This document shows positions 1 through 64,000 of a DNA stretch of 64,000 bases, piece after piece (position 1 is the stretch's first letter; every line of letters begins with the position of its first letter). Under the pieces are notes generated by a model. The model did not search any database and was not told the origin of the DNA. It saw only the letters and a list, made by a program, of their open reading frames with translations. This DNA comes from Candidatus Latescibacterota bacterium. GTDB taxonomy: Bacteria > Latescibacterota > CBDEFO01. The stretch lies in assembly GCA_965248755.1 (NCBI GenBank), contig OZ252149.1, positions 2,432,001-2,496,000 of the forward strand, read 5' to 3'. Position numbers and translations under genes: made by a program.

Positions 1-526
1 TTCCCTATTCGGACGGGAGTTTAGTGAGGAGATGAGTTTCTACTACCTTGCACTGACTTTGGTAATCCTGACGGTGATTGTAATGTCACGGCTTCAAAAC
101 TCCCGCGTGGGGAGGGCCTGGTCTGCTATACGAGAGGACGAGATTGCGGCGCAAAGCTGCGGGGTAAATGTGATGAGATATAAGGTGGCGGCTTTTGCGG
201 TCAGCGCTGCGTTTGCAGCGGTAGGTGGAGCTTTCTTTGCAAGATGGATTACGTTTATAAGTCCCAATATGTTCAAGTTCTGGGAATCGGTTATGATTCT
301 ATGTATGGTAGTATTAGGAGGGATGGGTAGTGTCCCGGGTACCGTGATAGGGACTATCATATTAGGATCTTTAAGTGAGATCTTAAGAGGTATCCTACCT
401 GAATCAGGCATCCTTGAAAGGGCGCGGTTTTTATTTTTCGGACTTATTATGGTATTGTTAATGCGCTTCCGTCCCGAAGGATTATGTCCCGTGCGAGGGC
501 ATTTTTCGCCGGATCAGAAGTTGTAG
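1..526 (+). CDS. livM: Branched-chain amino acid ABC transporter permease, C-terminal part (5' end outside window)
   Basis: SRVGRAWSAIREDEIAAQSCGVN, YKVAAFAVSA and MVVLGGMGS motifs typical of LivM permeases; hydrophobic segments. Confidence 0.85.
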   Translation, partial: SLFGREFSEEMSFYYLALTLVILTVIVMSRLQNSRVGRAWSAIREDEIAAQSCGVNVMRYKVAAFAVSAAFAAVGGAFFARWITFISPNMFKFWESVMILCMVVLGGMGSVPGTVIGTIILGSLSEILRGILPESGILERARFLFFGLIMVLLMRFRPEGLCPVRGHFSPDQKL

Positions 527-2331
527 TAAAGGTGTCTGTTGTCTATAATCTCGGCATTTCCCCTGTGATGGGCGTACCAACTGTTGAACACCTGGATACT
601 TTTCTCCTGAAGTAGACGCTCCTTGAGTGAATCTTTCTCCTTTTGGAACTCCTCCTCATCAATAGGCTCTTTCATAACCAACTGCATTAAATAGGCACCT
701 CTGTCGGACGACACTACGGGACTTACTTGTCCCTCCTGAAGTTTAAAAGCCGCGGCTATAAATTCGTTCCTTCCTCCTATATCCGGGATAAAATCTGTGG
801 GGGCAAACTCATCTGTTTCTTTAACCGGAAGAGATGCAGATTCGGCTGCATCTTCCATTGAGGCGCCTTGGGATATAGCCGAAGCGATGGGCTGGAGCTT
901 TTCTTCCGCCAAGTCTCTCTTCTTGTCTCTTGTTAGATCCCATCTAATCTTCTCTCTCGCTTGACTTAAAGGACTTATACCTTCCTTTTTTCTGTCTGAG
1001 ACTGAAATGATAAAGAAACCTCTGTCGTCCTCGTAGAGTCTTAGGATCTCTCCTATATCCGCTGCGAACGCCTGGTTTACGAGAGACTGGGAGATTCCGA
1101 TTCCGGGGATAAAGGGTCCCTTTTTGAAGAATCCTGTATCTTTGATTTCCAAACCTTCGGCTTTTGCGGCCGCATCGAAGCCGATTTGCTGATCTTTTTC
1201 GATTAACATGTCAGCTTTGTCGGCGAGTTCTTCTATAGTGCTTCTGCTGGCCTCCACCTTTAGGAGTATATGCCGGGCTCTGACTTTCTCCTGGCCATTT
1301 TCCATCTTTTTCTCTTCGAGCTTGATGATATGCCATCCGCGGAAGCTCTTGACAGGCTCGGAGATCTCACCTTCATCGAGGGCGAAAGCGGCATCCACAA
1401 AAGTTTTGTCCATCCATCCTCTGGCGAAAAAGCCCAGATCCCCTCCCTTTTGTGCCGATCCTGGGTCTTCCGAGTTTTCCTCAGCTAACTCTGCAAAATC
1501 GGCTCCTGATTTTGCGTCGTTAAAAAGATCCCTTATGCGCTTTTCCGTACTAAGCGAATCCGAGTGACTCGGTTTCTTGTCGAACGCGACGTATTGGCAT
1601 TGTGTCTGGGCCTCTTCTTTAAACTCATCCTGATTTTCCTGGTAGTATGTTTTAACCTCTTCCTCAGAAACAGATACCAGGGAATCGGGAAACGAGCCTA
1701 TCGCCGCGAAGACATATTTGACTTTTACCTTTTCGTTGTCGTCTATGTAGGCTTTCCTGACCTCAGGGTCGGTGACTTTGACAGCCCCCCCCACTCTGTT
1801 TCGGAGCTTCTGGATCAAAAGTCTGTCCCTCACCATGGCCTCGACGCCGAGTATAAACTGTCTGTTGGCCTCGTAGTTCGCAGGAATATTCAGCCAATCG
1901 GAGTATTTTGCAGGATCGAACTCTCCCTCCGTCTGGAAGACCTCCAGGTCCTGGACGATCTGAGGCGGTAATATGCGGTTGTAGTAAGCAAGTTCGCTAT
2001 CTGAGACTTTGATGTTCCTCTTTTTAATCTGCTGGGAGATTATAACCTGTCCTACCAGCGCATCCCAGGCCTGGTTGATGAGTCTTTTCCTATCGGGCTC
2101 CGCGTTCTCGGATCGTGCTTTCTCATGGTTGTAGAGCTCTCCGAGGACGGAGTTGAATTTCTCATAAGTTATCTTGTAGTCATTAACTCTTCCGAACTGG
2201 GGTCCGAACTTTTGGCTGAGCCAGTCTTCTATGTTGGCAGCCCAGCCAAAGACCATAAGGGTTACAAAGCCCACTACCGTGATCCAAATTGTGACCTTGA
2301 TAAACCCCTTTTGGCGCATAGTGTTTAACAT
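514..2331 (-). CDS. SurA N-terminal / parvulin peptidyl-prolyl isomerase (PpiD-like membrane-anchored foldase)
   Basis: N-terminal TM helix; rotamase motif FAELAEENSEDPGSAQKGGDLGFF...GEISEPVKSFRGWHIIK; 605 aa. Confidence 0.88.
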   Translation of the reverse strand: MLNTMRQKGFIKVTIWITVVGFVTLMVFGWAANIEDWLSQKFGPQFGRVNDYKITYEKFNSVLGELYNHEKARSENAEPDRKRLINQAWDALVGQVIISQQIKKRNIKVSDSELAYYNRILPPQIVQDLEVFQTEGEFDPAKYSDWLNIPANYEANRQFILGVEAMVRDRLLIQKLRNRVGGAVKVTDPEVRKAYIDDNEKVKVKYVFAAIGSFPDSLVSVSEEEVKTYYQENQDEFKEEAQTQCQYVAFDKKPSHSDSLSTEKRIRDLFNDAKSGADFAELAEENSEDPGSAQKGGDLGFFARGWMDKTFVDAAFALDEGEISEPVKSFRGWHIIKLEEKKMENGQEKVRARHILLKVEASRSTIEELADKADMLIEKDQQIGFDAAAKAEGLEIKDTGFFKKGPFIPGIGISQSLVNQAFAADIGEILRLYEDDRGFFIISVSDRKKEGISPLSQAREKIRWDLTRDKKRDLAEEKLQPIASAISQGASMEDAAESASLPVKETDEFAPTDFIPDIGGRNEFIAAAFKLQEGQVSPVVSSDRGAYLMQLVMKEPIDEEEFQKEKDSLKERLLQEKSIQVFNSWYAHHRGNAEIIDNRHLYYNF

Positions 2332-2444
2332 CTTTGATTTGTCCTCCTTAAATAAAGGTATTCTTTAGCAAACTGGATCGCAATGTCATAGATATAAATA
2401 ATGTTAAGACATTTAACCAAATAAATCAATACCTTTTTCTATGT

Positions 2445-2657
2445 TCAACGTTTTCTCGACTCTTTAGCAAGCGATATACCGCAGTTACGATCGGCTGCAA
2501 AGCAGCTTCGAAACCTGATCATAGCGGATGCGACCGACTGCCGGGCGCTGTCTCGACGGGTTCCCATTCTCTCGGCTATCTCTTTGTACGTAAGACCCTG
2601 GACTCGTAGTTCCAGTGCCTCTAACTGGCGTTTTGTAATCTTTCTCAACAGCACTAT
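2445..2657 (-). pseudogene. LuxR / sigma region-4 type HTH protein, 5' end lost at IS3 insertion
   Basis: ITKRQLEALELRVQGLTYKEIAERMG is an HTH signature; the frame runs into the IS end at 2658. Confidence 0.6.
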
Positions 2658-2704
2658 TGTACCGCTCCCCTTGACAGAGCGACAAATATTTCGCAAATTG
2701 GGGT

Positions 2705-3034
2705 TTGAGAAGGGAGGTCAAGGTGTCGAGCCCCGAAGTGAAAGATGGTAAGCGCTGGACGGCGACCCGTAAGGGAGAGATTGTGTTGGCTCTTTTGAGA
2801 GGAGCAGATCTATCTGAGGTGTGTCGTAAGAATGGAATTAGCCAGTCGCAGGCGTATGCTTGGCGTGATAGTTTCTTAGAAGGGGGCCAGGAGAGTCTGA
2901 AGTCTCGGCGTGGTCGCAAGGATCCGAAGGAGCGAGAGGTTAGCCGGTTGGAGCGCAAGGTAGGGCAGTTGACGCTCCAGTTGGAGATACTCGAAGAGGT
3001 AGCCCGTCTAAAAAAAACGAAGCGGTTGCCTTGA
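2705..3034 (+). CDS. IS3 transposase OrfA (HTH)
   Basis: LSEVCRKNGISQSQAYAWR HTH followed by leucine-zipper-like segment; exact start uncertain. Confidence 0.88.
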   Translation: MRREVKVSSPEVKDGKRWTATRKGEIVLALLRGADLSEVCRKNGISQSQAYAWRDSFLEGGQESLKSRRGRKDPKEREVSRLERKVGQLTLQLEILEEVARLKKTKRLP

Positions 3035-3894
3035 GTGGGCGGTTTTTGGGTCGAGGCTATTCCCGCAAGGTGGTAGCTTTGGCTTTGGGTTTGCATCGTT
3101 CGACTCTGTATAGGTTTAGGGATAGAGGTGTCAGTTCTTCTGTTAAAGAGCCTGTGATAGATGAGGAGCTTGCTTTTCGTATTCGAGGGATACTGGACCA
3201 AGAAGAGGCATTTGGTCACAGGCGGGTTTGGGCGCATCTTCGTTTCAAGGAAGGGGAATGTGTCAACGTTAAGAAGGTTCATAGGATAATGAAGCTTAAG
3301 GGGTGGCAGTGTAAGCTGTGGAATCGTCCCGGGAGAAAGGGGCCACAGGTTGCCCAGAAGCGTTCTGTGGTGGATAGTCCCGACAGTTTGTGGTCGAGTG
3401 ACTTGACAAAGATTTACTGTGGAAAAGATGGTTGGTGTCCTCTTATTGCGGTGGTGGACAACGGAAGCCGGGAGGTTCCTGGGTATCGTTTTAGTCGAAA
3501 AGGGAGGGCACTGGAGGCCACAGATGCCCTGGATCGGGCCGTGATCTCTCGATACACTTCCAAGGAGGCTGTCCCCCAGGGTCTCACTTTGCGCTCTGAC
3601 AATGGTTCCATCTTTTTGGCTCGGGCCTATTTGGCCAGTACCGAATATTGGGGAATTCGTCAGGAATACATACCAAGTGGTAAACCCGATTGGAACGGTG
3701 TTGTAGAGCGTTTTTTCAGGACCCTCAAGCAAGAGTGTGTTTGGCTTCACAAGTTTGAATCCTTTGAACAGGCTGAGAAGATCATATCTCAGTGGATCGA
3801 TAATTACAACAAGAACAGGCTTCATTCATCCCTGGGATATAAGACCCCAAAAGAGTGGAGAAAACAATTTTATCTACTACCCCAGGTTGCTTAA
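3031..3894 (+). CDS. IS3 transposase OrfB (DDE integrase core)
   Basis: WSSDLT, LRSDNGS, NGVVERFFRTLKQE, YNKNRLHSSLGYKTP. Confidence 0.93.
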   Translation: MSGRFLGRGYSRKVVALALGLHRSTLYRFRDRGVSSSVKEPVIDEELAFRIRGILDQEEAFGHRRVWAHLRFKEGECVNVKKVHRIMKLKGWQCKLWNRPGRKGPQVAQKRSVVDSPDSLWSSDLTKIYCGKDGWCPLIAVVDNGSREVPGYRFSRKGRALEATDALDRAVISRYTSKEAVPQGLTLRSDNGSIFLARAYLASTEYWGIRQEYIPSGKPDWNGVVERFFRTLKQECVWLHKFESFEQAEKIISQWIDNYNKNRLHSSLGYKTPKEWRKQFYLLPQVA

Positions 3895-3923
3895 TTGGTG
3901 TCGCTTTCCTGGGAAGCAGTACA

Positions 3924-4703
3924 AAGGTAACATGTTGCCGTATGGGTTTCGCCTTTGACACCATGAATAGTTGAAACTTCTATGTCGATATCAGTTGTTC
4001 CAGAAGAATATTTGTAGATGTTATTGCTCGAATGGGTTTCTTCATCATCCGCTTCCAAATCTGATGAATTTATAAAGATTGTAAGTTCAACATTCACCTG
4101 ATAATTAAAAAACTCCTTAAATTCATTGGTTAGATAATGTTTTATTTCTTCAAAAACTTCTTCTTGCCTGTGTATCTTCAAACACCAATTGGCGAGCCTT
4201 ACCCTAAAATCCTGGTAAAAATCCGAGTTTTTTTCTGATATATATTTATGCAGTTTTTTCTCTGTGAATGCCCTTCCATCGTCAGTTACTCCTGCAATTC
4301 TTAAGCACTTTAAGAAAGCTTCCCCTAACCTCTTCTTGTAAAAATTAACTCCATTAGATGAAATAAAACTATCAGATTGTGGAGCTAAATAACTTTTTAG
4401 ATTACTAAATTCAGTTTTTTTAACTTTTATTTCTTTGGAGTAGCCGTCCCAATAACTTGGTATAGTTCTTTTTGTGTCATGCGGTTTTCCACGCCATCCA
4501 ACTGCTTTAAATACCCTTTTCTCATTCTGATGTAGATTATTTCTGATAATTATTTCACCGAATTTATCTAATACCTGCTGAATAGTATAATCATCATAAA
4601 CAATGATAACAGGAGTAATTTCATTTTGCCTGCCATTTCCCGTTATTGTCTGCCGGAAAACACAAAGTTTTTCAACCTTGCTTGCTATAGCGTTAGAAAA
4701 TCT
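3924..4703 (-). pseudogene. UvrD/Rep helicase (GajB-like), C-terminal fragment truncated by IS3 copy 1
   Basis: RFSNAIA at start and STIHGVKGETHTAT helicase motif at end; AT-rich; in frame with 5992-6873 once IS copy 2 is removed. Confidence 0.8.
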
Positions 4704-4732
4704 TGTACTGCCCCCCAGAAAAGCGACATCAA

Positions 4733-5618
4733 TTAAGCAACTTGGGGTAGCAGATAAAATTGTTTTCTCCACTCTTCCGGGGTCTTGTATCCCAGAGATG
4801 AATGAAGCCAGTTCTTGTTGTAATTATCGATCCACTGAGATATGATCTTCTCAGCTTGTTCAAAGGACTTGAAATTGTGAAGCCACACACACTCCTGCTT
4901 GAGGGTCCTGAAAAAACGTTCTATGACCCCGTTCCAATCGGCCTTTCCGCTCGGAATATATTCTTGACGAATGTCCCAATATTCGGTACTTGCCAAATAG
5001 GTCCGAGACAAAAAGATGGAGCCGTTGTCAGAGCGCAAAGTGAGACCCTGGGGGACAGCCTCCTTAGGAAGTGTATCGAGAGATCACGGCCCGATCCAGG
5101 GCATCTGTGGCCTCCAGTGCCCTCCCTTTTCGACTAAAACGATACCCGGGGAACCTCCCGACTCCCGTTGTCCACCACCGCAATAAGAGGACACCAACCA
5201 TCTTCCCCACAATAGATCTTGGTCAAGTCAGCCGACCAGAGACTGTCAGGACGATCCATCACAGAACGCTTCTGGGCAACCTGTGGCCCCTTTCTCCCGG
5301 GGTCCCCGATTGATTCTATCGGGGATTCCACAGCTTACACTGCCACCCCTTAAGCTTCATTATCCTATGAACCTTCTTGATGTTGACATATGCCCCTTCC
5401 TTGAAACGAAGATGCGCCCAAACCCGCCTGTGACCAAATGCCTCTTCTTGGTCGAGTATCCCTCGAATACGAAAAGCAAGCTGTTCATCTATCACAGACT
5501 CTTCGACAGAAGAACTGACACCTCTATACCTAAGCCTACACAGAGTCGAACGATGCAAACCCAAAGCCAAAGCTACCACCTTCCGGGAATAGCCTCGACC
5601 CAAAAACCGCTCACTCAA
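4733..5618 (-). pseudogene. IS3 OrfB broken into pieces
   Basis: ORFs 5316-5618, 5134-5331 and 4733-5038 each match parts of OrfB; palindrome insertion at 5303 and two +1 insertions. Confidence 0.88.
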
Positions 5619-5944
5619 GGCAACCGCTTCGTTTTTTTTAGACGGGCTACCTCCTCGAGTATCTCCAACTGGAGGGTTAAGTGCCCTACCTTACGCTCCA
5701 ACCGGCTGACCTCCCGCTCCTTCGCATCCTTGCGACCACGCCGAGACTTCAGACTCTCCTGGCCTCCTTCCAAGAAACTATCACGCCAAGCATACGCCTG
5801 TGACTGGCTAATTCCATTCTTCCAACACACCTCTGATACATTCGCTCCTTTCAAAACAGCCAACACCACCTCTACCTTACGGGTCGCCGTCCAGCGCTTA
5901 CCATCTTTCACTTCGGGGCTTGACACCTTGACCTCCTTTCTCAA
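5615..5944 (-). CDS. IS3 transposase OrfA, copy 2
   Basis: Near-identical protein to 2705-3034. Confidence 0.85.
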   Translation of the reverse strand: MRKEVKVSSPEVKDGKRWTATRKVEVVLAVLKGANVSEVCWKNGISQSQAYAWRDSFLEGGQESLKSRRGRKDAKEREVSRLERKVGHLTLQLEILEEVARLKKTKRLP

Positions 5945-5991
5945 ACCCCAATTTGCAAAATATTTGTCGCCCTGTCAAGGGGAGCGGTATG

Positions 5992-6873
5992 ATCTTTTAC
6001 TACCTGTAATACACATAGTTCTGTCGTCAATTACTGCCCAACCGCATTCCAAGTTAGGGTCATAGTCAAATATTGATTGATTTAAATCACCTATTTTTTG
6101 AATAACAACATTATCATTGAATATTTTATTCATCAGTTCGGACTGTATTGTACTTGAATCCTGCATTTCATCTATGAAAACATAGGCAAATCTTTTTGCA
6201 AATACGTTTTTCAAATTAGGGTGCTTTTCAATGTGTCTTTCTGCTATATAATATGCATCATCATAGCTTAGTATTCCATCCAAAAGTATCCGTTCTTTTA
6301 GTCTTAGCAATCTATCATAGTGTGCTCTTTGAGTTGTATCATTTGAATCTAATTTAAGTCTTTTACATATACCATTATCATCCAGGGAAAAATCTTCAAA
6401 TCTAAGTGAATAAGGCAAATCTTTATGACCGCTCTGATAGCAAAATGCATTTGTTTTTCTACCTAAATATTTTCTCGTTCTTTCCATCCTATCAAGATAA
6501 ATTTCGTTGTTTATGAATAATGGTCTTCGGTTGAACTGATTGATATACGTCGGTATCGCAAGATATTTATCCACGAAACTTTGAATTGTCCCAAAATGAT
6601 TTGGGTAATTAGAGAGCTTTTTAGAAGCAAAGTAAGCGTGGCTTTTTATTTCATTTATAGCCACATTTGTGTGAGTTAATACGCAAATACCCCTATTATT
6701 TTCAAGAGGCATTTGCCGGGACAAAATCAACAACTTGGCAATCAAAGCCTTTGTTTTACCACTACCCGGGCAGGCAAGAATATCTTTGGTTTCAAAACAT
6801 TTTATTACTACCTTTTGTTCTTTATCGAAGTGCTCACCGGGCGGTAAAAGAATTCTTTCTGCCCAAGAAATAT
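5992..6873 (-). pseudogene. UvrD/Rep helicase (GajB-like), N-terminal fragment; start removed by IS3 copy 3
   Basis: Walker A ACPGSGKT, VLTHTNVAINEIK, GTIQSF, Walker B FIDEMQD, IGDLNQSIF. Confidence 0.85.
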
Positions 6874-6902
6874 TGTACTGCTTCCCAGGAAAGCGACACC
6901 AA

Positions 6903-7766
6903 TTAAGCAACCTGGGGTAGTAGATAAAATTGTTTTCTCCACTCTTTTGGGGTCTTATATCCCAGGGATGAATGAAGCCTGTTCTTGTTGTAATTATCGA
7001 TCCACTGAGATATGATCTTCTCAGCCTGTTCAAAGGATTCAAACTTGTGAAGCCAAACACACTCTTGCTTGAGGGTCCTGAAAAAACGCTCTACAACACC
7101 GTTCCAATCGGGTTTACCACTTGGTATGTATTCCTGACGAATTCCCCAATATTCGGTACTGGCCAAATAGGCCCGAGCCAAAAAGATGGAACCATTGTCA
7201 GAGCGCAAAGTGAGACCCTGGGGGACAGCCTCCTTGGAAGTGTATCGAGAGATCACGGCCCGATCCAGGGCATCTGTGGCCTCCAGTGCCCTCCCTTTTC
7301 GACTAAAACGATACCCAGGAACCTCCCGGCTTCCGTTGTCCACCACCGCAATAAGAGGACACCAACCATCTTTTCCACAGTAAATCTTTGTCAAGTCACT
7401 CGACCACAAACTGTCGGGACTATCCACCACAGAACGCTTCTGGGCAACCTGTGGCCCCTTTCTCCCGGGACGATTCCACAGCTTACACTGCCACCCCTTA
7501 AGCTTCATTATCCTATGAACCTTCTTAACGTTGACACATTCCCCTTCCTTGAAACGAAGATGCGCCCAAACCCGCCTGTGACCAAATGCCTCTTCTTGGT
7601 CCAGTATCCCTCGAATACGAAAAGCAAGCTCCTCATCTATCACAGGCTCTTTAACAGAAGAACTGACACCTCTATCCCTAAACCTATACAGAGTCGAACG
7701 ATGCAAACCCAAAGCCAAAGCTACCACCTTGCGGGAATAGCCTCGACCCAAAAACCGCCCACTCAA
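6903..7766 (-). CDS. IS3 transposase OrfB, copy 3
   Basis: Identical translation to 3031-3894. Confidence 0.93.
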   Translation of the reverse strand: MSGRFLGRGYSRKVVALALGLHRSTLYRFRDRGVSSSVKEPVIDEELAFRIRGILDQEEAFGHRRVWAHLRFKEGECVNVKKVHRIMKLKGWQCKLWNRPGRKGPQVAQKRSVVDSPDSLWSSDLTKIYCGKDGWCPLIAVVDNGSREVPGYRFSRKGRALEATDALDRAVISRYTSKEAVPQGLTLRSDNGSIFLARAYLASTEYWGIRQEYIPSGKPDWNGVVERFFRTLKQECVWLHKFESFEQAEKIISQWIDNYNKNRLHSSLGYKTPKEWRKQFYLLPQVA

Positions 7767-8092
7767 GGCAACCGCTTCGTTTTTTTTAGACGGGCTACCT
7801 CTTCGAGTATCTCCAACTGGAGCGTCAACTGCCCTACCTTGCGCTCCAACCGGCTAACCTCTCGCTCCTTCGGATCCTTGCGACCACGCCGAGACTTCAG
7901 ACTCTCCTGGCCCCCTTCTAAGAAACTATCACGCCAAGCATACGCCTGCGACTGGCTAATTCCATTCTTACGACACACCTCAGATAGATCTGCTCCTCTC
8001 AAAAGAGCCAACACAATCTCTCCCTTACGGGTCGCCGTCCAGCGCTTACCATCTTTCACTTCGGGGCTCGACACCTTGACCTCCCTTCTCAA
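7763..8092 (-). CDS. IS3 transposase OrfA, copy 3
   Basis: Identical translation to 2705-3034. Confidence 0.88.
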   Translation of the reverse strand: MRREVKVSSPEVKDGKRWTATRKGEIVLALLRGADLSEVCRKNGISQSQAYAWRDSFLEGGQESLKSRRGRKDPKEREVSRLERKVGQLTLQLEILEEVARLKKTKRLP

Positions 8093-8139
8093 ACCCCAAT
8101 TTGCGAAATATTTGTCGCTCTGTCAAGGGGAGCGGTATG

Positions 8140-9290
8140 TTAGTTGCTTGTACGATGTCATCCATTATGCCCTTTTTGGCGGAAAGCTCCTTGATCCTCT
8201 CTAACACAATTCCTTCGATTTCACCTGCTGGCACCTTAAACTTACATTCCTTGTTCTTGCAGATGTAGTAATAATACCTCATACCTTTGGATCCAGTGCC
8301 CGAACGTCCCTCCATCTCCGTGGCACACTTCCCACACCAAAGAAGTCCGCTGTTTAGAGTGTAGTTATGTTTGATATGTTTCACTCCATTATGTTTTGAG
8401 ACATTGTTTTTCTTCAAGAGATCCTCAACTCTATAAAACTTTTCCTCATCTACAATCGGACCCCATACTGCGTCTACAATCCGGTACTGATCAATTTCCG
8501 GGAGCTTTTCCTGGTTCTTCGTTTCTTTGCTTTTGTTGATCTCCTTCTTTCCGAGATAGGCATGGTTGGTCAGGATATGGTGGACAGAGGAGTAGCATAG
8601 CTCTCTTGCAGGATGAAGCGTTCCTCTGCGTGCGGTGTATTCCTTTGTTCTGAAGCCATGCCGGTTAATTATCTTTGCCGTTTCGAGGATTGAACCACAT
8701 TGCAGGTAGGTATCAAAGGCAAAGTTGACCATAGCCTTTTCTTTCTTGTTGGGTATAATGTAACCCTTCCTGTCGGGGTCTAAATCGTATCCTATGAGTT
8801 GCCCGCCATTCCAGAGTCCCCTTTCTGCCCTTGCCATCGTTGCATCTTTGTTTCTCTCAGAGTTCTGCTCTCTTTCAAACTCCGCCAAAGCCATCATGAT
8901 AGTTATAAAAAGTTTTCCCTGTGAGGAAGTAGTATCATAGTTTTGCTTGAGACACACAAACTCTACATTGTGTTCGTTAAGGATTTCAAAGAAGTTTAGG
9001 AAGTCCTTGACAGATCGACTGATTCTGTCTAAGGCAGTGCAGATAACTGTATTGATCTTACCCATCCTGATGTCCTCAAAAAGCCTTGCAAATTCCTTGC
9101 TCCTGAAGGAATCCTTGCCGGAAACTCCCTCGAGAATATATCTTTCAACTTCAACCCACTCCTCCCCACAAGCCACATTTTTATATTCCACATGAGCCCG
9201 CAATCTTTGAAGCTGGTTCTTGAGGGAGCCTTCCTTATTTCTTGCCTGCCTATCTGTGCTTACACGGACAACAAAGCCGCACTTCTTCAT
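8140..9290 (-). pseudogene. Large serine recombinase 1, 3'-truncated by IS3 copy 3
   Basis: VRVSTDRQ catalytic Ser, LDRISRS, recombinase domain, Zn ribbon CGKC...YYICKNKEC; homologous to 46828-48519 but cut after about 383 aa. Confidence 0.9.
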
Positions 9291-9454
9291 TTCTTGTCCC
9301 TTCCCTTTTTCATGGAAATCCGCATATCCTTCTCAATGAAGTCTCTTATCAAAGAGGCCATTGAGGCCTTCCCACCCTTTTTCCTTATCTCCAGCACCTT
9401 CTCCTGAAGATAAAAATACTGTTCATCCGTAAGCTTAATCGTTGTCATTCTCAT
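9287..9454 (-). CDS. Small ribbon-helix-helix-like DNA-binding protein (55 aa, not in ORF track)
   Basis: MRMTTIKLTDEQYFYLQEKVLEIRKKGGKASMASLIRDFIEK; GGAG RBS; ATGA overlap with the recombinase start. Confidence 0.65.
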   Translation of the reverse strand: MRMTTIKLTDEQYFYLQEKVLEIRKKGGKASMASLIRDFIEKDMRISMKKGRDKK

Positions 9455-9548
9455 TGGCTCTCCCCCAACAGTGACAGTTTTATCATGTATCTATAATTAT
9501 ATCTATATATAAATATACAGATATGTTCTGTGGAAGTCAAGGTTTTTT

Positions 9549-9767
9549 TCAAAATTCTTCTCGTTCAATTTCTTCTACATGAGTATCCACCTCTGTGGTC
9601 TTCTCCAGGAGCCTTTTTATACTCTCCGTCCGCTCTGAATCTTCCTTTAAGAGACCGTTCTTTTTGAGATAGGCATAGACCCCCTCCGAGAGGATTTCGG
9701 TAATCCTCTTTAGCCTCTCTTTTTCCTCTGTTGCTTGTGTATATGAGATTTCAATCTTTTTGAACAC
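9549..9767 (-). CDS. Hypothetical protein (72 aa), candidate recombination accessory factor
   Basis: AGGAGG RBS upstream of GTG at 9767; lies downstream of the promoter motif at 9788-9820. Confidence 0.6.
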   Translation of the reverse strand: MFKKIEISYTQATEEKERLKRITEILSEGVYAYLKKNGLLKEDSERTESIKRLLEKTTEVDTHVEEIEREEF

Positions 9768-9787
9768 GGCAGGTTTTCCTCCTACCG

Positions 9788-9820
9788 CGTACATACGGAA
9801 TAATCTGCCAATCTGTCGGA
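9788..9820 (-). promoter_or_regulatory. Putative promoter for the element-encoded sigma factor, leftward copy
   Basis: Minus strand TCCGACA-N11-TATTCCGTATGTACG; same motif and spacing at 10608-10640. Confidence 0.65.
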
Positions 9821-9830
9821 GATATGTTGA

Positions 9831-9880
9831 CCTCCGTGATACCTCCGTGAGCCCTCCGTGATTTACAAGAGCCCTCCGGA
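9831..9880. repeat. Three CCTCCGTGA direct repeats at 11-bp period plus one degenerate copy
   Basis: Copies at 9831, 9842, 9853; CCTCCGGA near 9873. Confidence 0.75.
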
Positions 9881-10021
9881 TTTGTAATTTTTAATTGGGC
9901 CGATTTGAGACACCAAAAAAACTGACCGAGGTGTCTCCATCGTCCAGAATTACAGAAGATTTCTGACGTTTAGACAGGGCTCGAGTGAGACGCCTCAAAA
10001 CCTTAACGGTGAGGTGTCTCA

Positions 10022-10603
10022 ATGTGGCAGAATTACGGAGGATTTTTCCAAGATTGGGAGATTGCAGTTGCCAAGAATCTGATCAACGAATTTCGTGAGC
10101 AGTGGACCTGCCTGGAGCGGGAAGGTTTTGATGATCTGTTTCAGGAATGTCTTACTCACTGGTATTTTGCCAAGGATGACTACGACCCCGCACGTAAGGC
10201 GTCTCAAAAAACGTTTATGGGGAAAGTCATCCGAAACAAGCTCAAGGACCTTGTCGATGAAAGAGAAGCAGATAAGAGAAAGATAGCCCATCTCACCGTT
10301 TCTCTTGATGAGCTTTTAGGAGATGATGAGGACTCTACCCCCTTAATTGACAAGATTGATGCGAGCATCATCACCGATGCCTCTCCCAATCCTTTTTTGA
10401 GAATCGAGTTAAAGTTAGACCTCTCAAAAGCCCTCCAGAAGCTCACCCCGCAACAAAAGACACTCTACCATTTATGCGAGAAGGGGTTTAACATCACAGA
10501 GGCAAGCGAATATCTCAAGACACCTCGAAGTACCCTCTATGATGAGATCGAACGCATAAGGACAATCTTTATGAAAGAGGGTCTTGAAGACTACCTGAAA
10601 TAA
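10022..10603 (+). CDS. Sigma-70 family (ECF-like) sigma factor of the mobile element
   Basis: Region 2-like DDLFQECL...KTFMGKVIRNKLKDL; region 4 LQKLTPQQK...ITEASEYLKTPRSTLY. Confidence 0.82.
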   Translation: MWQNYGGFFQDWEIAVAKNLINEFREQWTCLEREGFDDLFQECLTHWYFAKDDYDPARKASQKTFMGKVIRNKLKDLVDEREADKRKIAHLTVSLDELLGDDEDSTPLIDKIDASIITDASPNPFLRIELKLDLSKALQKLTPQQKTLYHLCEKGFNITEASEYLKTPRSTLYDEIERIRTIFMKEGLEDYLK

Positions 10604-10607
10604 TCCT

Positions 10608-10640
10608 TCCGACACTTTCCCGAAATATTCCGTATATACG
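10608..10640 (+). promoter_or_regulatory. Putative promoter for the element-encoded sigma factor, rightward copy
   Basis: TCCGACA-N11-TATTCCGTATATACG upstream of the replication operon. Confidence 0.65.
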
Positions 10641-10678
10641 TGATAGAAGCAGTCTTAACTCGAACAGGAGGACAAGAA

Positions 10679-11008
10679 ATGAAGGTCGTATGCAGGTTCA
10701 AATTTCATGAAGGATTAGAAAGGGAAATGATTGAGACCCAGCTTGCTCTTGCCATCGTTGCGGCTGAGTGTACTTTTGGTCAGCCTAAGGTAAGGATCAG
10801 TGCCGGCTACTGTGTCTCAAAAGAAAAGCCTCAGGTTGCTATTGATGTTTCTACCGAAGTGGGGGAGCACATCGCCCAGGTCTTTACCGGCTTGATGATC
10901 CGACAGCTTGGTGAGGATAATTTCACTGTGGATAGGATAGAAACAGATGCCCCCCTGAGGCCTGTTACTTCCCCCAACAAGCTGGAAGGGATTACCGGAA
11001 ATGAATAG
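10679..11008 (+). CDS. Hypothetical protein
   Basis: AGGAGG RBS before ATG 10679; overlaps primase start. Confidence 0.7.
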   Translation: MKVVCRFKFHEGLEREMIETQLALAIVAAECTFGQPKVRISAGYCVSKEKPQVAIDVSTEVGEHIAQVFTGLMIRQLGEDNFTVDRIETDAPLRPVTSPNKLEGITGNE

Positions 11009-13433
11009 AAGGTCATTCTTTGAGATACTGTATGGCGATGATATTGAGGGAAGAGGTATCGAGCTAAGAGCTATCGGTACAGGTCCTGTGAAGCGGAAAT
11101 TCTGTAAAGGCATAGAGGAGGCCATCAGCTATCGATGCCCAGAAGGTTATGATCTGTACGTTGGAATTGCACTGAGGCGCGGGCAGAAGGGAGATAAGAA
11201 CGATATCTCCTCTGTTCCAGCGTTCTGGTGCGACCTAGATGCAAAAGACTTTAATGGAGATACAAATAAGATTCTGGAAAGAATCAATAACTTTGAGTTC
11301 CAGCCCACAATGCTGGTGAATTCAGGAGGAGGGATCCACGCCTATTGGGTGTTCAAAGAAGCATTTGAGATCGAAAGCCTTGAAGACATATTTTACATCG
11401 AGGGACATCTCAAAGGCATCCAGGAAACCCTCGGGGGAGATGAAGGAACATGGGACCTACCGCGGATATTGCGTGTCCCAGACACATATAACCACAAATA
11501 TAGCCCTCGGCGTGAAGTGAAAGTTGTACATCTCGAACCTTCCCTCCGATATAACCCGGGCGATTTCGATGACTACCACGTGGACCCTCCGGCTGAAAGC
11601 AGCTTCTCAGATCGACCCATCCCTCAGGATTTAGCGCTGACAGCTACGGACAAAGTCCTGATTCAGTCGTTATCCAAAGAGTTGCAGGAGATCTTTAAGA
11701 CTGGAGGCCTGCCTGATGACAATACAGGAGAGATAGATCGTTCAAGGGGCCTGTGGAGGATCGGACGGGAGTTGAAACGCCAGGACGTGAGCTGGGACCA
11801 GTTCTACAGGATAATGCATAACAGCGACAAACTGGGTAAGGCAGAAGGACGAGAAGAGAAATACTACAGGCAGATTTGGGACAAGAATTCAGAGACCTCT
11901 CTTGGCGTAAAGAGCGAAGTCACTTCCATTCTTAGGCGCAAGGGGATGAAGGTCTTTATGAAGAGAAGGCTCATTTCAGAGATTGTCATCAAGGATCTGA
12001 AGACGAGGGGATACTTTGTTTGCACAGACAGGGACCTCTACTACTTCTCTGATCAAGACAAGAAACTGTTGCCTATCGAGGATCAGTACTTTGCCGCTGC
12101 GATTGAAGACTTCTACGGAATCAATATTTCAGAGATGGAGTTCAAATATCTAATGGGTTCTATCCAAACAGAGACACTGCAAAGAGGGACTAAGGCAGAT
12201 ATATATCGCTTCGCCTTCTACGACAAAGAGACTAAGGAACTCTACATCTCCCGGTTCGACGGTCAGGCGTACAGGTTGGATGGCGAAAAAATAGACCTTA
12301 TCTCCAATGGTGAGGACGGCGTCCTATTCTTGGACGAACCTTATTGCCATCCTTTCGAATACATGCCTGATAGATCCAAGGAGAGGCTCTTCACCAAGCT
12401 GTTCGTCAACCCTGTAAATTTTTCCACTGGGGGAGATGTTACCTTGTCCAAAAACGAGCAAAGGCTCTTATGGGGGGTCTGGATATACTCGCTGTTCTTT
12501 GAATCACTATTGCCGACAAAGCCGATTGTCTCGTTCCTTGGGGAAAAGGGGAGTGGGAAGAGCTCGACACTGCGCTGGGTTATTCAGCTCCTTTTTGGAC
12601 CTGAAGCTGATGTATTATCGCTGGCGAAAGAAAAAGAAGATGCTTTTCTGTCCGCCGTGACGAACAACCATATATGCATATTTGATAACTGTGATGGCCG
12701 TATAAATTGGCTGAACGATCACCTTTCCGCGTTGGCGACAGGAGGGCACATAACACTCAGGAAGCTCTATACCACAAATGAGTCAGTTAGCTATAAGCCT
12801 AAAGTGTTTTTGGGGTTGACTGCCCGGACGCCGCAGTTCAAGCGTGACGATGTAGTAGACCGGCTATTGATTTTTAAAGTAGACCGGATAGAGCCCTTCA
12901 TATCTGAGAACACACTACGAGAAGAGAGACTTTCGCAAAGGAACCTGATCTGGTCAGAACTCCTTGAAAATTTGAACGTAATAGTAGCAACGTTAAAGGA
13001 GGATAACGAAGAAAAGTTTACTACGAATCACAGGATGGCAGACTTCGCAGAATTGGGCTATCGAATAGCATCTGGCCAGGGATTTGGTGAAGACTTCAAG
13101 AACGCTCTGAAGAAGACGCAAGAAGAACAGGATATCTTTCTGTTGGAGGATGAGCCCATATATTTAGCCTTGGAAATCTGGATTCAGGATAAAGGGAACC
13201 GAGGGGATGAATTAACCGCTGCTGAGCTTAGGGCAAAACTAGAAACAGTCGCTAGTGATAATAGTATTATATGGCCCTATGAGACCACTACTCCACAATC
13301 CTCAAAAAAACCGATAAGCTTTGCAAAGAAACTTAATAATATATGGAGTAACTTACAGGCGTTTTTTGATTGCAATAAAAAAGAGGTGGGAGGTAGAAAG
13401 AAACTCTACTCGTTTAACCTAAAAAGTAGATGA
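11001..13433 (+). CDS. Replication protein: RepB-like/AEP primase domain fused to P-loop helicase-like domain
   Basis: FWCDLD, VNSGGGIHAYW, RILRVPDTYNHK primase motifs; GEKGSGKS Walker A, IFDN Walker B-like. Confidence 0.85.
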   Translation: MNRRSFFEILYGDDIEGRGIELRAIGTGPVKRKFCKGIEEAISYRCPEGYDLYVGIALRRGQKGDKNDISSVPAFWCDLDAKDFNGDTNKILERINNFEFQPTMLVNSGGGIHAYWVFKEAFEIESLEDIFYIEGHLKGIQETLGGDEGTWDLPRILRVPDTYNHKYSPRREVKVVHLEPSLRYNPGDFDDYHVDPPAESSFSDRPIPQDLALTATDKVLIQSLSKELQEIFKTGGLPDDNTGEIDRSRGLWRIGRELKRQDVSWDQFYRIMHNSDKLGKAEGREEKYYRQIWDKNSETSLGVKSEVTSILRRKGMKVFMKRRLISEIVIKDLKTRGYFVCTDRDLYYFSDQDKKLLPIEDQYFAAAIEDFYGINISEMEFKYLMGSIQTETLQRGTKADIYRFAFYDKETKELYISRFDGQAYRLDGEKIDLISNGEDGVLFLDEPYCHPFEYMPDRSKERLFTKLFVNPVNFSTGGDVTLSKNEQRLLWGVWIYSLFFESLLPTKPIVSFLGEKGSGKSSTLRWVIQLLFGPEADVLSLAKEKEDAFLSAVTNNHICIFDNCDGRINWLNDHLSALATGGHITLRKLYTTNESVSYKPKVFLGLTARTPQFKRDDVVDRLLIFKVDRIEPFISENTLREERLSQRNLIWSELLENLNVIVATLKEDNEEKFTTNHRMADFAELGYRIASGQGFGEDFKNALKKTQEEQDIFLLEDEPIYLALEIWIQDKGNRGDELTAAELRAKLETVASDNSIIWPYETTTPQSSKKPISFAKKLNNIWSNLQAFFDCNKKEVGGRKKLYSFNLKSR

Positions 13434-13434
13434 T

Positions 13435-13705
13435 CTATCTTCACCATCTTCACCCATCTTCACTGCTATCTTCACCACATCAAGTTACACTTTTACAATA
13501 TCTTATAGATGTTAGTGAAGATAGTGAAGGTAACTTTCCAAGAGTATTAATAAAAATATATTTATAAAAAAGAGGGGAATATATAAAGAATACGCATCTA
13601 TTATTCACTACCTTCACTTGCTTAACGTAAGTTTATGTTTCGGAACATGTTAGTGAGGTGAAGGTAGCTAAAAACGTATCTTCACCTATCTTCACCATCT
13701 TCACC
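13435..13705. promoter_or_regulatory. Putative iteron replication origin
   Basis: About 13 (A)TCTTCAC / GTGAAG(A/G)T repeats in both orientations around an AT-rich core (13545-13600), directly after the primase gene. Confidence 0.75.
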
Positions 13706-14045
13706 GCTTTTCTGGGAGGTTGAATCTCACTTTGGGAAGTTCTGCGCTGACTTAATCGAATCTGATTAGGTAGCTACAGATTCTTTATAGCCCTTAAATG
13801 CTATATATAGCAAATAAACTTCAGGAGTATATAGGTATATCGGTTGTGAATCACCTAGGCGATATTCACCAGTGAAAGAACTCTATATGAAAGAGACACA
13901 AGGCTCTACGTGTACGAAAGACTTGCTCCGAAGGTTGATAAACATCTCGCAAAAGCCCTAAACGACAAATCTCGTCACCTTGCTGGAGAAAAGATACAAT
14001 TAGGAAAGAGCGCAGGACAAGTCTGTCTCTGATGCTTTTGCTGAA

Positions 14046-14315
14046 ATGTTTAATAAGGCTATAGACGATCTCAAAGAGCATTATATGAAGGGCATTGATG
14101 ACTATATCGAAAGGTATCACAGGAGCCTTTATGAGGAAACCAACCAGTCGTTGAAGAGGCTCGATGAAGTTTGGGTAGCAGGTCTCAAAGGAGATGCAAC
14201 GTCTGAAGATTTCAGAGAGGTCCTGAAAGAGTGGTATTTACTAAATATCAAAGAGATTGAGATCTACAAAAAGGAGGTTCCCGATGACCATATCGAAGAA
14301 GCAGTTGGAGGCTAA
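14046..14315 (+). CDS. Hypothetical protein
   Basis: 89-aa ORF, co-oriented with neighbours. Confidence 0.5.
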   Translation: MFNKAIDDLKEHYMKGIDDYIERYHRSLYEETNQSLKRLDEVWVAGLKGDATSEDFREVLKEWYLLNIKEIEIYKKEVPDDHIEEAVGG

Positions 14316-15201
14316 CAGGAAGAACGCACAGAAGGGTGGAGTAAAGACCCCAGAAGGTAAGGAAGTAGTCAAACACAACGCCCTCAAACATGGATTACTC
14401 GCAAAAGAGGTAGTCATTACAGTAGGAGAGGATGCAGAGTGCCTAGAAGAGTTTAACGCTCTGTTAGGAGACTTAAAGACACAGCTTATTCCGGAGGGGA
14501 CTTTAGAGGAGATGTTAGTAGAAAAGATAGCAGTTTCCTACTGGAGGCTCAGGAGGGCGTATAAATATGAGGTAGGGCTTATCAGGCAAAACTTGGATAC
14601 CACTACAAATGACTACTATAACCAGACGGACTGGCAGGACAGGAAGATAAATAAGACGGAGGAAGAGATAGAACAGGAGATAGAACAAAAAATAGGAAGG
14701 ATCAAATATTGGAAAAAGGACAAGAGAGACTTACAGAGAATGCACAAAGAAGGCAAACCTTTAGAGGAGATTTACGACTGGGAGGAGAATTGGAAAGGGT
14801 TCTACGATGAGGTACACGATCTCATCGAAGAGGAAGGTTTAGAATTTGAAGATTTAGAGCCCGAGCAGTTGATAGAATTCCTGACTGATAAGGTTGGTTG
14901 GAATGATGATCTTATTTGGAAGGCCCTTGTAGAGCTTTGCGATGAAAAAGTAGAATACCATAAAAGGCAGATTAAGGATTTAGAGAAGGAGAAAGAAAAG
15001 AACAGGCTTAAAATTGAGGTGTTAAAAAGACTGGGAAACATTCCTTCAAAGGAGGAGTTAGAACGGCTCTTAAGGTATGAGGGCTCGCTAGAGAGGCAGT
15101 TTTATAAGGCATTAAATCAGTTAGAAAGAATACAAAGATTACGCTTGGGGGACAAGATATCTGCCCCTGTGGAGGTGGATTTGAACGTAAATACGGAGTA
15201 A
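14284..15201 (+). CDS. Hypothetical mobile-element protein (ANRKNAQK...KTPEGK...NALKHGL type)
   Basis: AGGAGG RBS; N-terminal motif recalls proteins common in integrated elements; coiled-coil C-terminus. Confidence 0.75.
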   Translation: MTISKKQLEANRKNAQKGGVKTPEGKEVVKHNALKHGLLAKEVVITVGEDAECLEEFNALLGDLKTQLIPEGTLEEMLVEKIAVSYWRLRRAYKYEVGLIRQNLDTTTNDYYNQTDWQDRKINKTEEEIEQEIEQKIGRIKYWKKDKRDLQRMHKEGKPLEEIYDWEENWKGFYDEVHDLIEEEGLEFEDLEPEQLIEFLTDKVGWNDDLIWKALVELCDEKVEYHKRQIKDLEKEKEKNRLKIEVLKRLGNIPSKEELERLLRYEGSLERQFYKALNQLERIQRLRLGDKISAPVEVDLNVNTE

Positions 15202-15421
15202 ATAGCGGAAAAAATGGGTTTGTTTCGCAAAAATAGGTTTTACAGTGGACCAATACTCGAACCGGAGAGAAAGCATCTTCTCCTTGTTTTTCTCTTTGTT
15301 GTCTACCTATACTATGTATTAAAGTCTGGATTTGCCAAGAGAATCTCTATTGTGATAAAGATGTGCACTGACGACACTGACCTTCTGTGCACTTGTAAGG
15401 GTTGCCAGACTGAAAATCCCA

Positions 15422-15640
15422 ATGTATATTAAGAGCATAATAAACAGATGGAGAATTAGAAAACTCCGAGAAGCTATGGGCCACACACAGAAAAGTTTCG
15501 CCTTTGTCTGTGGCCTGAGCTGGCAAACAATCGGGGACATAGAGCGAGGAGCGAATAGGAACCCCAACACCCTAACGCTGGCGAAGATAGTACAAGCGCT
15601 GGATGTAGAACTGCAAAGCCTTTTCTGGGAGGTGGAATGA
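15422..15640 (+). CDS. Xre/Cro-family HTH regulator
   Basis: IRKLREAMGHTQKSFAFVCGLSWQTIGDIERGANRNPNTLTLAKIVQALDV. Confidence 0.82.
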   Translation: MYIKSIINRWRIRKLREAMGHTQKSFAFVCGLSWQTIGDIERGANRNPNTLTLAKIVQALDVELQSLFWEVE

Positions 15641-15727
15641 TGATTCTCGAATTGGAAAAAGAAATTATTGACGTGTTACGATATGTGGCTTTAGGTGTAT
15701 TTCTTCTGATATTATCAGCAATGTCCT

Positions 15728-16075
15728 TTGCTCTATCGGATCAAAGGGGAAGATGAAGATGTGGACCTGCCTATCCTCCTGCAGACTACCCCTCAACGCT
15801 TTGGAGGACAAAGGGTGCGGTTTACTTGTCTGTTAATAATAGGGGATCGGCTTTGCAACCGCAGAGTCGGTAAGTGCTATCTCCCGCCTGGAGGCAAATA
15901 CTTCGGATGCAGGGCGTGCTACAACCTTACTTACAGAAGCTGTAAGGAACACGACAAGAGAATAGATGCCCTTATGAAGAATCCAGAGCTTCTGATGGCT
16001 CAAATGAAAGGCGACGATCTGAAAGGATCACGGTTGGACCTCAAAGCCCACGCAAAGATGATGAGATGGATATGA
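15728..16075 (+). CDS. Cys-rich putative zinc-finger protein, probably 5'-truncated
   Basis: TPQRFGGQRVRFTC...CNRRVGKCY...FGCRACYNLTYRS; weak start. Confidence 0.55.
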   Translation: MLYRIKGEDEDVDLPILLQTTPQRFGGQRVRFTCLLIIGDRLCNRRVGKCYLPPGGKYFGCRACYNLTYRSCKEHDKRIDALMKNPELLMAQMKGDDLKGSRLDLKAHAKMMRWI

Positions 16076-16527
16076 CCGTACTTTCAGTAGGCATCTCGTT
16101 AGATAAAGGAGTCAAGAAGAGTAGAGGCTGAGCCCTTGACTGATCTTATATTGCCTTCCAGAAATTCATTGACATCCACTGTCAGATTTTGTACTTCTCT
16201 CCTGATTGCTCTACCCATTGTATCATTCTTCTGATTGATCAACACTCACGAATACGCAGTCCGAGCTTTTCACGATAGATTCTATCCTTCCACTCTATCT
16301 GCGCCTTGACACGGCTTTGAGGACGATGAAGGAGATCTTTCCCAGTCTCACGATTCTTGCCATCTATAAAAAGGTAGTTCAACTGTACAAAGACGTTGTG
16401 AATGGGGTAAATGGATTTACTATGTTTGTAATTTCACCTAAATCATCACAGGCGCGGATTTGTAATCCTACTTTAAGGTGGGTTCAAGACAAATAGGTAG
16501 GTTGTCCCCAATTCAAATGAGGTAGAT

Positions 16528-16923
16528 ATGTTCAGATTGAGCAAGGGACAGATGGAGGATGAGATAAGCAAGGCTATTATTAAATTTCAAAAAGAACACA
16601 TGGGCAGCGGTCCCAAAGAATCAAAGACATATATTATAGAAGATATGATTTTACTCCGGCTTAAAGGGACTTTGACGCCTGCTGAACAAAAATTGGGTGA
16701 GAGTCCAAAAGGATCGGGATTGATAAAAGAGATCAAGATGCAGCTTATGGAGTCCTCCCGGCCGCTTTTGGAGGATATAATTTGTAACCTTACTGGATGT
16801 AAAGTCACCAGCATTCATACTGACATCAGCACGAGGACAGGCGAGAGGGTCATACTTTTCATTCTGGACAAGCGCCTTGAGGAAATTTTCCCTCAAGGGG
16901 GCACTTCGTCAAAAAAGTCTTGA
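16528..16923 (+). CDS. DUF2294 / MpsC-family protein
   Basis: SKGQMEDEISKAIIKFQKEHMGSGP, LRLKGTLTPAEQKL, SIHTDISTRTGERVILF; GAGG RBS. Confidence 0.88.
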   Translation: MFRLSKGQMEDEISKAIIKFQKEHMGSGPKESKTYIIEDMILLRLKGTLTPAEQKLGESPKGSGLIKEIKMQLMESSRPLLEDIICNLTGCKVTSIHTDISTRTGERVILFILDKRLEEIFPQGGTSSKKS

Positions 16924-16948
16924 CATATTAATTTAAATACGGTATATT
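16920..16948 (+). promoter_or_regulatory. Sigma-70 promoter
   Basis: TTGACA-17 bp-TATATT. Confidence 0.7.
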
Positions 16949-17298
16949 ATTGGCAGTTTTAATTCGGCGGATTAGTCAAATAGCACTCTTGAAAAAGATG
17001 GCTTGTTGAAAAGTATGCCGACGCAGATTACGGTAGGTGAGTAGTCAGGCGTCGGCATTTTCTTTTGATGCGAGTTTGAAGGTCTATGGAAAAGGTGAAT
17101 GGAAAGTTTGTCAATATCCATATATTATTGGCAGTTTTAATTCGGCAGATTAGTTAAATAGCACTCTTGAAAAAGATGGCTTGTTGAAAAGTATGCCGAC
17201 GCAGATTACGGTAGGTGAGTAGTCAGGCGTCGGCATTTTCTTTTGATGCGAGTTTGAAGGTCTATGGAAAAGGTGAATGGAAAGTTTGTCAATATCCA
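16943..17298 (+). repeat. Tandem duplication of a 178-bp leader
   Basis: 16943-17120 repeated at 17121-17298 with two substitutions seen. Confidence 0.95.
17015..17066 (+). terminator. Intrinsic terminator in leader copy 1 (copy 2 at 17193-17244)
   Basis: ATGCCGACGC...GCGTCGGCAT stem followed by TTTCTTTT. Confidence 0.65.
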
Positions 17299-17326
17299 TA
17301 TTACTTATCTAGGAAGACCGAACAAT

Positions 17327-17935
17327 ATGATAGAACCAGAGATTTGCAACGAGCATTCCGTCCCGGACTCGGAACTCCTATCCAGAGTTATAGACGGAGA
17401 CTTAGCCGCTTTTGATGTGGTCGTAGATCGGTATAAGGGGAGGCTCTTAAACTTTGTCTTTCGGTTCATCGGAGACAAAGAAGTGGCCGAAGACATAGTC
17501 CAGGAGACCTTCTTAAGGGCCTATAGAAAACGGACACATTACGAAGCCATAGCCAATTTCTCCACGTGGCTTTTTACCATCGCGGGTAATTTAGCCAAGA
17601 CCGAATTAAGACGGCGCAAAAGGTGGAGATTACTGTCTTTAGACTGGAACGATGAGACACAGACGGGCTTCGATATAGCTGACGAGTCTTACCGCCCCGA
17701 CAGGGTGACCGAATCCGAGCTCATTCAGCGGAGCATACAGAGGGCAATCGATTCCCTGCCTCTGAAGTACAAACAGGTAGTCATCCTGCACGACATTGAC
17801 GGAATGCCTTATCAGAACATAGCCAAGATCGTAGGCTGCCCTGTAGGAACCGTAAAGTCCAGGGTAAATAGAGGAAGACTTAGACTTCAGAAGAAACTCA
17901 AAGCAGAGGGTAAGGACATAGGGATAGACTTCTAG
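17327..17935 (+). CDS. ECF sigma factor (RpoE/SigW-like)
   Basis: AEDIVQETFLRAY, FSTWLFTIAGN, YQNIAKIVGCPVGTVKSRVNRGR; start could be 17264. Confidence 0.92.
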   Translation: MIEPEICNEHSVPDSELLSRVIDGDLAAFDVVVDRYKGRLLNFVFRFIGDKEVAEDIVQETFLRAYRKRTHYEAIANFSTWLFTIAGNLAKTELRRRKRWRLLSLDWNDETQTGFDIADESYRPDRVTESELIQRSIQRAIDSLPLKYKQVVILHDIDGMPYQNIAKIVGCPVGTVKSRVNRGRLRLQKKLKAEGKDIGIDF

Positions 17936-18155
17936 CGCGCAAAAAGGAGGGATATATGGGAAAATGAACTGCAGGATCTTTGAGAAGGAGGCTCTGAAAG
18001 CAGGTCTTAAGTATTATCTGACTCTATGAATTACCCTGCTTAAATAGGTGATGAGATTCCATCTATCTTTAAAGAGCCCAGTATATGGGTCTTTTTGCGT
18101 CGGCTTTTTGTTTTTGTGCTATACAAACAAATCTTTTGGAGGAGGTGATAAGATA

Positions 18156-18419
18156 GTGTCTGTTAGAGCTTATGTGCTGATAGATGTGGCGGGCGACAGT
18201 GTGGAAGATGTCGTGGAGGAGCTCTCCGACATAGAAGGGATAAAATTTGTCGGCCCTGCAGAAGGACGGTTACGGGATCTTACTACCCTAATGGAATCTT
18301 TCGATATTATGGCTCATATTCAGGCAGATGACAGCAATGGCTTGGGAGAAGCGATTACATCCCAGGTGAGGAGCATTGCCGGTGTGACAAAGACGATAAC
18401 GTGCATAGCAGTTGAATAA
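18156..18419 (+). CDS. Lrp/AsnC ligand-binding domain protein
   Basis: VRAYVLI...FDIMAHIQADD...VRSIAGVTKTITCI; GGAGGT RBS before GTG 18156. Confidence 0.8.
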   Translation: MSVRAYVLIDVAGDSVEDVVEELSDIEGIKFVGPAEGRLRDLTTLMESFDIMAHIQADDSNGLGEAITSQVRSIAGVTKTITCIAVE

Positions 18420-18466
18420 GAAGCAGTCATAGAGTATTCATCTATTGTTAGAGAAAGGGACAAACC

Positions 18467-18829
18467 GTGAACGCTGATCTTAAAGATGCTATTTGTGAGG
18501 AGATCACTAAATTTCAGGAATTACAGATGGGAATAGTCCCCAGGAAAGCAACTGTCCTGATAGAGGAGGATATGATCGTCGTCCATCTCAAAGAGATGCT
18601 CTCTCCTGCTGAAAAACATCTGGCCTTAAGCCAGAAGGGCCAAAATCTCCTAAGGGAGTTTAATGCGCTTCTTTTTGAGGGTCCCCGCCAATATCTGGAA
18701 GATGTGATCGTGGAGACTATGGGGCGCAAGGTTGTTGACGTTCAAACAGCGATTAGTTCCTTAACAGGCAGTATCGTCGCTCTTTTTATGTTAGGAGAGC
18801 CGGCGGAGATAGAAGTTTCCTGTGAGTAG
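18467..18829 (+). CDS. DUF2294 / MpsC-family protein
   Basis: KFQELQMGIVP, VHLKEMLSPAEKHL; paralog of 16528-16923. Confidence 0.82.
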   Translation: MNADLKDAICEEITKFQELQMGIVPRKATVLIEEDMIVVHLKEMLSPAEKHLALSQKGQNLLREFNALLFEGPRQYLEDVIVETMGRKVVDVQTAISSLTGSIVALFMLGEPAEIEVSCE

Positions 18830-18883
18830 ATCAGGAAGTTTCCACGGAACGTACCGAAATCTCCTTTGATGATCGGAATAATG

Positions 18884-20362
18884 CGGCCATTACGGAAGAC
18901 ACTTAAGAGAAACTATTAGAGTGCTAAAACCCAGTATAGCGTAAGTAACCAGGGGGTGACAATATGCTGCACGAGACTCTATCAGATAGCTATTTAGATG
19001 AAGTCTTCGGGGATATATATCCGAAGGTGGAGACTTTGAAGGACGGTACTGAAGTTACGATAAAGTTATTGGAGAGCTGGGATAAGGAGGAACTTATGGA
19101 ATTCTTCCTCCAGATTCCGGCAAGGGACAGGATGTTACTGATGGACGATGTGACGGATGAGTCTGTCATTGACGGATGGTGCGCTAATGTAGATCTAAGT
19201 AGAGTTATCCCTTTAGTAGTAAAGCTTGAGAGGGAGATTATAGGGAAAGCTTCACTGCATCATCACAGGATGGGCTGGAGGAGGCACACGGGACAGGTTC
19301 GGACTGTAGTGCATCCTGACTACAGACGCCGAGGTGTAGCACGTCTGCTCTTGGGCGAGTTGACGGAAATAGCCATGCACACCGGCTTGGAAAGATTAAC
19401 CGCTGAGTGTATGGCGGAACAACATGGGGCCATTCAGATGTTCCTGGATATAGGCTTTACACAGGTGGCGATACTCCCCGACCAAGTTGTAGACTTGAAG
19501 GAGCATTCTCACGATCTGCTGATATTTGTAAACGATCTTAGGGAGGGACAGGTGGCGATACTCCCCGACCAAGTTGTAGACTTGAAGGAGCATTCTCACG
19601 ATCTGCTGATATTTGTAAACGATCTTAGGGAGGGAAGGGAATATCCCGAATTAGGTTAAAGTTGCAAATCTGTTCTTTGTATTATAAAGGAATGTCCATG
19701 TCTTGATGATGTGTTTAGTTTTGTAGGAAGTTTAATAAGGGAGTATACTGTTGTGTATCCGCCTTTCTGAAACCCACGCTGCCAATTACGTAAAGTCATC
19801 TTTTGTAGACGCTTGGCATCATCGAAAGGAGAAAGAAATGGTGAGACAGACACTACCTAATGGCTCACAGTCCATCTCTGACTTACTCAAGGACAGAGAG
19901 TTCGTCGACAAATTCTTCCACATAACAAGGGGATACACAAGGACTGATGATGAAGCAAGAGAGGTAACGCAAAAGGTTATCTGCTATGCGCTTCAGAAAA
20001 ACCTGGAAGAAATCCAGAATCTTGAAGCTTACCTTATAACAGCGTGTGTAAACAGAGCAAAGGACCTTAACCGTAACGATGGCAGATTTTGCGAACTGGA
20101 TGATAATATCGCTGACGATGAGGAGAGCCGCCCAGATCGGTTGCTTGAAAAAGATGAGCTGAAGTCGTTAGTTCAAGAGATTCTTCTGTCCCGTCTGAAA
20201 CCGAAAGAGGCAGAAGTCTTAACGCTACGATGTCGTGAACTTTCTTACCGAGAGATAGCTGAGGAGATGAAGGTGCCTGAAGGCACTGTAGCAACGTGGA
20301 TAGCCAGGGCTACGAAGAAATTTGAGAAGGAGGCTCTGAAAGCAGGTCTTAAGTATTATCTG
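18884..20362 (+). repeat. Duplicated block B (GNAT + ECF sigma), second copy 25584-27062
   Basis: Offset 6700 bp; no differences noticed by eye. Confidence 0.92.
18964..19659 (+). CDS. GNAT-family N-acetyltransferase with internal 29-aa tandem duplication
   Basis: VHPDYRRRGVARLLL acetyl-CoA motif; 87-bp repeat starting 19461 and 19548. Confidence 0.88.
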   Translation: MLHETLSDSYLDEVFGDIYPKVETLKDGTEVTIKLLESWDKEELMEFFLQIPARDRMLLMDDVTDESVIDGWCANVDLSRVIPLVVKLEREIIGKASLHHHRMGWRRHTGQVRTVVHPDYRRRGVARLLLGELTEIAMHTGLERLTAECMAEQHGAIQMFLDIGFTQVAILPDQVVDLKEHSHDLLIFVNDLREGQVAILPDQVVDLKEHSHDLLIFVNDLREGREYPELG

Positions 20363-20371
20363 ACTCTATGA
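19838..20371 (+). CDS. ECF sigma factor (divergent)
   Basis: EAYLITACVNRAKD; LSYREIAEEMKVPEGTVATWIARA; AAGGAG RBS. Confidence 0.85.
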   Translation: MVRQTLPNGSQSISDLLKDREFVDKFFHITRGYTRTDDEAREVTQKVICYALQKNLEEIQNLEAYLITACVNRAKDLNRNDGRFCELDDNIADDEESRPDRLLEKDELKSLVQEILLSRLKPKEAEVLTLRCRELSYREIAEEMKVPEGTVATWIARATKKFEKEALKAGLKYYLTL

Positions 20372-20497
20372 ATTACCCTGCTTAAATAGGTGATGAGATT
20401 CCATCTATCTTTAAAGAGCCCAGTATATGGGTCTTTTTGCGTTGGCTTTTTGTTTTTGTGCTATACAAACAGATCTTTTGGAGGAGGTGATAAGATA

Positions 20498-20761
20498 GTG
20501 TCTGTTAGAGCTTATGTGCTGATAGATGTGGCGGGCGACAGTGTGGAAGATGTCGTGGAGGAGCTCTCCGACATAGAAGGGATAAAATTTGTCGGCCCTA
20601 CAGAAGGACAGTTACGGGATCTTACTACCCTAATGGAATCTTTCGATATTATGGCTCATATTCAGGCAGATGACAGCAATGGCTTGGGAGAAGCGATTAC
20701 ATCCCAGGTGAGGAGCATTGCCGGTGTGACAAAGACGATAACGTGCATAGCAGTTGAATAA
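20498..20761 (+). CDS. Lrp/AsnC ligand-binding domain protein, copy 2
   Basis: Near-identical to 18156-18419. Confidence 0.8.
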   Translation: MSVRAYVLIDVAGDSVEDVVEELSDIEGIKFVGPTEGQLRDLTTLMESFDIMAHIQADDSNGLGEAITSQVRSIAGVTKTITCIAVE

Positions 20762-20808
20762 GAAGCAGTCATAGAATATTCATCTATTGTTAGAGAAAGG
20801 GACAAACC

Positions 20809-21171
20809 GTGAACGCGGATCTTAAAGATACTATTTGTGAGGAGATCACTAAATTTCAGGAATTACAGATGGGAATAGTCCCCAGGAAAGCAACTGTCAT
20901 GATAGAGGAGGATATGATCGTCGTCCATCTCAAAGAGATGCTCTCTCCTGCTGAAAACCATCTGGCCTTAAGCCAGAAGGGCCAATATCTCCTAATGGAG
21001 TTTAATGTGCTTCTTTTTGAGGGTCCCCGCCAATATCTGGAAGATGTGATCGTAGAGACTATGGGGCGCAAGGTTGTTGATGTTCAAACAGCGATTAGTC
21101 CCTTGACAGGCAGTATCGTCGCTCTTTTTATGTTAGGAGAGCCGGCGGAGATAGAAGTTTCCTGTGAGTAG
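20809..21171 (+). CDS. DUF2294 / MpsC-family protein, copy 2
   Basis: Near-identical to 18467-18829. Confidence 0.82.
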   Translation: MNADLKDTICEEITKFQELQMGIVPRKATVMIEEDMIVVHLKEMLSPAENHLALSQKGQYLLMEFNVLLFEGPRQYLEDVIVETMGRKVVDVQTAISPLTGSIVALFMLGEPAEIEVSCE

Positions 21172-21234
21172 ATCAGGAAGTTTCCACGGAACGTACCAAA
21201 ATCTCCTTTGATGATCGGGAAAGGAGGAAATACT

Positions 21235-21948
21235 ATGTGCGTAATTACCGTGTCCAGACAGCTTGGCAGTGAGGGCGATCTGATTGCTTGCCAGGTTGCC
21301 AAGTTGCTGGGATATGAATACATGAATAAAGAGTTACTAAGGTTGGTAGCTGTCCAGGCGGATGTGTCAGAATTTGAAGTTTCCCAGTACGATGAGAAGG
21401 GGGAGCACCCATTAGTACACTTCCTAAACAGGACAGTTATCCCCGGGGCATCGCGCCTCCCCAGGACCGCCGCCTACTACTATCTGGATTGGTATCCACA
21501 TGAGATGTCCTATGTATGGATGCTTAGCGACGAGGATCTGGAAGAGTTCCGCTCTCTGGATCGAGACGAATATTTGAGACTCATGCGTTCAGTTATACAT
21601 AGGCTGGCGGACAAGGGAGATGTGGTGATCCTCGGACGAGGTGGACAGGTGATTCTGGCGGATCGGAAAGATGCACTGCATATCAGAACTGTGGCTCCTT
21701 TGGAAAACCGCATAAGGAGAGTTATGGAAAGGATGGAGATAGAGTACGATTCGGCGGCCAAGTTGACTAAAAAGACAGATAGAGACAGATCCCGCTACAT
21801 CAAGAATTACTATTACGCTGACTGGGACGATCCGGAACTCTATCATCTGATTTTGGATACAGGAAAGATGGAGATTGATATGGCTGTCCACCTGGTAGTC
21901 CAGGCTGCGGAGGATTTGTCGGCAAAGATGGTTCTAAAAGCAACCTGA
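21235..21948 (+). CDS. Cytidylate kinase-like family protein
   Basis: VITVSRQLGSEG, VVILGRGGQ, DRDRSRYIKNYY, DPELYHLILDT; AGGAGG RBS. Confidence 0.88.
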   Translation: MCVITVSRQLGSEGDLIACQVAKLLGYEYMNKELLRLVAVQADVSEFEVSQYDEKGEHPLVHFLNRTVIPGASRLPRTAAYYYLDWYPHEMSYVWMLSDEDLEEFRSLDRDEYLRLMRSVIHRLADKGDVVILGRGGQVILADRKDALHIRTVAPLENRIRRVMERMEIEYDSAAKLTKKTDRDRSRYIKNYYYADWDDPELYHLILDTGKMEIDMAVHLVVQAAEDLSAKMVLKAT

Positions 21949-22633
21949 CTCGAGTTAAACGGGGGACCGTTCGCTCTGCAATCATTTAGATCAAGACTGT
22001 TGTTGTGCTGAGGAGTCAAAACATCAGGTTATAGAAGATTCGAAAGTGCATTCTATTCCTGTTCCTTGCACTCAGCACCGAACCCCAGGATCAGTCCCCG
22101 ATTGATCCTTTCGGGGATTAACTCGAAGGGAGTGATTAAGGGTGAAGACAATATTACTGGTGGATGACGACCTGAACCGGAGGCTCCGTAAACGCAGTGA
22201 ACATATATTCGCTGAAGCCAAGCAACAGCACGGTATGGGATGAGCCTGTTACAGAGGACTAGCCTCACTGAATGAACAGTTAAATCTTGTTGCAACGGTA
22301 CAGAATCTCAAGAAGCTTCTATCCTTCATAAGAAGGAGAAAAGCGTCTATATGTGCCCTGTCTGTCAGAGACAGTGCATCCTGTTCTTCAAACAGCTCCT
22401 ATTCCTTGCTGACCAGAACTCTGATGAGACTATTTTGCTTATTGCATAGCAAAACGATACGATATGCTACTGTTTGACCCATAATTGGCCTCTCAGACGC
22501 TGTCTGCAAGATAACTATTTCACACAGCTTTTAGTACTATAAACTATACAGGCAAACGATGGATGCCTTTCAATATCAAATTCTCAAGAAACTACTTCCG
22601 TGAATAACTACACTTTTTGGAGAAGACCCAAAC

Positions 22634-24634
22634 ATGGAAATACAGTTACTTAAAGACATCATAATTATATTTGGAATATCTATTGTTGTCATCTTTACAT
22701 GTGATCGAATTCGAGTGCCGGCAATGGTGGGATTTCTCCTGACTGGCATCTTGGCAGGGCCTCACGGACTGGGATTGATAAGATCGGTTCATGAAGTCGA
22801 CGTTTTAGCCGAACTTGGGGTTGTGTTGTTGCTCTTTACAATCGGCATCCAGTTCTCACTTAAAAGTCTGTTGGAAATTAAGAAATCGGTCCTCTTGGGC
22901 GGCTCGCTTCAGGTGTTGCTGACCCTTTTGGCTGTTTTTGTCATAGCAAGGCAAATCGGTCAGTCCTTCGGCGAATCGGTCTTTATGGGATTCCTTGTCT
23001 CCCTCAGCAGCACCGCCATTGTGCTCAAACTCATCCAGGAAAGGGCTGAAGTCGATAGCCCCTACGGACAAACAGCCCTTGCCATCTTGATCTTTCAGGA
23101 TATCATTATCGCTCCGATGATGTTGTTTACGCCTCTGCTGTCCGGAGCGACAGGTAATTTAGGCGGATCGGTTCTCGTTCTTATCGCCAAAGGAATCGGT
23201 ATCATAGTCTTAGTGATCGTTAGTGCTGAATGGATTGTGCCGAAGGTGTTGTATCAAATCGTCCGGACCAGAAGCCGGGAACTTTTCCTGTTTAGCATCT
23301 TTTTGATATGTTTTGCAGTTGTGTGGCTCACCTATAAGTTAGGACTTTCCCTTGGCTTGGGTGCGTTTTTGGCGGGCTTGATCGTTGCCGAATCTGAATA
23401 CAGTTATCAGGCTCTCAGTAATGTTTTACCCTTCCGAGATATCTTTACGAGCTTCTTTTTCGTCTCCATTGGTATGCTGTTGGATGTAGACTTTCTCTTC
23501 AAACAGCCGGAGTTCATCGCTCTTATTGCTTTAGGCGTTTTGGTATTAAAAACTATCATCGTTGGCTCTGTAGTTGTTTTATTGGGATTTCCGCTCCGCA
23601 CCGCGATTTTGGTTGGCTTTGCACTCGGTCAGTTCGGAGAATTTTCCTTCATCTTGTCCAAGGTCGGTGTTGAATATGGCTTACTTGCTGGGGATATTTA
23701 CCAGCTTTTTCTGGCTGTCTCTGTGATGACTATGGCGGCGACACCATTCATTATAGAGCTTGCGCCTCGAACAGCGGACATTATCTTGCGGCTACCACTG
23801 GCGAGAAGGTTAAAATCGGGCTTGTATTCCGAGGGAGTGATAGCACCGCTTCCCTCTGCTCACCCAAAAGGCCATCTTATCATCATCGGCTTTGGAGTGA
23901 ACGGTAGAAATTTGTCACGAGCCGCCAAGGTAGCAGGAATTCCCTATGTGATCATTGACATGAACCCCGATACGGTTAGGACCGAACGAGCAAAGGGTGA
24001 GCTGATCTATTACGGTGATGCAACTCAGGAGATGGTACTTCTGCACGCAGACATCAAAGACGCAAGGGTTGTGGCTGTGGCGATCTCCGACTCGGCCGCA
24101 ACCCGCAGAATTACCGAAATCTCCCGGAGAATTAACCCTGCGGTTCATATCATTGTGAGGACGCGCTATCTCAAAGAGATGAAGCCTCTATACGATTTGG
24201 GAGCGGACGAAGTCATCCCGGAGGAGTTTGAGACATCAGTGGAAATCTTTGCTCGAGTTTTGGCGAAATACCTTATACCCAGAGATGAAATTGAGAGACT
24301 CGTCGCTGAGGTGCGATTAGATGGTTACAAGATGTTTCGAAGCCTTTCTAGAGGATCGGCCTCTTTTTCCGATTTGAAACTTCGGCTCCCCGATATCGAA
24401 ATCAGTGCGTTCCAGATCGGTGAAAGATCGCCCTTAGTTGAAAAATCTTTGGCTCAGATTAAGCTTAGAAAGAAACATGAAGTTACCGTATTGGCAATAC
24501 GTCGAGACTCACAGATACTGTTCAGCCCGGACGGAGATGCGCAACTCTGTGCTAACGATGTTCTTTTTGTCCTTGGACCCCCAGATAAGATCTCCGGTGT
24601 CACGAGTCTCTTCCGAAATCCAGAAGAAGGATGA
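22634..24634 (+). CDS. CPA2 cation:proton antiporter (KefB/KefC-like) with TrkA-N and TrkA-C domains
   Basis: Multi-TM N-terminus, LSSTAIVLK, ILIFQD, IIIGFGVNGR, YGDAT. Confidence 0.92.
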   Translation: MEIQLLKDIIIIFGISIVVIFTCDRIRVPAMVGFLLTGILAGPHGLGLIRSVHEVDVLAELGVVLLLFTIGIQFSLKSLLEIKKSVLLGGSLQVLLTLLAVFVIARQIGQSFGESVFMGFLVSLSSTAIVLKLIQERAEVDSPYGQTALAILIFQDIIIAPMMLFTPLLSGATGNLGGSVLVLIAKGIGIIVLVIVSAEWIVPKVLYQIVRTRSRELFLFSIFLICFAVVWLTYKLGLSLGLGAFLAGLIVAESEYSYQALSNVLPFRDIFTSFFFVSIGMLLDVDFLFKQPEFIALIALGVLVLKTIIVGSVVVLLGFPLRTAILVGFALGQFGEFSFILSKVGVEYGLLAGDIYQLFLAVSVMTMAATPFIIELAPRTADIILRLPLARRLKSGLYSEGVIAPLPSAHPKGHLIIIGFGVNGRNLSRAAKVAGIPYVIIDMNPDTVRTERAKGELIYYGDATQEMVLLHADIKDARVVAVAISDSAATRRITEISRRINPAVHIIVRTRYLKEMKPLYDLGADEVIPEEFETSVEIFARVLAKYLIPRDEIERLVAEVRLDGYKMFRSLSRGSASFSDLKLRLPDIEISAFQIGERSPLVEKSLAQIKLRKKHEVTVLAIRRDSQILFSPDGDAQLCANDVLFVLGPPDKISGVTSLFRNPEEG

Positions 24635-24672
24635 GGCGTACACTGACACCTTTTACAGGATTCTCAAGAAGT

Positions 24673-24994
24673 GAGCAAGTACTATTCTTAGTTGAAATTG
24701 ATCAGGCTCCTGTCATAAGCTTATGCTGACAACGCTTCTTGAGAGTGATTCAATTCTCTCTGAATGGCTTGTCGTAGCAAGGGTAAATAGCGTGCTCCCT
24801 TCATCTTTTGCAATCGAGATTCAATATCCAGCAAAGCACTAGCTAACCAATCCCCGATAGAATCAATCGGGCACAGGCGCTGATGTGAATTCTTCCATAC
24901 TTTAACGTTTCTTGTCAGTTGAGCAACCTGACTGTTTATAGATTCGAGGCAGTTGGTGGTTCGGAAACTGCTGTTGAGATAGGGAAACAGACCT
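24673..24994 (-). mobile_element. IS256-family remnant (3' end of transposase and terminal repeat)
   Basis: SFRTTNCLESINSQVAQLTRNVK matches 48768-50012; end resembles 48721-48750. Confidence 0.85.
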
Positions 24995-25043
24995 GATCCC
25001 CGATTGATTCTTTCGGGGATCAACTCGAAGGGAGTGATTAAGG

Positions 25044-25400
25044 GTGAAGACCATATTGCTCGTGGATGACGACTTGAAACAGAGACTCCTCTACGAGCAG
25101 GGGCTCAGAGACGATGGCTACAACGTGATTCTGGCATCAGACGGAGAGGAAGCCCTCGATAAGGTTCAGGAAAGTCGGCCTGATCTTGTAGTCCTGGACA
25201 TATCGATGCCCGGAATGGACGGGCTAGAAGTACTGGAGAGGATACTCGAAAGGGACAACAAGATGCCGGTAATACTGAACACGTCCGATGCCAGCTACAA
25301 GGATAATTTTATGAGCTGGTCGGCCGACGCCTACGTCGTCAAATCCTCAGACCTGACCGAACTTAAGGAAGAGATCAAGAAATCGCTTGCAAAGGCGTAG
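25044..25400 (+). CDS. Single-domain response regulator (receiver)
   Basis: ILLVDDD, PDLVVLDISMPGMDG, ADAYVVK. Confidence 0.9.
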   Translation: MKTILLVDDDLKQRLLYEQGLRDDGYNVILASDGEEALDKVQESRPDLVVLDISMPGMDGLEVLERILERDNKMPVILNTSDASYKDNFMSWSADAYVVKSSDLTELKEEIKKSLAKA

Positions 25401-25663
25401 GTAGAAGAACATAAAAGAGTATCTATTAGAGCTGGATGCTCTCACGGAGAGAAGTGTGACAACCTTGACTATCCACTTCCCCGCAATTTACTCTGAATTG
25501 TAGGGTCAGCTTGAAAGATACCCTAACATGCTTCTAAACTTTCAAGCTGTGTAAATCTTAAATTTTGCTGGATCGGGAAAATTCGGCCATTACGGAAGAC
25601 ACTTAAGAGAAACTATTAGAGTGCTAAAACCCAGTATAGCGTAAGTAACCAGGGGGTGACAAT

Positions 25664-26359
25664 ATGCTGCACGAGACTCTATCAGATAGCTATTTAGATG
25701 AAGTCTTCGGGGATATATATCCGAAGGTGGAGACTTTGAAGGACGGTACTGAAGTTACGATAAAGTTATTGGAGAGCTGGGATAAGGAGGAACTTATGGA
25801 ATTCTTCCTCCAGATTCCGGCAAGGGACAGGATGTTACTGATGGACGATGTGACGGATGAGTCTGTCATTGACGGATGGTGCGCTAATGTAGATCTAAGT
25901 AGAGTTATCCCTTTAGTAGTAAAGCTTGAGAGGGAGATTATAGGGAAAGCTTCACTGCATCATCACAGGATGGGCTGGAGGAGGCACACGGGACAGGTTC
26001 GGACTGTAGTGCATCCTGACTACAGACGCCGAGGTGTAGCACGTCTGCTCTTGGGCGAGTTGACGGAAATAGCCATGCACACCGGCTTGGAAAGATTAAC
26101 CGCTGAGTGTATGGCGGAACAACATGGGGCCATTCAGATGTTCCTGGATATAGGCTTTACACAGGTGGCGATACTCCCCGACCAAGTTGTAGACTTGAAG
26201 GAGCATTCTCACGATCTGCTGATATTTGTAAACGATCTTAGGGAGGGACAGGTGGCGATACTCCCCGACCAAGTTGTAGACTTGAAGGAGCATTCTCACG
26301 ATCTGCTGATATTTGTAAACGATCTTAGGGAGGGAAGGGAATATCCCGAATTAGGTTAA
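25664..26359 (+). CDS. GNAT acetyltransferase, copy 2
   Basis: Identical translation to 18964-19659. Confidence 0.88.
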   Translation: MLHETLSDSYLDEVFGDIYPKVETLKDGTEVTIKLLESWDKEELMEFFLQIPARDRMLLMDDVTDESVIDGWCANVDLSRVIPLVVKLEREIIGKASLHHHRMGWRRHTGQVRTVVHPDYRRRGVARLLLGELTEIAMHTGLERLTAECMAEQHGAIQMFLDIGFTQVAILPDQVVDLKEHSHDLLIFVNDLREGQVAILPDQVVDLKEHSHDLLIFVNDLREGREYPELG

Positions 26360-26537
26360 AGTTGCAAATCTGTTCTTTGTATTATAAAGGAATGTCCATG
26401 TCTTGATGATGTGTTTAGTTTTGTAGGAAGTTTAATAAGGGAGTATACTGTTGTGTATCCGCCTTTCTGAAACCCACGCTGCCAATTACGTAAAGTCATC
26501 TTTTGTAGACGCTTGGCATCATCGAAAGGAGAAAGAA

Positions 26538-27065
26538 ATGGTGAGACAGACACTACCTAATGGCTCACAGTCCATCTCTGACTTACTCAAGGACAGAGAG
26601 TTCGTCGACAAATTCTTCCACATAACAAGGGGATACACAAGGACTGATGATGAAGCAAGAGAGGTAACGCAAAAGGTTATCTGCTATGCGCTTCAGAAAA
26701 ACCTGGAAGAAATCCAGAATCTTGAAGCTTACCTTATAACAGCGTGTGTAAACAGAGCAAAGGACCTTAACCGTAACGATGGCAGATTTTGCGAACTGGA
26801 TGATAATATCGCTGACGATGAGGAGAGCCGCCCAGATCGGTTGCTTGAAAAAGATGAGCTGAAGTCGTTAGTTCAAGAGATTCTTCTGTCCCGTCTGAAA
26901 CCGAAAGAGGCAGAAGTCTTAACGCTACGATGTCGTGAACTTTCTTACCGAGAGATAGCTGAGGAGATGAAGGTGCCTGAAGGCACTGTAGCAACGTGGA
27001 TAGCCAGGGCTACGAAGAAATTTGAGAAGGAGGCTCTGAAAGCAGGTCTTAAGTATTATCTGTAA
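26538..27065 (+). CDS. ECF sigma factor, copy 2
   Basis: Identical to 19838-20371 except the last two residues. Confidence 0.85.
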   Translation: MVRQTLPNGSQSISDLLKDREFVDKFFHITRGYTRTDDEAREVTQKVICYALQKNLEEIQNLEAYLITACVNRAKDLNRNDGRFCELDDNIADDEESRPDRLLEKDELKSLVQEILLSRLKPKEAEVLTLRCRELSYREIAEEMKVPEGTVATWIARATKKFEKEALKAGLKYYL

Positions 27066-27233
27066 CTCAACTAATATCCAAGACTTAGTACGGGGGTATT
27101 TATTTTCTGAATTTTTCTGAAAGAATTTAACGGTTTAATGTGACTATCTAAGTGAAGGCCCAATATATCAGGTAACAGCGTTGATGGTAATGACGCTTGA
27201 GGAAGTAGAGGTCTTCTCGTTGGACATTCCTGG

Positions 27234-28286
27234 TTCATAATCCGGAGGTAAGTAGTATGTCCAGTCCACCTGTTTACTGATGTGTCGTATTGTGAGTTTC
27301 GAAGACGACGATACGACACCTGATCAACTCAAGGTATTCTTCATCCTACGTTTAGGATTAGATTAGAAATCAGCTTGTAGGACTTGTAGGGTAGGATACC
27401 AGAATCGATGTCACCCAGGGTTATTCAGCAAGCAGTCCTGAACTTGAAGTAGCGCTACACTTGCCGCAGTGCTGAACTTGTTGGATCGCAACATCTGGGA
27501 AGACTGAATAACCCTGGGTAGTATGTCTTACAGATTAGGTGAACTGCTTTCATAATCTGGAGGTAAGCAGTATGTCCAGTCCACGTGTTTACTGATGTGT
27601 CGTATTGTGAGTTTCGAAGACGACGATACGACACCTGATCAACTCAAGGTATTCTTCACCCTACGTTTAGGATTAGATTAGAAATCAGCCTGTAGGGCTT
27701 GTAGTAGGGTAGGATACCAGAATCAATGTCATCCAGCGGTTATTCAACAACCAGTGCTGAACTTGAAGCAGTGCTACACTTGACGCGGTGATGAACTTGA
27801 GGCAGTGCTGAACTTGAAGCAGTGCTGAACTTGAAGCAGTGCTACACTTGCCGCGGTGCTGAACTTGAGGCAGTGCTGAACTTGTTGGATCGCAACATCT
27901 GAGAAGACTGAATAACCCTGGGTAGTATGTCTTACAGATTAGGTGAACTGCTTTCATAATCTGGAGGTAAGCAGTATGTCCAGTCCACGTGTTTACTGAT
28001 GTGTCGTATTGTGAGTTTCGAAGACGACGATACGACACCTGATCAACTCAAGGTATTCTTCACCCTACGTTTAGGATTAGATTAGAAATCAGCCTGTAGG
28101 GCTTGTAGTAGGGTAGGATACCAGAATCAATGTCATCCAGTGGTTATTCAACAACCAGTGCTGAACTTGAAGCAGTGCTACACTTGACGCGGTGATGAAC
28201 TTGAGGCAGTGCTGAACTTGTTGGATCGCAACATCTGAGAAGACTGAATAACCCTGGGTAGTATGTCTTACAGATTAGGTGAACTG
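27234..28286 (+). repeat. Three-unit structured tandem array (about 315, 404, 334 bp) with nested 17-bp repeats; candidate ncRNA array
   Basis: Units start at 27234, 27549, 27953; inner GCAGTGCTGAACTTGAA-type repeats number 3, 8 and 4. Confidence 0.9.
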
Positions 28287-28320
28287 GTAAACGGGTGTGA
28301 ACGGGAATGTCCGGTATAAT

Positions 28321-28354
28321 GAGCCCCCTGCGAAACGTAGGGGGCTCTTATTTT
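28321..28354 (+). terminator. Intrinsic terminator after the array
   Basis: GAGCCCCCTGCG-AAA-CGTAGGGGGCTC then TTATTTT. Confidence 0.8.
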
Positions 28355-28742
28355 GGATGCGATCAATAACACAAAGAATAACCTTACGAAGAAATACTAC
28401 TACGCTGTGAACAGTGTGAGGGGAAATTAAAAACAGGTCCAGCAGAAGATCAGGTTAAACCTTCTTTAACAAAAGCTCACAGAGTATTGAATACAAAGCC
28501 TGTCAGACATCAATGACGGGCTTTCCTTTTTGGGCATTTACAAGAGTGCTCACTTTAACCAAAGTGAGTAGTTTGCACTGGTTTTGAACCGAGAAAGTTT
28601 TATTGACATCCACTATTTTCTTTGTTATCTTCTTTAGAAAGTTTGTACAGTCTGTAGATAATCCCCACAAACCTTATGATAATTATGACTTAACAGCATA
28701 ATATTTTTGATATTACAGGTTTTCTCTTAATATTTCAGTGGG

Positions 28743-29141
28743 GTGTCTTCGATGCGTTCCAAATCCCGTATTCTGCTCTCGAGCGGGAGCACGAAGTATT
28801 GGATCACTGAAGTGGCAAAAGCGGGGATCGGGACCATTATCCGAGGTGGAGTGGCAATGGGTGAACCGGGTGTAGGCTCAGGCAGTGCCGAGCTTTGGCA
28901 GAAGTTTGACGAAGCGAAGATAGACGAATTACGTGAGGAAGGCGAAAGCCGCACAGCGTTCATGCTGCGTTTTACCCTTACACATCCCCAAATAGACACT
29001 ATCATTGTGGGCACGCAGCAACTCGAACACCTGCAGGGAAACACAAGAACTGTTCTGCGAGGTCCCCTACCTCCAGATGTTTATCTGGAAGCGAAGCGTC
29101 GCCTGGATGGTGTCAATTTGACATCGGCGGAGGTGTCATGA
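28743..29141 (+). pseudogene. Aldo/keto reductase C-terminal fragment
   Basis: LRFTLTHPQIDTIIVGTQQLEHLQGN; N-terminal half absent. Confidence 0.72.
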
Positions 29142-29338
29142 TTATGCATAGTGTTTCACAAGGCTAGCTGGATAAGATTTTGACGGGGTACCAAATTGAA
29201 ATAGGACAAGGACTGGGATCCCAAAAAGTTTGCCGAAATCAAACAGGTTTGCAGGTAGGAAGAAAATTCTTATGGGAACTAACTTTTTAAGCCACATTTG
29301 GGCCTAATGATCCATTTATACATTTTTATCTTTTTTCT

Positions 29339-29689
29339 CTATGCCTTGGTGTCTATCGTCTGCCCCTTATCAGATTCGGCGGATTGTGGGCTCAAAGCGG
29401 TGTTATTCTGTTCTTCATCTTCTGAGTCTTGGGACTCATCTTTGTGCTGATGTTCTTCCGACAATAGGAGCTTGTCTTTTTCTTGGCGCCTTTTCTTATC
29501 TTTGTCTATCTGGGATTCCTTAGACTTAGAAGTTGCAACCGCTTTTTTGCGATTTGCCTCGGCGTTTTTTTGAAGCAGTTCCGCAAATTGCTTTTGGTTT
29601 GCGTCCGGCTGCTGCCTTTGCACATCGACCATCTTTTCCACGATCTGGGTCTTGGAAAGGATGTTCTGAATATCTATTGAATCGGCCAT
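29339..29689 (-). CDS. Hypothetical charged protein
   Basis: 116-aa ORF with AAGGTGG RBS-like sequence. Confidence 0.6.
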   Translation of the reverse strand: MADSIDIQNILSKTQIVEKMVDVQRQQPDANQKQFAELLQKNAEANRKKAVATSKSKESQIDKDKKRRQEKDKLLLSEEHQHKDESQDSEDEEQNNTALSPQSAESDKGQTIDTKA

Positions 29690-29935
29690 CGGACGACCAC
29701 CACCTTATAAAAGAAATAGGACGAAGAACAGGAGTCAAGCCTATATCTGTACTTACATCTAACATCCGAAGCATCTTTAGTCTCTTTTAAAGGATGGAGA
29801 TAGGGATAGTTCAAGCTGACTTGTTCTACTCTTATTATCGGAAGAACCGTCCTGAATCTTTAATAATCTGTGCCCAGCTAGGTAAAAGGAGAGGGAACCT
29901 TAATGGCTCCCATCTGGTATTTGTAATGACCAAAG

Positions 29936-29963
29936 AAAAAGCCCGCCATCTCTGACGGGCTGT
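29936..29963 (-). terminator. Intrinsic terminator (near-identical hairpin at 39423-39449)
   Basis: Minus strand AGCCCGTCAGAGATGGCGGGCT followed by T run. Confidence 0.65.
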
Positions 29964-29989
29964 GAATTCAAGGCTCACTGTTGAGAAGC

Positions 29990-30151
29990 CTATGCCGACT
30001 TACTCGTCAGATGTTGACGGTTTTCATTCCACTTATACCGGCGAAGTGTCCTTTGAGCCCCAGTAAGAGACTTCCACTGCTTGCGTATATATCCTGGGTG
30101 TATCCAACAGTTATTGGGAGCTTCCACGTTAGCGCCGAAAGTCCTCTGCAT
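29990..30151 (-). CDS. Possible small protein (53 aa)
   Basis: GAGGAGG RBS before ATG; terminator just downstream. Confidence 0.35.
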   Translation of the reverse strand: MQRTFGANVEAPNNCWIHPGYIRKQWKSLTGAQRTLRRYKWNENRQHLTSKSA

Positions 30152-30755
30152 ACAGTCCTCCTCTAACATTTTCTCTACAGAGCATATCCCGATATCCACT
30201 GTGCGCCTCAAAGTTCTCGCCCTGGCTCTGGTAGCTGACATGCTGATAATGTGGAGAAGCGACACTTCGGATCTATTACAATTGACTTTCCGATTCATTC
30301 TTCATATATTGGCAGTGAGCAGCAGAGCTACTTTTACCTATTTACAAAGACAAAAAGTAGGGTCGGAGAGGATTATAGCTTATGCCTCGACACCAAACTA
30401 TATTTTTGAAGAGTTTTCTCCTGCTTTTTTGCCAATATCGTCTCAATCTTCTGTCCATGATCCTCAGCTTGAAGATTAACAATTGCTCTGAGCAACCGTT
30501 CGGTTACAATAGTTCATGGCTAGGGTACACCGAGGGCAGTCAGGGCTTCTAAGACTCCTAGGAAAGCTCGAGCAGCCATAAGACCAGAGTCGCCCGGGCA
30601 CGGGATATACGAGCTTCGGAGCCAAGTTAGCCCGAGAGGAGTAGTCATTTGGGAAAATCTACGTTACCTGAGTTTCATCGCGTCCCCAAGATGGTAGATG
30701 AATAAAGAGCCTCTCGAAAGTGATTTCTTATCTATATTGAGGAAAGGGATCATAG

Positions 30756-32228
30756 ATGCAACACGAGAGTGACAAAAATCCCCCTGGCTTTGAACTTATG
30801 TGTACACTTCAAGGTGACGAGGAGCAGATCTCCTCTATCGCATGGGTATCAGATGCTCCAATGCTTGCCTCGGGATCATGGGACGAAACCGTTAGGCTAT
30901 GGGATGTGGAAAGTGGAGAACTTCGCCAAGTGCTCGGAGGTCTCTCCAATACCAACTATGTGTCATGGTCGCCTGACAGTCGAACGGTTGCCATATGGTA
31001 TAGCAACACTATTAAACTTTGGGATGTAGAGGCCAGGAAAATCCGCAGCCTGATTCGAGAGAGCTTCTCTGGTGTCAATAGTGTGGCATGGTCTCCAGAT
31101 GGACAGACACTTGCCTTTGGCAGTAGCGATGGCATGATCCGACTATGGGACGTGAAGGGTAGGAACGTCCGCCGCACATTTGAAGGACACTACAACGATA
31201 CAGTCAATAGTGTGGCATGGTATCCAGATGGACAGACACTTGCTTATGGTAGTAATAATGGCATTATCCGAATATTAAATGCCAAGACATGGAAGTTGCG
31301 CCGATCATTCGAAGGACACTACAACGATACAGTCAATAATGTGGCGTGGTCTCCAGATGGACAGACACTCGCCTCGCAAATCTCGCAAGGACATGATGCA
31401 TCCTCCTTGCCACAGTCCATCGAGCTTTGGAACGCCAAAACGGGACAGCGACTGAGTGTTCTCAAAGGATACAAGGGTCAGATCACTTCTACCTCCTTTT
31501 CTTCGGACTCTCGCCTTCTTGCCTCCAGATCCTATTACGGCAATCTCTGTCTCTGGCGCTGTGACACCTGGGAGAAAGTAGTGGTCATTAAAGAACCACA
31601 TATCCCGCCGTTTTCTGACTTTGCTTTCCATCCGAAGATGCCCATACTGGCTGCGGTCGCTGAAGCAGGTATTGTCATCCACATCTGGAACCTAGACATC
31701 GACGCCCTGCTGGATACAGACCACGCTGTTGACGCTAAGAGAGAACCCGGCATTCGGGTATCAAAAAAAGAGGGAAAGGACGTTGACCTGTCCAAAGGGC
31801 AGGAAGAGGACTATAAAAGATTTGAGTATAAGTGCCGTGACAAGGTCTATATCCCTGGCACTATCCCAATGAAGCGAAGCAATCTCATAGACGTTAATGG
31901 AAATGAGATAGGAATCGCAGATTACATTTTTGTCCTGTTTTTATCCCTTGTAGCGGAATTGCGGAAGAAAGAAGGCGGCTGGGTCCATGTACCCACGTTG
32001 ATGAATGATGGGAGAGTTACAAATGGATTGAAACCTCAGACTTTCAGCAATCTCAGGACACAGTTGAAGGGAAGCTTGTTGGACAAGGAGGTCTTGAAGT
32101 TCATCCAGAACGACGGATCTGGTAACTACCGTGTCTCTACCCATCCCGACTTTATCAGCTATGACAAGCAAAAACTGATCAATCACCCTAACCCTGATAT
32201 CAGAAAAGTTGCAGAGGAATTGCCTTAA
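30756..32228 (+). CDS. WD40-repeat protein with C-terminal putative winged-helix domain
   Basis: About seven WD40 repeats (VNSVAWSPDGQTLAFGSSDGMIRLWD); distinct 150-aa C-terminal domain. Confidence 0.85.
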   Translation: MQHESDKNPPGFELMCTLQGDEEQISSIAWVSDAPMLASGSWDETVRLWDVESGELRQVLGGLSNTNYVSWSPDSRTVAIWYSNTIKLWDVEARKIRSLIRESFSGVNSVAWSPDGQTLAFGSSDGMIRLWDVKGRNVRRTFEGHYNDTVNSVAWYPDGQTLAYGSNNGIIRILNAKTWKLRRSFEGHYNDTVNNVAWSPDGQTLASQISQGHDASSLPQSIELWNAKTGQRLSVLKGYKGQITSTSFSSDSRLLASRSYYGNLCLWRCDTWEKVVVIKEPHIPPFSDFAFHPKMPILAAVAEAGIVIHIWNLDIDALLDTDHAVDAKREPGIRVSKKEGKDVDLSKGQEEDYKRFEYKCRDKVYIPGTIPMKRSNLIDVNGNEIGIADYIFVLFLSLVAELRKKEGGWVHVPTLMNDGRVTNGLKPQTFSNLRTQLKGSLLDKEVLKFIQNDGSGNYRVSTHPDFISYDKQKLINHPNPDIRKVAEELP

Positions 32229-32240
32229 AGAGTTGAATCA

Positions 32241-32370
32241 TCACGCGGAGCTTTGTACGAGGATAGCCTCAGGCAGAAGACTGATTCTGGTATGACCCTT
32301 GGCGCTCTGCTTCATTTCTAGCTTCGACTTATCCCACAAAAGTACGCTTTGGGACACCAATCCGGGGTGC
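32241..32370 (-). repeat. LSR-tail / att-like junction repeat 1
   Basis: 130-bp ungapped homolog of 39232-39361 and 46828-46957; encodes HPGLVSQSVLLWDKSKLEMKQSAKGHTRISLLPEAILVQSSA*. Confidence 0.88.
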
Positions 32371-32421
32371 AATAAATAACAACGAGTTACGACAATTACT
32401 TCGTAGTCACTTTCTTTTTTT

Positions 32422-32592
32422 CTACTGTTTTTCTACTGTAAATTTCCCCAACCCCACGAACAACTGGTTATCCAGTCGCTCTGTCGCCTCTTGGTGAAAT
32501 TCCGGCATCAGGTGACCATACCGATCCAGGGTTGTTGTGATAGACGCATGACCAAGCTGTTTCTAGATGTACTTGGGACTTTCCCCTTGAGC
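32422..32592 (-). pseudogene. Tyrosine recombinase (phage integrase) C-terminal remnant
   Basis: Manual translation AQGESPKYI*KQLGHASITTTLDRYGHLMPE with the LGH...Y catalytic box and an internal stop. Confidence 0.85.
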
Positions 32593-32788
32593 GGCATGCT
32601 ATTACAACTATTAACTTGCATAAAAACTAAGGACACTATGAAACAGAATTACCCGATACTACACTTTTTGGAGAAGACCCAAATCATATTAAACCATTTC
32701 GCCTTGCTATGCGTCTAAAACAGGTGAAAGAAGGAGCGCTCTAAACAAATATGGTTGTACATAACCTACAAAACAAGGAGGAAAACCG

Positions 32789-33249
32789 ATGATCAAGCGC
32801 ACATCTGCCTTAGGAATTATTTCAGCGGCGCTATTTGCTCTCTACTGATGTGTAGAGAACGGAAGCCCTATTCCTACCGCCGATACGGAATCAGAAAGCA
32901 TAAACTGTGCTGCTCTTACTGGGGACGATACCGTTGAGCCCGTGGGCAGCCCTGCGACGCAAGTCGGAAACTTGGCAAGAATGGCTGCTTTCCTCGGCCT
33001 CTCCGAAGGCCAAGTAGATGCGTTCAAGGAAATCAGGGAAAACAGCCGAGAGGAAGGAGAGGCTCTCTTTGAGGAACTGAAGACATACGGAGCGTACAGA
33101 GAAGGAATCAGAACAGCCAGCAGGAATTACACCAGCAGGAAAACGAAGAGATATTAGCCCTCCTTGACGATGAGCAAAAGGCCAAATGGGAGGAATTTCA
33201 AACGAAAATGCGGGAAAGGCGGCAGGATAATATAGGAAGACACAATTAA
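32789..33249 (+). pseudogene. Spy/CpxP-like lipoprotein pseudogene
   Basis: AGGAGG RBS; signal peptide ends LFALY*C (stop in lipobox); LGLSEGQ and LLDDEQKAKW LTxxQ-like motifs in different frames. Confidence 0.65.
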
Positions 33250-33282
33250 GCACGCTACATTTTTCAAAGTAATTGAAGATCG

Positions 33283-33334
33283 GGGGGTCTAACGTCCGTC
33301 ATGTCGAATTCACAGACGTTACACCCCTTTTTTT
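33283..33334 (+). terminator. Intrinsic terminator
   Basis: GGGGTCTAACGTC...GACGTTACACCCC followed by T7. Confidence 0.6.
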
Positions 33335-33414
33335 CTCTTTCCCCAAGAAAGTTAAGTCTCTCCTGACAAAACGTATAATGTTGTGTCACTACTTTCTTTA
33401 AAGGAGGTCAAGCT

Positions 33415-35748
33415 ATGTATAGCTTCTCAAGAATCTCTCTGGCGAACGCAGCTATTCTGATCGCGCTTTTTGGTGCTTCCCCTTCTTCTGCTAAACAGCC
33501 GGTCATCAGTGCCCGTCCCTTAGGTATGGGAGAGACCTTCCTGGCGATAGCTGACGATGGCAACGCCCTGTTCTGGAATCCAGCAGGATTGCCCTCGTTG
33601 GGGCACCATGAGATTGTCAGCGGCTACACTGATCTCTTCGGAATCGGTATAAAGAATAACATCATAGGATACGTCTTCCCTATGGCGAACAACTATGCCC
33701 TTGGGTTTGACTGGGCACATTTAAGCTTTGAGGATACTGAATTAGGTTATAAGAAAGATAGCTTCAAGTTATCCTACGGGCATAGAGTCTGGCAGGAACT
33801 TTCCTTTGGCTCTGCTTTAAGATATATCACCACAGATGTGATTCTGGACTCATACTCGTTGGGGAAAGCTTCTGGATGGGGATTGGATATGAGTTTTTTG
33901 TATGCCCCTGTCAAGTGGCTGAAATTGGGGATGGTGGTTCAGGATGTGACAGATACCAACGTGGAGTATGATGACGGGAGTACGGAGGTAATTGATCCCA
34001 GATCGTTCCAGTTCGGGACGGCCTATCGGCCGATAGACGATCTGACGGTGGCCCTGGATGTGGACGATCAACTCCATTTCGGAGGGGAATACTGGCTCAG
34101 CAACAACATGCTGGGACTGAGAGGTGGTCTACAGAAGGACCTGGATACCTCGGAGCCGATGACGTATTCGGGCGGAGCGAGCATCCGCTATAAGCTGTTC
34201 CAGTTCGATTACGCCTATGTAATACCGCCGACTCTGCCCTCCAGCCATCGCTTCTCCCTGTCTCTCTCCTTCAACCTGTATCCTTCGATGGTGCGGATCA
34301 CGGAGACAGAGATCAATAACCTGTTCCCGGCGTTCCACAAGCGCTATGGCGTGCATCCACTGGGGAATGTGAAATTGGTCAACAGGGACGACAAACCCTA
34401 TCAGACTATGGTAAGCTTCTATATCCCCAAGCTGATGGATGCCCCTACAGAACAGCAGGTTATCATCCGGCCGAAGGAGACGAAGGAGGTTGGGCTTAAA
34501 GGGGTCTTTTCCAGTTCCATCACCGATTTGACCGAGGATATACTGACGCAGGCGGAAGTCAGGGTCTCCTATACGACAGAGCGCAAGACGAGGTCGGACA
34601 GGGAGTCGGCCAGTTTCTATGTCTACAGTCGCAATGCGACTACCTGGGACGATCTGGGGAAGGCGGCGGCCTTTATCACATCCAATGACCCGATCATAGC
34701 TGGATTCGCCCGGCCCACGTTGGTCTCGTTCGAGGAGGAGATCAAGAACCTGGGGCGTGGCAGTAGGAATCTGATGAGGGCGATGGTGCTCTTCGATGCG
34801 GTGAACGAGTACGGGGTGCGCTACATCTCCGATTCCAACAATCCCTACTCCCGAATATCTGCGGACAAATCTGCAGTGGACAACATTCAGTATCCTGTCG
34901 AGGTGTTGAAGAAGAAGTCGGGGGACTGCGACGATCTCACCGTGCTCTATTGCGCTCTTTTGGAGAACGTCGGTATTCCCACGGCGTTAGTGGATGCCCC
35001 TGGACATATCTATATGATGTTCGACAGCGGTGTTCCTATCCAAAAGGCCTACAGTCTCCCTATAGGCGAGAAACTGTATGTAGTTCGGGACGGCAATATT
35101 TGGATCCCTGTGGAGATCACCTTGTTCGGGAAATCGTTTATCGAGGCCTGGCGGTCCGGGGCAGGTGAATCCGCAAGTCTCTTGGAGGAGGGCAGACTCA
35201 GGGTCGTTGACACTTCGGATGCATGGCAGGAGTATGAACCTTCCCCTCCTAAATTTGAGGTGGAGATTTCCGTACCAACCAAGGAGCATATAACGGGAGT
35301 TTTCTCCTCAGATCGGTCGGGCTTGAAGGAGATGATGAATGCCTTTATAGAGCGCACCCACCTTGGGCCTCTGGGGGAGAGTCCAGAAGATTTTGATCTG
35401 CACTTTAACCTTGCCCGGATCTACACAGCGATCCGTGAGTACGAGCGTTCGATCTCCGAATATCAACGGCTCTTAAAGTCAGGTGCGGATCCTGCTCGTA
35501 TATATAACAATATAGGGAGACCCTACTTTTTGAAAGGAGAAGTAAGAGAGGCAGCTCACAGCTTCAAGCAGGCTATGGACTTGGATCCGACCGATGAGGG
35601 GGTCAAAAACAACTTCGAGTTGGCAATGTCATTTTTGGGGGAGGAAGAGCGGATAGCCTTTGCAAGAGAGATCGGCGCATCCTTGCCTGAGGGGCTCAAG
35701 GCAGCGGACTTTGAGGTGGATGAGGAAAGCATCTACTGGAGGGAGTAG
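33415..35748 (+). CDS. PorV/PorQ-like beta-barrel fused to transglutaminase-like and TPR domains
   Basis: SARPLGMGETFLAIADDGNALFWNPAGL; GDCDDLTVLYCALLE...PGHIY; C-terminal TPR. Confidence 0.8.
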   Translation: MYSFSRISLANAAILIALFGASPSSAKQPVISARPLGMGETFLAIADDGNALFWNPAGLPSLGHHEIVSGYTDLFGIGIKNNIIGYVFPMANNYALGFDWAHLSFEDTELGYKKDSFKLSYGHRVWQELSFGSALRYITTDVILDSYSLGKASGWGLDMSFLYAPVKWLKLGMVVQDVTDTNVEYDDGSTEVIDPRSFQFGTAYRPIDDLTVALDVDDQLHFGGEYWLSNNMLGLRGGLQKDLDTSEPMTYSGGASIRYKLFQFDYAYVIPPTLPSSHRFSLSLSFNLYPSMVRITETEINNLFPAFHKRYGVHPLGNVKLVNRDDKPYQTMVSFYIPKLMDAPTEQQVIIRPKETKEVGLKGVFSSSITDLTEDILTQAEVRVSYTTERKTRSDRESASFYVYSRNATTWDDLGKAAAFITSNDPIIAGFARPTLVSFEEEIKNLGRGSRNLMRAMVLFDAVNEYGVRYISDSNNPYSRISADKSAVDNIQYPVEVLKKKSGDCDDLTVLYCALLENVGIPTALVDAPGHIYMMFDSGVPIQKAYSLPIGEKLYVVRDGNIWIPVEITLFGKSFIEAWRSGAGESASLLEEGRLRVVDTSDAWQEYEPSPPKFEVEISVPTKEHITGVFSSDRSGLKEMMNAFIERTHLGPLGESPEDFDLHFNLARIYTAIREYERSISEYQRLLKSGADPARIYNNIGRPYFLKGEVREAAHSFKQAMDLDPTDEGVKNNFELAMSFLGEEERIAFAREIGASLPEGLKAADFEVDEESIYWRE

Positions 35749-35783
35749 GGATCGCTGATTAATGTTGATAAAAGGAGCAAAAG

Positions 35784-38700
35784 ATGCACATGGACATTTG
35801 TCGGATAACGACGCTAACGGCGGTCATCGCCGTTGTCATCTTCGCCACAACTGCAAGTGCGGCAGAGTGGGAAAGCTTCACCACCGAAGATGGCCTGGCG
35901 GACAACACGGTCACATCCATCTTAGAGGACAGTGAAGGCAACTTGTGGTTTGGAACTTTAGGCGGTGTGAGCCGCTATGATGGGACGTGGACAACTTACA
36001 CCATAGAAGATGGTCTGGCAGATGACCTTGTCTTGACAATCTTAGAGGATCAAGACGGCAACCTCTGGTTTGGCACTAGAGAAGGCGTAAGCCGTTATGA
36101 TGGGCAAAGCTGGAGGACCTTCACTACTGAAGACGGTGTGCCAGACAACATAGTCAATGCTATCTTAGAAGACAGAGAGGGCAACATGTGGTTTGGCACT
36201 AGAGAAGGCGTAAGCCGCTATGATGGGGAAAGATGGACAACCTACACTACAGCAGATGGTCTGGCGCACAATGAGGTCCATTCGATCTTAGAGGATAGTG
36301 AGGGCAACCTGTGGTTTGGCACTCGTAGAGGCGCAAGTCGCTATGATGGGGAAACGTGGAATAGGGACACAATAAACGGTCACCTGGCCAACGATGTCCA
36401 GGCGATCCTAGAGGATAGAGATGACAACTTCTGGTTTGCAACTTCGGGAGGAGGCGTAAGCCGGTACGATGGCGAAACGTGGACGACATACGATAAGGAA
36501 AATGGTCTGGTGAACGACCGGGTCAGTGCGATCTTAGAGGATAGTGAGGGCAACCTGTGGTTTGGACATAGCTTGGATGTAAGGAGCGGAACTGGGGGCA
36601 TCACTCGCTATAACGGGCAGAGATGGACAACCTACACCACAGATGATGGGCTGGCGGACAACTGGGTCAGAGCGATCTTAGAGGATAGTGAGGGCAACCT
36701 GTGGTTTGGCACTAATGGGGGCGCGAGCCGCTATGATGCAACGTGGACGACATACACCATAGAAGATGGACTGGGACACAACCAGGTCTGGACGATCTTA
36801 GAGGATAGTAGAGAAAACCTGTGGTTTGGAACTAGAGAGAGTGGCGTGAGTCGCTACGATGGCAAGATATGGACTACCTTCACCACAGCAGATGGCCTGG
36901 CAGGCAACTGGATCAGGACTATCTATGAGGATCGAGAGGGCAACCTGTGGTTTGGAACTAGAGAAGGCGTAAGCCGCTATGATGGCCAAAGCTGGAAGAC
37001 CTATACCAGAGACAGCACGAATGGTGGTCTGGCATTAGACATTGTCAATGCGATACTGGAGGATACAGCGGGGAATCTATGGTTTGGAACTGAGATGAGA
37101 GGCGTAAGTCGATATGATGGGACAACATGGATAACATACACTGAAGATGATGGCTTGGCACACAACAGGGTCAATGAGATCTTGAAGGATAGTGAAGGCA
37201 ACCTATGGTTTGGAACCAGTGAGGGCGTTAGCCGCTATGATGGGGAAATTTGGAAAACCTACGGCGAGATTGATGGACTCGTTAATAACTCGGTCATGGT
37301 GATCATGGAGGATAGAGAGAGCAACTTATGGTTTGGTACTGGATCAGGTCGAATTGATGGGGGCATAAGCCACTATGATGGGGAGACGTGGACGACATAT
37401 ACCAGAGAAGATGGGCTGGCAAACGACTTTGTCAATGCGATCATGGAGGATAGTGGGGGCAACTTGTGGTTTGGAACTCAAGCAGGCCTGAGCCGCTTTG
37501 ACGGGGAGAGATGGATTACGTATTCCGCAGCTGATGGCCTGGCAGACAGCAGGGTTAATGCAATCTTGGAGGATAGTGACGGCCACCTGTGGTTTGGAAC
37601 TGGTGGAGGGGTAACCAGATACAGAGTTGAAAGAACGCCGCCCAACACATTTATATTAGATGGTCCAGGAGAAATAATCGGCGTCCCACAAGCTTTCTTC
37701 GAATATAATGGTGGGGATAGGTATTCACCAGACGAAGATGTGCAATTTGGGCATGCCATCAAGAACGATCAAGACAAGCCCATTCAAGCCGATTGGTCGA
37801 GTTTTACAGATCACACCTCTACCCTTACAGATCCCCTTCCCAACGGCACCTATACGTTCTACGTACGAGGAAGGGACGAAGTGGGTAACATCGATCTTTC
37901 TCCTGCCAAAAGGAGCTTCACTGTCGAATTAACCCCGCCGATAGTGGCGATCAGTTCCCCATCGAGCAACGAAATTACTCATGGTAATGTAAACATCCGG
38001 GGCTCGGCCTTTGACAACTCCGATATCCCCAACTTTGGGAGCTATACGTTGGAATACGGGAAAGGATCGGATGAGGACAAGATATCAGAATGGCTTAGTA
38101 TAAGGGATAGAGCGGTTAAGCCTGTCGTAAATGACCTTTTAGGCATGTGGGACACCGAGGGGCTATTCGGCACCTATGTCCTCAGGCTTAGCGCTGTGGA
38201 CGGCTTCGATCACAGGAGCAAGTATGCCATCACCGTCCACGTGGTTGCGGCAGCCGTTGAGGTAGATCACAGTAGTGGAGGACATATCACCGATTCAGCG
38301 AGCAACGTGGATCTCTACATTCCCCCCAATGGCATTCCCAAGAGCACGCAGGTGACGATCACTCCCATTGCGCTTGAAGGTGTCGCAAAGCCCTCTGCTC
38401 TGAATTTGCACCTTACTGGGATGGCATACGACATCGGTCCGAAGGATCTTGCGGTGCTGAAACCTGTAACCTTTACGATGTCCCTTGATAAAGTTGAGAT
38501 AGCTGAGGTGCCAGATCTTGACAAGTTGGCAATCTTTACCCGGTCATCTTCGGACAATCCCTGGGAAAGAGTCGGTGGCACGGTCGATGAGAGGACAGGG
38601 AAGATGATAGTAGCCCTCACACACTTTGGGAGATTCGCGGTTATGGAGGATCTTTCTGAGGAAGAAGGAAAGCTTTCCATTTCGGATGTGAACTGTCAGC

Positions 38701-38978
38701 CGAGGGTGTTCTCCCCGGAGGGAGGAGCATATGACACCAAGACCACGTTATCCTTTAATCTTGGAAGAAGGTCAGAGGTTACAGTGAAGGTCTACGATGT
38801 CTCAGGACGTTTCAAGAGGAGGTTGCTCAAGGATAGAACGATGAATCGGGGTAGCAACGCGGTAGTCTGGGATGGCAGGGATCATCATGGGAAGGTAGTA
38901 GTCAATGCACTGTATGTGGTGGCTGTGGAGGCTAATGGGAAGGTGGAGACGAAGACGGTAGTAGTATTGAACAAGTGA
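35784..38978 (+). CDS. Secreted beta-propeller (two-component regulator propeller repeats) with FlgD-Ig-like tail
   Basis: About 14 repeats of DGLA.N.V.AILED.EGNLWFGT..GVSRYDG; VWDGRD C-terminal motif; signal peptide. Confidence 0.88.
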   Translation: MHMDICRITTLTAVIAVVIFATTASAAEWESFTTEDGLADNTVTSILEDSEGNLWFGTLGGVSRYDGTWTTYTIEDGLADDLVLTILEDQDGNLWFGTREGVSRYDGQSWRTFTTEDGVPDNIVNAILEDREGNMWFGTREGVSRYDGERWTTYTTADGLAHNEVHSILEDSEGNLWFGTRRGASRYDGETWNRDTINGHLANDVQAILEDRDDNFWFATSGGGVSRYDGETWTTYDKENGLVNDRVSAILEDSEGNLWFGHSLDVRSGTGGITRYNGQRWTTYTTDDGLADNWVRAILEDSEGNLWFGTNGGASRYDATWTTYTIEDGLGHNQVWTILEDSRENLWFGTRESGVSRYDGKIWTTFTTADGLAGNWIRTIYEDREGNLWFGTREGVSRYDGQSWKTYTRDSTNGGLALDIVNAILEDTAGNLWFGTEMRGVSRYDGTTWITYTEDDGLAHNRVNEILKDSEGNLWFGTSEGVSRYDGEIWKTYGEIDGLVNNSVMVIMEDRESNLWFGTGSGRIDGGISHYDGETWTTYTREDGLANDFVNAIMEDSGGNLWFGTQAGLSRFDGERWITYSAADGLADSRVNAILEDSDGHLWFGTGGGVTRYRVERTPPNTFILDGPGEIIGVPQAFFEYNGGDRYSPDEDVQFGHAIKNDQDKPIQADWSSFTDHTSTLTDPLPNGTYTFYVRGRDEVGNIDLSPAKRSFTVELTPPIVAISSPSSNEITHGNVNIRGSAFDNSDIPNFGSYTLEYGKGSDEDKISEWLSIRDRAVKPVVNDLLGMWDTEGLFGTYVLRLSAVDGFDHRSKYAITVHVVAAAVEVDHSSGGHITDSASNVDLYIPPNGIPKSTQVTITPIALEGVAKPSALNLHLTGMAYDIGPKDLAVLKPVTFTMSLDKVEIAEVPDLDKLAIFTRSSSDNPWERVGGTVDERTGKMIVALTHFGRFAVMEDLSEEEGKLSISDVNCQPRVFSPEGGAYDTKTTLSFNLGRRSEVTVKVYDVSGRFKRRLLKDRTMNRGSNAVVWDGRDHHGKVVVNALYVVAVEANGKVETKTVVVLNK

Positions 38979-39231
38979 TTTCGGGACAGGACATACTGAA
39001 GGGATGAGGTCACAGGGAGTGTGCTGATGATAAATAGTTAAGTGCCCACGAAGTAAGTTTGCGTCACTTGTAATTATAGGAACTAAAACTGAAGTGCTAA
39101 AATGTTGAGACACCTGAAGCGATCTTTCACCTACGAGGGAAGTATATGAAAACTTCGAGTATCACCTCTGTGTCCGTCTGGTTCTTTTAGCAGACACCGT
39201 TGACAACGTTGACGCAATGAAAGGAAAAGCG

Positions 39232-39361
39232 TTAGGCGGTGCTTTGTACTGGGATAGACTCAGGAAGAAGACTGATTCTTGTATGACCTGTTGCTACTCG
39301 TTTCATTTTCAGCCTTGACTCATCCCACAAAAGTACGCTTTGGGACATCAGCCCGGGGTGC
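39232..39361 (-). repeat. LSR-tail / att-like junction repeat 2
   Basis: Encodes HPGLMSQSVLLWDESRLKMKRVATGHTRISLLPESIPVQSTA*; weak similarity to the LSR gene continues to about 39400. Confidence 0.88.
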
Positions 39362-39487
39362 GAAATTCGTTCTAGAAACTTACTGCCCCTAAAGTTGGTA
39401 TAGCGTAAATGATCAAATAGAAGAAGCCCGCCATTTCTGACGGGCTGTGTGTCCAATCTTGTACGGTGCACAAAAAGGTCTGGAAAT

Positions 39488-40906
39488 CTACCGCATCAAC
39501 ACAAGCTTCCTTATCTTCACAAATTCTTCCGATCCATCCGTCTCCAACCGATACACATAGATTCCGCTGGCAAGACTCTTTCCACTATCATCTGTTCCAT
39601 CCCAGACTGTAGAGTGCCTTCCCGCATCCATCTGCTCATGTACCAATGTTGCAACCTTCTGTCCTATCATATTATAGATGGATACATCAACGTGGCTTTG
39701 AGCGGGAAGGTCGTAATGGATCACCGTCTCCGGGTTGAAGGGGTTAGGGAAGTTTTGATGCAATGCATAGGTGTCAGGAACATCGGAAACGCCATCAGAT
39801 TGGGGAATAACTACACTAAAAAGACCTTCGTTCAATTGAGCAGAGACTAGATCAATCCCCGATAGATCCACTCGGGGATCAATCTCACCAATAGTCTCAA
39901 TCTGCGAATCTACAGGCTCAAATATAATCTCACCAATCCTACCGCTGCCTTCAACTGATTCTACACCAGCAAACGATAGCCTTAATCTGCCATCTTGAGC
40001 ATTGTTGGCGAAAAGATAATCAGAGGTCAAGTGGGATGTTCTGGCATCTACGGCTTTGAGTTTGGCCGGATCAAAAGATAGTTCAAGTTGACCCGACAGG
40101 ACACCGTCCATTTCATCTATGAGGACAGGAACGACAAAGCGCCCATCAGGCAAAGCCTCTACATCACCTAAACTGATAATCCTTTTGGCAAGTACAGTCT
40201 TAGGGATGCCTCCTGTCTCAGCAGGAAACTGAGTTAATTGCCCAACAACGAACCTGAGTATCAAAGAGCCGTCAAAGGGACTTATAGTTCCGTCTCCACT
40301 GACATCAGCTGCTATAGTGTCAGAAATTACAAAGAGACCTACTGTGGATCTAAGCACCAAAGCAGCATCAAATGCCATCACCCTTCCGTTGTGGCTAACA
40401 TCTCCTACCAATCCAGAAACCTGCACAGATCCGCCCTGTAAAGCTGCCGCGGGATCGCCCTCGTTGAAGAAGAATCTCTCAAAAACCAATGCTGTAGAAT
40501 CGCCGATGACTGCCGATTCGGAGACTGCAAATCTGATAAAGATAAGGTCTCCCGATCCTGATAATATGTCGACTCCCATAGTCGCCATTGCAATCTTGAC
40601 GGTGTCTATAAGTGTTCCCATGCCCGTTACGACCGTGTCAGCTATCGCCCAACCTTCGCTCAGTGTCCCTCCCAACGCTACTTCTATTGCCTCTATTACA
40701 TCTGAATCGTAAGTGATATTCATTTGGACTGAGATAATTTCAAGCCCTGTTACGTCATCTTTGATAAGGACAGGAACTGAAACCGTATCGCCGATAGAGA
40801 TAGATGTGTCCGGAAGACTAACTGAGACTGTAACTACTTGAGAAGAAACACGCGCATTCAAAGCGACCAGCAGGATCAGAGCAGTAGAGAAAATTATATG
40901 CCTCAT
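39488..40906 (-). CDS. Secreted cohesin-dockerin-cohesin protein with FlgD/T9SS-type C-terminal domain
   Basis: Dockerin-like GDVSHNGRVMAFDA...ADVSGDGTISPFDG; QNFPNPFNPET...SGIYVYRL tail; AGGAGG RBS. Confidence 0.85.
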   Translation of the reverse strand: MRHIIFSTALILLVALNARVSSQVVTVSVSLPDTSISIGDTVSVPVLIKDDVTGLEIISVQMNITYDSDVIEAIEVALGGTLSEGWAIADTVVTGMGTLIDTVKIAMATMGVDILSGSGDLIFIRFAVSESAVIGDSTALVFERFFFNEGDPAAALQGGSVQVSGLVGDVSHNGRVMAFDAALVLRSTVGLFVISDTIAADVSGDGTISPFDGSLILRFVVGQLTQFPAETGGIPKTVLAKRIISLGDVEALPDGRFVVPVLIDEMDGVLSGQLELSFDPAKLKAVDARTSHLTSDYLFANNAQDGRLRLSFAGVESVEGSGRIGEIIFEPVDSQIETIGEIDPRVDLSGIDLVSAQLNEGLFSVVIPQSDGVSDVPDTYALHQNFPNPFNPETVIHYDLPAQSHVDVSIYNMIGQKVATLVHEQMDAGRHSTVWDGTDDSGKSLASGIYVYRLETDGSEEFVKIRKLVLMR

Positions 40907-41024
40907 TTTGAGTCCTCCTTTGGTCTATAAAATACTGACTATGACTATACTACTGAAGCCCGGTTGAATTTATGTCACTTCCCCATCTGTGGGCTGAAGA
41001 TGGCTTTATGATGTCGAAATGAGC

Positions 41025-43442
41025 CTATCTCATCAAGATCAGCTTTCTCGTTTTCACGAATCCATCCGCCTCTATCCGATACAGATACACGCCGCTGGCA
41101 AGACTTCTTTGGTTGTTATCTTTGCCATCCCAGACTATAGAGTGTCTGCCTGCATCCATCTCCTTATCCATCAATATCGCTACCCTCTGTCCTATCATAT
41201 TATAGACAGATATGTCAACGTGGCTTCGGAGCAGAAGGTCGTAATGGATCACCGTCTCAGGATTAAACGGATTGGGATAGTTCTGATACAATGAATAGCT
41301 GTCAGGGATATCGGAGATCGCTTCAAATTGGGGAATAACAACACTGAAGAGCCCTTCGTTCAATTGAGCGGAGAGTAGAGCAATCTCACTGATAGCCTCA
41401 ATTTCCGAATCTACCGGCTCAAATATAATCTCTGCGATCCTACCGCTGCCATGAACCGATTCTACCCCGGCAAACGATAGCTTCAATCTGCCATTTTGAG
41501 CATTATGGGCGAAAAGATAATCAGAGGTCAAGTCAGATGTTCTGGCATCTACGGCTTTGAGTTTGGTCGGATCAAAAGACAGTTCAAGCTGACCTGACAA
41601 TACACCGTCCATTTCGTCTATGAGAACAGCGACAGTAAAGCGTCCATCAGGCAAAGCCTTTATGTTACCTAAACTGATAATCCTTTCGGCAAGTACGACC
41701 TTAGGAGTACCAGCAGGAAATACGCTTATTTTCCCAATAACAAACCTGAGTATCAACGACGCATCAAAGGCACTTATAGTGCTATCTCCACTGACATCCG
41801 CTGCAACAGTGTCAGAGATTGCAAAGAGACCAACTGCGGATTTAAGAACCAAAGCAGCATCAAATGCCGTTACCTCTCCATTGCGGCTGACATCTCCTAC
41901 TAACCCAGTAACTCGCACAGACCCATCCGCTGTAATTGCCGCTGGATCGCCTTCGTTGAAGAAGAATCTCTCAAAGACCAATGCTGTAGAATCACCGATG
42001 ACTGCCGAATCGGAGACTACAAACTTGATAAAGACAAGATTTCCAGACCCTGATAATGTGTCAGGTCCCGGAGCTACCATTACAATCTTGACTGTGTCTG
42101 TAGATGTTCCAATGCCTGTTGTGACTGTGTCATCTTTCACCCAACCTACGGTCAGTGTGTCTCCTAACTCTATCGCTACTACCTTTATTACATTTGAATC
42201 GTAACTGATATTCATCTGGGCTGAGATAATTCCAAGCCCTGTCACGTCCTCTTCGATAACAACAGGGACTGAAAGCGTATCACCGATAATAGTAGAGATA
42301 GATGTGTCCGGAAGACTGACTGGAACAGGTCCCTCCACCTTACGTATCCGGTGATTGTTTGTATCCCCGATATAGATATTGCCCGATACATCCACGAATA
42401 CGCCATGAGGACCATTCAAACTTGCATTGGTAGCTTGACCTCCATCACCGGAAGATCCAGCAGCGCCATTTCCCGCCACGGTAGAGATGTTGCCAGCTGC
42501 ATCCACTTTACGTATCCGGTGATTGACAAATTCCGCAGTATAGATATTGCCCAGTCCATCAACGAATACGCCAAGAGGATTATTCAAGCTCGCACTGGTA
42601 GCTGGACCTCCATCACCGGAAAATCCAGCAGTGCCATTTCCTGCAACGGTGGAGATGATGCCCGACGTATCCACCTTACGTATCCGGTGATTGTTCTGAT
42701 CCGCAATATAGATATTGCCCGATCCATCCACGAATACGCCAAAAGGCACATTCAAGCTCGCACTGGTAGCTGGACCTCCATCACCGGAAAATGCAAAAGT
42801 GCCATTTCCTGCCACGGTATTGATGATGCCCGACGTATCCACCTTACGTATCCGGTGATTGTTTGTATCCCCGATATAGATATTGCCCGATACATCCACG
42901 AATACGCCACGAGGATTATTTAAACTCGCACTGGTAGCTGGACCTCCATCACCGGAAAATCCCTGGGTGCCATTTCCTGCCACGGTGGAGATGATGCCTG
43001 AAGTATCCACCTTGCGTATCCGGTGATTGGTCTCATCCGCAATATAGATATTGCCCAATCCATCCACGAATACGTCACGAGGACCATTCAAACTTGCACT
43101 GGTAGCTGGACCTCCATCACCGGCAAATCCAGCAGTGCCATTTCCCGCCACGGTGGAGATGATGCCCGAGGTATCCACTTTACGTATCCGGTGATTTCCA
43201 AATTCCGCAGTATAGACATTCCCGAATCCATCCACGAACGTGCCCATAGGCTTATTCAAGCTCGCACTGGTAGCTGCACTTCCATCACCGGAAAATCCCT
43301 GGGTGCCATTTCCTGCCACGGTGGAGATGTCTCCCGGTGCAGCAGCAACGGAAGGGACAAAACCAAACATCCAAAAGCCCAAAACCAAAATACTAATCAT
43401 GCTCTCTCTAAAGTAATTCTTTCTCATAGTGTACACCCCCAT
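41025..43442 (-). CDS. NHL-repeat + cohesin-dockerin-cohesin + FlgD/T9SS-tail surface protein
   Basis: Six ISTVAGNG...GDGGPATSASLN.P...NHRIRKVD repeats; start may be 43427. Confidence 0.88.
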   Translation of the reverse strand: MGVYTMRKNYFRESMISILVLGFWMFGFVPSVAAAPGDISTVAGNGTQGFSGDGSAATSASLNKPMGTFVDGFGNVYTAEFGNHRIRKVDTSGIISTVAGNGTAGFAGDGGPATSASLNGPRDVFVDGLGNIYIADETNHRIRKVDTSGIISTVAGNGTQGFSGDGGPATSASLNNPRGVFVDVSGNIYIGDTNNHRIRKVDTSGIINTVAGNGTFAFSGDGGPATSASLNVPFGVFVDGSGNIYIADQNNHRIRKVDTSGIISTVAGNGTAGFSGDGGPATSASLNNPLGVFVDGLGNIYTAEFVNHRIRKVDAAGNISTVAGNGAAGSSGDGGQATNASLNGPHGVFVDVSGNIYIGDTNNHRIRKVEGPVPVSLPDTSISTIIGDTLSVPVVIEEDVTGLGIISAQMNISYDSNVIKVVAIELGDTLTVGWVKDDTVTTGIGTSTDTVKIVMVAPGPDTLSGSGNLVFIKFVVSDSAVIGDSTALVFERFFFNEGDPAAITADGSVRVTGLVGDVSRNGEVTAFDAALVLKSAVGLFAISDTVAADVSGDSTISAFDASLILRFVIGKISVFPAGTPKVVLAERIISLGNIKALPDGRFTVAVLIDEMDGVLSGQLELSFDPTKLKAVDARTSDLTSDYLFAHNAQNGRLKLSFAGVESVHGSGRIAEIIFEPVDSEIEAISEIALLSAQLNEGLFSVVIPQFEAISDIPDSYSLYQNYPNPFNPETVIHYDLLLRSHVDISVYNMIGQRVAILMDKEMDAGRHSIVWDGKDNNQRSLASGVYLYRIEADGFVKTRKLILMR

Positions 43443-43586
43443 AGTTTTCGGCTGACGGCATAGTCCGTCGGGTTTGACAGGATATTGACTGTACTAAAGC
43501 CTGAGCGAATTTGCGTCACTTTCCTTTGCGTAGGCTGAAGATGGCAAATATACGTTTGAATGTAACCCCCTAGCAATGAAAGGAAC

Positions 43587-46274
43587 TTATCTCATCAAGA
43601 TCAGCTTCCTCGTTTTCACGAATCCATCAGCGTCTATCCGATACAGATACACGCCGCTGGCAAGACTTCTTTGGTTGTTATCTTTGCCATCCCAGACTAT
43701 AGAGTGTCTGCCTGCATCCATCTCCTTATCCACCAATATCGCTACCCTCTGTCCTATCATATTATAGACAGATATGTCAACGTGACTTCGGAGGGGAAGG
43801 TCGTAATGGATCACAGTCTCAGGATTGAACGGATTGGGATAGTTCTGATACAATGAATAGCTGTCAGGAACATCGGAAACGTCTTCAGATTGGAGAATAA
43901 CTACACTAAAAAGACCTTCGTTCAATTGAGCAAAGATTAGATCAATCCCTCTAATAGCCTCAATTTCCAAATCGACAGGCTCAAATATAATCTCTGCGAT
44001 CCTACCGCTGCCTTGAACCGATTCTACGCCGGCAAACGATAGCCTTAATCTTCCATCTTGCGCGTTATGGGCGAAAAGATAATCGGAAGTCAAGTCTGAT
44101 GTCATAGCATCTACGGCTTTGAGTTTGGCCGGATCAAAAGACAGTTCAAGCTGACCTGACAATACACCGTCCATTTCGTCTATGAGAACAGCGACAGTAA
44201 AGCGTCCATCAGGCAAAGCCTTTATGTTACCTAAACTGATAATCCTTTCGGCAAGTACGACCTTAGGAGTACCAGCAGGGAATACGGTTATTTTCCCGAT
44301 AATAAACCTGAGCGTCAAAGAGGCATCAAAGGCACTTATGGTGCTATCTCCACTTACGTCCGCTGTTATAGTGTCAGAAATTACATAGAGACCGACTGTG
44401 GATTTAAGTATCAAAGCGGCATCAAATGCTGTTACCTCTCCGTTGCGGCTGACATCTCCTACTAACCCAGTAACTCGCACAGACCCGTTCTGTGTAATTG
44501 CCGCTGGATCGCCTTCGTTGAAGAAGAATCTCTCAAAGACCAATGCTGTAGAATCACGCAAGACTGCCGAACCAGAGACTATAAACTTGATAAGGACAAG
44601 ATTTCCAGATCCTGATAATGTGTCGGGTCCTGGAGCCGCCATTACAATCTTGACTGTGTCTATAGATGTTCCAATGCCTGTTGCGACTGTGTCATCTGTC
44701 ACCCAACCTTCGGCCAGTGTCCCTCCCAACGCTACCTCTATTGCCTTTATTACATTTGAATTGTAACTGATATTCATCTGGGCTGAGATGATTCCACTCC
44801 CTGTCACGTTCGCTTCGATCACAACAGGGACTGAAAGCGTATCACCGATAATAGTAGAGATAGATGTGTCCGGAAGACTGACCGGAATCGGAGTAAAGGT
44901 AAAACCGCTAAAGAGCGTGTCTGCCTGACCGTCGGAATTTGTGACTATCACGTCCACAGAGCCACCAGGATGAGGGGGTGTGTTGGCAGTAATGATGCTA
45001 TCCGACGATACGACCACATTTGTAGCTGCACTATCACCGAAAGTAACAGTCGCTCCACTTCTGAAATCGCGCCCCGTTATCGTCACAGACGTACCGCCCG
45101 ATTGTGTGCCGGAAGTGGGACTAATAGATGTTACAGCAGGTGCTGGGAATCCCTCTACCTTACGTATCCGGTGATTGAACGAATCCGCAATATAGATATT
45201 GCCCAATCCATCCACAAATACGCCCTGAGGAGCATTCAAACTTGCACTGGTAGCTGGACCACCATCACCGGAAAATGCTGCAGTGCCATTTCCTGCTACG
45301 GTATTGATGATGCCCGACGTATCTACCTTACGTATCCGGTGATTGCCCTTATCCGTAATATGGATATTGCCCAATCCATCCACGAATAAGCGAATAGGCT
45401 GATTCAAACTGGCACTGGTAGCTTGACCACCATCACCGGAAAATGCTGCAGTGCCATTTCCTACTACGGTATTGATGATGCCCGACGTATCCACCTTACG
45501 TATCCGGTGATTGTTAAAATCCGCGATATACATGTTGCCCAATCCATCCACGAATACATCAGTAGGACTAAACAAGCTCGCACTGGTAGCTTGACCAGCA
45601 TCACCGGAAAATGCAAAAGTTCCATTTCCTGCCACGGTATTGATGATGCCTGACGTATCCACTTTACGTATCCGTTGATTTTCATTATCCGCTATATAGA
45701 TATTGCCCGATCCATCCACGAATAAGCCAGAAGGAGAATCCAAACTGGCACTGGTGGCTGGACCGCCATCGCCCCCAAAAGAACCGTTGACACCACCAGC
45801 CCCATTTCCTGCCACGGTGGAGATGATGCCCGACGTATCCACCTTACGTATCCGGTGATTGCCCGTATCAGAAATATAGATAACCCCCAATCCATCCACG
45901 AATACGTCATAAGGGAATCTCAAGCTCGCACTGGTAGCTGGACCACCATCACCGGAAAATGCTTCAGTACCATTTCCTGCCACGGTGGAGATGATGCCCG
46001 ACGTATCCACCTTACGTATCCGGTGATTAGAATGTTCCGCAATATAGATATTGCCCGCACCATCCACGAATACGCCCAAAGGACTATTCATACTTGCACT
46101 CGTAGCTGGACCACCATCACCGGAAAATCCAGCAGTGCCATTTCCTGCTACGGTGGAGATGTCTCCCGGTGCAGCAGCAACGGAAGGGACAAATCCAAAC
46201 ATCCAAAAGCCCAGAACGAACACGCTAATCAGAATCTCGTTGAAGTGATTCTTTTTCATGGAGTACACCCCCAC
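43587..46274 (-). CDS. NHL-repeat + IPT/TIG + cohesin-dockerin-cohesin + FlgD/T9SS-tail surface protein
   Basis: Paralog of 41025-43442 with extra PAVTSISPTSG...GGTSVTITG IPT/TIG domain. Confidence 0.88.
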   Translation of the reverse strand: MGVYSMKKNHFNEILISVFVLGFWMFGFVPSVAAAPGDISTVAGNGTAGFSGDGGPATSASMNSPLGVFVDGAGNIYIAEHSNHRIRKVDTSGIISTVAGNGTEAFSGDGGPATSASLRFPYDVFVDGLGVIYISDTGNHRIRKVDTSGIISTVAGNGAGGVNGSFGGDGGPATSASLDSPSGLFVDGSGNIYIADNENQRIRKVDTSGIINTVAGNGTFAFSGDAGQATSASLFSPTDVFVDGLGNMYIADFNNHRIRKVDTSGIINTVVGNGTAAFSGDGGQATSASLNQPIRLFVDGLGNIHITDKGNHRIRKVDTSGIINTVAGNGTAAFSGDGGPATSASLNAPQGVFVDGLGNIYIADSFNHRIRKVEGFPAPAVTSISPTSGTQSGGTSVTITGRDFRSGATVTFGDSAATNVVVSSDSIITANTPPHPGGSVDVIVTNSDGQADTLFSGFTFTPIPVSLPDTSISTIIGDTLSVPVVIEANVTGSGIISAQMNISYNSNVIKAIEVALGGTLAEGWVTDDTVATGIGTSIDTVKIVMAAPGPDTLSGSGNLVLIKFIVSGSAVLRDSTALVFERFFFNEGDPAAITQNGSVRVTGLVGDVSRNGEVTAFDAALILKSTVGLYVISDTITADVSGDSTISAFDASLTLRFIIGKITVFPAGTPKVVLAERIISLGNIKALPDGRFTVAVLIDEMDGVLSGQLELSFDPAKLKAVDAMTSDLTSDYLFAHNAQDGRLRLSFAGVESVQGSGRIAEIIFEPVDLEIEAIRGIDLIFAQLNEGLFSVVILQSEDVSDVPDSYSLYQNYPNPFNPETVIHYDLPLRSHVDISVYNMIGQRVAILVDKEMDAGRHSIVWDGKDNNQRSLASGVYLYRIDADGFVKTRKLILMR

Positions 46275-46827
46275 AATTTCCTTATGAATTAAAATCGATA
46301 TCTCTCAACAGCATAGCCCTAACGCATCAGTGGTTAGATATCTTATATCGGCAACAATTTAGTAACTATCCGATAAGACCTTTCGATGCAATAAGCGTGT
46401 TGGGGAAATAACCCGAGCTGATAAATAATCTTTTCAAAACGAGCATGGACTTTGTACAGATCAAATCCGATCCATTGCCTTACCACCAATCTGCTTTTTG
46501 CTCGGATCAGGATATGGAAACACCGCAAAAGATATTACCATAAATATATGCAAATTCTAAATCTTTGTCAAATTGTTTGCGATTATATCTTTATATTTTA
46601 CAATTCTTTATTATTTGTCCACTATTCTACCAATACTACAAAAGGATATGTAAAGTTTGCTAGGAAGGCGCCAAAGCTTTAATTATACCTATCGCTAATT
46701 ACCAAAACGAAAGCGATCGGTTTCTGACAGTCTCTGTTTTAATACTGGCTAAGCTTTTGTGCAAAAGATTTTTGGAAGACGAACGGAAAGAGAAGGTTGC
46801 TGAGTGTTCCCGTGTGAGTAGAAAGCG

Positions 46828-48519
46828 TCAAGCAGGGATTTGTACTGGGATAACCTCAGGAAGAAGAGTGATTCTGGTATGACCTTTTGCTACTCGTTTA
46901 ATTTCCAGCCTTGACTTATCCCACAAAAGTACGCTTTGGGACATCGATCCGGGGTGCCAGATACACGAATCCCGACTAACCTTTTCCCCCAAAGTTGGTA
47001 ACTTGGGAAACATTGTCGAGTTTCCAAATAGAGCTAAGCGAATTTCCTGAGGTGTCCAGACAATCAGGTTGATCTGAAGCATTATCAACTCTTTCTTCTC
47101 CTCAGGTGTTGCTTCGGTAAAAAGCTCGGAGAAGGTCGTGAGCCTACCTTTCAAGGTATTGGCATTTACGACCTTTCTCTTTGCCTCTATCATCTCCATC
47201 TCCAGCTTCTGTATCTCTTCACCCAACTGTTCTTTTCGTTCCTCCAACTCAACAATCTTCTGACTCACTGATTTGATCTGCACCTTCCCATCGGCTAGGC
47301 TTTCAACTAAGGTGTTGATTCTCTGCTCTATGCTGCCCCGGTGTTCGGACAGCCGATCCTTTGCCTCTGTCAATTCCTGTAGAAAACCCGAAGATTGGGC
47401 GGTAGCATTTTGGACCATCTCCGATACAAGGTTGGGGTCTTCCTTCAGCTGTACCAACCGTTTTACAATCACATCTTCTAATGCTGCTGCGGGAACAGAG
47501 CTCATCCGGAACTCTTTATTTCCAAGATGCTGCGTTTTCGTACAGGTATAATAGAAGTAAGGTTTCCTCTCGTGGTTGTAAACAAAGTAGGGTGTCATAA
47601 AGGCATTGCACTCCCCACATCGGACAAGCCCCTGCAGAATAAAGAGGTGTTTGGTATGTTTCCTTCCCCTGGACTGCTTCACCTGATTGGACTGAATGAT
47701 CCTCTGCACCTTTTCAAACAATTCCTCTGGCACGATGGGCTTATGCTTCCCGTCGTAGCAATTGCCTTTGTGAACCACTTTGCCGATGTAATAGGGGTTT
47801 TGAAGAACCCTGCTGACGTGAGTGTCTATAAACTTCGTCCCGCCGTGTACCTGCCCTCGGCGTGATGTATAGGATTTGGTCCGGTAGCCCTTGGCATTGA
47901 TGATATTGGCAACCCTCATAAAGGATTTCTCTTTCACATAGGTTTCAAAGATCAACATCACGAGTTTCTTTTCTTCCTCATTCACTTTAAGGATTCCCGG
48001 ATTGTCAGGATCAATGTCATAACCGAGAATCTGTCCACCACTACTCAGTCCCTGTTCTGCTCTCCACTGCATCTTCTCCCTGGTGCGGCTTGCTGTCTGC
48101 TCCCGTTCAAGTTCCGCAGCAGCAAGAGTAATTTTCAGGGCAAAGCGACCTATAGGTGTGGAGGTGTCCCAATTCTCATTAAGTGAGATAAACGTAACTT
48201 CGTATTCTTCCAGTAGCTCGTGGAAATGGTAGAAGTCCATTAACGAACGACTAATCCGATCTATTTTGGTGCAGAGAATAGCGTTGACCTTTCCATTCTT
48301 AATATCTTGGATCATATGTTGGTATTCAGGTCTGTCTGTGTTCTTGCCTGACTTTCCTTCCTCACGATACGTGGCAACAGTTCTCCAATCTTCTCCTGTC
48401 GAGCTGTTCTTGATCTCCACATACTTTTTCAGGATGTCAAGCTGTGTGTCTAGAGAACCATCTTTTTTATGTGCTTGAAGCTCAGTCGAGACCCTAACAT
48501 AGAGTCCACACTTCTTCAT
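46828..48519 (-). CDS. Large serine recombinase 2 (intact)
   Basis: YVRVSTELQ, IDRISRS, recombinase domain, LQGLVRCGEC Zn ribbon, coiled coil; AAGGAG RBS; last 42 aa encoded by junction repeat 3 (46828-46957). Confidence 0.95.
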   Translation of the reverse strand: MKKCGLYVRVSTELQAHKKDGSLDTQLDILKKYVEIKNSSTGEDWRTVATYREEGKSGKNTDRPEYQHMIQDIKNGKVNAILCTKIDRISRSLMDFYHFHELLEEYEVTFISLNENWDTSTPIGRFALKITLAAAELEREQTASRTREKMQWRAEQGLSSGGQILGYDIDPDNPGILKVNEEEKKLVMLIFETYVKEKSFMRVANIINAKGYRTKSYTSRRGQVHGGTKFIDTHVSRVLQNPYYIGKVVHKGNCYDGKHKPIVPEELFEKVQRIIQSNQVKQSRGRKHTKHLFILQGLVRCGECNAFMTPYFVYNHERKPYFYYTCTKTQHLGNKEFRMSSVPAAALEDVIVKRLVQLKEDPNLVSEMVQNATAQSSGFLQELTEAKDRLSEHRGSIEQRINTLVESLADGKVQIKSVSQKIVELEERKEQLGEEIQKLEMEMIEAKRKVVNANTLKGRLTTFSELFTEATPEEKKELIMLQINLIVWTPQEIRLALFGNSTMFPKLPTLGEKVSRDSCIWHPGSMSQSVLLWDKSRLEIKRVAKGHTRITLLPEVIPVQIPA

Positions 48520-48645
48520 TGCTCACTCCTTATCGTCAAGTCTGTTCTAGAAAGTATTTTACTATTAGAAAAGTGAGAATAACAATTTGTTTTATCAATA
48601 GGTTAAATATAATTCAAGCCAACGCTCAAGTCAAGCAAAATCAGG

Positions 48646-48681
48646 GTACAAACTAACATACTGAAGTATGTTAGTTTGTAC
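48646..48681. promoter_or_regulatory. Perfect 16-bp inverted repeat upstream of LSR2
   Basis: GTACAAACTAACATAC-TGAA-GTATGTTAGTTTGTAC. Confidence 0.6.
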
Positions 48682-48720
48682 TTTTATCAACTATCCTTAA
48701 GTATATCTCTTGATATAAAG

Positions 48721-50114
48721 GTCAAGTCCTATTTTTAGTTGAAATTAGTCGGGCTCCGATCGTAACGTCATGCTGATAACGCTTCTTTAGAGAGATTCAA
48801 TTCTTTCTGAATAGCTTGTCTCATCAGGGGCAAATAGCTCGTCCCCTTCACTTTTCGCAATCGAGGTTCAATATCCAGAAGAGCACTGGCCAGCCATCGG
48901 CATCGCTGATGTGAATTTTTCCATACTTTAACGTTTCTTGTCAGTTGAGCAACCTGACTGTTTATGGATTCGAGGCAGTTGGTCGTTCTGAAACTGGTCT
49001 TCAAGTAAGGAAACAGACCTAACCGGTGAAGAGTTAAGGTCTCCTCGAAACCCTCTTCCAGACTCTTCAAAGCCGACCGGTTCGTCAAGACTAATTCGGG
49101 TTTGAGAGCATTCAATGCTCTTTTAGCTCCTTCGTAGGTCTCCTGATTATAAGCACCCTGAAGCTTTCGCCGCATATTGGCCTGCTGGTTCTTGGGAAGA
49201 TAGGAGACCACATTTTCTCGTTTATGCCACTGACATCTTTGAACACAGACATAGCCTTTCAGTGGTTTGACGATGGCGTTATATAGCCCTTTGGATCCAT
49301 CTACTATGACTAAAAGACCGACTTCATAGCGCAATCCACGGTCAATGAGACTTCGGATAAACTGTCGGCAGACCCGTTCGTTCTCTGTGGCTGCCTGAAT
49401 AAACCCAAGGGCAACCTTTTCACCGTCGATTGTAATACCTAGAGCAATGAGCATCTCCTGATCGGCAAAGGTCTTCCCGTCGATAAATAGAGCCACCAAA
49501 TCATACTGCTGTAGGGACCGCTCCTGGAACTCTTTAAGCTTACGAGCCGAAGCCTTGATAAAACGCCGTGATACACTCGAGGAAGATAGACCAAAGGCAC
49601 CGGGGATCGCCTCGGCACAAGCTTCATACTCTCGAGAGGAGATACCTTTCAGAACACGAAGCAGCAAACCCTCATCTATCTTTCGAGGCACTTGCAGAGC
49701 TTGATAAGACTCCAAAGACACTTCGGCGTTGGCATCTACATTGCGCACCCGAGGCACCGAAACAGGAAGCTTCTGATCTGCCAGATAGACCGATCCGTTT
49801 TGTCTACCCCAACGACGATGAGGAACCTCAACCCCTTTACGACTATATCGTGTTCCCACTAAACCGACAACCTCCTGTTGCAATAAATCGCTTACGGCTT
49901 CCAGTCCCAAGGGAATTAACTCCTGAATCAAAGCAACGCGAACATCTACAGCCTGAAACTCTTTTTCAACAGACTTGACTTTCGAGGAGTTAGAACTTAT
50001 TTTTCTCATCACGGGCTCCTTGAGTTAAAGATATGAAGTTTTCATGCAAACTTCTATTCCATATCTAATTTAACCTTGGAGCCTTCTCTATTTTAACTAA
50101 TTTAGGGACATCCC
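48721..50114 (-). mobile_element. IS256-family insertion sequence
   Basis: Imperfect terminal inverted repeats around the transposase; ends approximate, no target duplication seen. Confidence 0.82.
48768..50012 (-). CDS. IS256-family (mutator) transposase
   Basis: LFIDGK, IVDGSKGL, QRCQWHK, RTTNCLESIN. Confidence 0.92.
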   Translation of the reverse strand: MMRKISSNSSKVKSVEKEFQAVDVRVALIQELIPLGLEAVSDLLQQEVVGLVGTRYSRKGVEVPHRRWGRQNGSVYLADQKLPVSVPRVRNVDANAEVSLESYQALQVPRKIDEGLLLRVLKGISSREYEACAEAIPGAFGLSSSSVSRRFIKASARKLKEFQERSLQQYDLVALFIDGKTFADQEMLIALGITIDGEKVALGFIQAATENERVCRQFIRSLIDRGLRYEVGLLVIVDGSKGLYNAIVKPLKGYVCVQRCQWHKRENVVSYLPKNQQANMRRKLQGAYNQETYEGAKRALNALKPELVLTNRSALKSLEEGFEETLTLHRLGLFPYLKTSFRTTNCLESINSQVAQLTRNVKVWKNSHQRCRWLASALLDIEPRLRKVKGTSYLPLMRQAIQKELNLSKEALSA

Positions 50115-50172
50115 CTCTCTACTTCCTTTTCCAATAAGGGTCTTAATCTGTCAAATGTTTCTTCTACCATCT

Positions 50173-50586
50173 TTAAGGGTATAAAGCTTTTAAAAGTCTG
50201 AGGGTTCTAAACAGCTCCTTTACCTCTCCTATTAAATCTCTCTCAACCTGAACAATGTCTTTCCAGCGCTCTATGGGTTGGGCAGCTACTTCCCTTTCCA
50301 AAGAGGATACTGTAATTTCAAGATTATCCCTATGGCTTGTATCTATAAGGCTGTATCTGAAATTGAATCTATTTAGGAGTATAGTTCTACAACTACAGAT
50401 AATTTCATTCAGGTCCTTAATCCTTTGCCATTTCAGTCTTTCTCTTTCCCTTATCCTATTCTGAAGGCTATCTACGATTGCTGTTTGTAGATTGACTTTT
50501 GATAGGATAAAGGTGCTTACTAAATCCTGTGGTTTCTCCTGGGGAATGTAAGGATCTTGGAAGAGGTCATCTATAGCGTAAGGCAT
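50173..50586 (-). CDS. Hypothetical protein
   Basis: 137-aa ORF, helical composition. Confidence 0.5.
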   Translation of the reverse strand: MPYAIDDLFQDPYIPQEKPQDLVSTFILSKVNLQTAIVDSLQNRIRERERLKWQRIKDLNEIICSCRTILLNRFNFRYSLIDTSHRDNLEITVSSLEREVAAQPIERWKDIVQVERDLIGEVKELFRTLRLLKALYP

Positions 50587-50836
50587 AAAGAATAAAAAGG
50601 AAGGGAGTTATTAACCATTTGGGGGGGGTATGGAGTAAGTTCTTATTTAGCTTGACTTCTCAATGTTTTCGACATATTTTATTCGATATACACGATACTT
50701 CCTTTTGGGCGTCGGACGTGGTCAGGATTGTCATTCTTTCAAGCGGCAAAAACTCCCGAAGTACCCGGACATCCTTTTGAGTGGATGGTTGATGCGTCAC
50801 TCAGCTTCATTCAGATAAGGATGGAAGAAGCTCTTG

Positions 50837-50954
50837 CATACCGTTCCCTTTGACAAAGCGACAAGTATTTTACAAATTGGAGTTTGTGGAGAAAGCAATT
50901 TCATCTGCTACCCCAAGTTGCTTAATTGGTGTCGCTTTCCTGGGGGGCACTACA
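50837..50954 (+). mobile_element. 118-bp MITE-like internal-deletion derivative of the IS3 element
   Basis: First 50 bp match the IS left end (CATACCG...GACAA...CAAATTGG) and the rest match the right end (GTTGCTTAATTGGTGTCGCTTTCCTGGG...TACA). Confidence 0.85.
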
Positions 50955-51073
50955 CTAAAGATGTATCGTAAGGCTTTTAGAGATCAACCCAAATTACAGC
51001 AAAGCCAAAGCGCGAATAGAAGAGATCGAAAGCAAGTTGGAATGACCTCTCCCGAAAGGAGTATCAATAGCGT

Positions 51074-51465
51074 ATGTACCTGCCGGTGAACCTGGGGTGG
51101 TGGGCCGTTAAGACCTGGTCCGGGGCTCAGGGCGAGCCGACATTCCCGGATGACATCGAGTATCTGTGCTGCAAGTGTCTCGGGACTGACGCCAGCTTAT
51201 CTTTGATGGGCATAGATCCCGACAATGCCCATGAGATTCCGGCGTTATCCAGGCTGGCCAACATCATAAAAGATTATGAAACCCTGCGCCTCTCGAACTA
51301 TTTTCCAGAATCGGTTAAGGCCAAGCTGAGGGCACCGGGCGAGGAGTTTACGCTGATGCGGAGTCCACGCGGAAAATACCAGTTCCAGCGCGTTCAGTAC
51401 GCCAAGCACAAAGTGGAGTGTATGGACATGTGGAGCAACGCCTGGAAGACCTATAATAGATTCGA
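51074..51465 (+). pseudogene. Internal fragment of a larger protein, cut by IS1380
   Basis: Protein-like sequence (LGWWAVKTW...PDDIEYLCCK) running into the IS end at 51466. Confidence 0.5.
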
Positions 51466-53091
51466 CCGACATTCCCCATATCACATTCATGAGGGATTAT
51501 ATTTCGATACATTCTTGTTTCTGAATTAATATTACCACTTTTACATTTTTCAACAAGTACTTTTTTCAATTAAAATAGTATTTTCCTCTGAATTATCACT
51601 TTCTTTGTGTTTAAATCCTCCAATTAGAGACACCTCTCCATCGACTCACAAAAAAATGTGGCAGTTTAAACAGAATAACATCGCAATCGTTCAATCCGGG
51701 ATAATATTTCGGCAAATAACCTCTTGTCTATCCCAACCTCAGCCATTTGAAACGTAATATATCCGCTGTGTCTGACAATCTTCGCTCCGATTTTGATAAA
51801 TTTCACGAGGAGGCTGCGTAGTGACCAGTGTTTGATTTTCTTCGGAAGAACAAAACGTCGCAGGAAGTTGCCCAAGTTGTAAGCCAGAACAAACAGCCAG
51901 AGCCTCACCTGATTGGAGACGAAACGCTTGCATGAGAGTCGGGTCCAGTTCAGAGCATACTTGCCCTCCTTAATCCACTGCTCAGCTCTGCCACGGCCAT
52001 TGTAGAAGTGTACCACGCCTTCTGGCTTGGCGCTCATGTTGGTCACGATAAATCCCACTCTTGGGAATAACTCCCCTTGGTGCCATTCAACCTTGGCGAC
52101 CACTCGCCTCGATTGATCCCAACTGGCCGCTTTATATTGAAATTCATATAACGATACAATCGGTTTCCTCGGCGGTCGTCCAACTGGCCGAGTCAGCAGG
52201 TATCGTATCTTTTCATAGAGTATCTCATTTGCGGGAAGCCGAATGGCATACAAATAGCCGTTTCCCTCCAGATAATCATAAATCTCAGGCTTTGCGAATG
52301 CAGCATCGCCTCGAAAGTATTTCCTATTCTTCTTGCTCTCGTATCTCTTGACGATCGGTTCCAGAACTTCCTTCCAACGATCAGCACTGTGAACATTACC
52401 AGAGCGAAGTAGGACTCCTTCACAATCCCCGAACTGATTGAAGCAGAACACTGGATGAAAACAGGTACATCCGAAATGACCGTTGTAAGCTGATCCTTCC
52501 TGCTGGCCATGTACCGGACTCTCCGAACTGTCCATGTCCAGAATGATTCGTTGATGCTGTGTTTTACTCATCGCTTTTTGAACCCACTTGCCATTGATAT
52601 CTGACAAGTTTCTGAGATTGTCATGCTGAGTCAGTATATCAGTTTCAAAACGTCCTATCGTGTTGGAGCTGGCAGCTTGCCTGCCTTTGTCCTTCTTTCC
52701 GGTAATCGCTCGCATGACGGGATCAACGGATAATCGCTCGGCGTCATTTACATCTTCATATCCTGCAAGACGGCTGTATATCGATTGACGCAGGAGAGTA
52801 GATATATCATGTTGGATATTACGGCCTGTGCGTTTATCGGTAAAAACCGCTGATACCGAATCAAATAATCCCAGTGCGTAATCAAGGTCACGATACGCAA
52901 GAAGTCCACCGTTTGATGTCACCTTTGCACCATGAAATTCAAGCTTTATTCCTCCATCAAAACCTACTTTCATTCTTTCACCCTCTGGATGATCAATATT
53001 TATCCGCCATTTATGAGTCTTATTTATTGTAATATAACATGTTCTGGCGACTTTGACAACCATTTTTCGGGTCTAATATGGCGAATGGGGG
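51466..53091 (-). mobile_element. IS1380-family insertion sequence
   Basis: Terminal IR CCGACATTCCCCATAT vs CCCCCATTCGCCATAT (13/16). Confidence 0.85.
51666..53063 (-). CDS. IS1380-family transposase (true start probably near 52973)
   Basis: VTSNGGLL, AGYEDVND, LDMDSS, FRGDAAF, YNGRGRAEQWIKEGK. Confidence 0.92.
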   Translation of the reverse strand: MVVKVARTCYITINKTHKWRINIDHPEGERMKVGFDGGIKLEFHGAKVTSNGGLLAYRDLDYALGLFDSVSAVFTDKRTGRNIQHDISTLLRQSIYSRLAGYEDVNDAERLSVDPVMRAITGKKDKGRQAASSNTIGRFETDILTQHDNLRNLSDINGKWVQKAMSKTQHQRIILDMDSSESPVHGQQEGSAYNGHFGCTCFHPVFCFNQFGDCEGVLLRSGNVHSADRWKEVLEPIVKRYESKKNRKYFRGDAAFAKPEIYDYLEGNGYLYAIRLPANEILYEKIRYLLTRPVGRPPRKPIVSLYEFQYKAASWDQSRRVVAKVEWHQGELFPRVGFIVTNMSAKPEGVVHFYNGRGRAEQWIKEGKYALNWTRLSCKRFVSNQVRLWLFVLAYNLGNFLRRFVLPKKIKHWSLRSLLVKFIKIGAKIVRHSGYITFQMAEVGIDKRLFAEILSRIERLRCYSV

Positions 53092-53097
53092 ATCAAT

Positions 53098-53586
53098 ATG
53101 ATCCGTCTTAACTGTATTCTTATATCCTGTGCCTTATGTTTTTTACTATGTGGTTCCAGAAGTGTTGAAGCTGTAGAAGAGACGGTGCAGAACGTACATT
53201 TCGAGGTACAGGGAAAAGAGGTGCACGTGTTCTACGATCTTTCAGGTAGGGGAACGTATACAGTAGAGCTACGCCTGTCCGCGGATGGGGGACGTACCTT
53301 CAAATCGATCCCGCAGGATCTCACGGGGGATATAGGAGCGAAGGTCCATCCGGGCCGTAACAAGAGGATCGTATGGGACGCTCTGAAGGACGTAGAGCAG
53401 CTGGAAGGGGAGAGCTTTGTATTCGAGGTGATAGCCACACGTCGGGCAGGATCTAAAAAGTGGGCTTTGATAGGTGGGGCAGTTGCTGCAGGGGCTGCAG
53501 CGGCGATCCTGGTTAGTGTCGGTGCAGAAACGGGCATAGGTGAGAAAGTAGGTACGATCGTCATCGATGTACCTGATCCGCAGTAA
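53098..53586 (+). CDS. Hypothetical exported protein with C-terminal hydrophobic helix
   Basis: Signal peptide; SADGGRTF motif; Ala/Gly-rich TM. Confidence 0.7.
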   Translation: MIRLNCILISCALCFLLCGSRSVEAVEETVQNVHFEVQGKEVHVFYDLSGRGTYTVELRLSADGGRTFKSIPQDLTGDIGAKVHPGRNKRIVWDALKDVEQLEGESFVFEVIATRRAGSKKWALIGGAVAAGAAAAILVSVGAETGIGEKVGTIVIDVPDPQ

Positions 53587-53596
53587 GGAGGCAGTT

Positions 53597-54499
53597 ATGA
53601 AAAAGCATATTCTCACCGGTATTTGTGTGCTGTTCTCGATGTGGGGGTGCAGTTCGCAGGTGGAATTGACCGGGAAGAGTGATTCAGGTGCAATCTATCT
53701 GAAACCAGTGCAGGTATTCTCACAAAGATGGGCTGTCGTAATTGGAGTATCAAATTATGAGGATTCACGCATCCCAAGTCTGCGCTATGCGGCTGCAGAT
53801 GCACAGACATTTTATGATTGGTTAATAGCCCCCCAGGGTGGTAGATATGCTCCGTCGCGTGTCAAACTTCTACTTGACAAGGATGCTACTTCACAGAGCA
53901 TCCGTGAGGCTCTGTTCTCTTGGCTGAAACAGCCTATAGACGAGGATATAGTCACAATCTATTTCGCCGGTCACGGGACACCTGAATCCCCTGATGCTCC
54001 TGAAAATCTATTTCTTCTGCCATACGATGCGGACTACGACAAGATCGAGACCACTGGCTTCCCGATGTGGGACATAGAAACGGCTCTAAAGAAATTTATC
54101 CAGGCAAAGAAAGTAGTAGTAATAGCCGATGCCTGCCATGCTGGAGGCGTAGGTTCCGAGTTTGTCGGTTCACGCAGGGGTAGGGACTTAGTCGCTGAGC
54201 CTCTTATCAATAATGCTTTGCAGAATTTGGCAAGAGTTGGAGATGGAGTAGCGATCTTCACTGCGGCCGATGACAAACAGCTTTCTCAAGAAAGTCAGAA
54301 ATGGGGCGGTGGTCACGGGGTTTTTACCTGGTTCTTGCTTAAGGGACTGAAGGGCGAGGCTGATTACAACAAGGATGGGAAGGTAACGTTAGGAGAATTG
54401 ATTCCATACCTTTCCGAACAGGTTCGTAGAGAGACTCGAAATGCTCAGGGTCCCACTGTTGCAGGGAAGTTTGATCCAGCACTTACGATAGGCAGATGA
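53597..54499 (+). CDS. Caspase-family (peptidase C14) lipoprotein
   Basis: Lipobox MWGC; YFAGHG and DACHAG catalytic dyad; AAGGAGG RBS. Confidence 0.92.
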   Translation: MKKHILTGICVLFSMWGCSSQVELTGKSDSGAIYLKPVQVFSQRWAVVIGVSNYEDSRIPSLRYAAADAQTFYDWLIAPQGGRYAPSRVKLLLDKDATSQSIREALFSWLKQPIDEDIVTIYFAGHGTPESPDAPENLFLLPYDADYDKIETTGFPMWDIETALKKFIQAKKVVVIADACHAGGVGSEFVGSRRGRDLVAEPLINNALQNLARVGDGVAIFTAADDKQLSQESQKWGGGHGVFTWFLLKGLKGEADYNKDGKVTLGELIPYLSEQVRRETRNAQGPTVAGKFDPALTIGR

Positions 54500-57400
54500 T
54501 ATTTACCTTTCGCCGTTGCCAGGGGTTTTCTATGATACGATCTTATATCTACAGTGTCGTCATGCTTGTTCTCCTTGTATGGGCCTGCTCGGATTCTCCC
54601 ACCTCCGTCTCTAAAACAGGTAGAATCGTCCTGGAGGTAAGCTACGGGAAATCCCCTTCTGCCAAGCTGGCTGAAGTTCAGGCTATAAGCCGGGTGGATT
54701 CGATGGTGGCAACTGTCTTACGGAACGTTGTGGTAGTCAAGAGACAGAGCCTTCAGCGTGAGATCAATCGGTGGCGTGGCGAGATAAGTGTTGAAGCTGG
54801 CTCTTACCAGGTTAAGTTGGAGGCCTATGTGGGGGCGGTGGTGAAGTATCGCGGAGTGACGAACGTAAACGTCCGGGCGGGAGAGATAAGCCAGGCGTCT
54901 ATTGTGCTGAAGATAGAGAACCTTGATCCGGTAGCGAATGCGGGTCGGGATACGACGGTAACGACAGGCACGACGGTACAGTTAGATGGCAGTGGGAGCA
55001 CAGATGCAGACGGAGATCAGTTGGAGTATCGTTGGACAGTGCTTTCTGGGGAGATTACCTTGAGCGATTCGAGCAGTGAGAGTCCAAGTTTCACTCTATC
55101 GGCTGCTGGAACATATCGCATCAGTCTGGTAGTTAATGATGGTTTCGCTGATAGTTCTCCAGATGAAGTGGAGGTGACAGTGAAGCCACAGAACAATCCG
55201 CCAGTAGCGGATGCTGGTGGGGACACGACGGTAAATGAGAGAGGCATGGTGACCTTAGACGGGTCAAAAAGTTCTGATCCTGATGGGGATCGTTTAACAT
55301 ATAGTTGGAGTCAGGTATCAGGTCTTACAGTCACATTATCAGACACTACAGCCCAGATGCCGACATTTGTTGCACCTGAGGTTACAAAGACGGAAGCGTT
55401 GACGTTTAGGCTTGTTGTCAGCGATGAGGAATTTGCAAGTGATCCAGATTTTGTAAATATTACTGTAAGTGACGTTACCGTCAACAATCCACCAGTAGCG
55501 AATGCGGGGCGGGACACCACGGTGAATGAGGGAGGTACAGTGACTTTAGACGGGTCAGACAGTTCTGATGCTGATGGGGATGCTTTAAGATATAGTTGGA
55601 ATCAGGTATCAGGTCTTACAGCACCGTTGTCAGACACTACAGCCCAGATGCCGACATTTGTTGCACCTGAGGTTACAAAGACGGAAGTCTTGACGTTTAG
55701 GCTTGTTGTCAGCGATGAGGAATTTCAGAGTGATCCAGATTTTGTAAATATTACTGTAAGTGACGTAAGCGTCAACAATCCGCCAGTAGCGAATGCGGGG
55801 CGGGACACCACGGTGAATGAGGGAGGTACAGTGACCTTAGACGGGTCAAAAAGTTCTGATCCTGATGGGGACGCTTTAACATATAGTTGGAATCAGGTAT
55901 CAGGTCTTACAGTACCGTTGTCAGACACTACAGCCCAGATGCCGACATTTGTTGCACCTGAGGTTACAAAGACAGAAGTCTTGACGTTTAGGCTTGTTGT
56001 CAGTGATGAGGAATTTGAGAGTGATCCAGATTTTGTAAATATTACTGTAAGTGACGTAACCGTCAACAATCCTCCGATAGCGGATGCTGGGCGTGATACG
56101 ACGGTGAATGAGGGAGGCAAAGTGACCTTAGACGGGTCAAAAAGTTCTGATCCTGACGGGGATGCTTTAACATATAGTTGGAGTCAGGTATCAGGTCCTG
56201 AAGCACCATTATCAGACACTACAGCCCAGGTGCCGACATTTGTTGCACCTGAGGTTACAAAGACAGAAATCTTGACGTTTAGGCTTGTAGTCAGCGATGA
56301 GGAATTTGAAAGTCAGCCTGATTCTGTAAATGTTACTGTAAGCGACGTAAGCGTCAACAGTCCGCCAGTAGCGGATGCTGGGCGGGATACGACGGTGAAT
56401 GAGGCAGGCACAGTGACCTTAGACGGGTCAAAAAGTTCTGATTCTGACGGGGATGCTTTTAACATATAGTTGGAGTCAGGTATCAGGTCCTGAAGCACCA
56501 TTATCAGACACTACAGCCCAGATGCCGACATTTGTTGCACCTGAGGTTACAAAGACAGAAGTCTTGACGTTTAGGCTTGTAGTCAGTGATGAGGAATTTG
56601 AAAGTCAGCCTGATTCTGTAAATATTACTGTAAGCGACCTAAGCGTCAACAGTCCGCCAGTAGCGGATGCTGGGCGGGATACGACGGTGAATGAGGGAGA
56701 AACTGTGACCTTAGACGGGTCAAAAAGTTCTGATCCTGACGGGGATGCTTTAACATATAGTTGGAGTCAGGTATCAGGTCCTGAAGCACCATTATCAGAC
56801 ACTACGGCCCAAAAGTCGACATTTGTTGCACCTGAGGTTACAAAGGCAGAAGTACTGACGTTTAGGCTTGTTGTCAGCGATGAGGAATTTGATAGTGATC
56901 CAGATTTTGTAAATATTACTGTAAGTGACGTAACCGTCAACGCTCCGCCAGTAGCGGATGCGGGTCCGGATCGGACAGTGACGGCAGGTACAACGATACC
57001 GTTGGATGGTAGTGAGAGCGTTGATCCCGATGGAGATACATTGAGTTATATTTGGTCAGCGCCACCTGGGGTCGAATTAAGCGATCCGGGTGTTATGCAA
57101 CCGCTTTTCACGGCATCAGCTCCTGGAACGTATCGCTTTACTCTGGTAGTTAATGACGGTTTGGAAGTAAGTAATCCAGATGAAGTGGTGGTGACGGTGA
57201 TTCAGCCATCCGTTTTCTCAAATGCGGAAATCGCTTTTTCGTCAAACCGTGATGGCAACAGGGAAATCTACGTGATGGACGCTGACGGGACAAATCAGAC
57301 GCGTTTGAGCAACAACCCGGCGCATGACGATCTTCCTTCTTGGTCACCGGATGGGACGAAGGTCGCCTTTCACTCAGACCGCGATGGCAACTTTGAAATT

Positions 57401-60400
57401 TATGTGATGAACGCCGACGGGACAAACCAAATCAATCTGACCAACAACCCGGGGCTTGACTTCCAACCTTCTTGGTCACCTGACGGGACGAAGATTGCCT
57501 TTGAGTCAGTCCGCGATGGCAACTTTGAGATCTACGTGATGAACGCCGACGGAACAAACCCAATACGGTTGACCAACAACACGGCGGTAGACGCTGACCC
57601 CTCTTGGTCACCGAATGGGACGAAGGTCGCCTTTCACTCAAACCGCGATGGCAACTTTGAGATCTACGTGATGAACGCCGACGGGACAAACCAAATCAAT
57701 CTGACCAACAACCCGGCGGGTGACGAAGTGCCTTCTTGGTCACCTGACGGGACGAAGATCGCCTTTCAGTCAGACCGCGATGGCAACTTTAAGATCTACG
57801 TGATGAACCCTGACGGGACTAACCAAAGAAGACTGACTAACAACCCGGCGGGGGACGGGGCGCCTTCTTGGTCAGCGGATGGGACGAAGATTGCTTTTTT
57901 ATCAGACCGAGATGGCAACTGGGAAATCTACGTGATGAACGCCGACGGGACTAACCCTGTCAATTTGACCAACAACCCAGCGGCGGACTGGGGTCCTTCT
58001 TGGTCGCCTGGACAAGTGGTGATCGTGAACAGTCCGCCCATAGCGGATGCGGGTTCAGATCAGACGGTAGAAGTAGGTACAACGGTACAGTTAGATGGTA
58101 GTGGGAGCACGGATGCAGATGGGGATCAGTTGGACTATCTTTGGACAGCGCCTGCGGGGATCACCTTGAGTAATCCGACTGCTGTGCAACCGAGCTTCAC
58201 AGCATCGGCGCCTGGAACGTATCGCTTTACTCTGGTAGTTAATGACGGTTTGGAAGAAAGTAATCCAGATGAAGTGGTGGTATCAGTAAACACTCCACCA
58301 GTAGCCCATGCTGGGCGGGACACTACAGTGAAGGTAGGTACCACGGTACAGTTGGATGGTAGTGAAAGCTTTGATCCCAATGGAGATACATTGAGTTATA
58401 TTTGGACAGCGCCAGCAGGGATCACCTTGAGTAATCCGACTGCTGTGCAAACAAGTTTCACAGCAACGACTGCTGGAATATATCGCTTTACTTTGAGAAT
58501 CAATGACGGTTTGGTTGGTAGTGAGCCAGATGAAGTGGTGGTGACAGTGATTCAGCCACCCGATGTCTCAAATGCGGAAATCGCTTTTACGTCACTCCGC
58601 GATGGTAACTTTGAGATCTACGTGATGGGCGCCGACGGGACAAACCAAACAAGGCTGACGAACAACCCGGCGCTTGACGATCAATCTTCTTGGTCACCGG
58701 ATGGGACGAAGATCGCCTTTCACTCAGTCCGCGATGGCGACCATGAAATTTACGTGATGGATGCCGACGGGTCATACCCTATACGGTTGACCAACAACCC
58801 GGCGGTAGACGCTGGCCCCTCTTGGTCGCCAGACGGGACGAAGATCACCTTTTACACAAACCGCGATGGCAACGAAGAGATCTACGTGATAAACACCGAT
58901 GGGTCAAATCCTGTCAATCTGACCAACAACTTAGGCCATGACTACGTTCCTTCTTTTTCACCTGACGGGACGAAGATCGTCTTTCGGTCAAACCGCGATG
59001 GCAACCCTGAAATCTACGTCATGAACGCTGATGGGACAAACCAGACACAGCTGACCAACAATCCGGGGCTTGACCTCCAACCTTCTTGGTCACGTGACGG
59101 AAGGAAGATTGCCTTTGTATCAGGGTCCGAGGCGAACCATGAGATCTGGGTGATGAACGCGGACGGGTCAAACCCCGTCAATCTGAGCAACAACCCAGCA
59201 GCTGAACAAGAGCCTTCTTGGTCGCCAGACGGTACTAAGATTGCCTTTATGTCAGACCGTGCTGGCCGCTTTATGGAGATCTATGTGATGAACTCCGACG
59301 GGTCAAACCAGACACGACTAACCTTCAGCACGAATAATATCAATCCTTCTTGGTTGCATGGACAAGTGGCGATAGTGAACAATCCACCGGTAGCGGATGC
59401 GGGTCCGGATCAGACAGTGAAGGTAGGTACGACGGTAGAGTTGGATGGTAGTGGGAGCACGGATGCAGATGGGGATCAGTTGGACTATCTTTGGACAGCG
59501 CCTGCGGGGATCACCTTGAGTAATCCGACTGCTGTGCAACCGAGCTTCACAGCATCGGCGCCTGGAACGTATCGCTTTACTCTGGTAGTTAATGACGGTT
59601 TGGAAGAAAGTAATCCAGATGAAGTGGTGGTGACAGTAAACACTCCACCAGTAGCCAATGCTGGGCGGGACACTACAGTGAAGGTAGGTACCACGGTACA
59701 GTTGGATGGTAGTGGAAGCTTTGATCCCAATGGAGATACATTGGGTTATATTTGGACAGCGCCAGCAGGGATCACCTTGAGTAATCCGACTGCTGTGCAA
59801 ACAAGTTTCACAGCAACGACTGCTGGAATATATCGCTTTACTCTGGTAGTCAACGACGGTCTGGAAGATAGTAATCCAGATGAAGTGGTGGTAACAGTGA
59901 TTAAACTTGTCACATCAGATTTAATCGCTTTTTCATCAGATCGCGATGGGAACTGGGAAATCTACGTGATGAACGCTGACGGGACTAACCAAAGAAGACT
60001 CACCAACAACACGGCGGATGATGTGAATCCTTCTTGGTCCCCAGACAGGACGAAGATTGCTTTTCATTCACACCGCCCTGGCGACGGTGAAATCTACGTG
60101 ATGAACGCTGACGGCACTAACCAAAAAAGACTGACCAACAACCCAGAAGATGACGATGAGCCTACTTGGTCACCTGACGGGACAAAGATTGCTTTTCATT
60201 CACATCGCTCTGGCAAAAGTGAAATCTACGTGATGAACGCTGACGGCACTAACCAAAAAAGACTGACCAACAACACGGCGGGTGACGATCGGCCTACTTG
60301 GTCCCCCGACGGGACGAAGATTGTATTTGCATCAGACCGTGATGGCGACTGGGAAATCTACGTGATGAACGCAGATGGGACTAACCAAAGAAAGCTGACG

Positions 60401-62065
60401 AACAACTTCCCGGCAAATGACCTAGCTCCTGCTTGGTCCCCCGACGGGACGAAGATTGTATTTGTATCAGGCCGCGATGGCGACTATGAAATCTACGTGA
60501 TGAATGCCAGCGGGACTAACCAAAGAAAGCTGACCAACAACACGGAGGAGGAAGCTTGGCCTACTTGGTCCCCAGACGGGACGAAGATTGTATTTGCATC
60601 AGACCGCGATGGCGACTTTGAAATCTATGTGATGAATGCTGACGGTACAGACCAAAGAAGGCTGACTAACAACACGGCGAATGATTCATTTCCTTCTTGG
60701 TTGCCTGAAGGAGTGGTGATAGTGACGCCACAGAACAGTCCACCGGTAGCGAATGCTGGGCGGGATACTACAGTGAAGGTAGGTACGACGGTACAGTTGG
60801 ATGGTAGTGGGAGCACGGATGCAGATGGGGATCAGTTGGACTATCTTTGGGAGCTTTTGGAAGCGCCTGCGGGGATCACCTTGAGTAATACGACGACTAT
60901 ATTCCCAAGCTTCACGGCATCGGCTGCTGGAACATATCGCTTCACTTTGAGAGTTAATGACGGTCGGAATGAAAGTACCCCAGATGAAGTGGTGGTGACG
61001 GTTCAGCCTCAAGAGATACCCTCTGAACTTTTCGGACCCCCGACCGACTATGCCGCCGGGGATAATCCCCGTTCAGTTTTTATTGCAGATTTAGATGGAG
61101 ATGGAGATAATGATTTGGCTGTGGCTAATGAGGTCAGCGATAATGTATCAGTATTGTTGAACAATGGAGATGGGACATTTGCGCCTAACGTGGACTATGA
61201 CGCTGGGGACCAACCCAGGTCAGTATTCAGTGCAGATCTAGATAGGGATGGAGATAATGGCCTGGCTGTGGCTAATTTGAGTGGACATACTGCGTCAGTG
61301 TTGTTGAATAATGGAGATGGTACATTTGCACCTAAGATGGACTATTCCGCTGGGTCTGTTCCCACATCAGTCTTTATTGCAGATTTAGATGGGAATGGAG
61401 ATAATGACTTAGCTGTGGCTAATATTAGCGATGCTGTGTCAGTGTTATTGAATACTGGAGATGGAACGTTTGCACCTGAGGTTAGCTATGGCGCTGGGGA
61501 TGGTCCCTGGTCAGTATTCAGTGCAGATTTAGATGGGGATGGAGATAGTGACCTAGCTGTGGCTAATTTCACCAGCGATAATGTGTCAGTGTTGTTGAAT
61601 AATGGAGATGGTACATTTGCACCTAAGGTGCACTATGCCGCTGGTGATCAACCCCTTTCAGTATTCAGTGCGGATTTAGATGGGGATGGAGACAACGACT
61701 TGGCTGTGGCTAATTTCACCAGCGATAATGTGTCAGTGTTGTTGAATAATGGGAATGGCAGATTTGCACCTAGTGTGGACTATCAAGCTGCGGGGCTTCC
61801 CTATTCAGTAGTTAGTGGTGATTTAGATGGGGATGGGGATAATGACCTAGCTGTGTCTAATTGGGACGGCTTTCCTGGTAATGTATCAGTGTTGTTGAAT
61901 AATGGAGATGGTACATTTGCACCTAAGGTGGACTATGCCGCTGGTGATCAACCCACTTCAGTATTCATTGCAGATTTAGATGGAGATGGAGATAAGGACT
62001 TGGCTGTGGCTAATCTAGCCAGCGATACGGTATCAGTGTTGTTGAATCGCTCTATTCAACGCTGA
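54496..62065 (+). CDS. Giant surface lipoprotein: PKD/REJ Ig repeats, three TolB-like PD40 propellers, FG-GAP repeats; split by +1 frameshift near 56457
   Basis: ORFs 54496-56469 and 56453-62065 continue the same repeat; GATGCTTTTAAC vs GATGCTTTAAC in sibling repeats; lipobox VWAC. Confidence 0.85.
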
Positions 62066-62132
62066 GACAGTGATCCATTACTATTGCTCGAAGGTCGCGC
62101 TTTCGCTATCTGAATCATAGGAGGGATGTCCA

Positions 62133-62705
62133 ATGAATAAAAGACTTCACTTCGCCTTACTTCTCACTCTATTCGTGATCCAGGTGTACAGCCCTATGGT
62201 GCAGGCACAGGATACGGGAATGCCGCAGGATAAGGTCGCCCTTAGATACCGCATTGAAAGATTGGACAAGGACAAGTGGAAGCCGATCGAGGAGAAGAAG
62301 ACCTTCAAACGCAACCAGACCGTTCGCTTCCGCTTTATGGGCAATATCTCTGGCACGCTCTATGTGCTCAACAGCAGTGGAGACAAAGCCTCCCTGCATC
62401 CTGTGTTTGCCGAGGGCGAGGGAAACGATCTGCGCAGGCATCTCGGCATGGGTACTCATATCGAGGCGAATCAGGTGGGCCTCTTTCCCAGACCTGACAA
62501 AGGAGGTGGTCTGCGTTTTACCGGGGTTAAGGGAAAGGAACGTTTTCTTTTCATATATATTCCGGATGTATTGGATAAGCAGCGTGCTATGATGGCGATC
62601 GTCCCGGGAGCGGAGGGCTGGGATTTCGATGCCAAAACCACATATATGGTCACCGGGGAGGTTGGAAAGATCCTGTTTCACTATTTTGAACTGAAGAGTA
62701 AATGA
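62133..62705 (+). CDS. Exported protein, DUF4384-like
   Basis: Signal peptide; FKRNQTVRFRF...GTLYVLN...GKERFLFIY pattern; GGAGG RBS. Confidence 0.6.
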   Translation: MNKRLHFALLLTLFVIQVYSPMVQAQDTGMPQDKVALRYRIERLDKDKWKPIEEKKTFKRNQTVRFRFMGNISGTLYVLNSSGDKASLHPVFAEGEGNDLRRHLGMGTHIEANQVGLFPRPDKGGGLRFTGVKGKERFLFIYIPDVLDKQRAMMAIVPGAEGWDFDAKTTYMVTGEVGKILFHYFELKSK

Positions 62706-62712
62706 TCCTTGG

Positions 62713-62772
62713 GTAGGGGAGAACCCATGTGTTCGCCCAATTTTCAGGGCAGACACGCGGTTCTGCCCTTAC
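62713..62772. repeat. GTAG-type REP doublet
   Basis: GTAGGGGAGAACCCATGTGTTCGCCC and inverted partner GGGCAGACACGCGGTTCTGCCCTTAC. Confidence 0.7.
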
Positions 62773-62806
62773 TGCCTACTGTCTACTTGAACGGGGGTGC
62801 TTTCAG

Positions 62807-64000
62807 ATGATCAGACTAAGCGTCATCCTGCTCTTATTCTTGGGCTTCGTCAGCCCTCTCTACGCGGCGGAGAAAAGGGCCTTATTGATCGGTGTTAACG
62901 ATTACACCAAAGGACCTGACGACTGGGATCTGCGCGGGTGTGAGAACGATGTCCTGATGACCTCGGAATTGCTGGCCACAAAATTCGGTTTCCCTGAGGA
63001 GAACATCAAGGTGCTTCTGAGTGCTGAGGCCACTGCTCAGAACATCACCAGTGCCATTGAGGATTGGCTTATTTCCGATACCGAGCCTGAAGATATTGTC
63101 TATTTCCACTTCAGCGGGCACGGCTCCCAGGCCAGGGACCTGGACGGTGACGAAGAGGACGGTATGGACGAGCTGATCTGCCCCAGTGATATGCTACCGG
63201 GAAATCTGAGAACAGTCATTACGGACGATCAACTCAAGGACTTGCTGGACCGCATTCCCTCAAGAAACGTTACGGTCGTCTTGGACGCCTGTCACTCGGG
63301 CACAGGCACGCGTGATATTTCCCTCTCCAGACCCCGCTTTGTGGATTTCACCATGGGCGAAAGTGATGAAACCCGGGCCGTTGTTGTGACCGAAGCCAAG
63401 CCCCAACCTTCTTCTCAACAACCTTCTCCCGTCAAAGAGGATCTCCCCCAGAACAAGCTGGAAAAGCCCCCAGGCAGTGCGGGAATGGAGGGCGGGAAGC
63501 AACTGCGGGTGACCATCTCCGGCTGCAAACCGGAGCAGACTTCGGCGGACGCCTGGATTAGTGAGGATTTTTATGCCGGGGCGTTGACTTACAATCTTAT
63601 TGAAAATATGAAGAGGGCACCTGCTGATATCACCTATCGTGAGTTGATGGAGCGCGTGGTGCGTGATGTGGCAGCCATGCCTCAGAGGCAGATACCCCAG
63701 GTTGAAGGCGATATGGACCTCCCGCTCTTCGGTACTCCAATACCGGATGCCGTGACCACACCTTTTGCATTGATCGAGTCTGTGGAAGGTAAAAAGGTTA
63801 CTTTAGGAATAGGTACTGCGCAAAAAGTGACCGTAGGTTCGATCTATACGGTTTTCCCCCAAGGAGAAACGGCGTTTGAAGGCAGTGGATTGGGAAACAT
63901 CAAGATCACCAAGGTTATGGACACGGCTTCAGCAGCTGTGATACTTGATGAGGCGGATATTAAACAAGGGTATCGCGCTAGGGAAATCCTGCACAATTTT
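62807..64000 (+). CDS. Secreted metacaspase (peptidase C14), runs off the window; absent from ORF track
   Basis: MIRLSVILLLFLGFVSPLYA signal; KRALLIGVNDY, LRGCEND, FHFSGHG, LDACHSG. Confidence 0.92.
   Translation, partial: MIRLSVILLLFLGFVSPLYAAEKRALLIGVNDYTKGPDDWDLRGCENDVLMTSELLATKFGFPEENIKVLLSAEATAQNITSAIEDWLISDTEPEDIVYFHFSGHGSQARDLDGDEEDGMDELICPSDMLPGNLRTVITDDQLKDLLDRIPSRNVTVVLDACHSGTGTRDISLSRPRFVDFTMGESDETRAVVVTEAKPQPSSQQPSPVKEDLPQNKLEKPPGSAGMEGGKQLRVTISGCKPEQTSADAWISEDFYAGALTYNLIENMKRAPADITYRELMERVVRDVAAMPQRQIPQVEGDMDLPLFGTPIPDAVTTPFALIESVEGKKVTLGIGTAQKVTVGSIYTVFPQGETAFEGSGLGNIKITKVMDTASAAVILDEADIKQGYRAREILHNF

Follow-up and report, generated by a model that had tools for sequence, protein, structure and literature searches.

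The window, by which is meant the whole 64-kb stretch of DNA that was analysed, contains three co-oriented direct repeats (R1, R2 and R3, together repeat family D11) at 32235-32375, 39226-39366 and 46822-46962, spaced 6991 and 7596 bp apart, and an intact large serine recombinase (LSR) gene, LSR2, whose 3' end lies in the third repeat. The repeats are approximately 130-140 bp in length, are 78-87% identical to the reference copy (three copies in the family), and have an invariant 25-mer in common. The repeat unit is referred to below as the C module, and the features of the locus are as follows.

6873..8143, no strand: insertion sequence of 1.27 kb interrupting LSR1, with 179 megablast rows in the genome
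8144..9290, minus: LSR1, a second LSR (P0124-like) reduced to its N-terminal 384 residues, truncated by the insertion sequence
9291..32234, no strand: putative island Z, cargo of about 23 kb from LSR1 to R1, with a WD40 protein, sigma-factor/GNAT duplicates and a Na+/H+ exchanger
32235..32375, minus: R1, detached C module, with core TTGCACCCCGG at 32362-32372, 25-mer at 32332-32356 and tail at 32244-32369
32376..39225, no strand: block 1 (candidate island Y), with a TPR/transglutaminase gene at 33415-35748 (plus) and a Reg_prop propeller gene at 35784-38978 (plus) (Pfam)
39226..39366, minus: R2, detached C module, with core TCGCACCCCGG at 39353-39363, 25-mer at 39323-39347 and open 42-codon tail at 39235-39360
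39364..39400, minus: LSR 3'-end remnant beside R2, about 37 bp, frame-shifted, with TACCAACTTTAGGGG, homologous to LSR2 46960-47000 (alignment)
39367..46821, no strand: block 2 (candidate island X), with three minus-strand genes at 39488-40906, 41025-43442 and 43587-46274 encoding cohesin/dockerin/NHL/TIG domains and T9SS tails (Pfam)
46822..46962, minus: R3, C module fused to LSR2, with core TGGCACCCCGG at 46949-46959, 25-mer at 46919-46943 and tail codons at 46831-46956
46828..48519, minus: LSR2 (P0001, 563 aa), intact large serine recombinase, with its last 42 codons and stop (46828-46956) in R3
outside the window, 1635693 to about 1636190 of the analysed genome (G000): C-terminal half of LSR1, reading antisense into tRNA-Arg(tct), 804 kb away

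Read on the minus strand, GCACCCCGG-N5-TGTCCCAAAGCGTACTTTTGTGGGAT is invariant across the copies, the alignment collapses upstream of GCACCCCGG, and all three repeats carry a 42-codon frame that is open, free of indels and closed by a stop at the same position, although only R3 is continuous with an intact recombinase. The initial annotation had described three co-oriented repeats with an invariant dyad and a common frame, the third alone being fused to LSR2, and had found no intact recombinase between them; the repeat search, the alignment and the translations confirmed the former, and a Pfam scan and a search with the LSR body, which detected no recombinase domain between the repeats, confirmed the latter. 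A search of the genome (4,540,735 bp) returned the three copies as its only real matches (E 7e-76 to 2e-32), the other three rows, all with E>1, not being counted as copies. The first 11 nt of each repeat resemble the 3' tip of tRNA-Arg read in antisense, TGG (a Trp codon) being the antisense of CCA. R1 and the stop of a convergent WD40 gene are 7 bp apart, and a hairpin resembling an intrinsic terminator lies immediately upstream of the LSR remnant at R2, a remnant that the initial annotation had overlooked. In Logan contigs (four runs, one sample) compared with 31500-48700, every repeat contains a break, at 32355, 39344 and 46942/46914, and the joints listed for these contigs are all within internal propeller or NHL repeats, with none at R1-R3; neither circles nor empty sites appeared in these contigs. 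A degenerate tail pattern matched viral contigs at four loci, all of them chance matches that lack the C module.

LSR2 has the domain set of a large serine recombinase (serine integrase), with a Resolvase domain (PF00239, E 1.2e-34, residues 6-157, including the motif YVRVST at residues 7-12), a Recombinase domain (PF07508) and a zinc ribbon (Zn_ribbon_recom, PF13408); the serine nucleophile is assigned putatively from the sequence, and catalysis of attP x attB recombination is likewise putative. The AF2 prediction has a mean pLDDT of 88 and contains a coiled coil of long, high-pLDDT helices at approximately residues 362-449. The open reading frames around LSR2 gave no Pfam, NCBIfam or PHROG matches other than transposases, and no DsiA, ParB or Mom module adjoins the gene. 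The 3' arm of LSR2 itself mirrors the arm of the C module poorly, at 11/25 positions, and the nearest relatives of the protein read into tRNA-Asn, tRNA-Gln or tRNA-Met, so LSR2 may not be the cognate recombinase of these sites.

Six joints were compared in two species, G000 and its sister species G001: the junctions of tRNA-Arg with the C-terminal half of LSR1 in G000 and with an LSR remnant in G001, the repeats R1, R2 and R3, and the G001 copy G001b. All six break at the identical nucleotide, just after ...GTGC. At the R3 joint, the two species share 87% of nucleotides downstream of the core and 53% upstream of it, with 33% over the final 60 nt, and blastn gave a match of 91% over 633 nt that ends at 46961. 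The boundary Trp is kept in 27/27 C copies linked to an LSR, against 36/59 unlinked copies. The proposal that the crossover falls inside the LSR reading frame near CCGGGGTGC is upheld by these joints and by the Trp in every LSR-linked copy. Because both the conservation and all six breaks point to the Trp-codon core, the crossover is assigned there, and the 25-mer dyad was ruled out as its position. A second G001 copy, G001a, had been considered as a hybrid site without a left arm, and this was also ruled out, since a diverged arm with a 1-nt insertion is present when the sequence is inspected by eye.

The 25-mer can form a hairpin, and in most copies codon 16 or codon 20 of the tail is ATG, which would suit an independent repeat that acts as a small gene, an RNA or a regulatory element (a micro-ORF starting at an internal Met, or a terminator hairpin) and merely sits beside LSR genes. 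The Met is nevertheless missing from R3 and from several clusters, conservation begins exactly at the LSR joint, and the hairpin loop is itself invariant, which suggests that a protein recognizes the DNA. No RNA family was found at the repeats by Rfam at the gathering threshold on the window, nor was anything found there by Rfam at E-value thresholds on 31900-32700 and on loci L026, L029, L030, L038 and L041 or by ARAGORN, and the 64-kb window has no tRNA gene. An independent element is considered extremely improbable.

A profile search of metagenomes with the tail recovered 116 protein clusters at E<=1e-3, LSR domains are present in 6 of the 22 longer matches, and in metagenome proteins no fewer than three divergent LSR lineages, each with its own type of C-terminus, carry the tail as an in-frame fusion; it is conserved across these lineages and across several phyla. 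Among the tail-bearing LSRs, P0120 is on a contig of 4.9 kb, P0008 on one of 126 kb and P0125 on one of 20 kb. Among the best 120 homologues of LSR2, the C tail occurs in 1/120, LSR2 itself; the ends of 42/120 match antisense translations of G000 tRNAs (E<1e-3) against one sense match, and 30 terminate in W-(L/H)-(P/R). It had been proposed that the tail is supplied by whatever lies past the crossover, and these counts, together with the fusions to several lineages, bear the proposal out. The selection check proposed at the same time gave the pattern of a coding sequence: across 11 non-independent copies, the tail frame is stopped in 0/11, with a pN/pS of 0.42, and the other five frames of the region have stops in 6-11 of 11. 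A third-position excess was also seen, at 276/263/531. Evolution of the tail as a coding sequence under purifying selection is supported by these 11 non-independent copies.

Both the joints and the tails bear on whether R1-R3 could be random deletion remnants of three formerly whole LSR genes and without meaning as sites. Such an origin would fit the 37 bp of additional LSR sequence at R2, the copy G001b, which retains LSR residues 445-560 only, and a region that is rich in insertion sequences (IS) and miniature elements (MITEs). Random deletion is disfavoured by the end nucleotide that R1, L026-L031 and dozens of metagenome clusters share, by the identical break point at a real tRNA joint, and by tail subtypes that are shuffled between LSR lineages, and it is regarded as very unlikely.

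The link to a tRNA gene comes from LSR1. Its two halves are complementary, corresponding to residues 1-113 and 110-266 of P0124, and ACTAAC is present at both break points. The severed 3' end reads ...SVWHARQDSNLQPQA* through tRNA-Arg, with the stop inside the antisense tRNA-Arg, and its last 25 nt mirror the arm of the C module at 15-16/25 positions (shuffles 9.0 +/- 1.6; at least 16 in 0.1%). Most of the first 40 of the 179 genome matches to the interrupting IS are copies of 100% identity. By its sequence, LSR1 is one half of an IS-split gene whose other half is on tRNA-Arg(tct), and for this reason the window is most likely a tandem stack anchored at that tRNA. The connection of the stack with tRNA-Arg depends on joining up again two gene halves now separated by 804 kb. 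Intact metagenomic homologues of LSR1-type enzymes include those of the P0124/P0129 type.

The blocks between the repeats carry genes of multigene families typical of the lineage, and their base composition does not set them apart. Block 1, in which no recombinase remnant was detected, has an orthologous block at 82-83% identity that adjoins a C copy in G001; since block 1 and its repeat are common to both species, the stack may be old and fixed. Block 2, which appears to have lost its recombinase apart from the remnant of about 37 bp, was not found as a unit in G001; parts of it have scattered paralogues there, at 78-85%. A block-2-like unit does lie in G001 directly on the real tRNA-Arg(tct) tip, which is followed by a reverse-complemented LSR remnant, a terminator and a cohesin gene, the same order that follows R2 in G000. 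That the cargo between LSR1 and R1 is itself an island (Z) would follow from the element layout, C module, cargo, LSR. The segment 51466-53090 was considered as the far end of an island and ruled out, because it proved to be an IS, from which a MITE in G001 is derived. Island W, beyond LSR2, has no C module of its own.

According to the initial annotation, the blocks behave as integron-like cassettes or satellites accreting at the recombinase gene. In its full form this would make LSR2 the resident integrase, its 3' end the docking site, and the recombinase-free blocks 1 and 2 cassettes, each bearing one C site, that C x C recombination captures and excises today. The layout LSR-C-block-C-block-C is present, LSR2 is intact, and a peat contig (L028) has a recombinase-free unit with AbiE and TOTE defence genes between two C copies; as in integrons, a recombinase stands beside an array of gene blocks delimited by repeats. 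The enzyme here is however of the serine type, there is no tyrosine IntI, attC hairpin site or Pc-driven promoterless cassette, and the blocks are multi-gene (2-3 genes), in either orientation and with terminators of their own, while the repeats are 130-bp modules of coding type. Accretion at a resident recombinase is further contradicted by the LSR remnant kept at R2, by LSR1 and its severed half, which close the stack and extend it to tRNA-Arg, by the G001 unit on the tRNA tip and the presence of block 1 with its repeat in that species, by the integration of most family members at tRNAs, and by the poor match of the LSR2 arm to the C module. The comparison with cassettes or satellites was therefore retained in part, the blocks fitting decayed islands of a tRNA-Arg(tct) stack, and present-day movement at a resident LSR2 is judged unlikely.

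The window is probably a tandem stack of LSR integrative islands at the 3' tip of tRNA-Arg(tct), with the repeats as leftover arms of attachment sites, and the stack most likely comprises four islands, of which two are now without a recombinase. In such elements the LSR gene would lie at the tRNA-proximal end of the island, convergent with the tRNA, with a reading frame that spans the crossover, so that attP would have three parts: the LSR 3' end, a distal arm and, between them, a core of 11-12 nt equal to the tRNA tip in antisense (TGG = CCA). The C module would consist of the core and the distal arm, its first 36 bp or so forming a putative recombinase-binding arm that includes the invariant TCCCAAAGCGTAC and the remainder completing the 42-codon tail. 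An island integrated at a tRNA would leave its enzyme with a junk antisense-tRNA tail, and an LSR gene that abuts a C module, on the excised circle or beside another island, would gain the conserved tail. The order that we infer is tRNA-Arg > / < LSR1 - island Z - R1 / island Y - R2 / island X (with the 37-bp LSR remnant) - R3 / < LSR2 - island W; an IS would have split LSR1, and a later IS-mediated rearrangement would have carried the tRNA-proximal half 804 kb away. In a Syntrophales metagenome-assembled genome (L027, L041) and three protein clusters, a sense-oriented tRNA T-arm precedes the C module, an arrangement that a stack of islands at the tRNA does not explain.

It is possible, and proposed here tentatively, that the tail of 42 residues has a function as a C-terminal module which LSRs can exchange, reporting the topological state of the element and switching the activity, stability or directionality of the enzyme; a possible directionality or stability switch had been suggested in the initial annotation. 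If so, the tail would be gained only when the LSR gene abuts a C arm, on a circle or at a neighbouring island, and lost to an antisense-tRNA tail on integration, and such a switch would show itself in purifying selection on the tail and in its sharing by three or more LSR lineages from several phyla.

The closest precedent is provided by the ssrA-specific islands of Dehalococcoides and their serine recombinase DsiB, described by McMurdie et al. (2011, PMC3146451). There, a CcrB-like LSR at the edge of the island is convergent with its target, which is tRNA-like, and islands occur in tandem, some without an integration module, and are discussed as cis-mobilizable elements arising from accretion; the concept of cis-mobilizable elements and site-specific accretion of ICEs is cited in the same text. 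The authors speculated that DsiB reaches full function only when it is on the circle or next to an island that provides the 3' fragment (PMC3146451). The likeness extends to a frame that crosses the island boundary, with the LSR2 stop in R3 and the stop of the LSR1 C-terminal half in antisense tRNA-Arg, and to tandem islands with repeats of the target 3' end (the tip mimics of R1-R3), some of which are recombinase-less (blocks 1 and 2). The target here, however, is the tRNA-Arg(tct) tip and there the ssrA T-loop, the repeat is about 130 bp here and 20 bp there, and the DsiB tails are described as divergent (PMC3146451), whereas the present tail is conserved and evolves as coding sequence. By Pfam, NCBIfam and PHROG, LSR2 also differs in having no dsiA/recF/parB/mom integration module beside it.

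The principle is known from DsiB at ssrA, and the conserved, selected tail is the new element. LSR genes that extend across the attachment site of their element, a feature recorded a single time before, in Dehalococcoides, become a wide family trait, since antisense-tRNA sequence forms the end of most of the 120 closest LSR2 relatives (42 of them at E<1e-3), and the tail exchanged in one sub-family, far from being junk, is a conserved, selected module of 42 residues on the distal attachment arm, so that the earlier speculation about recombinase behaviour on the circle and in the chromosome can now be tested. For annotation, small "hypothetical" reading frames of the C-tail kind mark island joints, and the C-termini of database LSRs are often derived from the target. 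The stack would also account for blocks of surface-protein genes behind a tRNA in Latescibacterota.

The composite SCC/SCCmec islands (CcrAB/CcrC) are found at the 3' end of rlmH, in tandem and separated by direct repeats of the target 3' end, and include recombinase-less members; their ccr genes are inside the element, not across the att site, and the target is a protein gene. LSR2 belongs to the same broad LSR clade, with CcrB as its best NCBIfam match (189 bits, and 162 bits for CcrC), but as the cut-offs are 900 bits it is not a Ccr equivalog, and by Pfam there is no rlmH context. Streptococcal cis-mobilizable and ICE accretion systems rely on tyrosine integrases, and their repeats are short. 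The blocks here, which have att-type repeats on either side, lack a recombination module and stand in tandem with an element that keeps one, fit cis-mobilizable elements structurally, and their mobilization in cis is putative. The SSV-type integrases of archaeal viruses are tyrosine recombinases with attP inside the int gene, which is split by integration; here too the recombinase gene itself is altered by integration, but only the last 42 or so codons are swapped and the catalytic body is left intact.

The window holds a single three-copy repeat family (78-87 % identity by repeat finder, spacings 6991 and 7596 bp), referred to here as the C module and consisting of a core, a distal attachment (att) arm and a 42-codon tail.

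32235-32375: repeat R1
between R1 and R2: block 1, TPR/transglutaminase and Reg_prop proteins
39226-39366: repeat R2
between R2 and R3: block 2, three cohesin/dockerin/NHL proteins with T9SS sorting tails
46822-46962: repeat R3

In the minus-strand alignment GCACCCCGG-N5-TGTCCCAAAGCGTACTTTTGTGGGAT is invariant across the three copies, and similarity among them collapses upstream of GCACCCCGG. The 42-codon frame is open in R1, R2 and R3 with the stop at an identical position, and the intact 563-aa large serine recombinase (LSR) designated LSR2 (P0001; Resolvase, Recombinase and zinc-ribbon domains) is continuous with the third copy only. A genome search found no LSR body between the repeats, nor does a fourth repeat copy occur anywhere in the 4.54-Mb genome, a single contig. 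The sequence observations of the initial annotation (three repeats, invariant dyad, 42-codon frames, sole fusion of R3 to LSR2, recombinase-free blocks) were thus all borne out. Logan contigs from the only sample with the region end inside the repeats, without repeat-to-repeat joints, which weighs neither way.

To place the break point, 106 motif-bearing proteins were sorted by what precedes the boundary. The boundary residue is Trp in all 27 proteins with LSR sequence upstream, and W (36), R (16) or another residue (7) in the 59 preceded by 12 or more unrelated residues, so that the first two bases of this codon come from the upstream partner. The LSR 3' ends of the source genome and of G001, a congeneric sister genome, share 53 % nucleotide identity (33 % over the last 60 nt), which jumps to 87 % from TGGCACCCCGG on; the blastn match between them (91 % over 633 nt) ends at 46961, and six joints all break after ...GTGC. 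The boundary-codon pattern and the identity jump therefore place the crossover at the Trp codon beside CCGGGGTGC, where the initial annotation had guessed it to be. The 25-mer dyad is ruled out as the crossover because the break sits at that codon.

Within the Latescibacterota, the phylum of the source MAG, the 24-mer was found in 2 of 168 genomes, namely these two (reversed control, 0 matches), and the exact 21-mer occurs elsewhere in a Syntrophales MAG, an unclassified MAG and four peat metagenome contigs. A tail profile built on ten translated copies and searched against 1.84 billion protein representatives matched 116 protein clusters (E<=1e-3), all short ORFs with the motif close to the C-terminus; a search for longer proteins gave 22 matches, 6 of them with LSR domains. 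In these longer matches the tail lies in frame behind at least three distinct LSR C-terminal types, each of which continues into W-(L/H)-P-G-x-x-S-Q-S-V-L-L-W-D...K-G-H-T-R-I, and tail subtypes are shuffled, LSR types and subtypes not tracking each other. Judged from these sequences, the C module is widely distributed and linked to the ends of LSR genes.

In one peat contig (L028 376-5643; L029 and L031 overlap) two diverged C modules surround a 5-kb recombinase-less unit encoding AbiEi/AbiEii and a TOTE-type AEP primase-helicase; upstream, at L029 1661-1736, lies a match to group II intron domain V that falls below threshold (37 bits, gathering score 40). In the unclassified MAG (L026 2452-7641) the C module stands right behind pstB-phoU. 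Genes for a 610-aa unknown protein, a tyrosine integrase and an ArdC-like anti-restriction protein come next, and this content makes the island beyond the module look conjugative.

A total of 606 LSR2 homologues were found at E<=1e-20, and the best 120 (42-67 % identity) were examined. Among these 120 the C tail is carried by LSR2 itself alone; 30 terminate in W-(L/H)-(P/R), and 14 of the 30 go on with (D/G)-S-(N/D). The Trp codon TGG is CCA in antisense. The last 45 residues match antisense translations of tRNAs of the source genome in 42 of the 120 (E<1e-3; sense, 1), with weaker antisense matches in a further 35, and the RNAs matched include tRNAs Asn, Gln, Met, Glu and Val and tmRNA. These tails indicate that the LSR2 family reads antisense into tRNA genes and, with the C tail present on at least three LSR types, they support the earlier proposal that recombination swaps the tail of the enzyme.

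In two LSR2 homologues from metagenomes, P0002 and P0199 (62 % and 48 % identity), a C-terminal extension of ~150 residues with a ParB-type HTH (PF17762) replaces the tail. It may have arisen where the LSR frame reads through the att site into a ParB-like gene, ParB being a component of the Dehalococcoides integration module.

No tRNA lies within the 64-kb window. Elsewhere in the genome, a convergent LSR remnant that terminates in ...IKIALYGRPPEIGLPSLSESEIRSQTSVWHARQDSNLQPQA and a stop overlaps tRNA-Arg(tct) (1635655-1635731). Its core is TGGCACGCCCGG, that of the repeats TGGCACCCCGG, and the 25 nt before it are inverted relative to the C arm and match it at 15-16 of 25 positions (shuffles, 9.0 +/- 1.6; at least 16 in 0.1 % of 5000 trials). 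Such arm symmetry around the core is that expected of an attP with two flanking arms. The arm of LSR2 itself mirrors the C arm at only 11 of 25 positions, and the nearest LSR2 relatives use tRNAs other than tRNA-Arg.

A second recombinase, LSR1, is present as an N-terminal half, interrupted after residue 384 by a 1.27-kb IS, identical copies of which number in the dozens genome-wide.

6873-9290: LSR1 half and IS
1635655-1636400 of the genome, outside the window, same strand, 804 kb apart: tRNA-Arg and LSR remnant

On the metagenomic homologue P0124, LSR1 covers residues 1-113 and the tRNA-Arg remnant 110-266, and the two are accordingly halves of one gene. ACTAAC at both break points, adjoining IS-type terminal repeats, and the 804-kb separation point to a large IS-mediated chromosome rearrangement. 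In G001, homology to the tRNA-Arg locus ends at the tRNA tip, beyond which lies a ~80 % homologue of the sequence after R2, in the order reverse-complemented 37-bp LSR remnant, terminator, cohesin gene. One kind of unit thus adjoins the real tRNA tip in G001 and, in the source genome, the tip mimic of a C module. The most economical reading, with order and timing as we infer them, would be a tandem stack (slashes, joints) later broken by the IS-mediated rearrangement:

tRNA-Arg > / < LSR1 - island Z (~23 kb) - R1 / island Y (block 1) - R2 / island X (block 2, LSR remnant) - R3 / < LSR2 - island W

Island W has no C module of its own. The analogy with integron cassettes drawn by the initial annotation holds in part, for the recombinase-less, repeat-bracketed blocks, and fits poorly where the stack would run on to LSR1 and tRNA-Arg. 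Block 1 and a C copy are common to G001 at 82-83 % identity, so the stack may be old and no longer mobile; block 2 genes belong to multigene families scattered in G001.

One kind of joint cannot be fitted to the stack and attP model. Both C copies of the Syntrophales MAG come after a common unit of ~370 nt, which ends in a sense-oriented T-arm, and three protein clusters read KGSNPT/RLPG across the joint.

L027 290-660 and L041 4380-4745: ~370-nt unit carrying ATTTCCAACC boxes in tandem, a long hairpin with a perfect stem and, at its end, a tRNA-like T-arm

In L027 the unit lies directly behind tRNA-Glu and the terminator of that tRNA; it has no Rfam match.

Across 11 DNA copies (codons 15-31), pairwise comparison counts 276 differences at first, 263 at second and 531 at third codon positions. 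In a six-frame test of 11 copies the tail frame alone is free of stops (0/11), and its pN/pS of 0.42 is lower than that of any other frame; the antisense frame sharing its third positions has 0.50 with stops in 6 of 11 copies, and the remaining four reach 1.07-1.18 and are interrupted by stops in 6-11 of the 11 copies. By this third-position excess, stop-free frame and low pN/pS, the tail appears to evolve like a translated peptide. Among R1, R2, R3 and the LSR-linked copy of G001, dN/dS is 0.2-0.3 for R1 versus the others and 0.65-1.0 between the closer copies. AlphaFold2 (101-sequence alignment) gave the LSR2 body a mean pLDDT of 88, a disordered linker (512-526) and a tail predicted as a short helix (528-535) and a beta-hairpin (537-543, 547-553) at pLDDT 66-75.

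The initial annotation's idea of an externally supplied tail is already in print, going by the available text of McMurdie et al. 2011 (PMC3146451). Dehalococcoides is described there as having tandem ssrA islands with a CcrB-like LSR, DsiB; recombinase-less neighbours are discussed as cis-mobilizable elements, the enzyme is speculated to attain its complete form only in the circular state or next to a further island, and DsiB tails are reported as divergent. LSR2 is likewise CcrB-like, although under every curated cut-off. Unlike the DsiB islands as portrayed in that text, the target here is tRNA-Arg, the dsiA/parB/mom module is absent and the repeat is 130 bp; the main difference is that the tail is conserved, selected and common to several LSR lineages. 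In the accessible serine-recombinase, tRNA/ssrA-island and tycheposon literature no further description of an LSR frame spanning an att site or of tandem LSR islands was found. The idea that a neighbouring island or the circle completes an LSR is thus not new, and a conserved, selected tail across LSR lineages is, relative to that literature, new; its function is the most interesting question arising from the finding.

Other mobile elements and apparent duplications were seen in the window, gene sets in 17264-27065 being judged duplicated solely by equal ORF sizes.

18048-18829 and 20390-21171: pairs of 123-aa and 120-aa ORFs, equal sizes
18964-19659 and 25664-26359: 231-aa GNAT-type ORFs, equal sizes
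19751-20371 and 26451-27065: sigma-70 region-4 ORFs, equal sizes
22177-22535: MITE-like repeat of ~360 bp, with 8 copies (~91 % identity) in 182 kb of G001 contig C3
48768-50012: IS256/Mutator-family transposase, directly behind LSR2
51466-53090: IS with DDE_Tnp_1_4 transposase, from which a MITE of G001 (L015 9582-9848) derives by internal deletion
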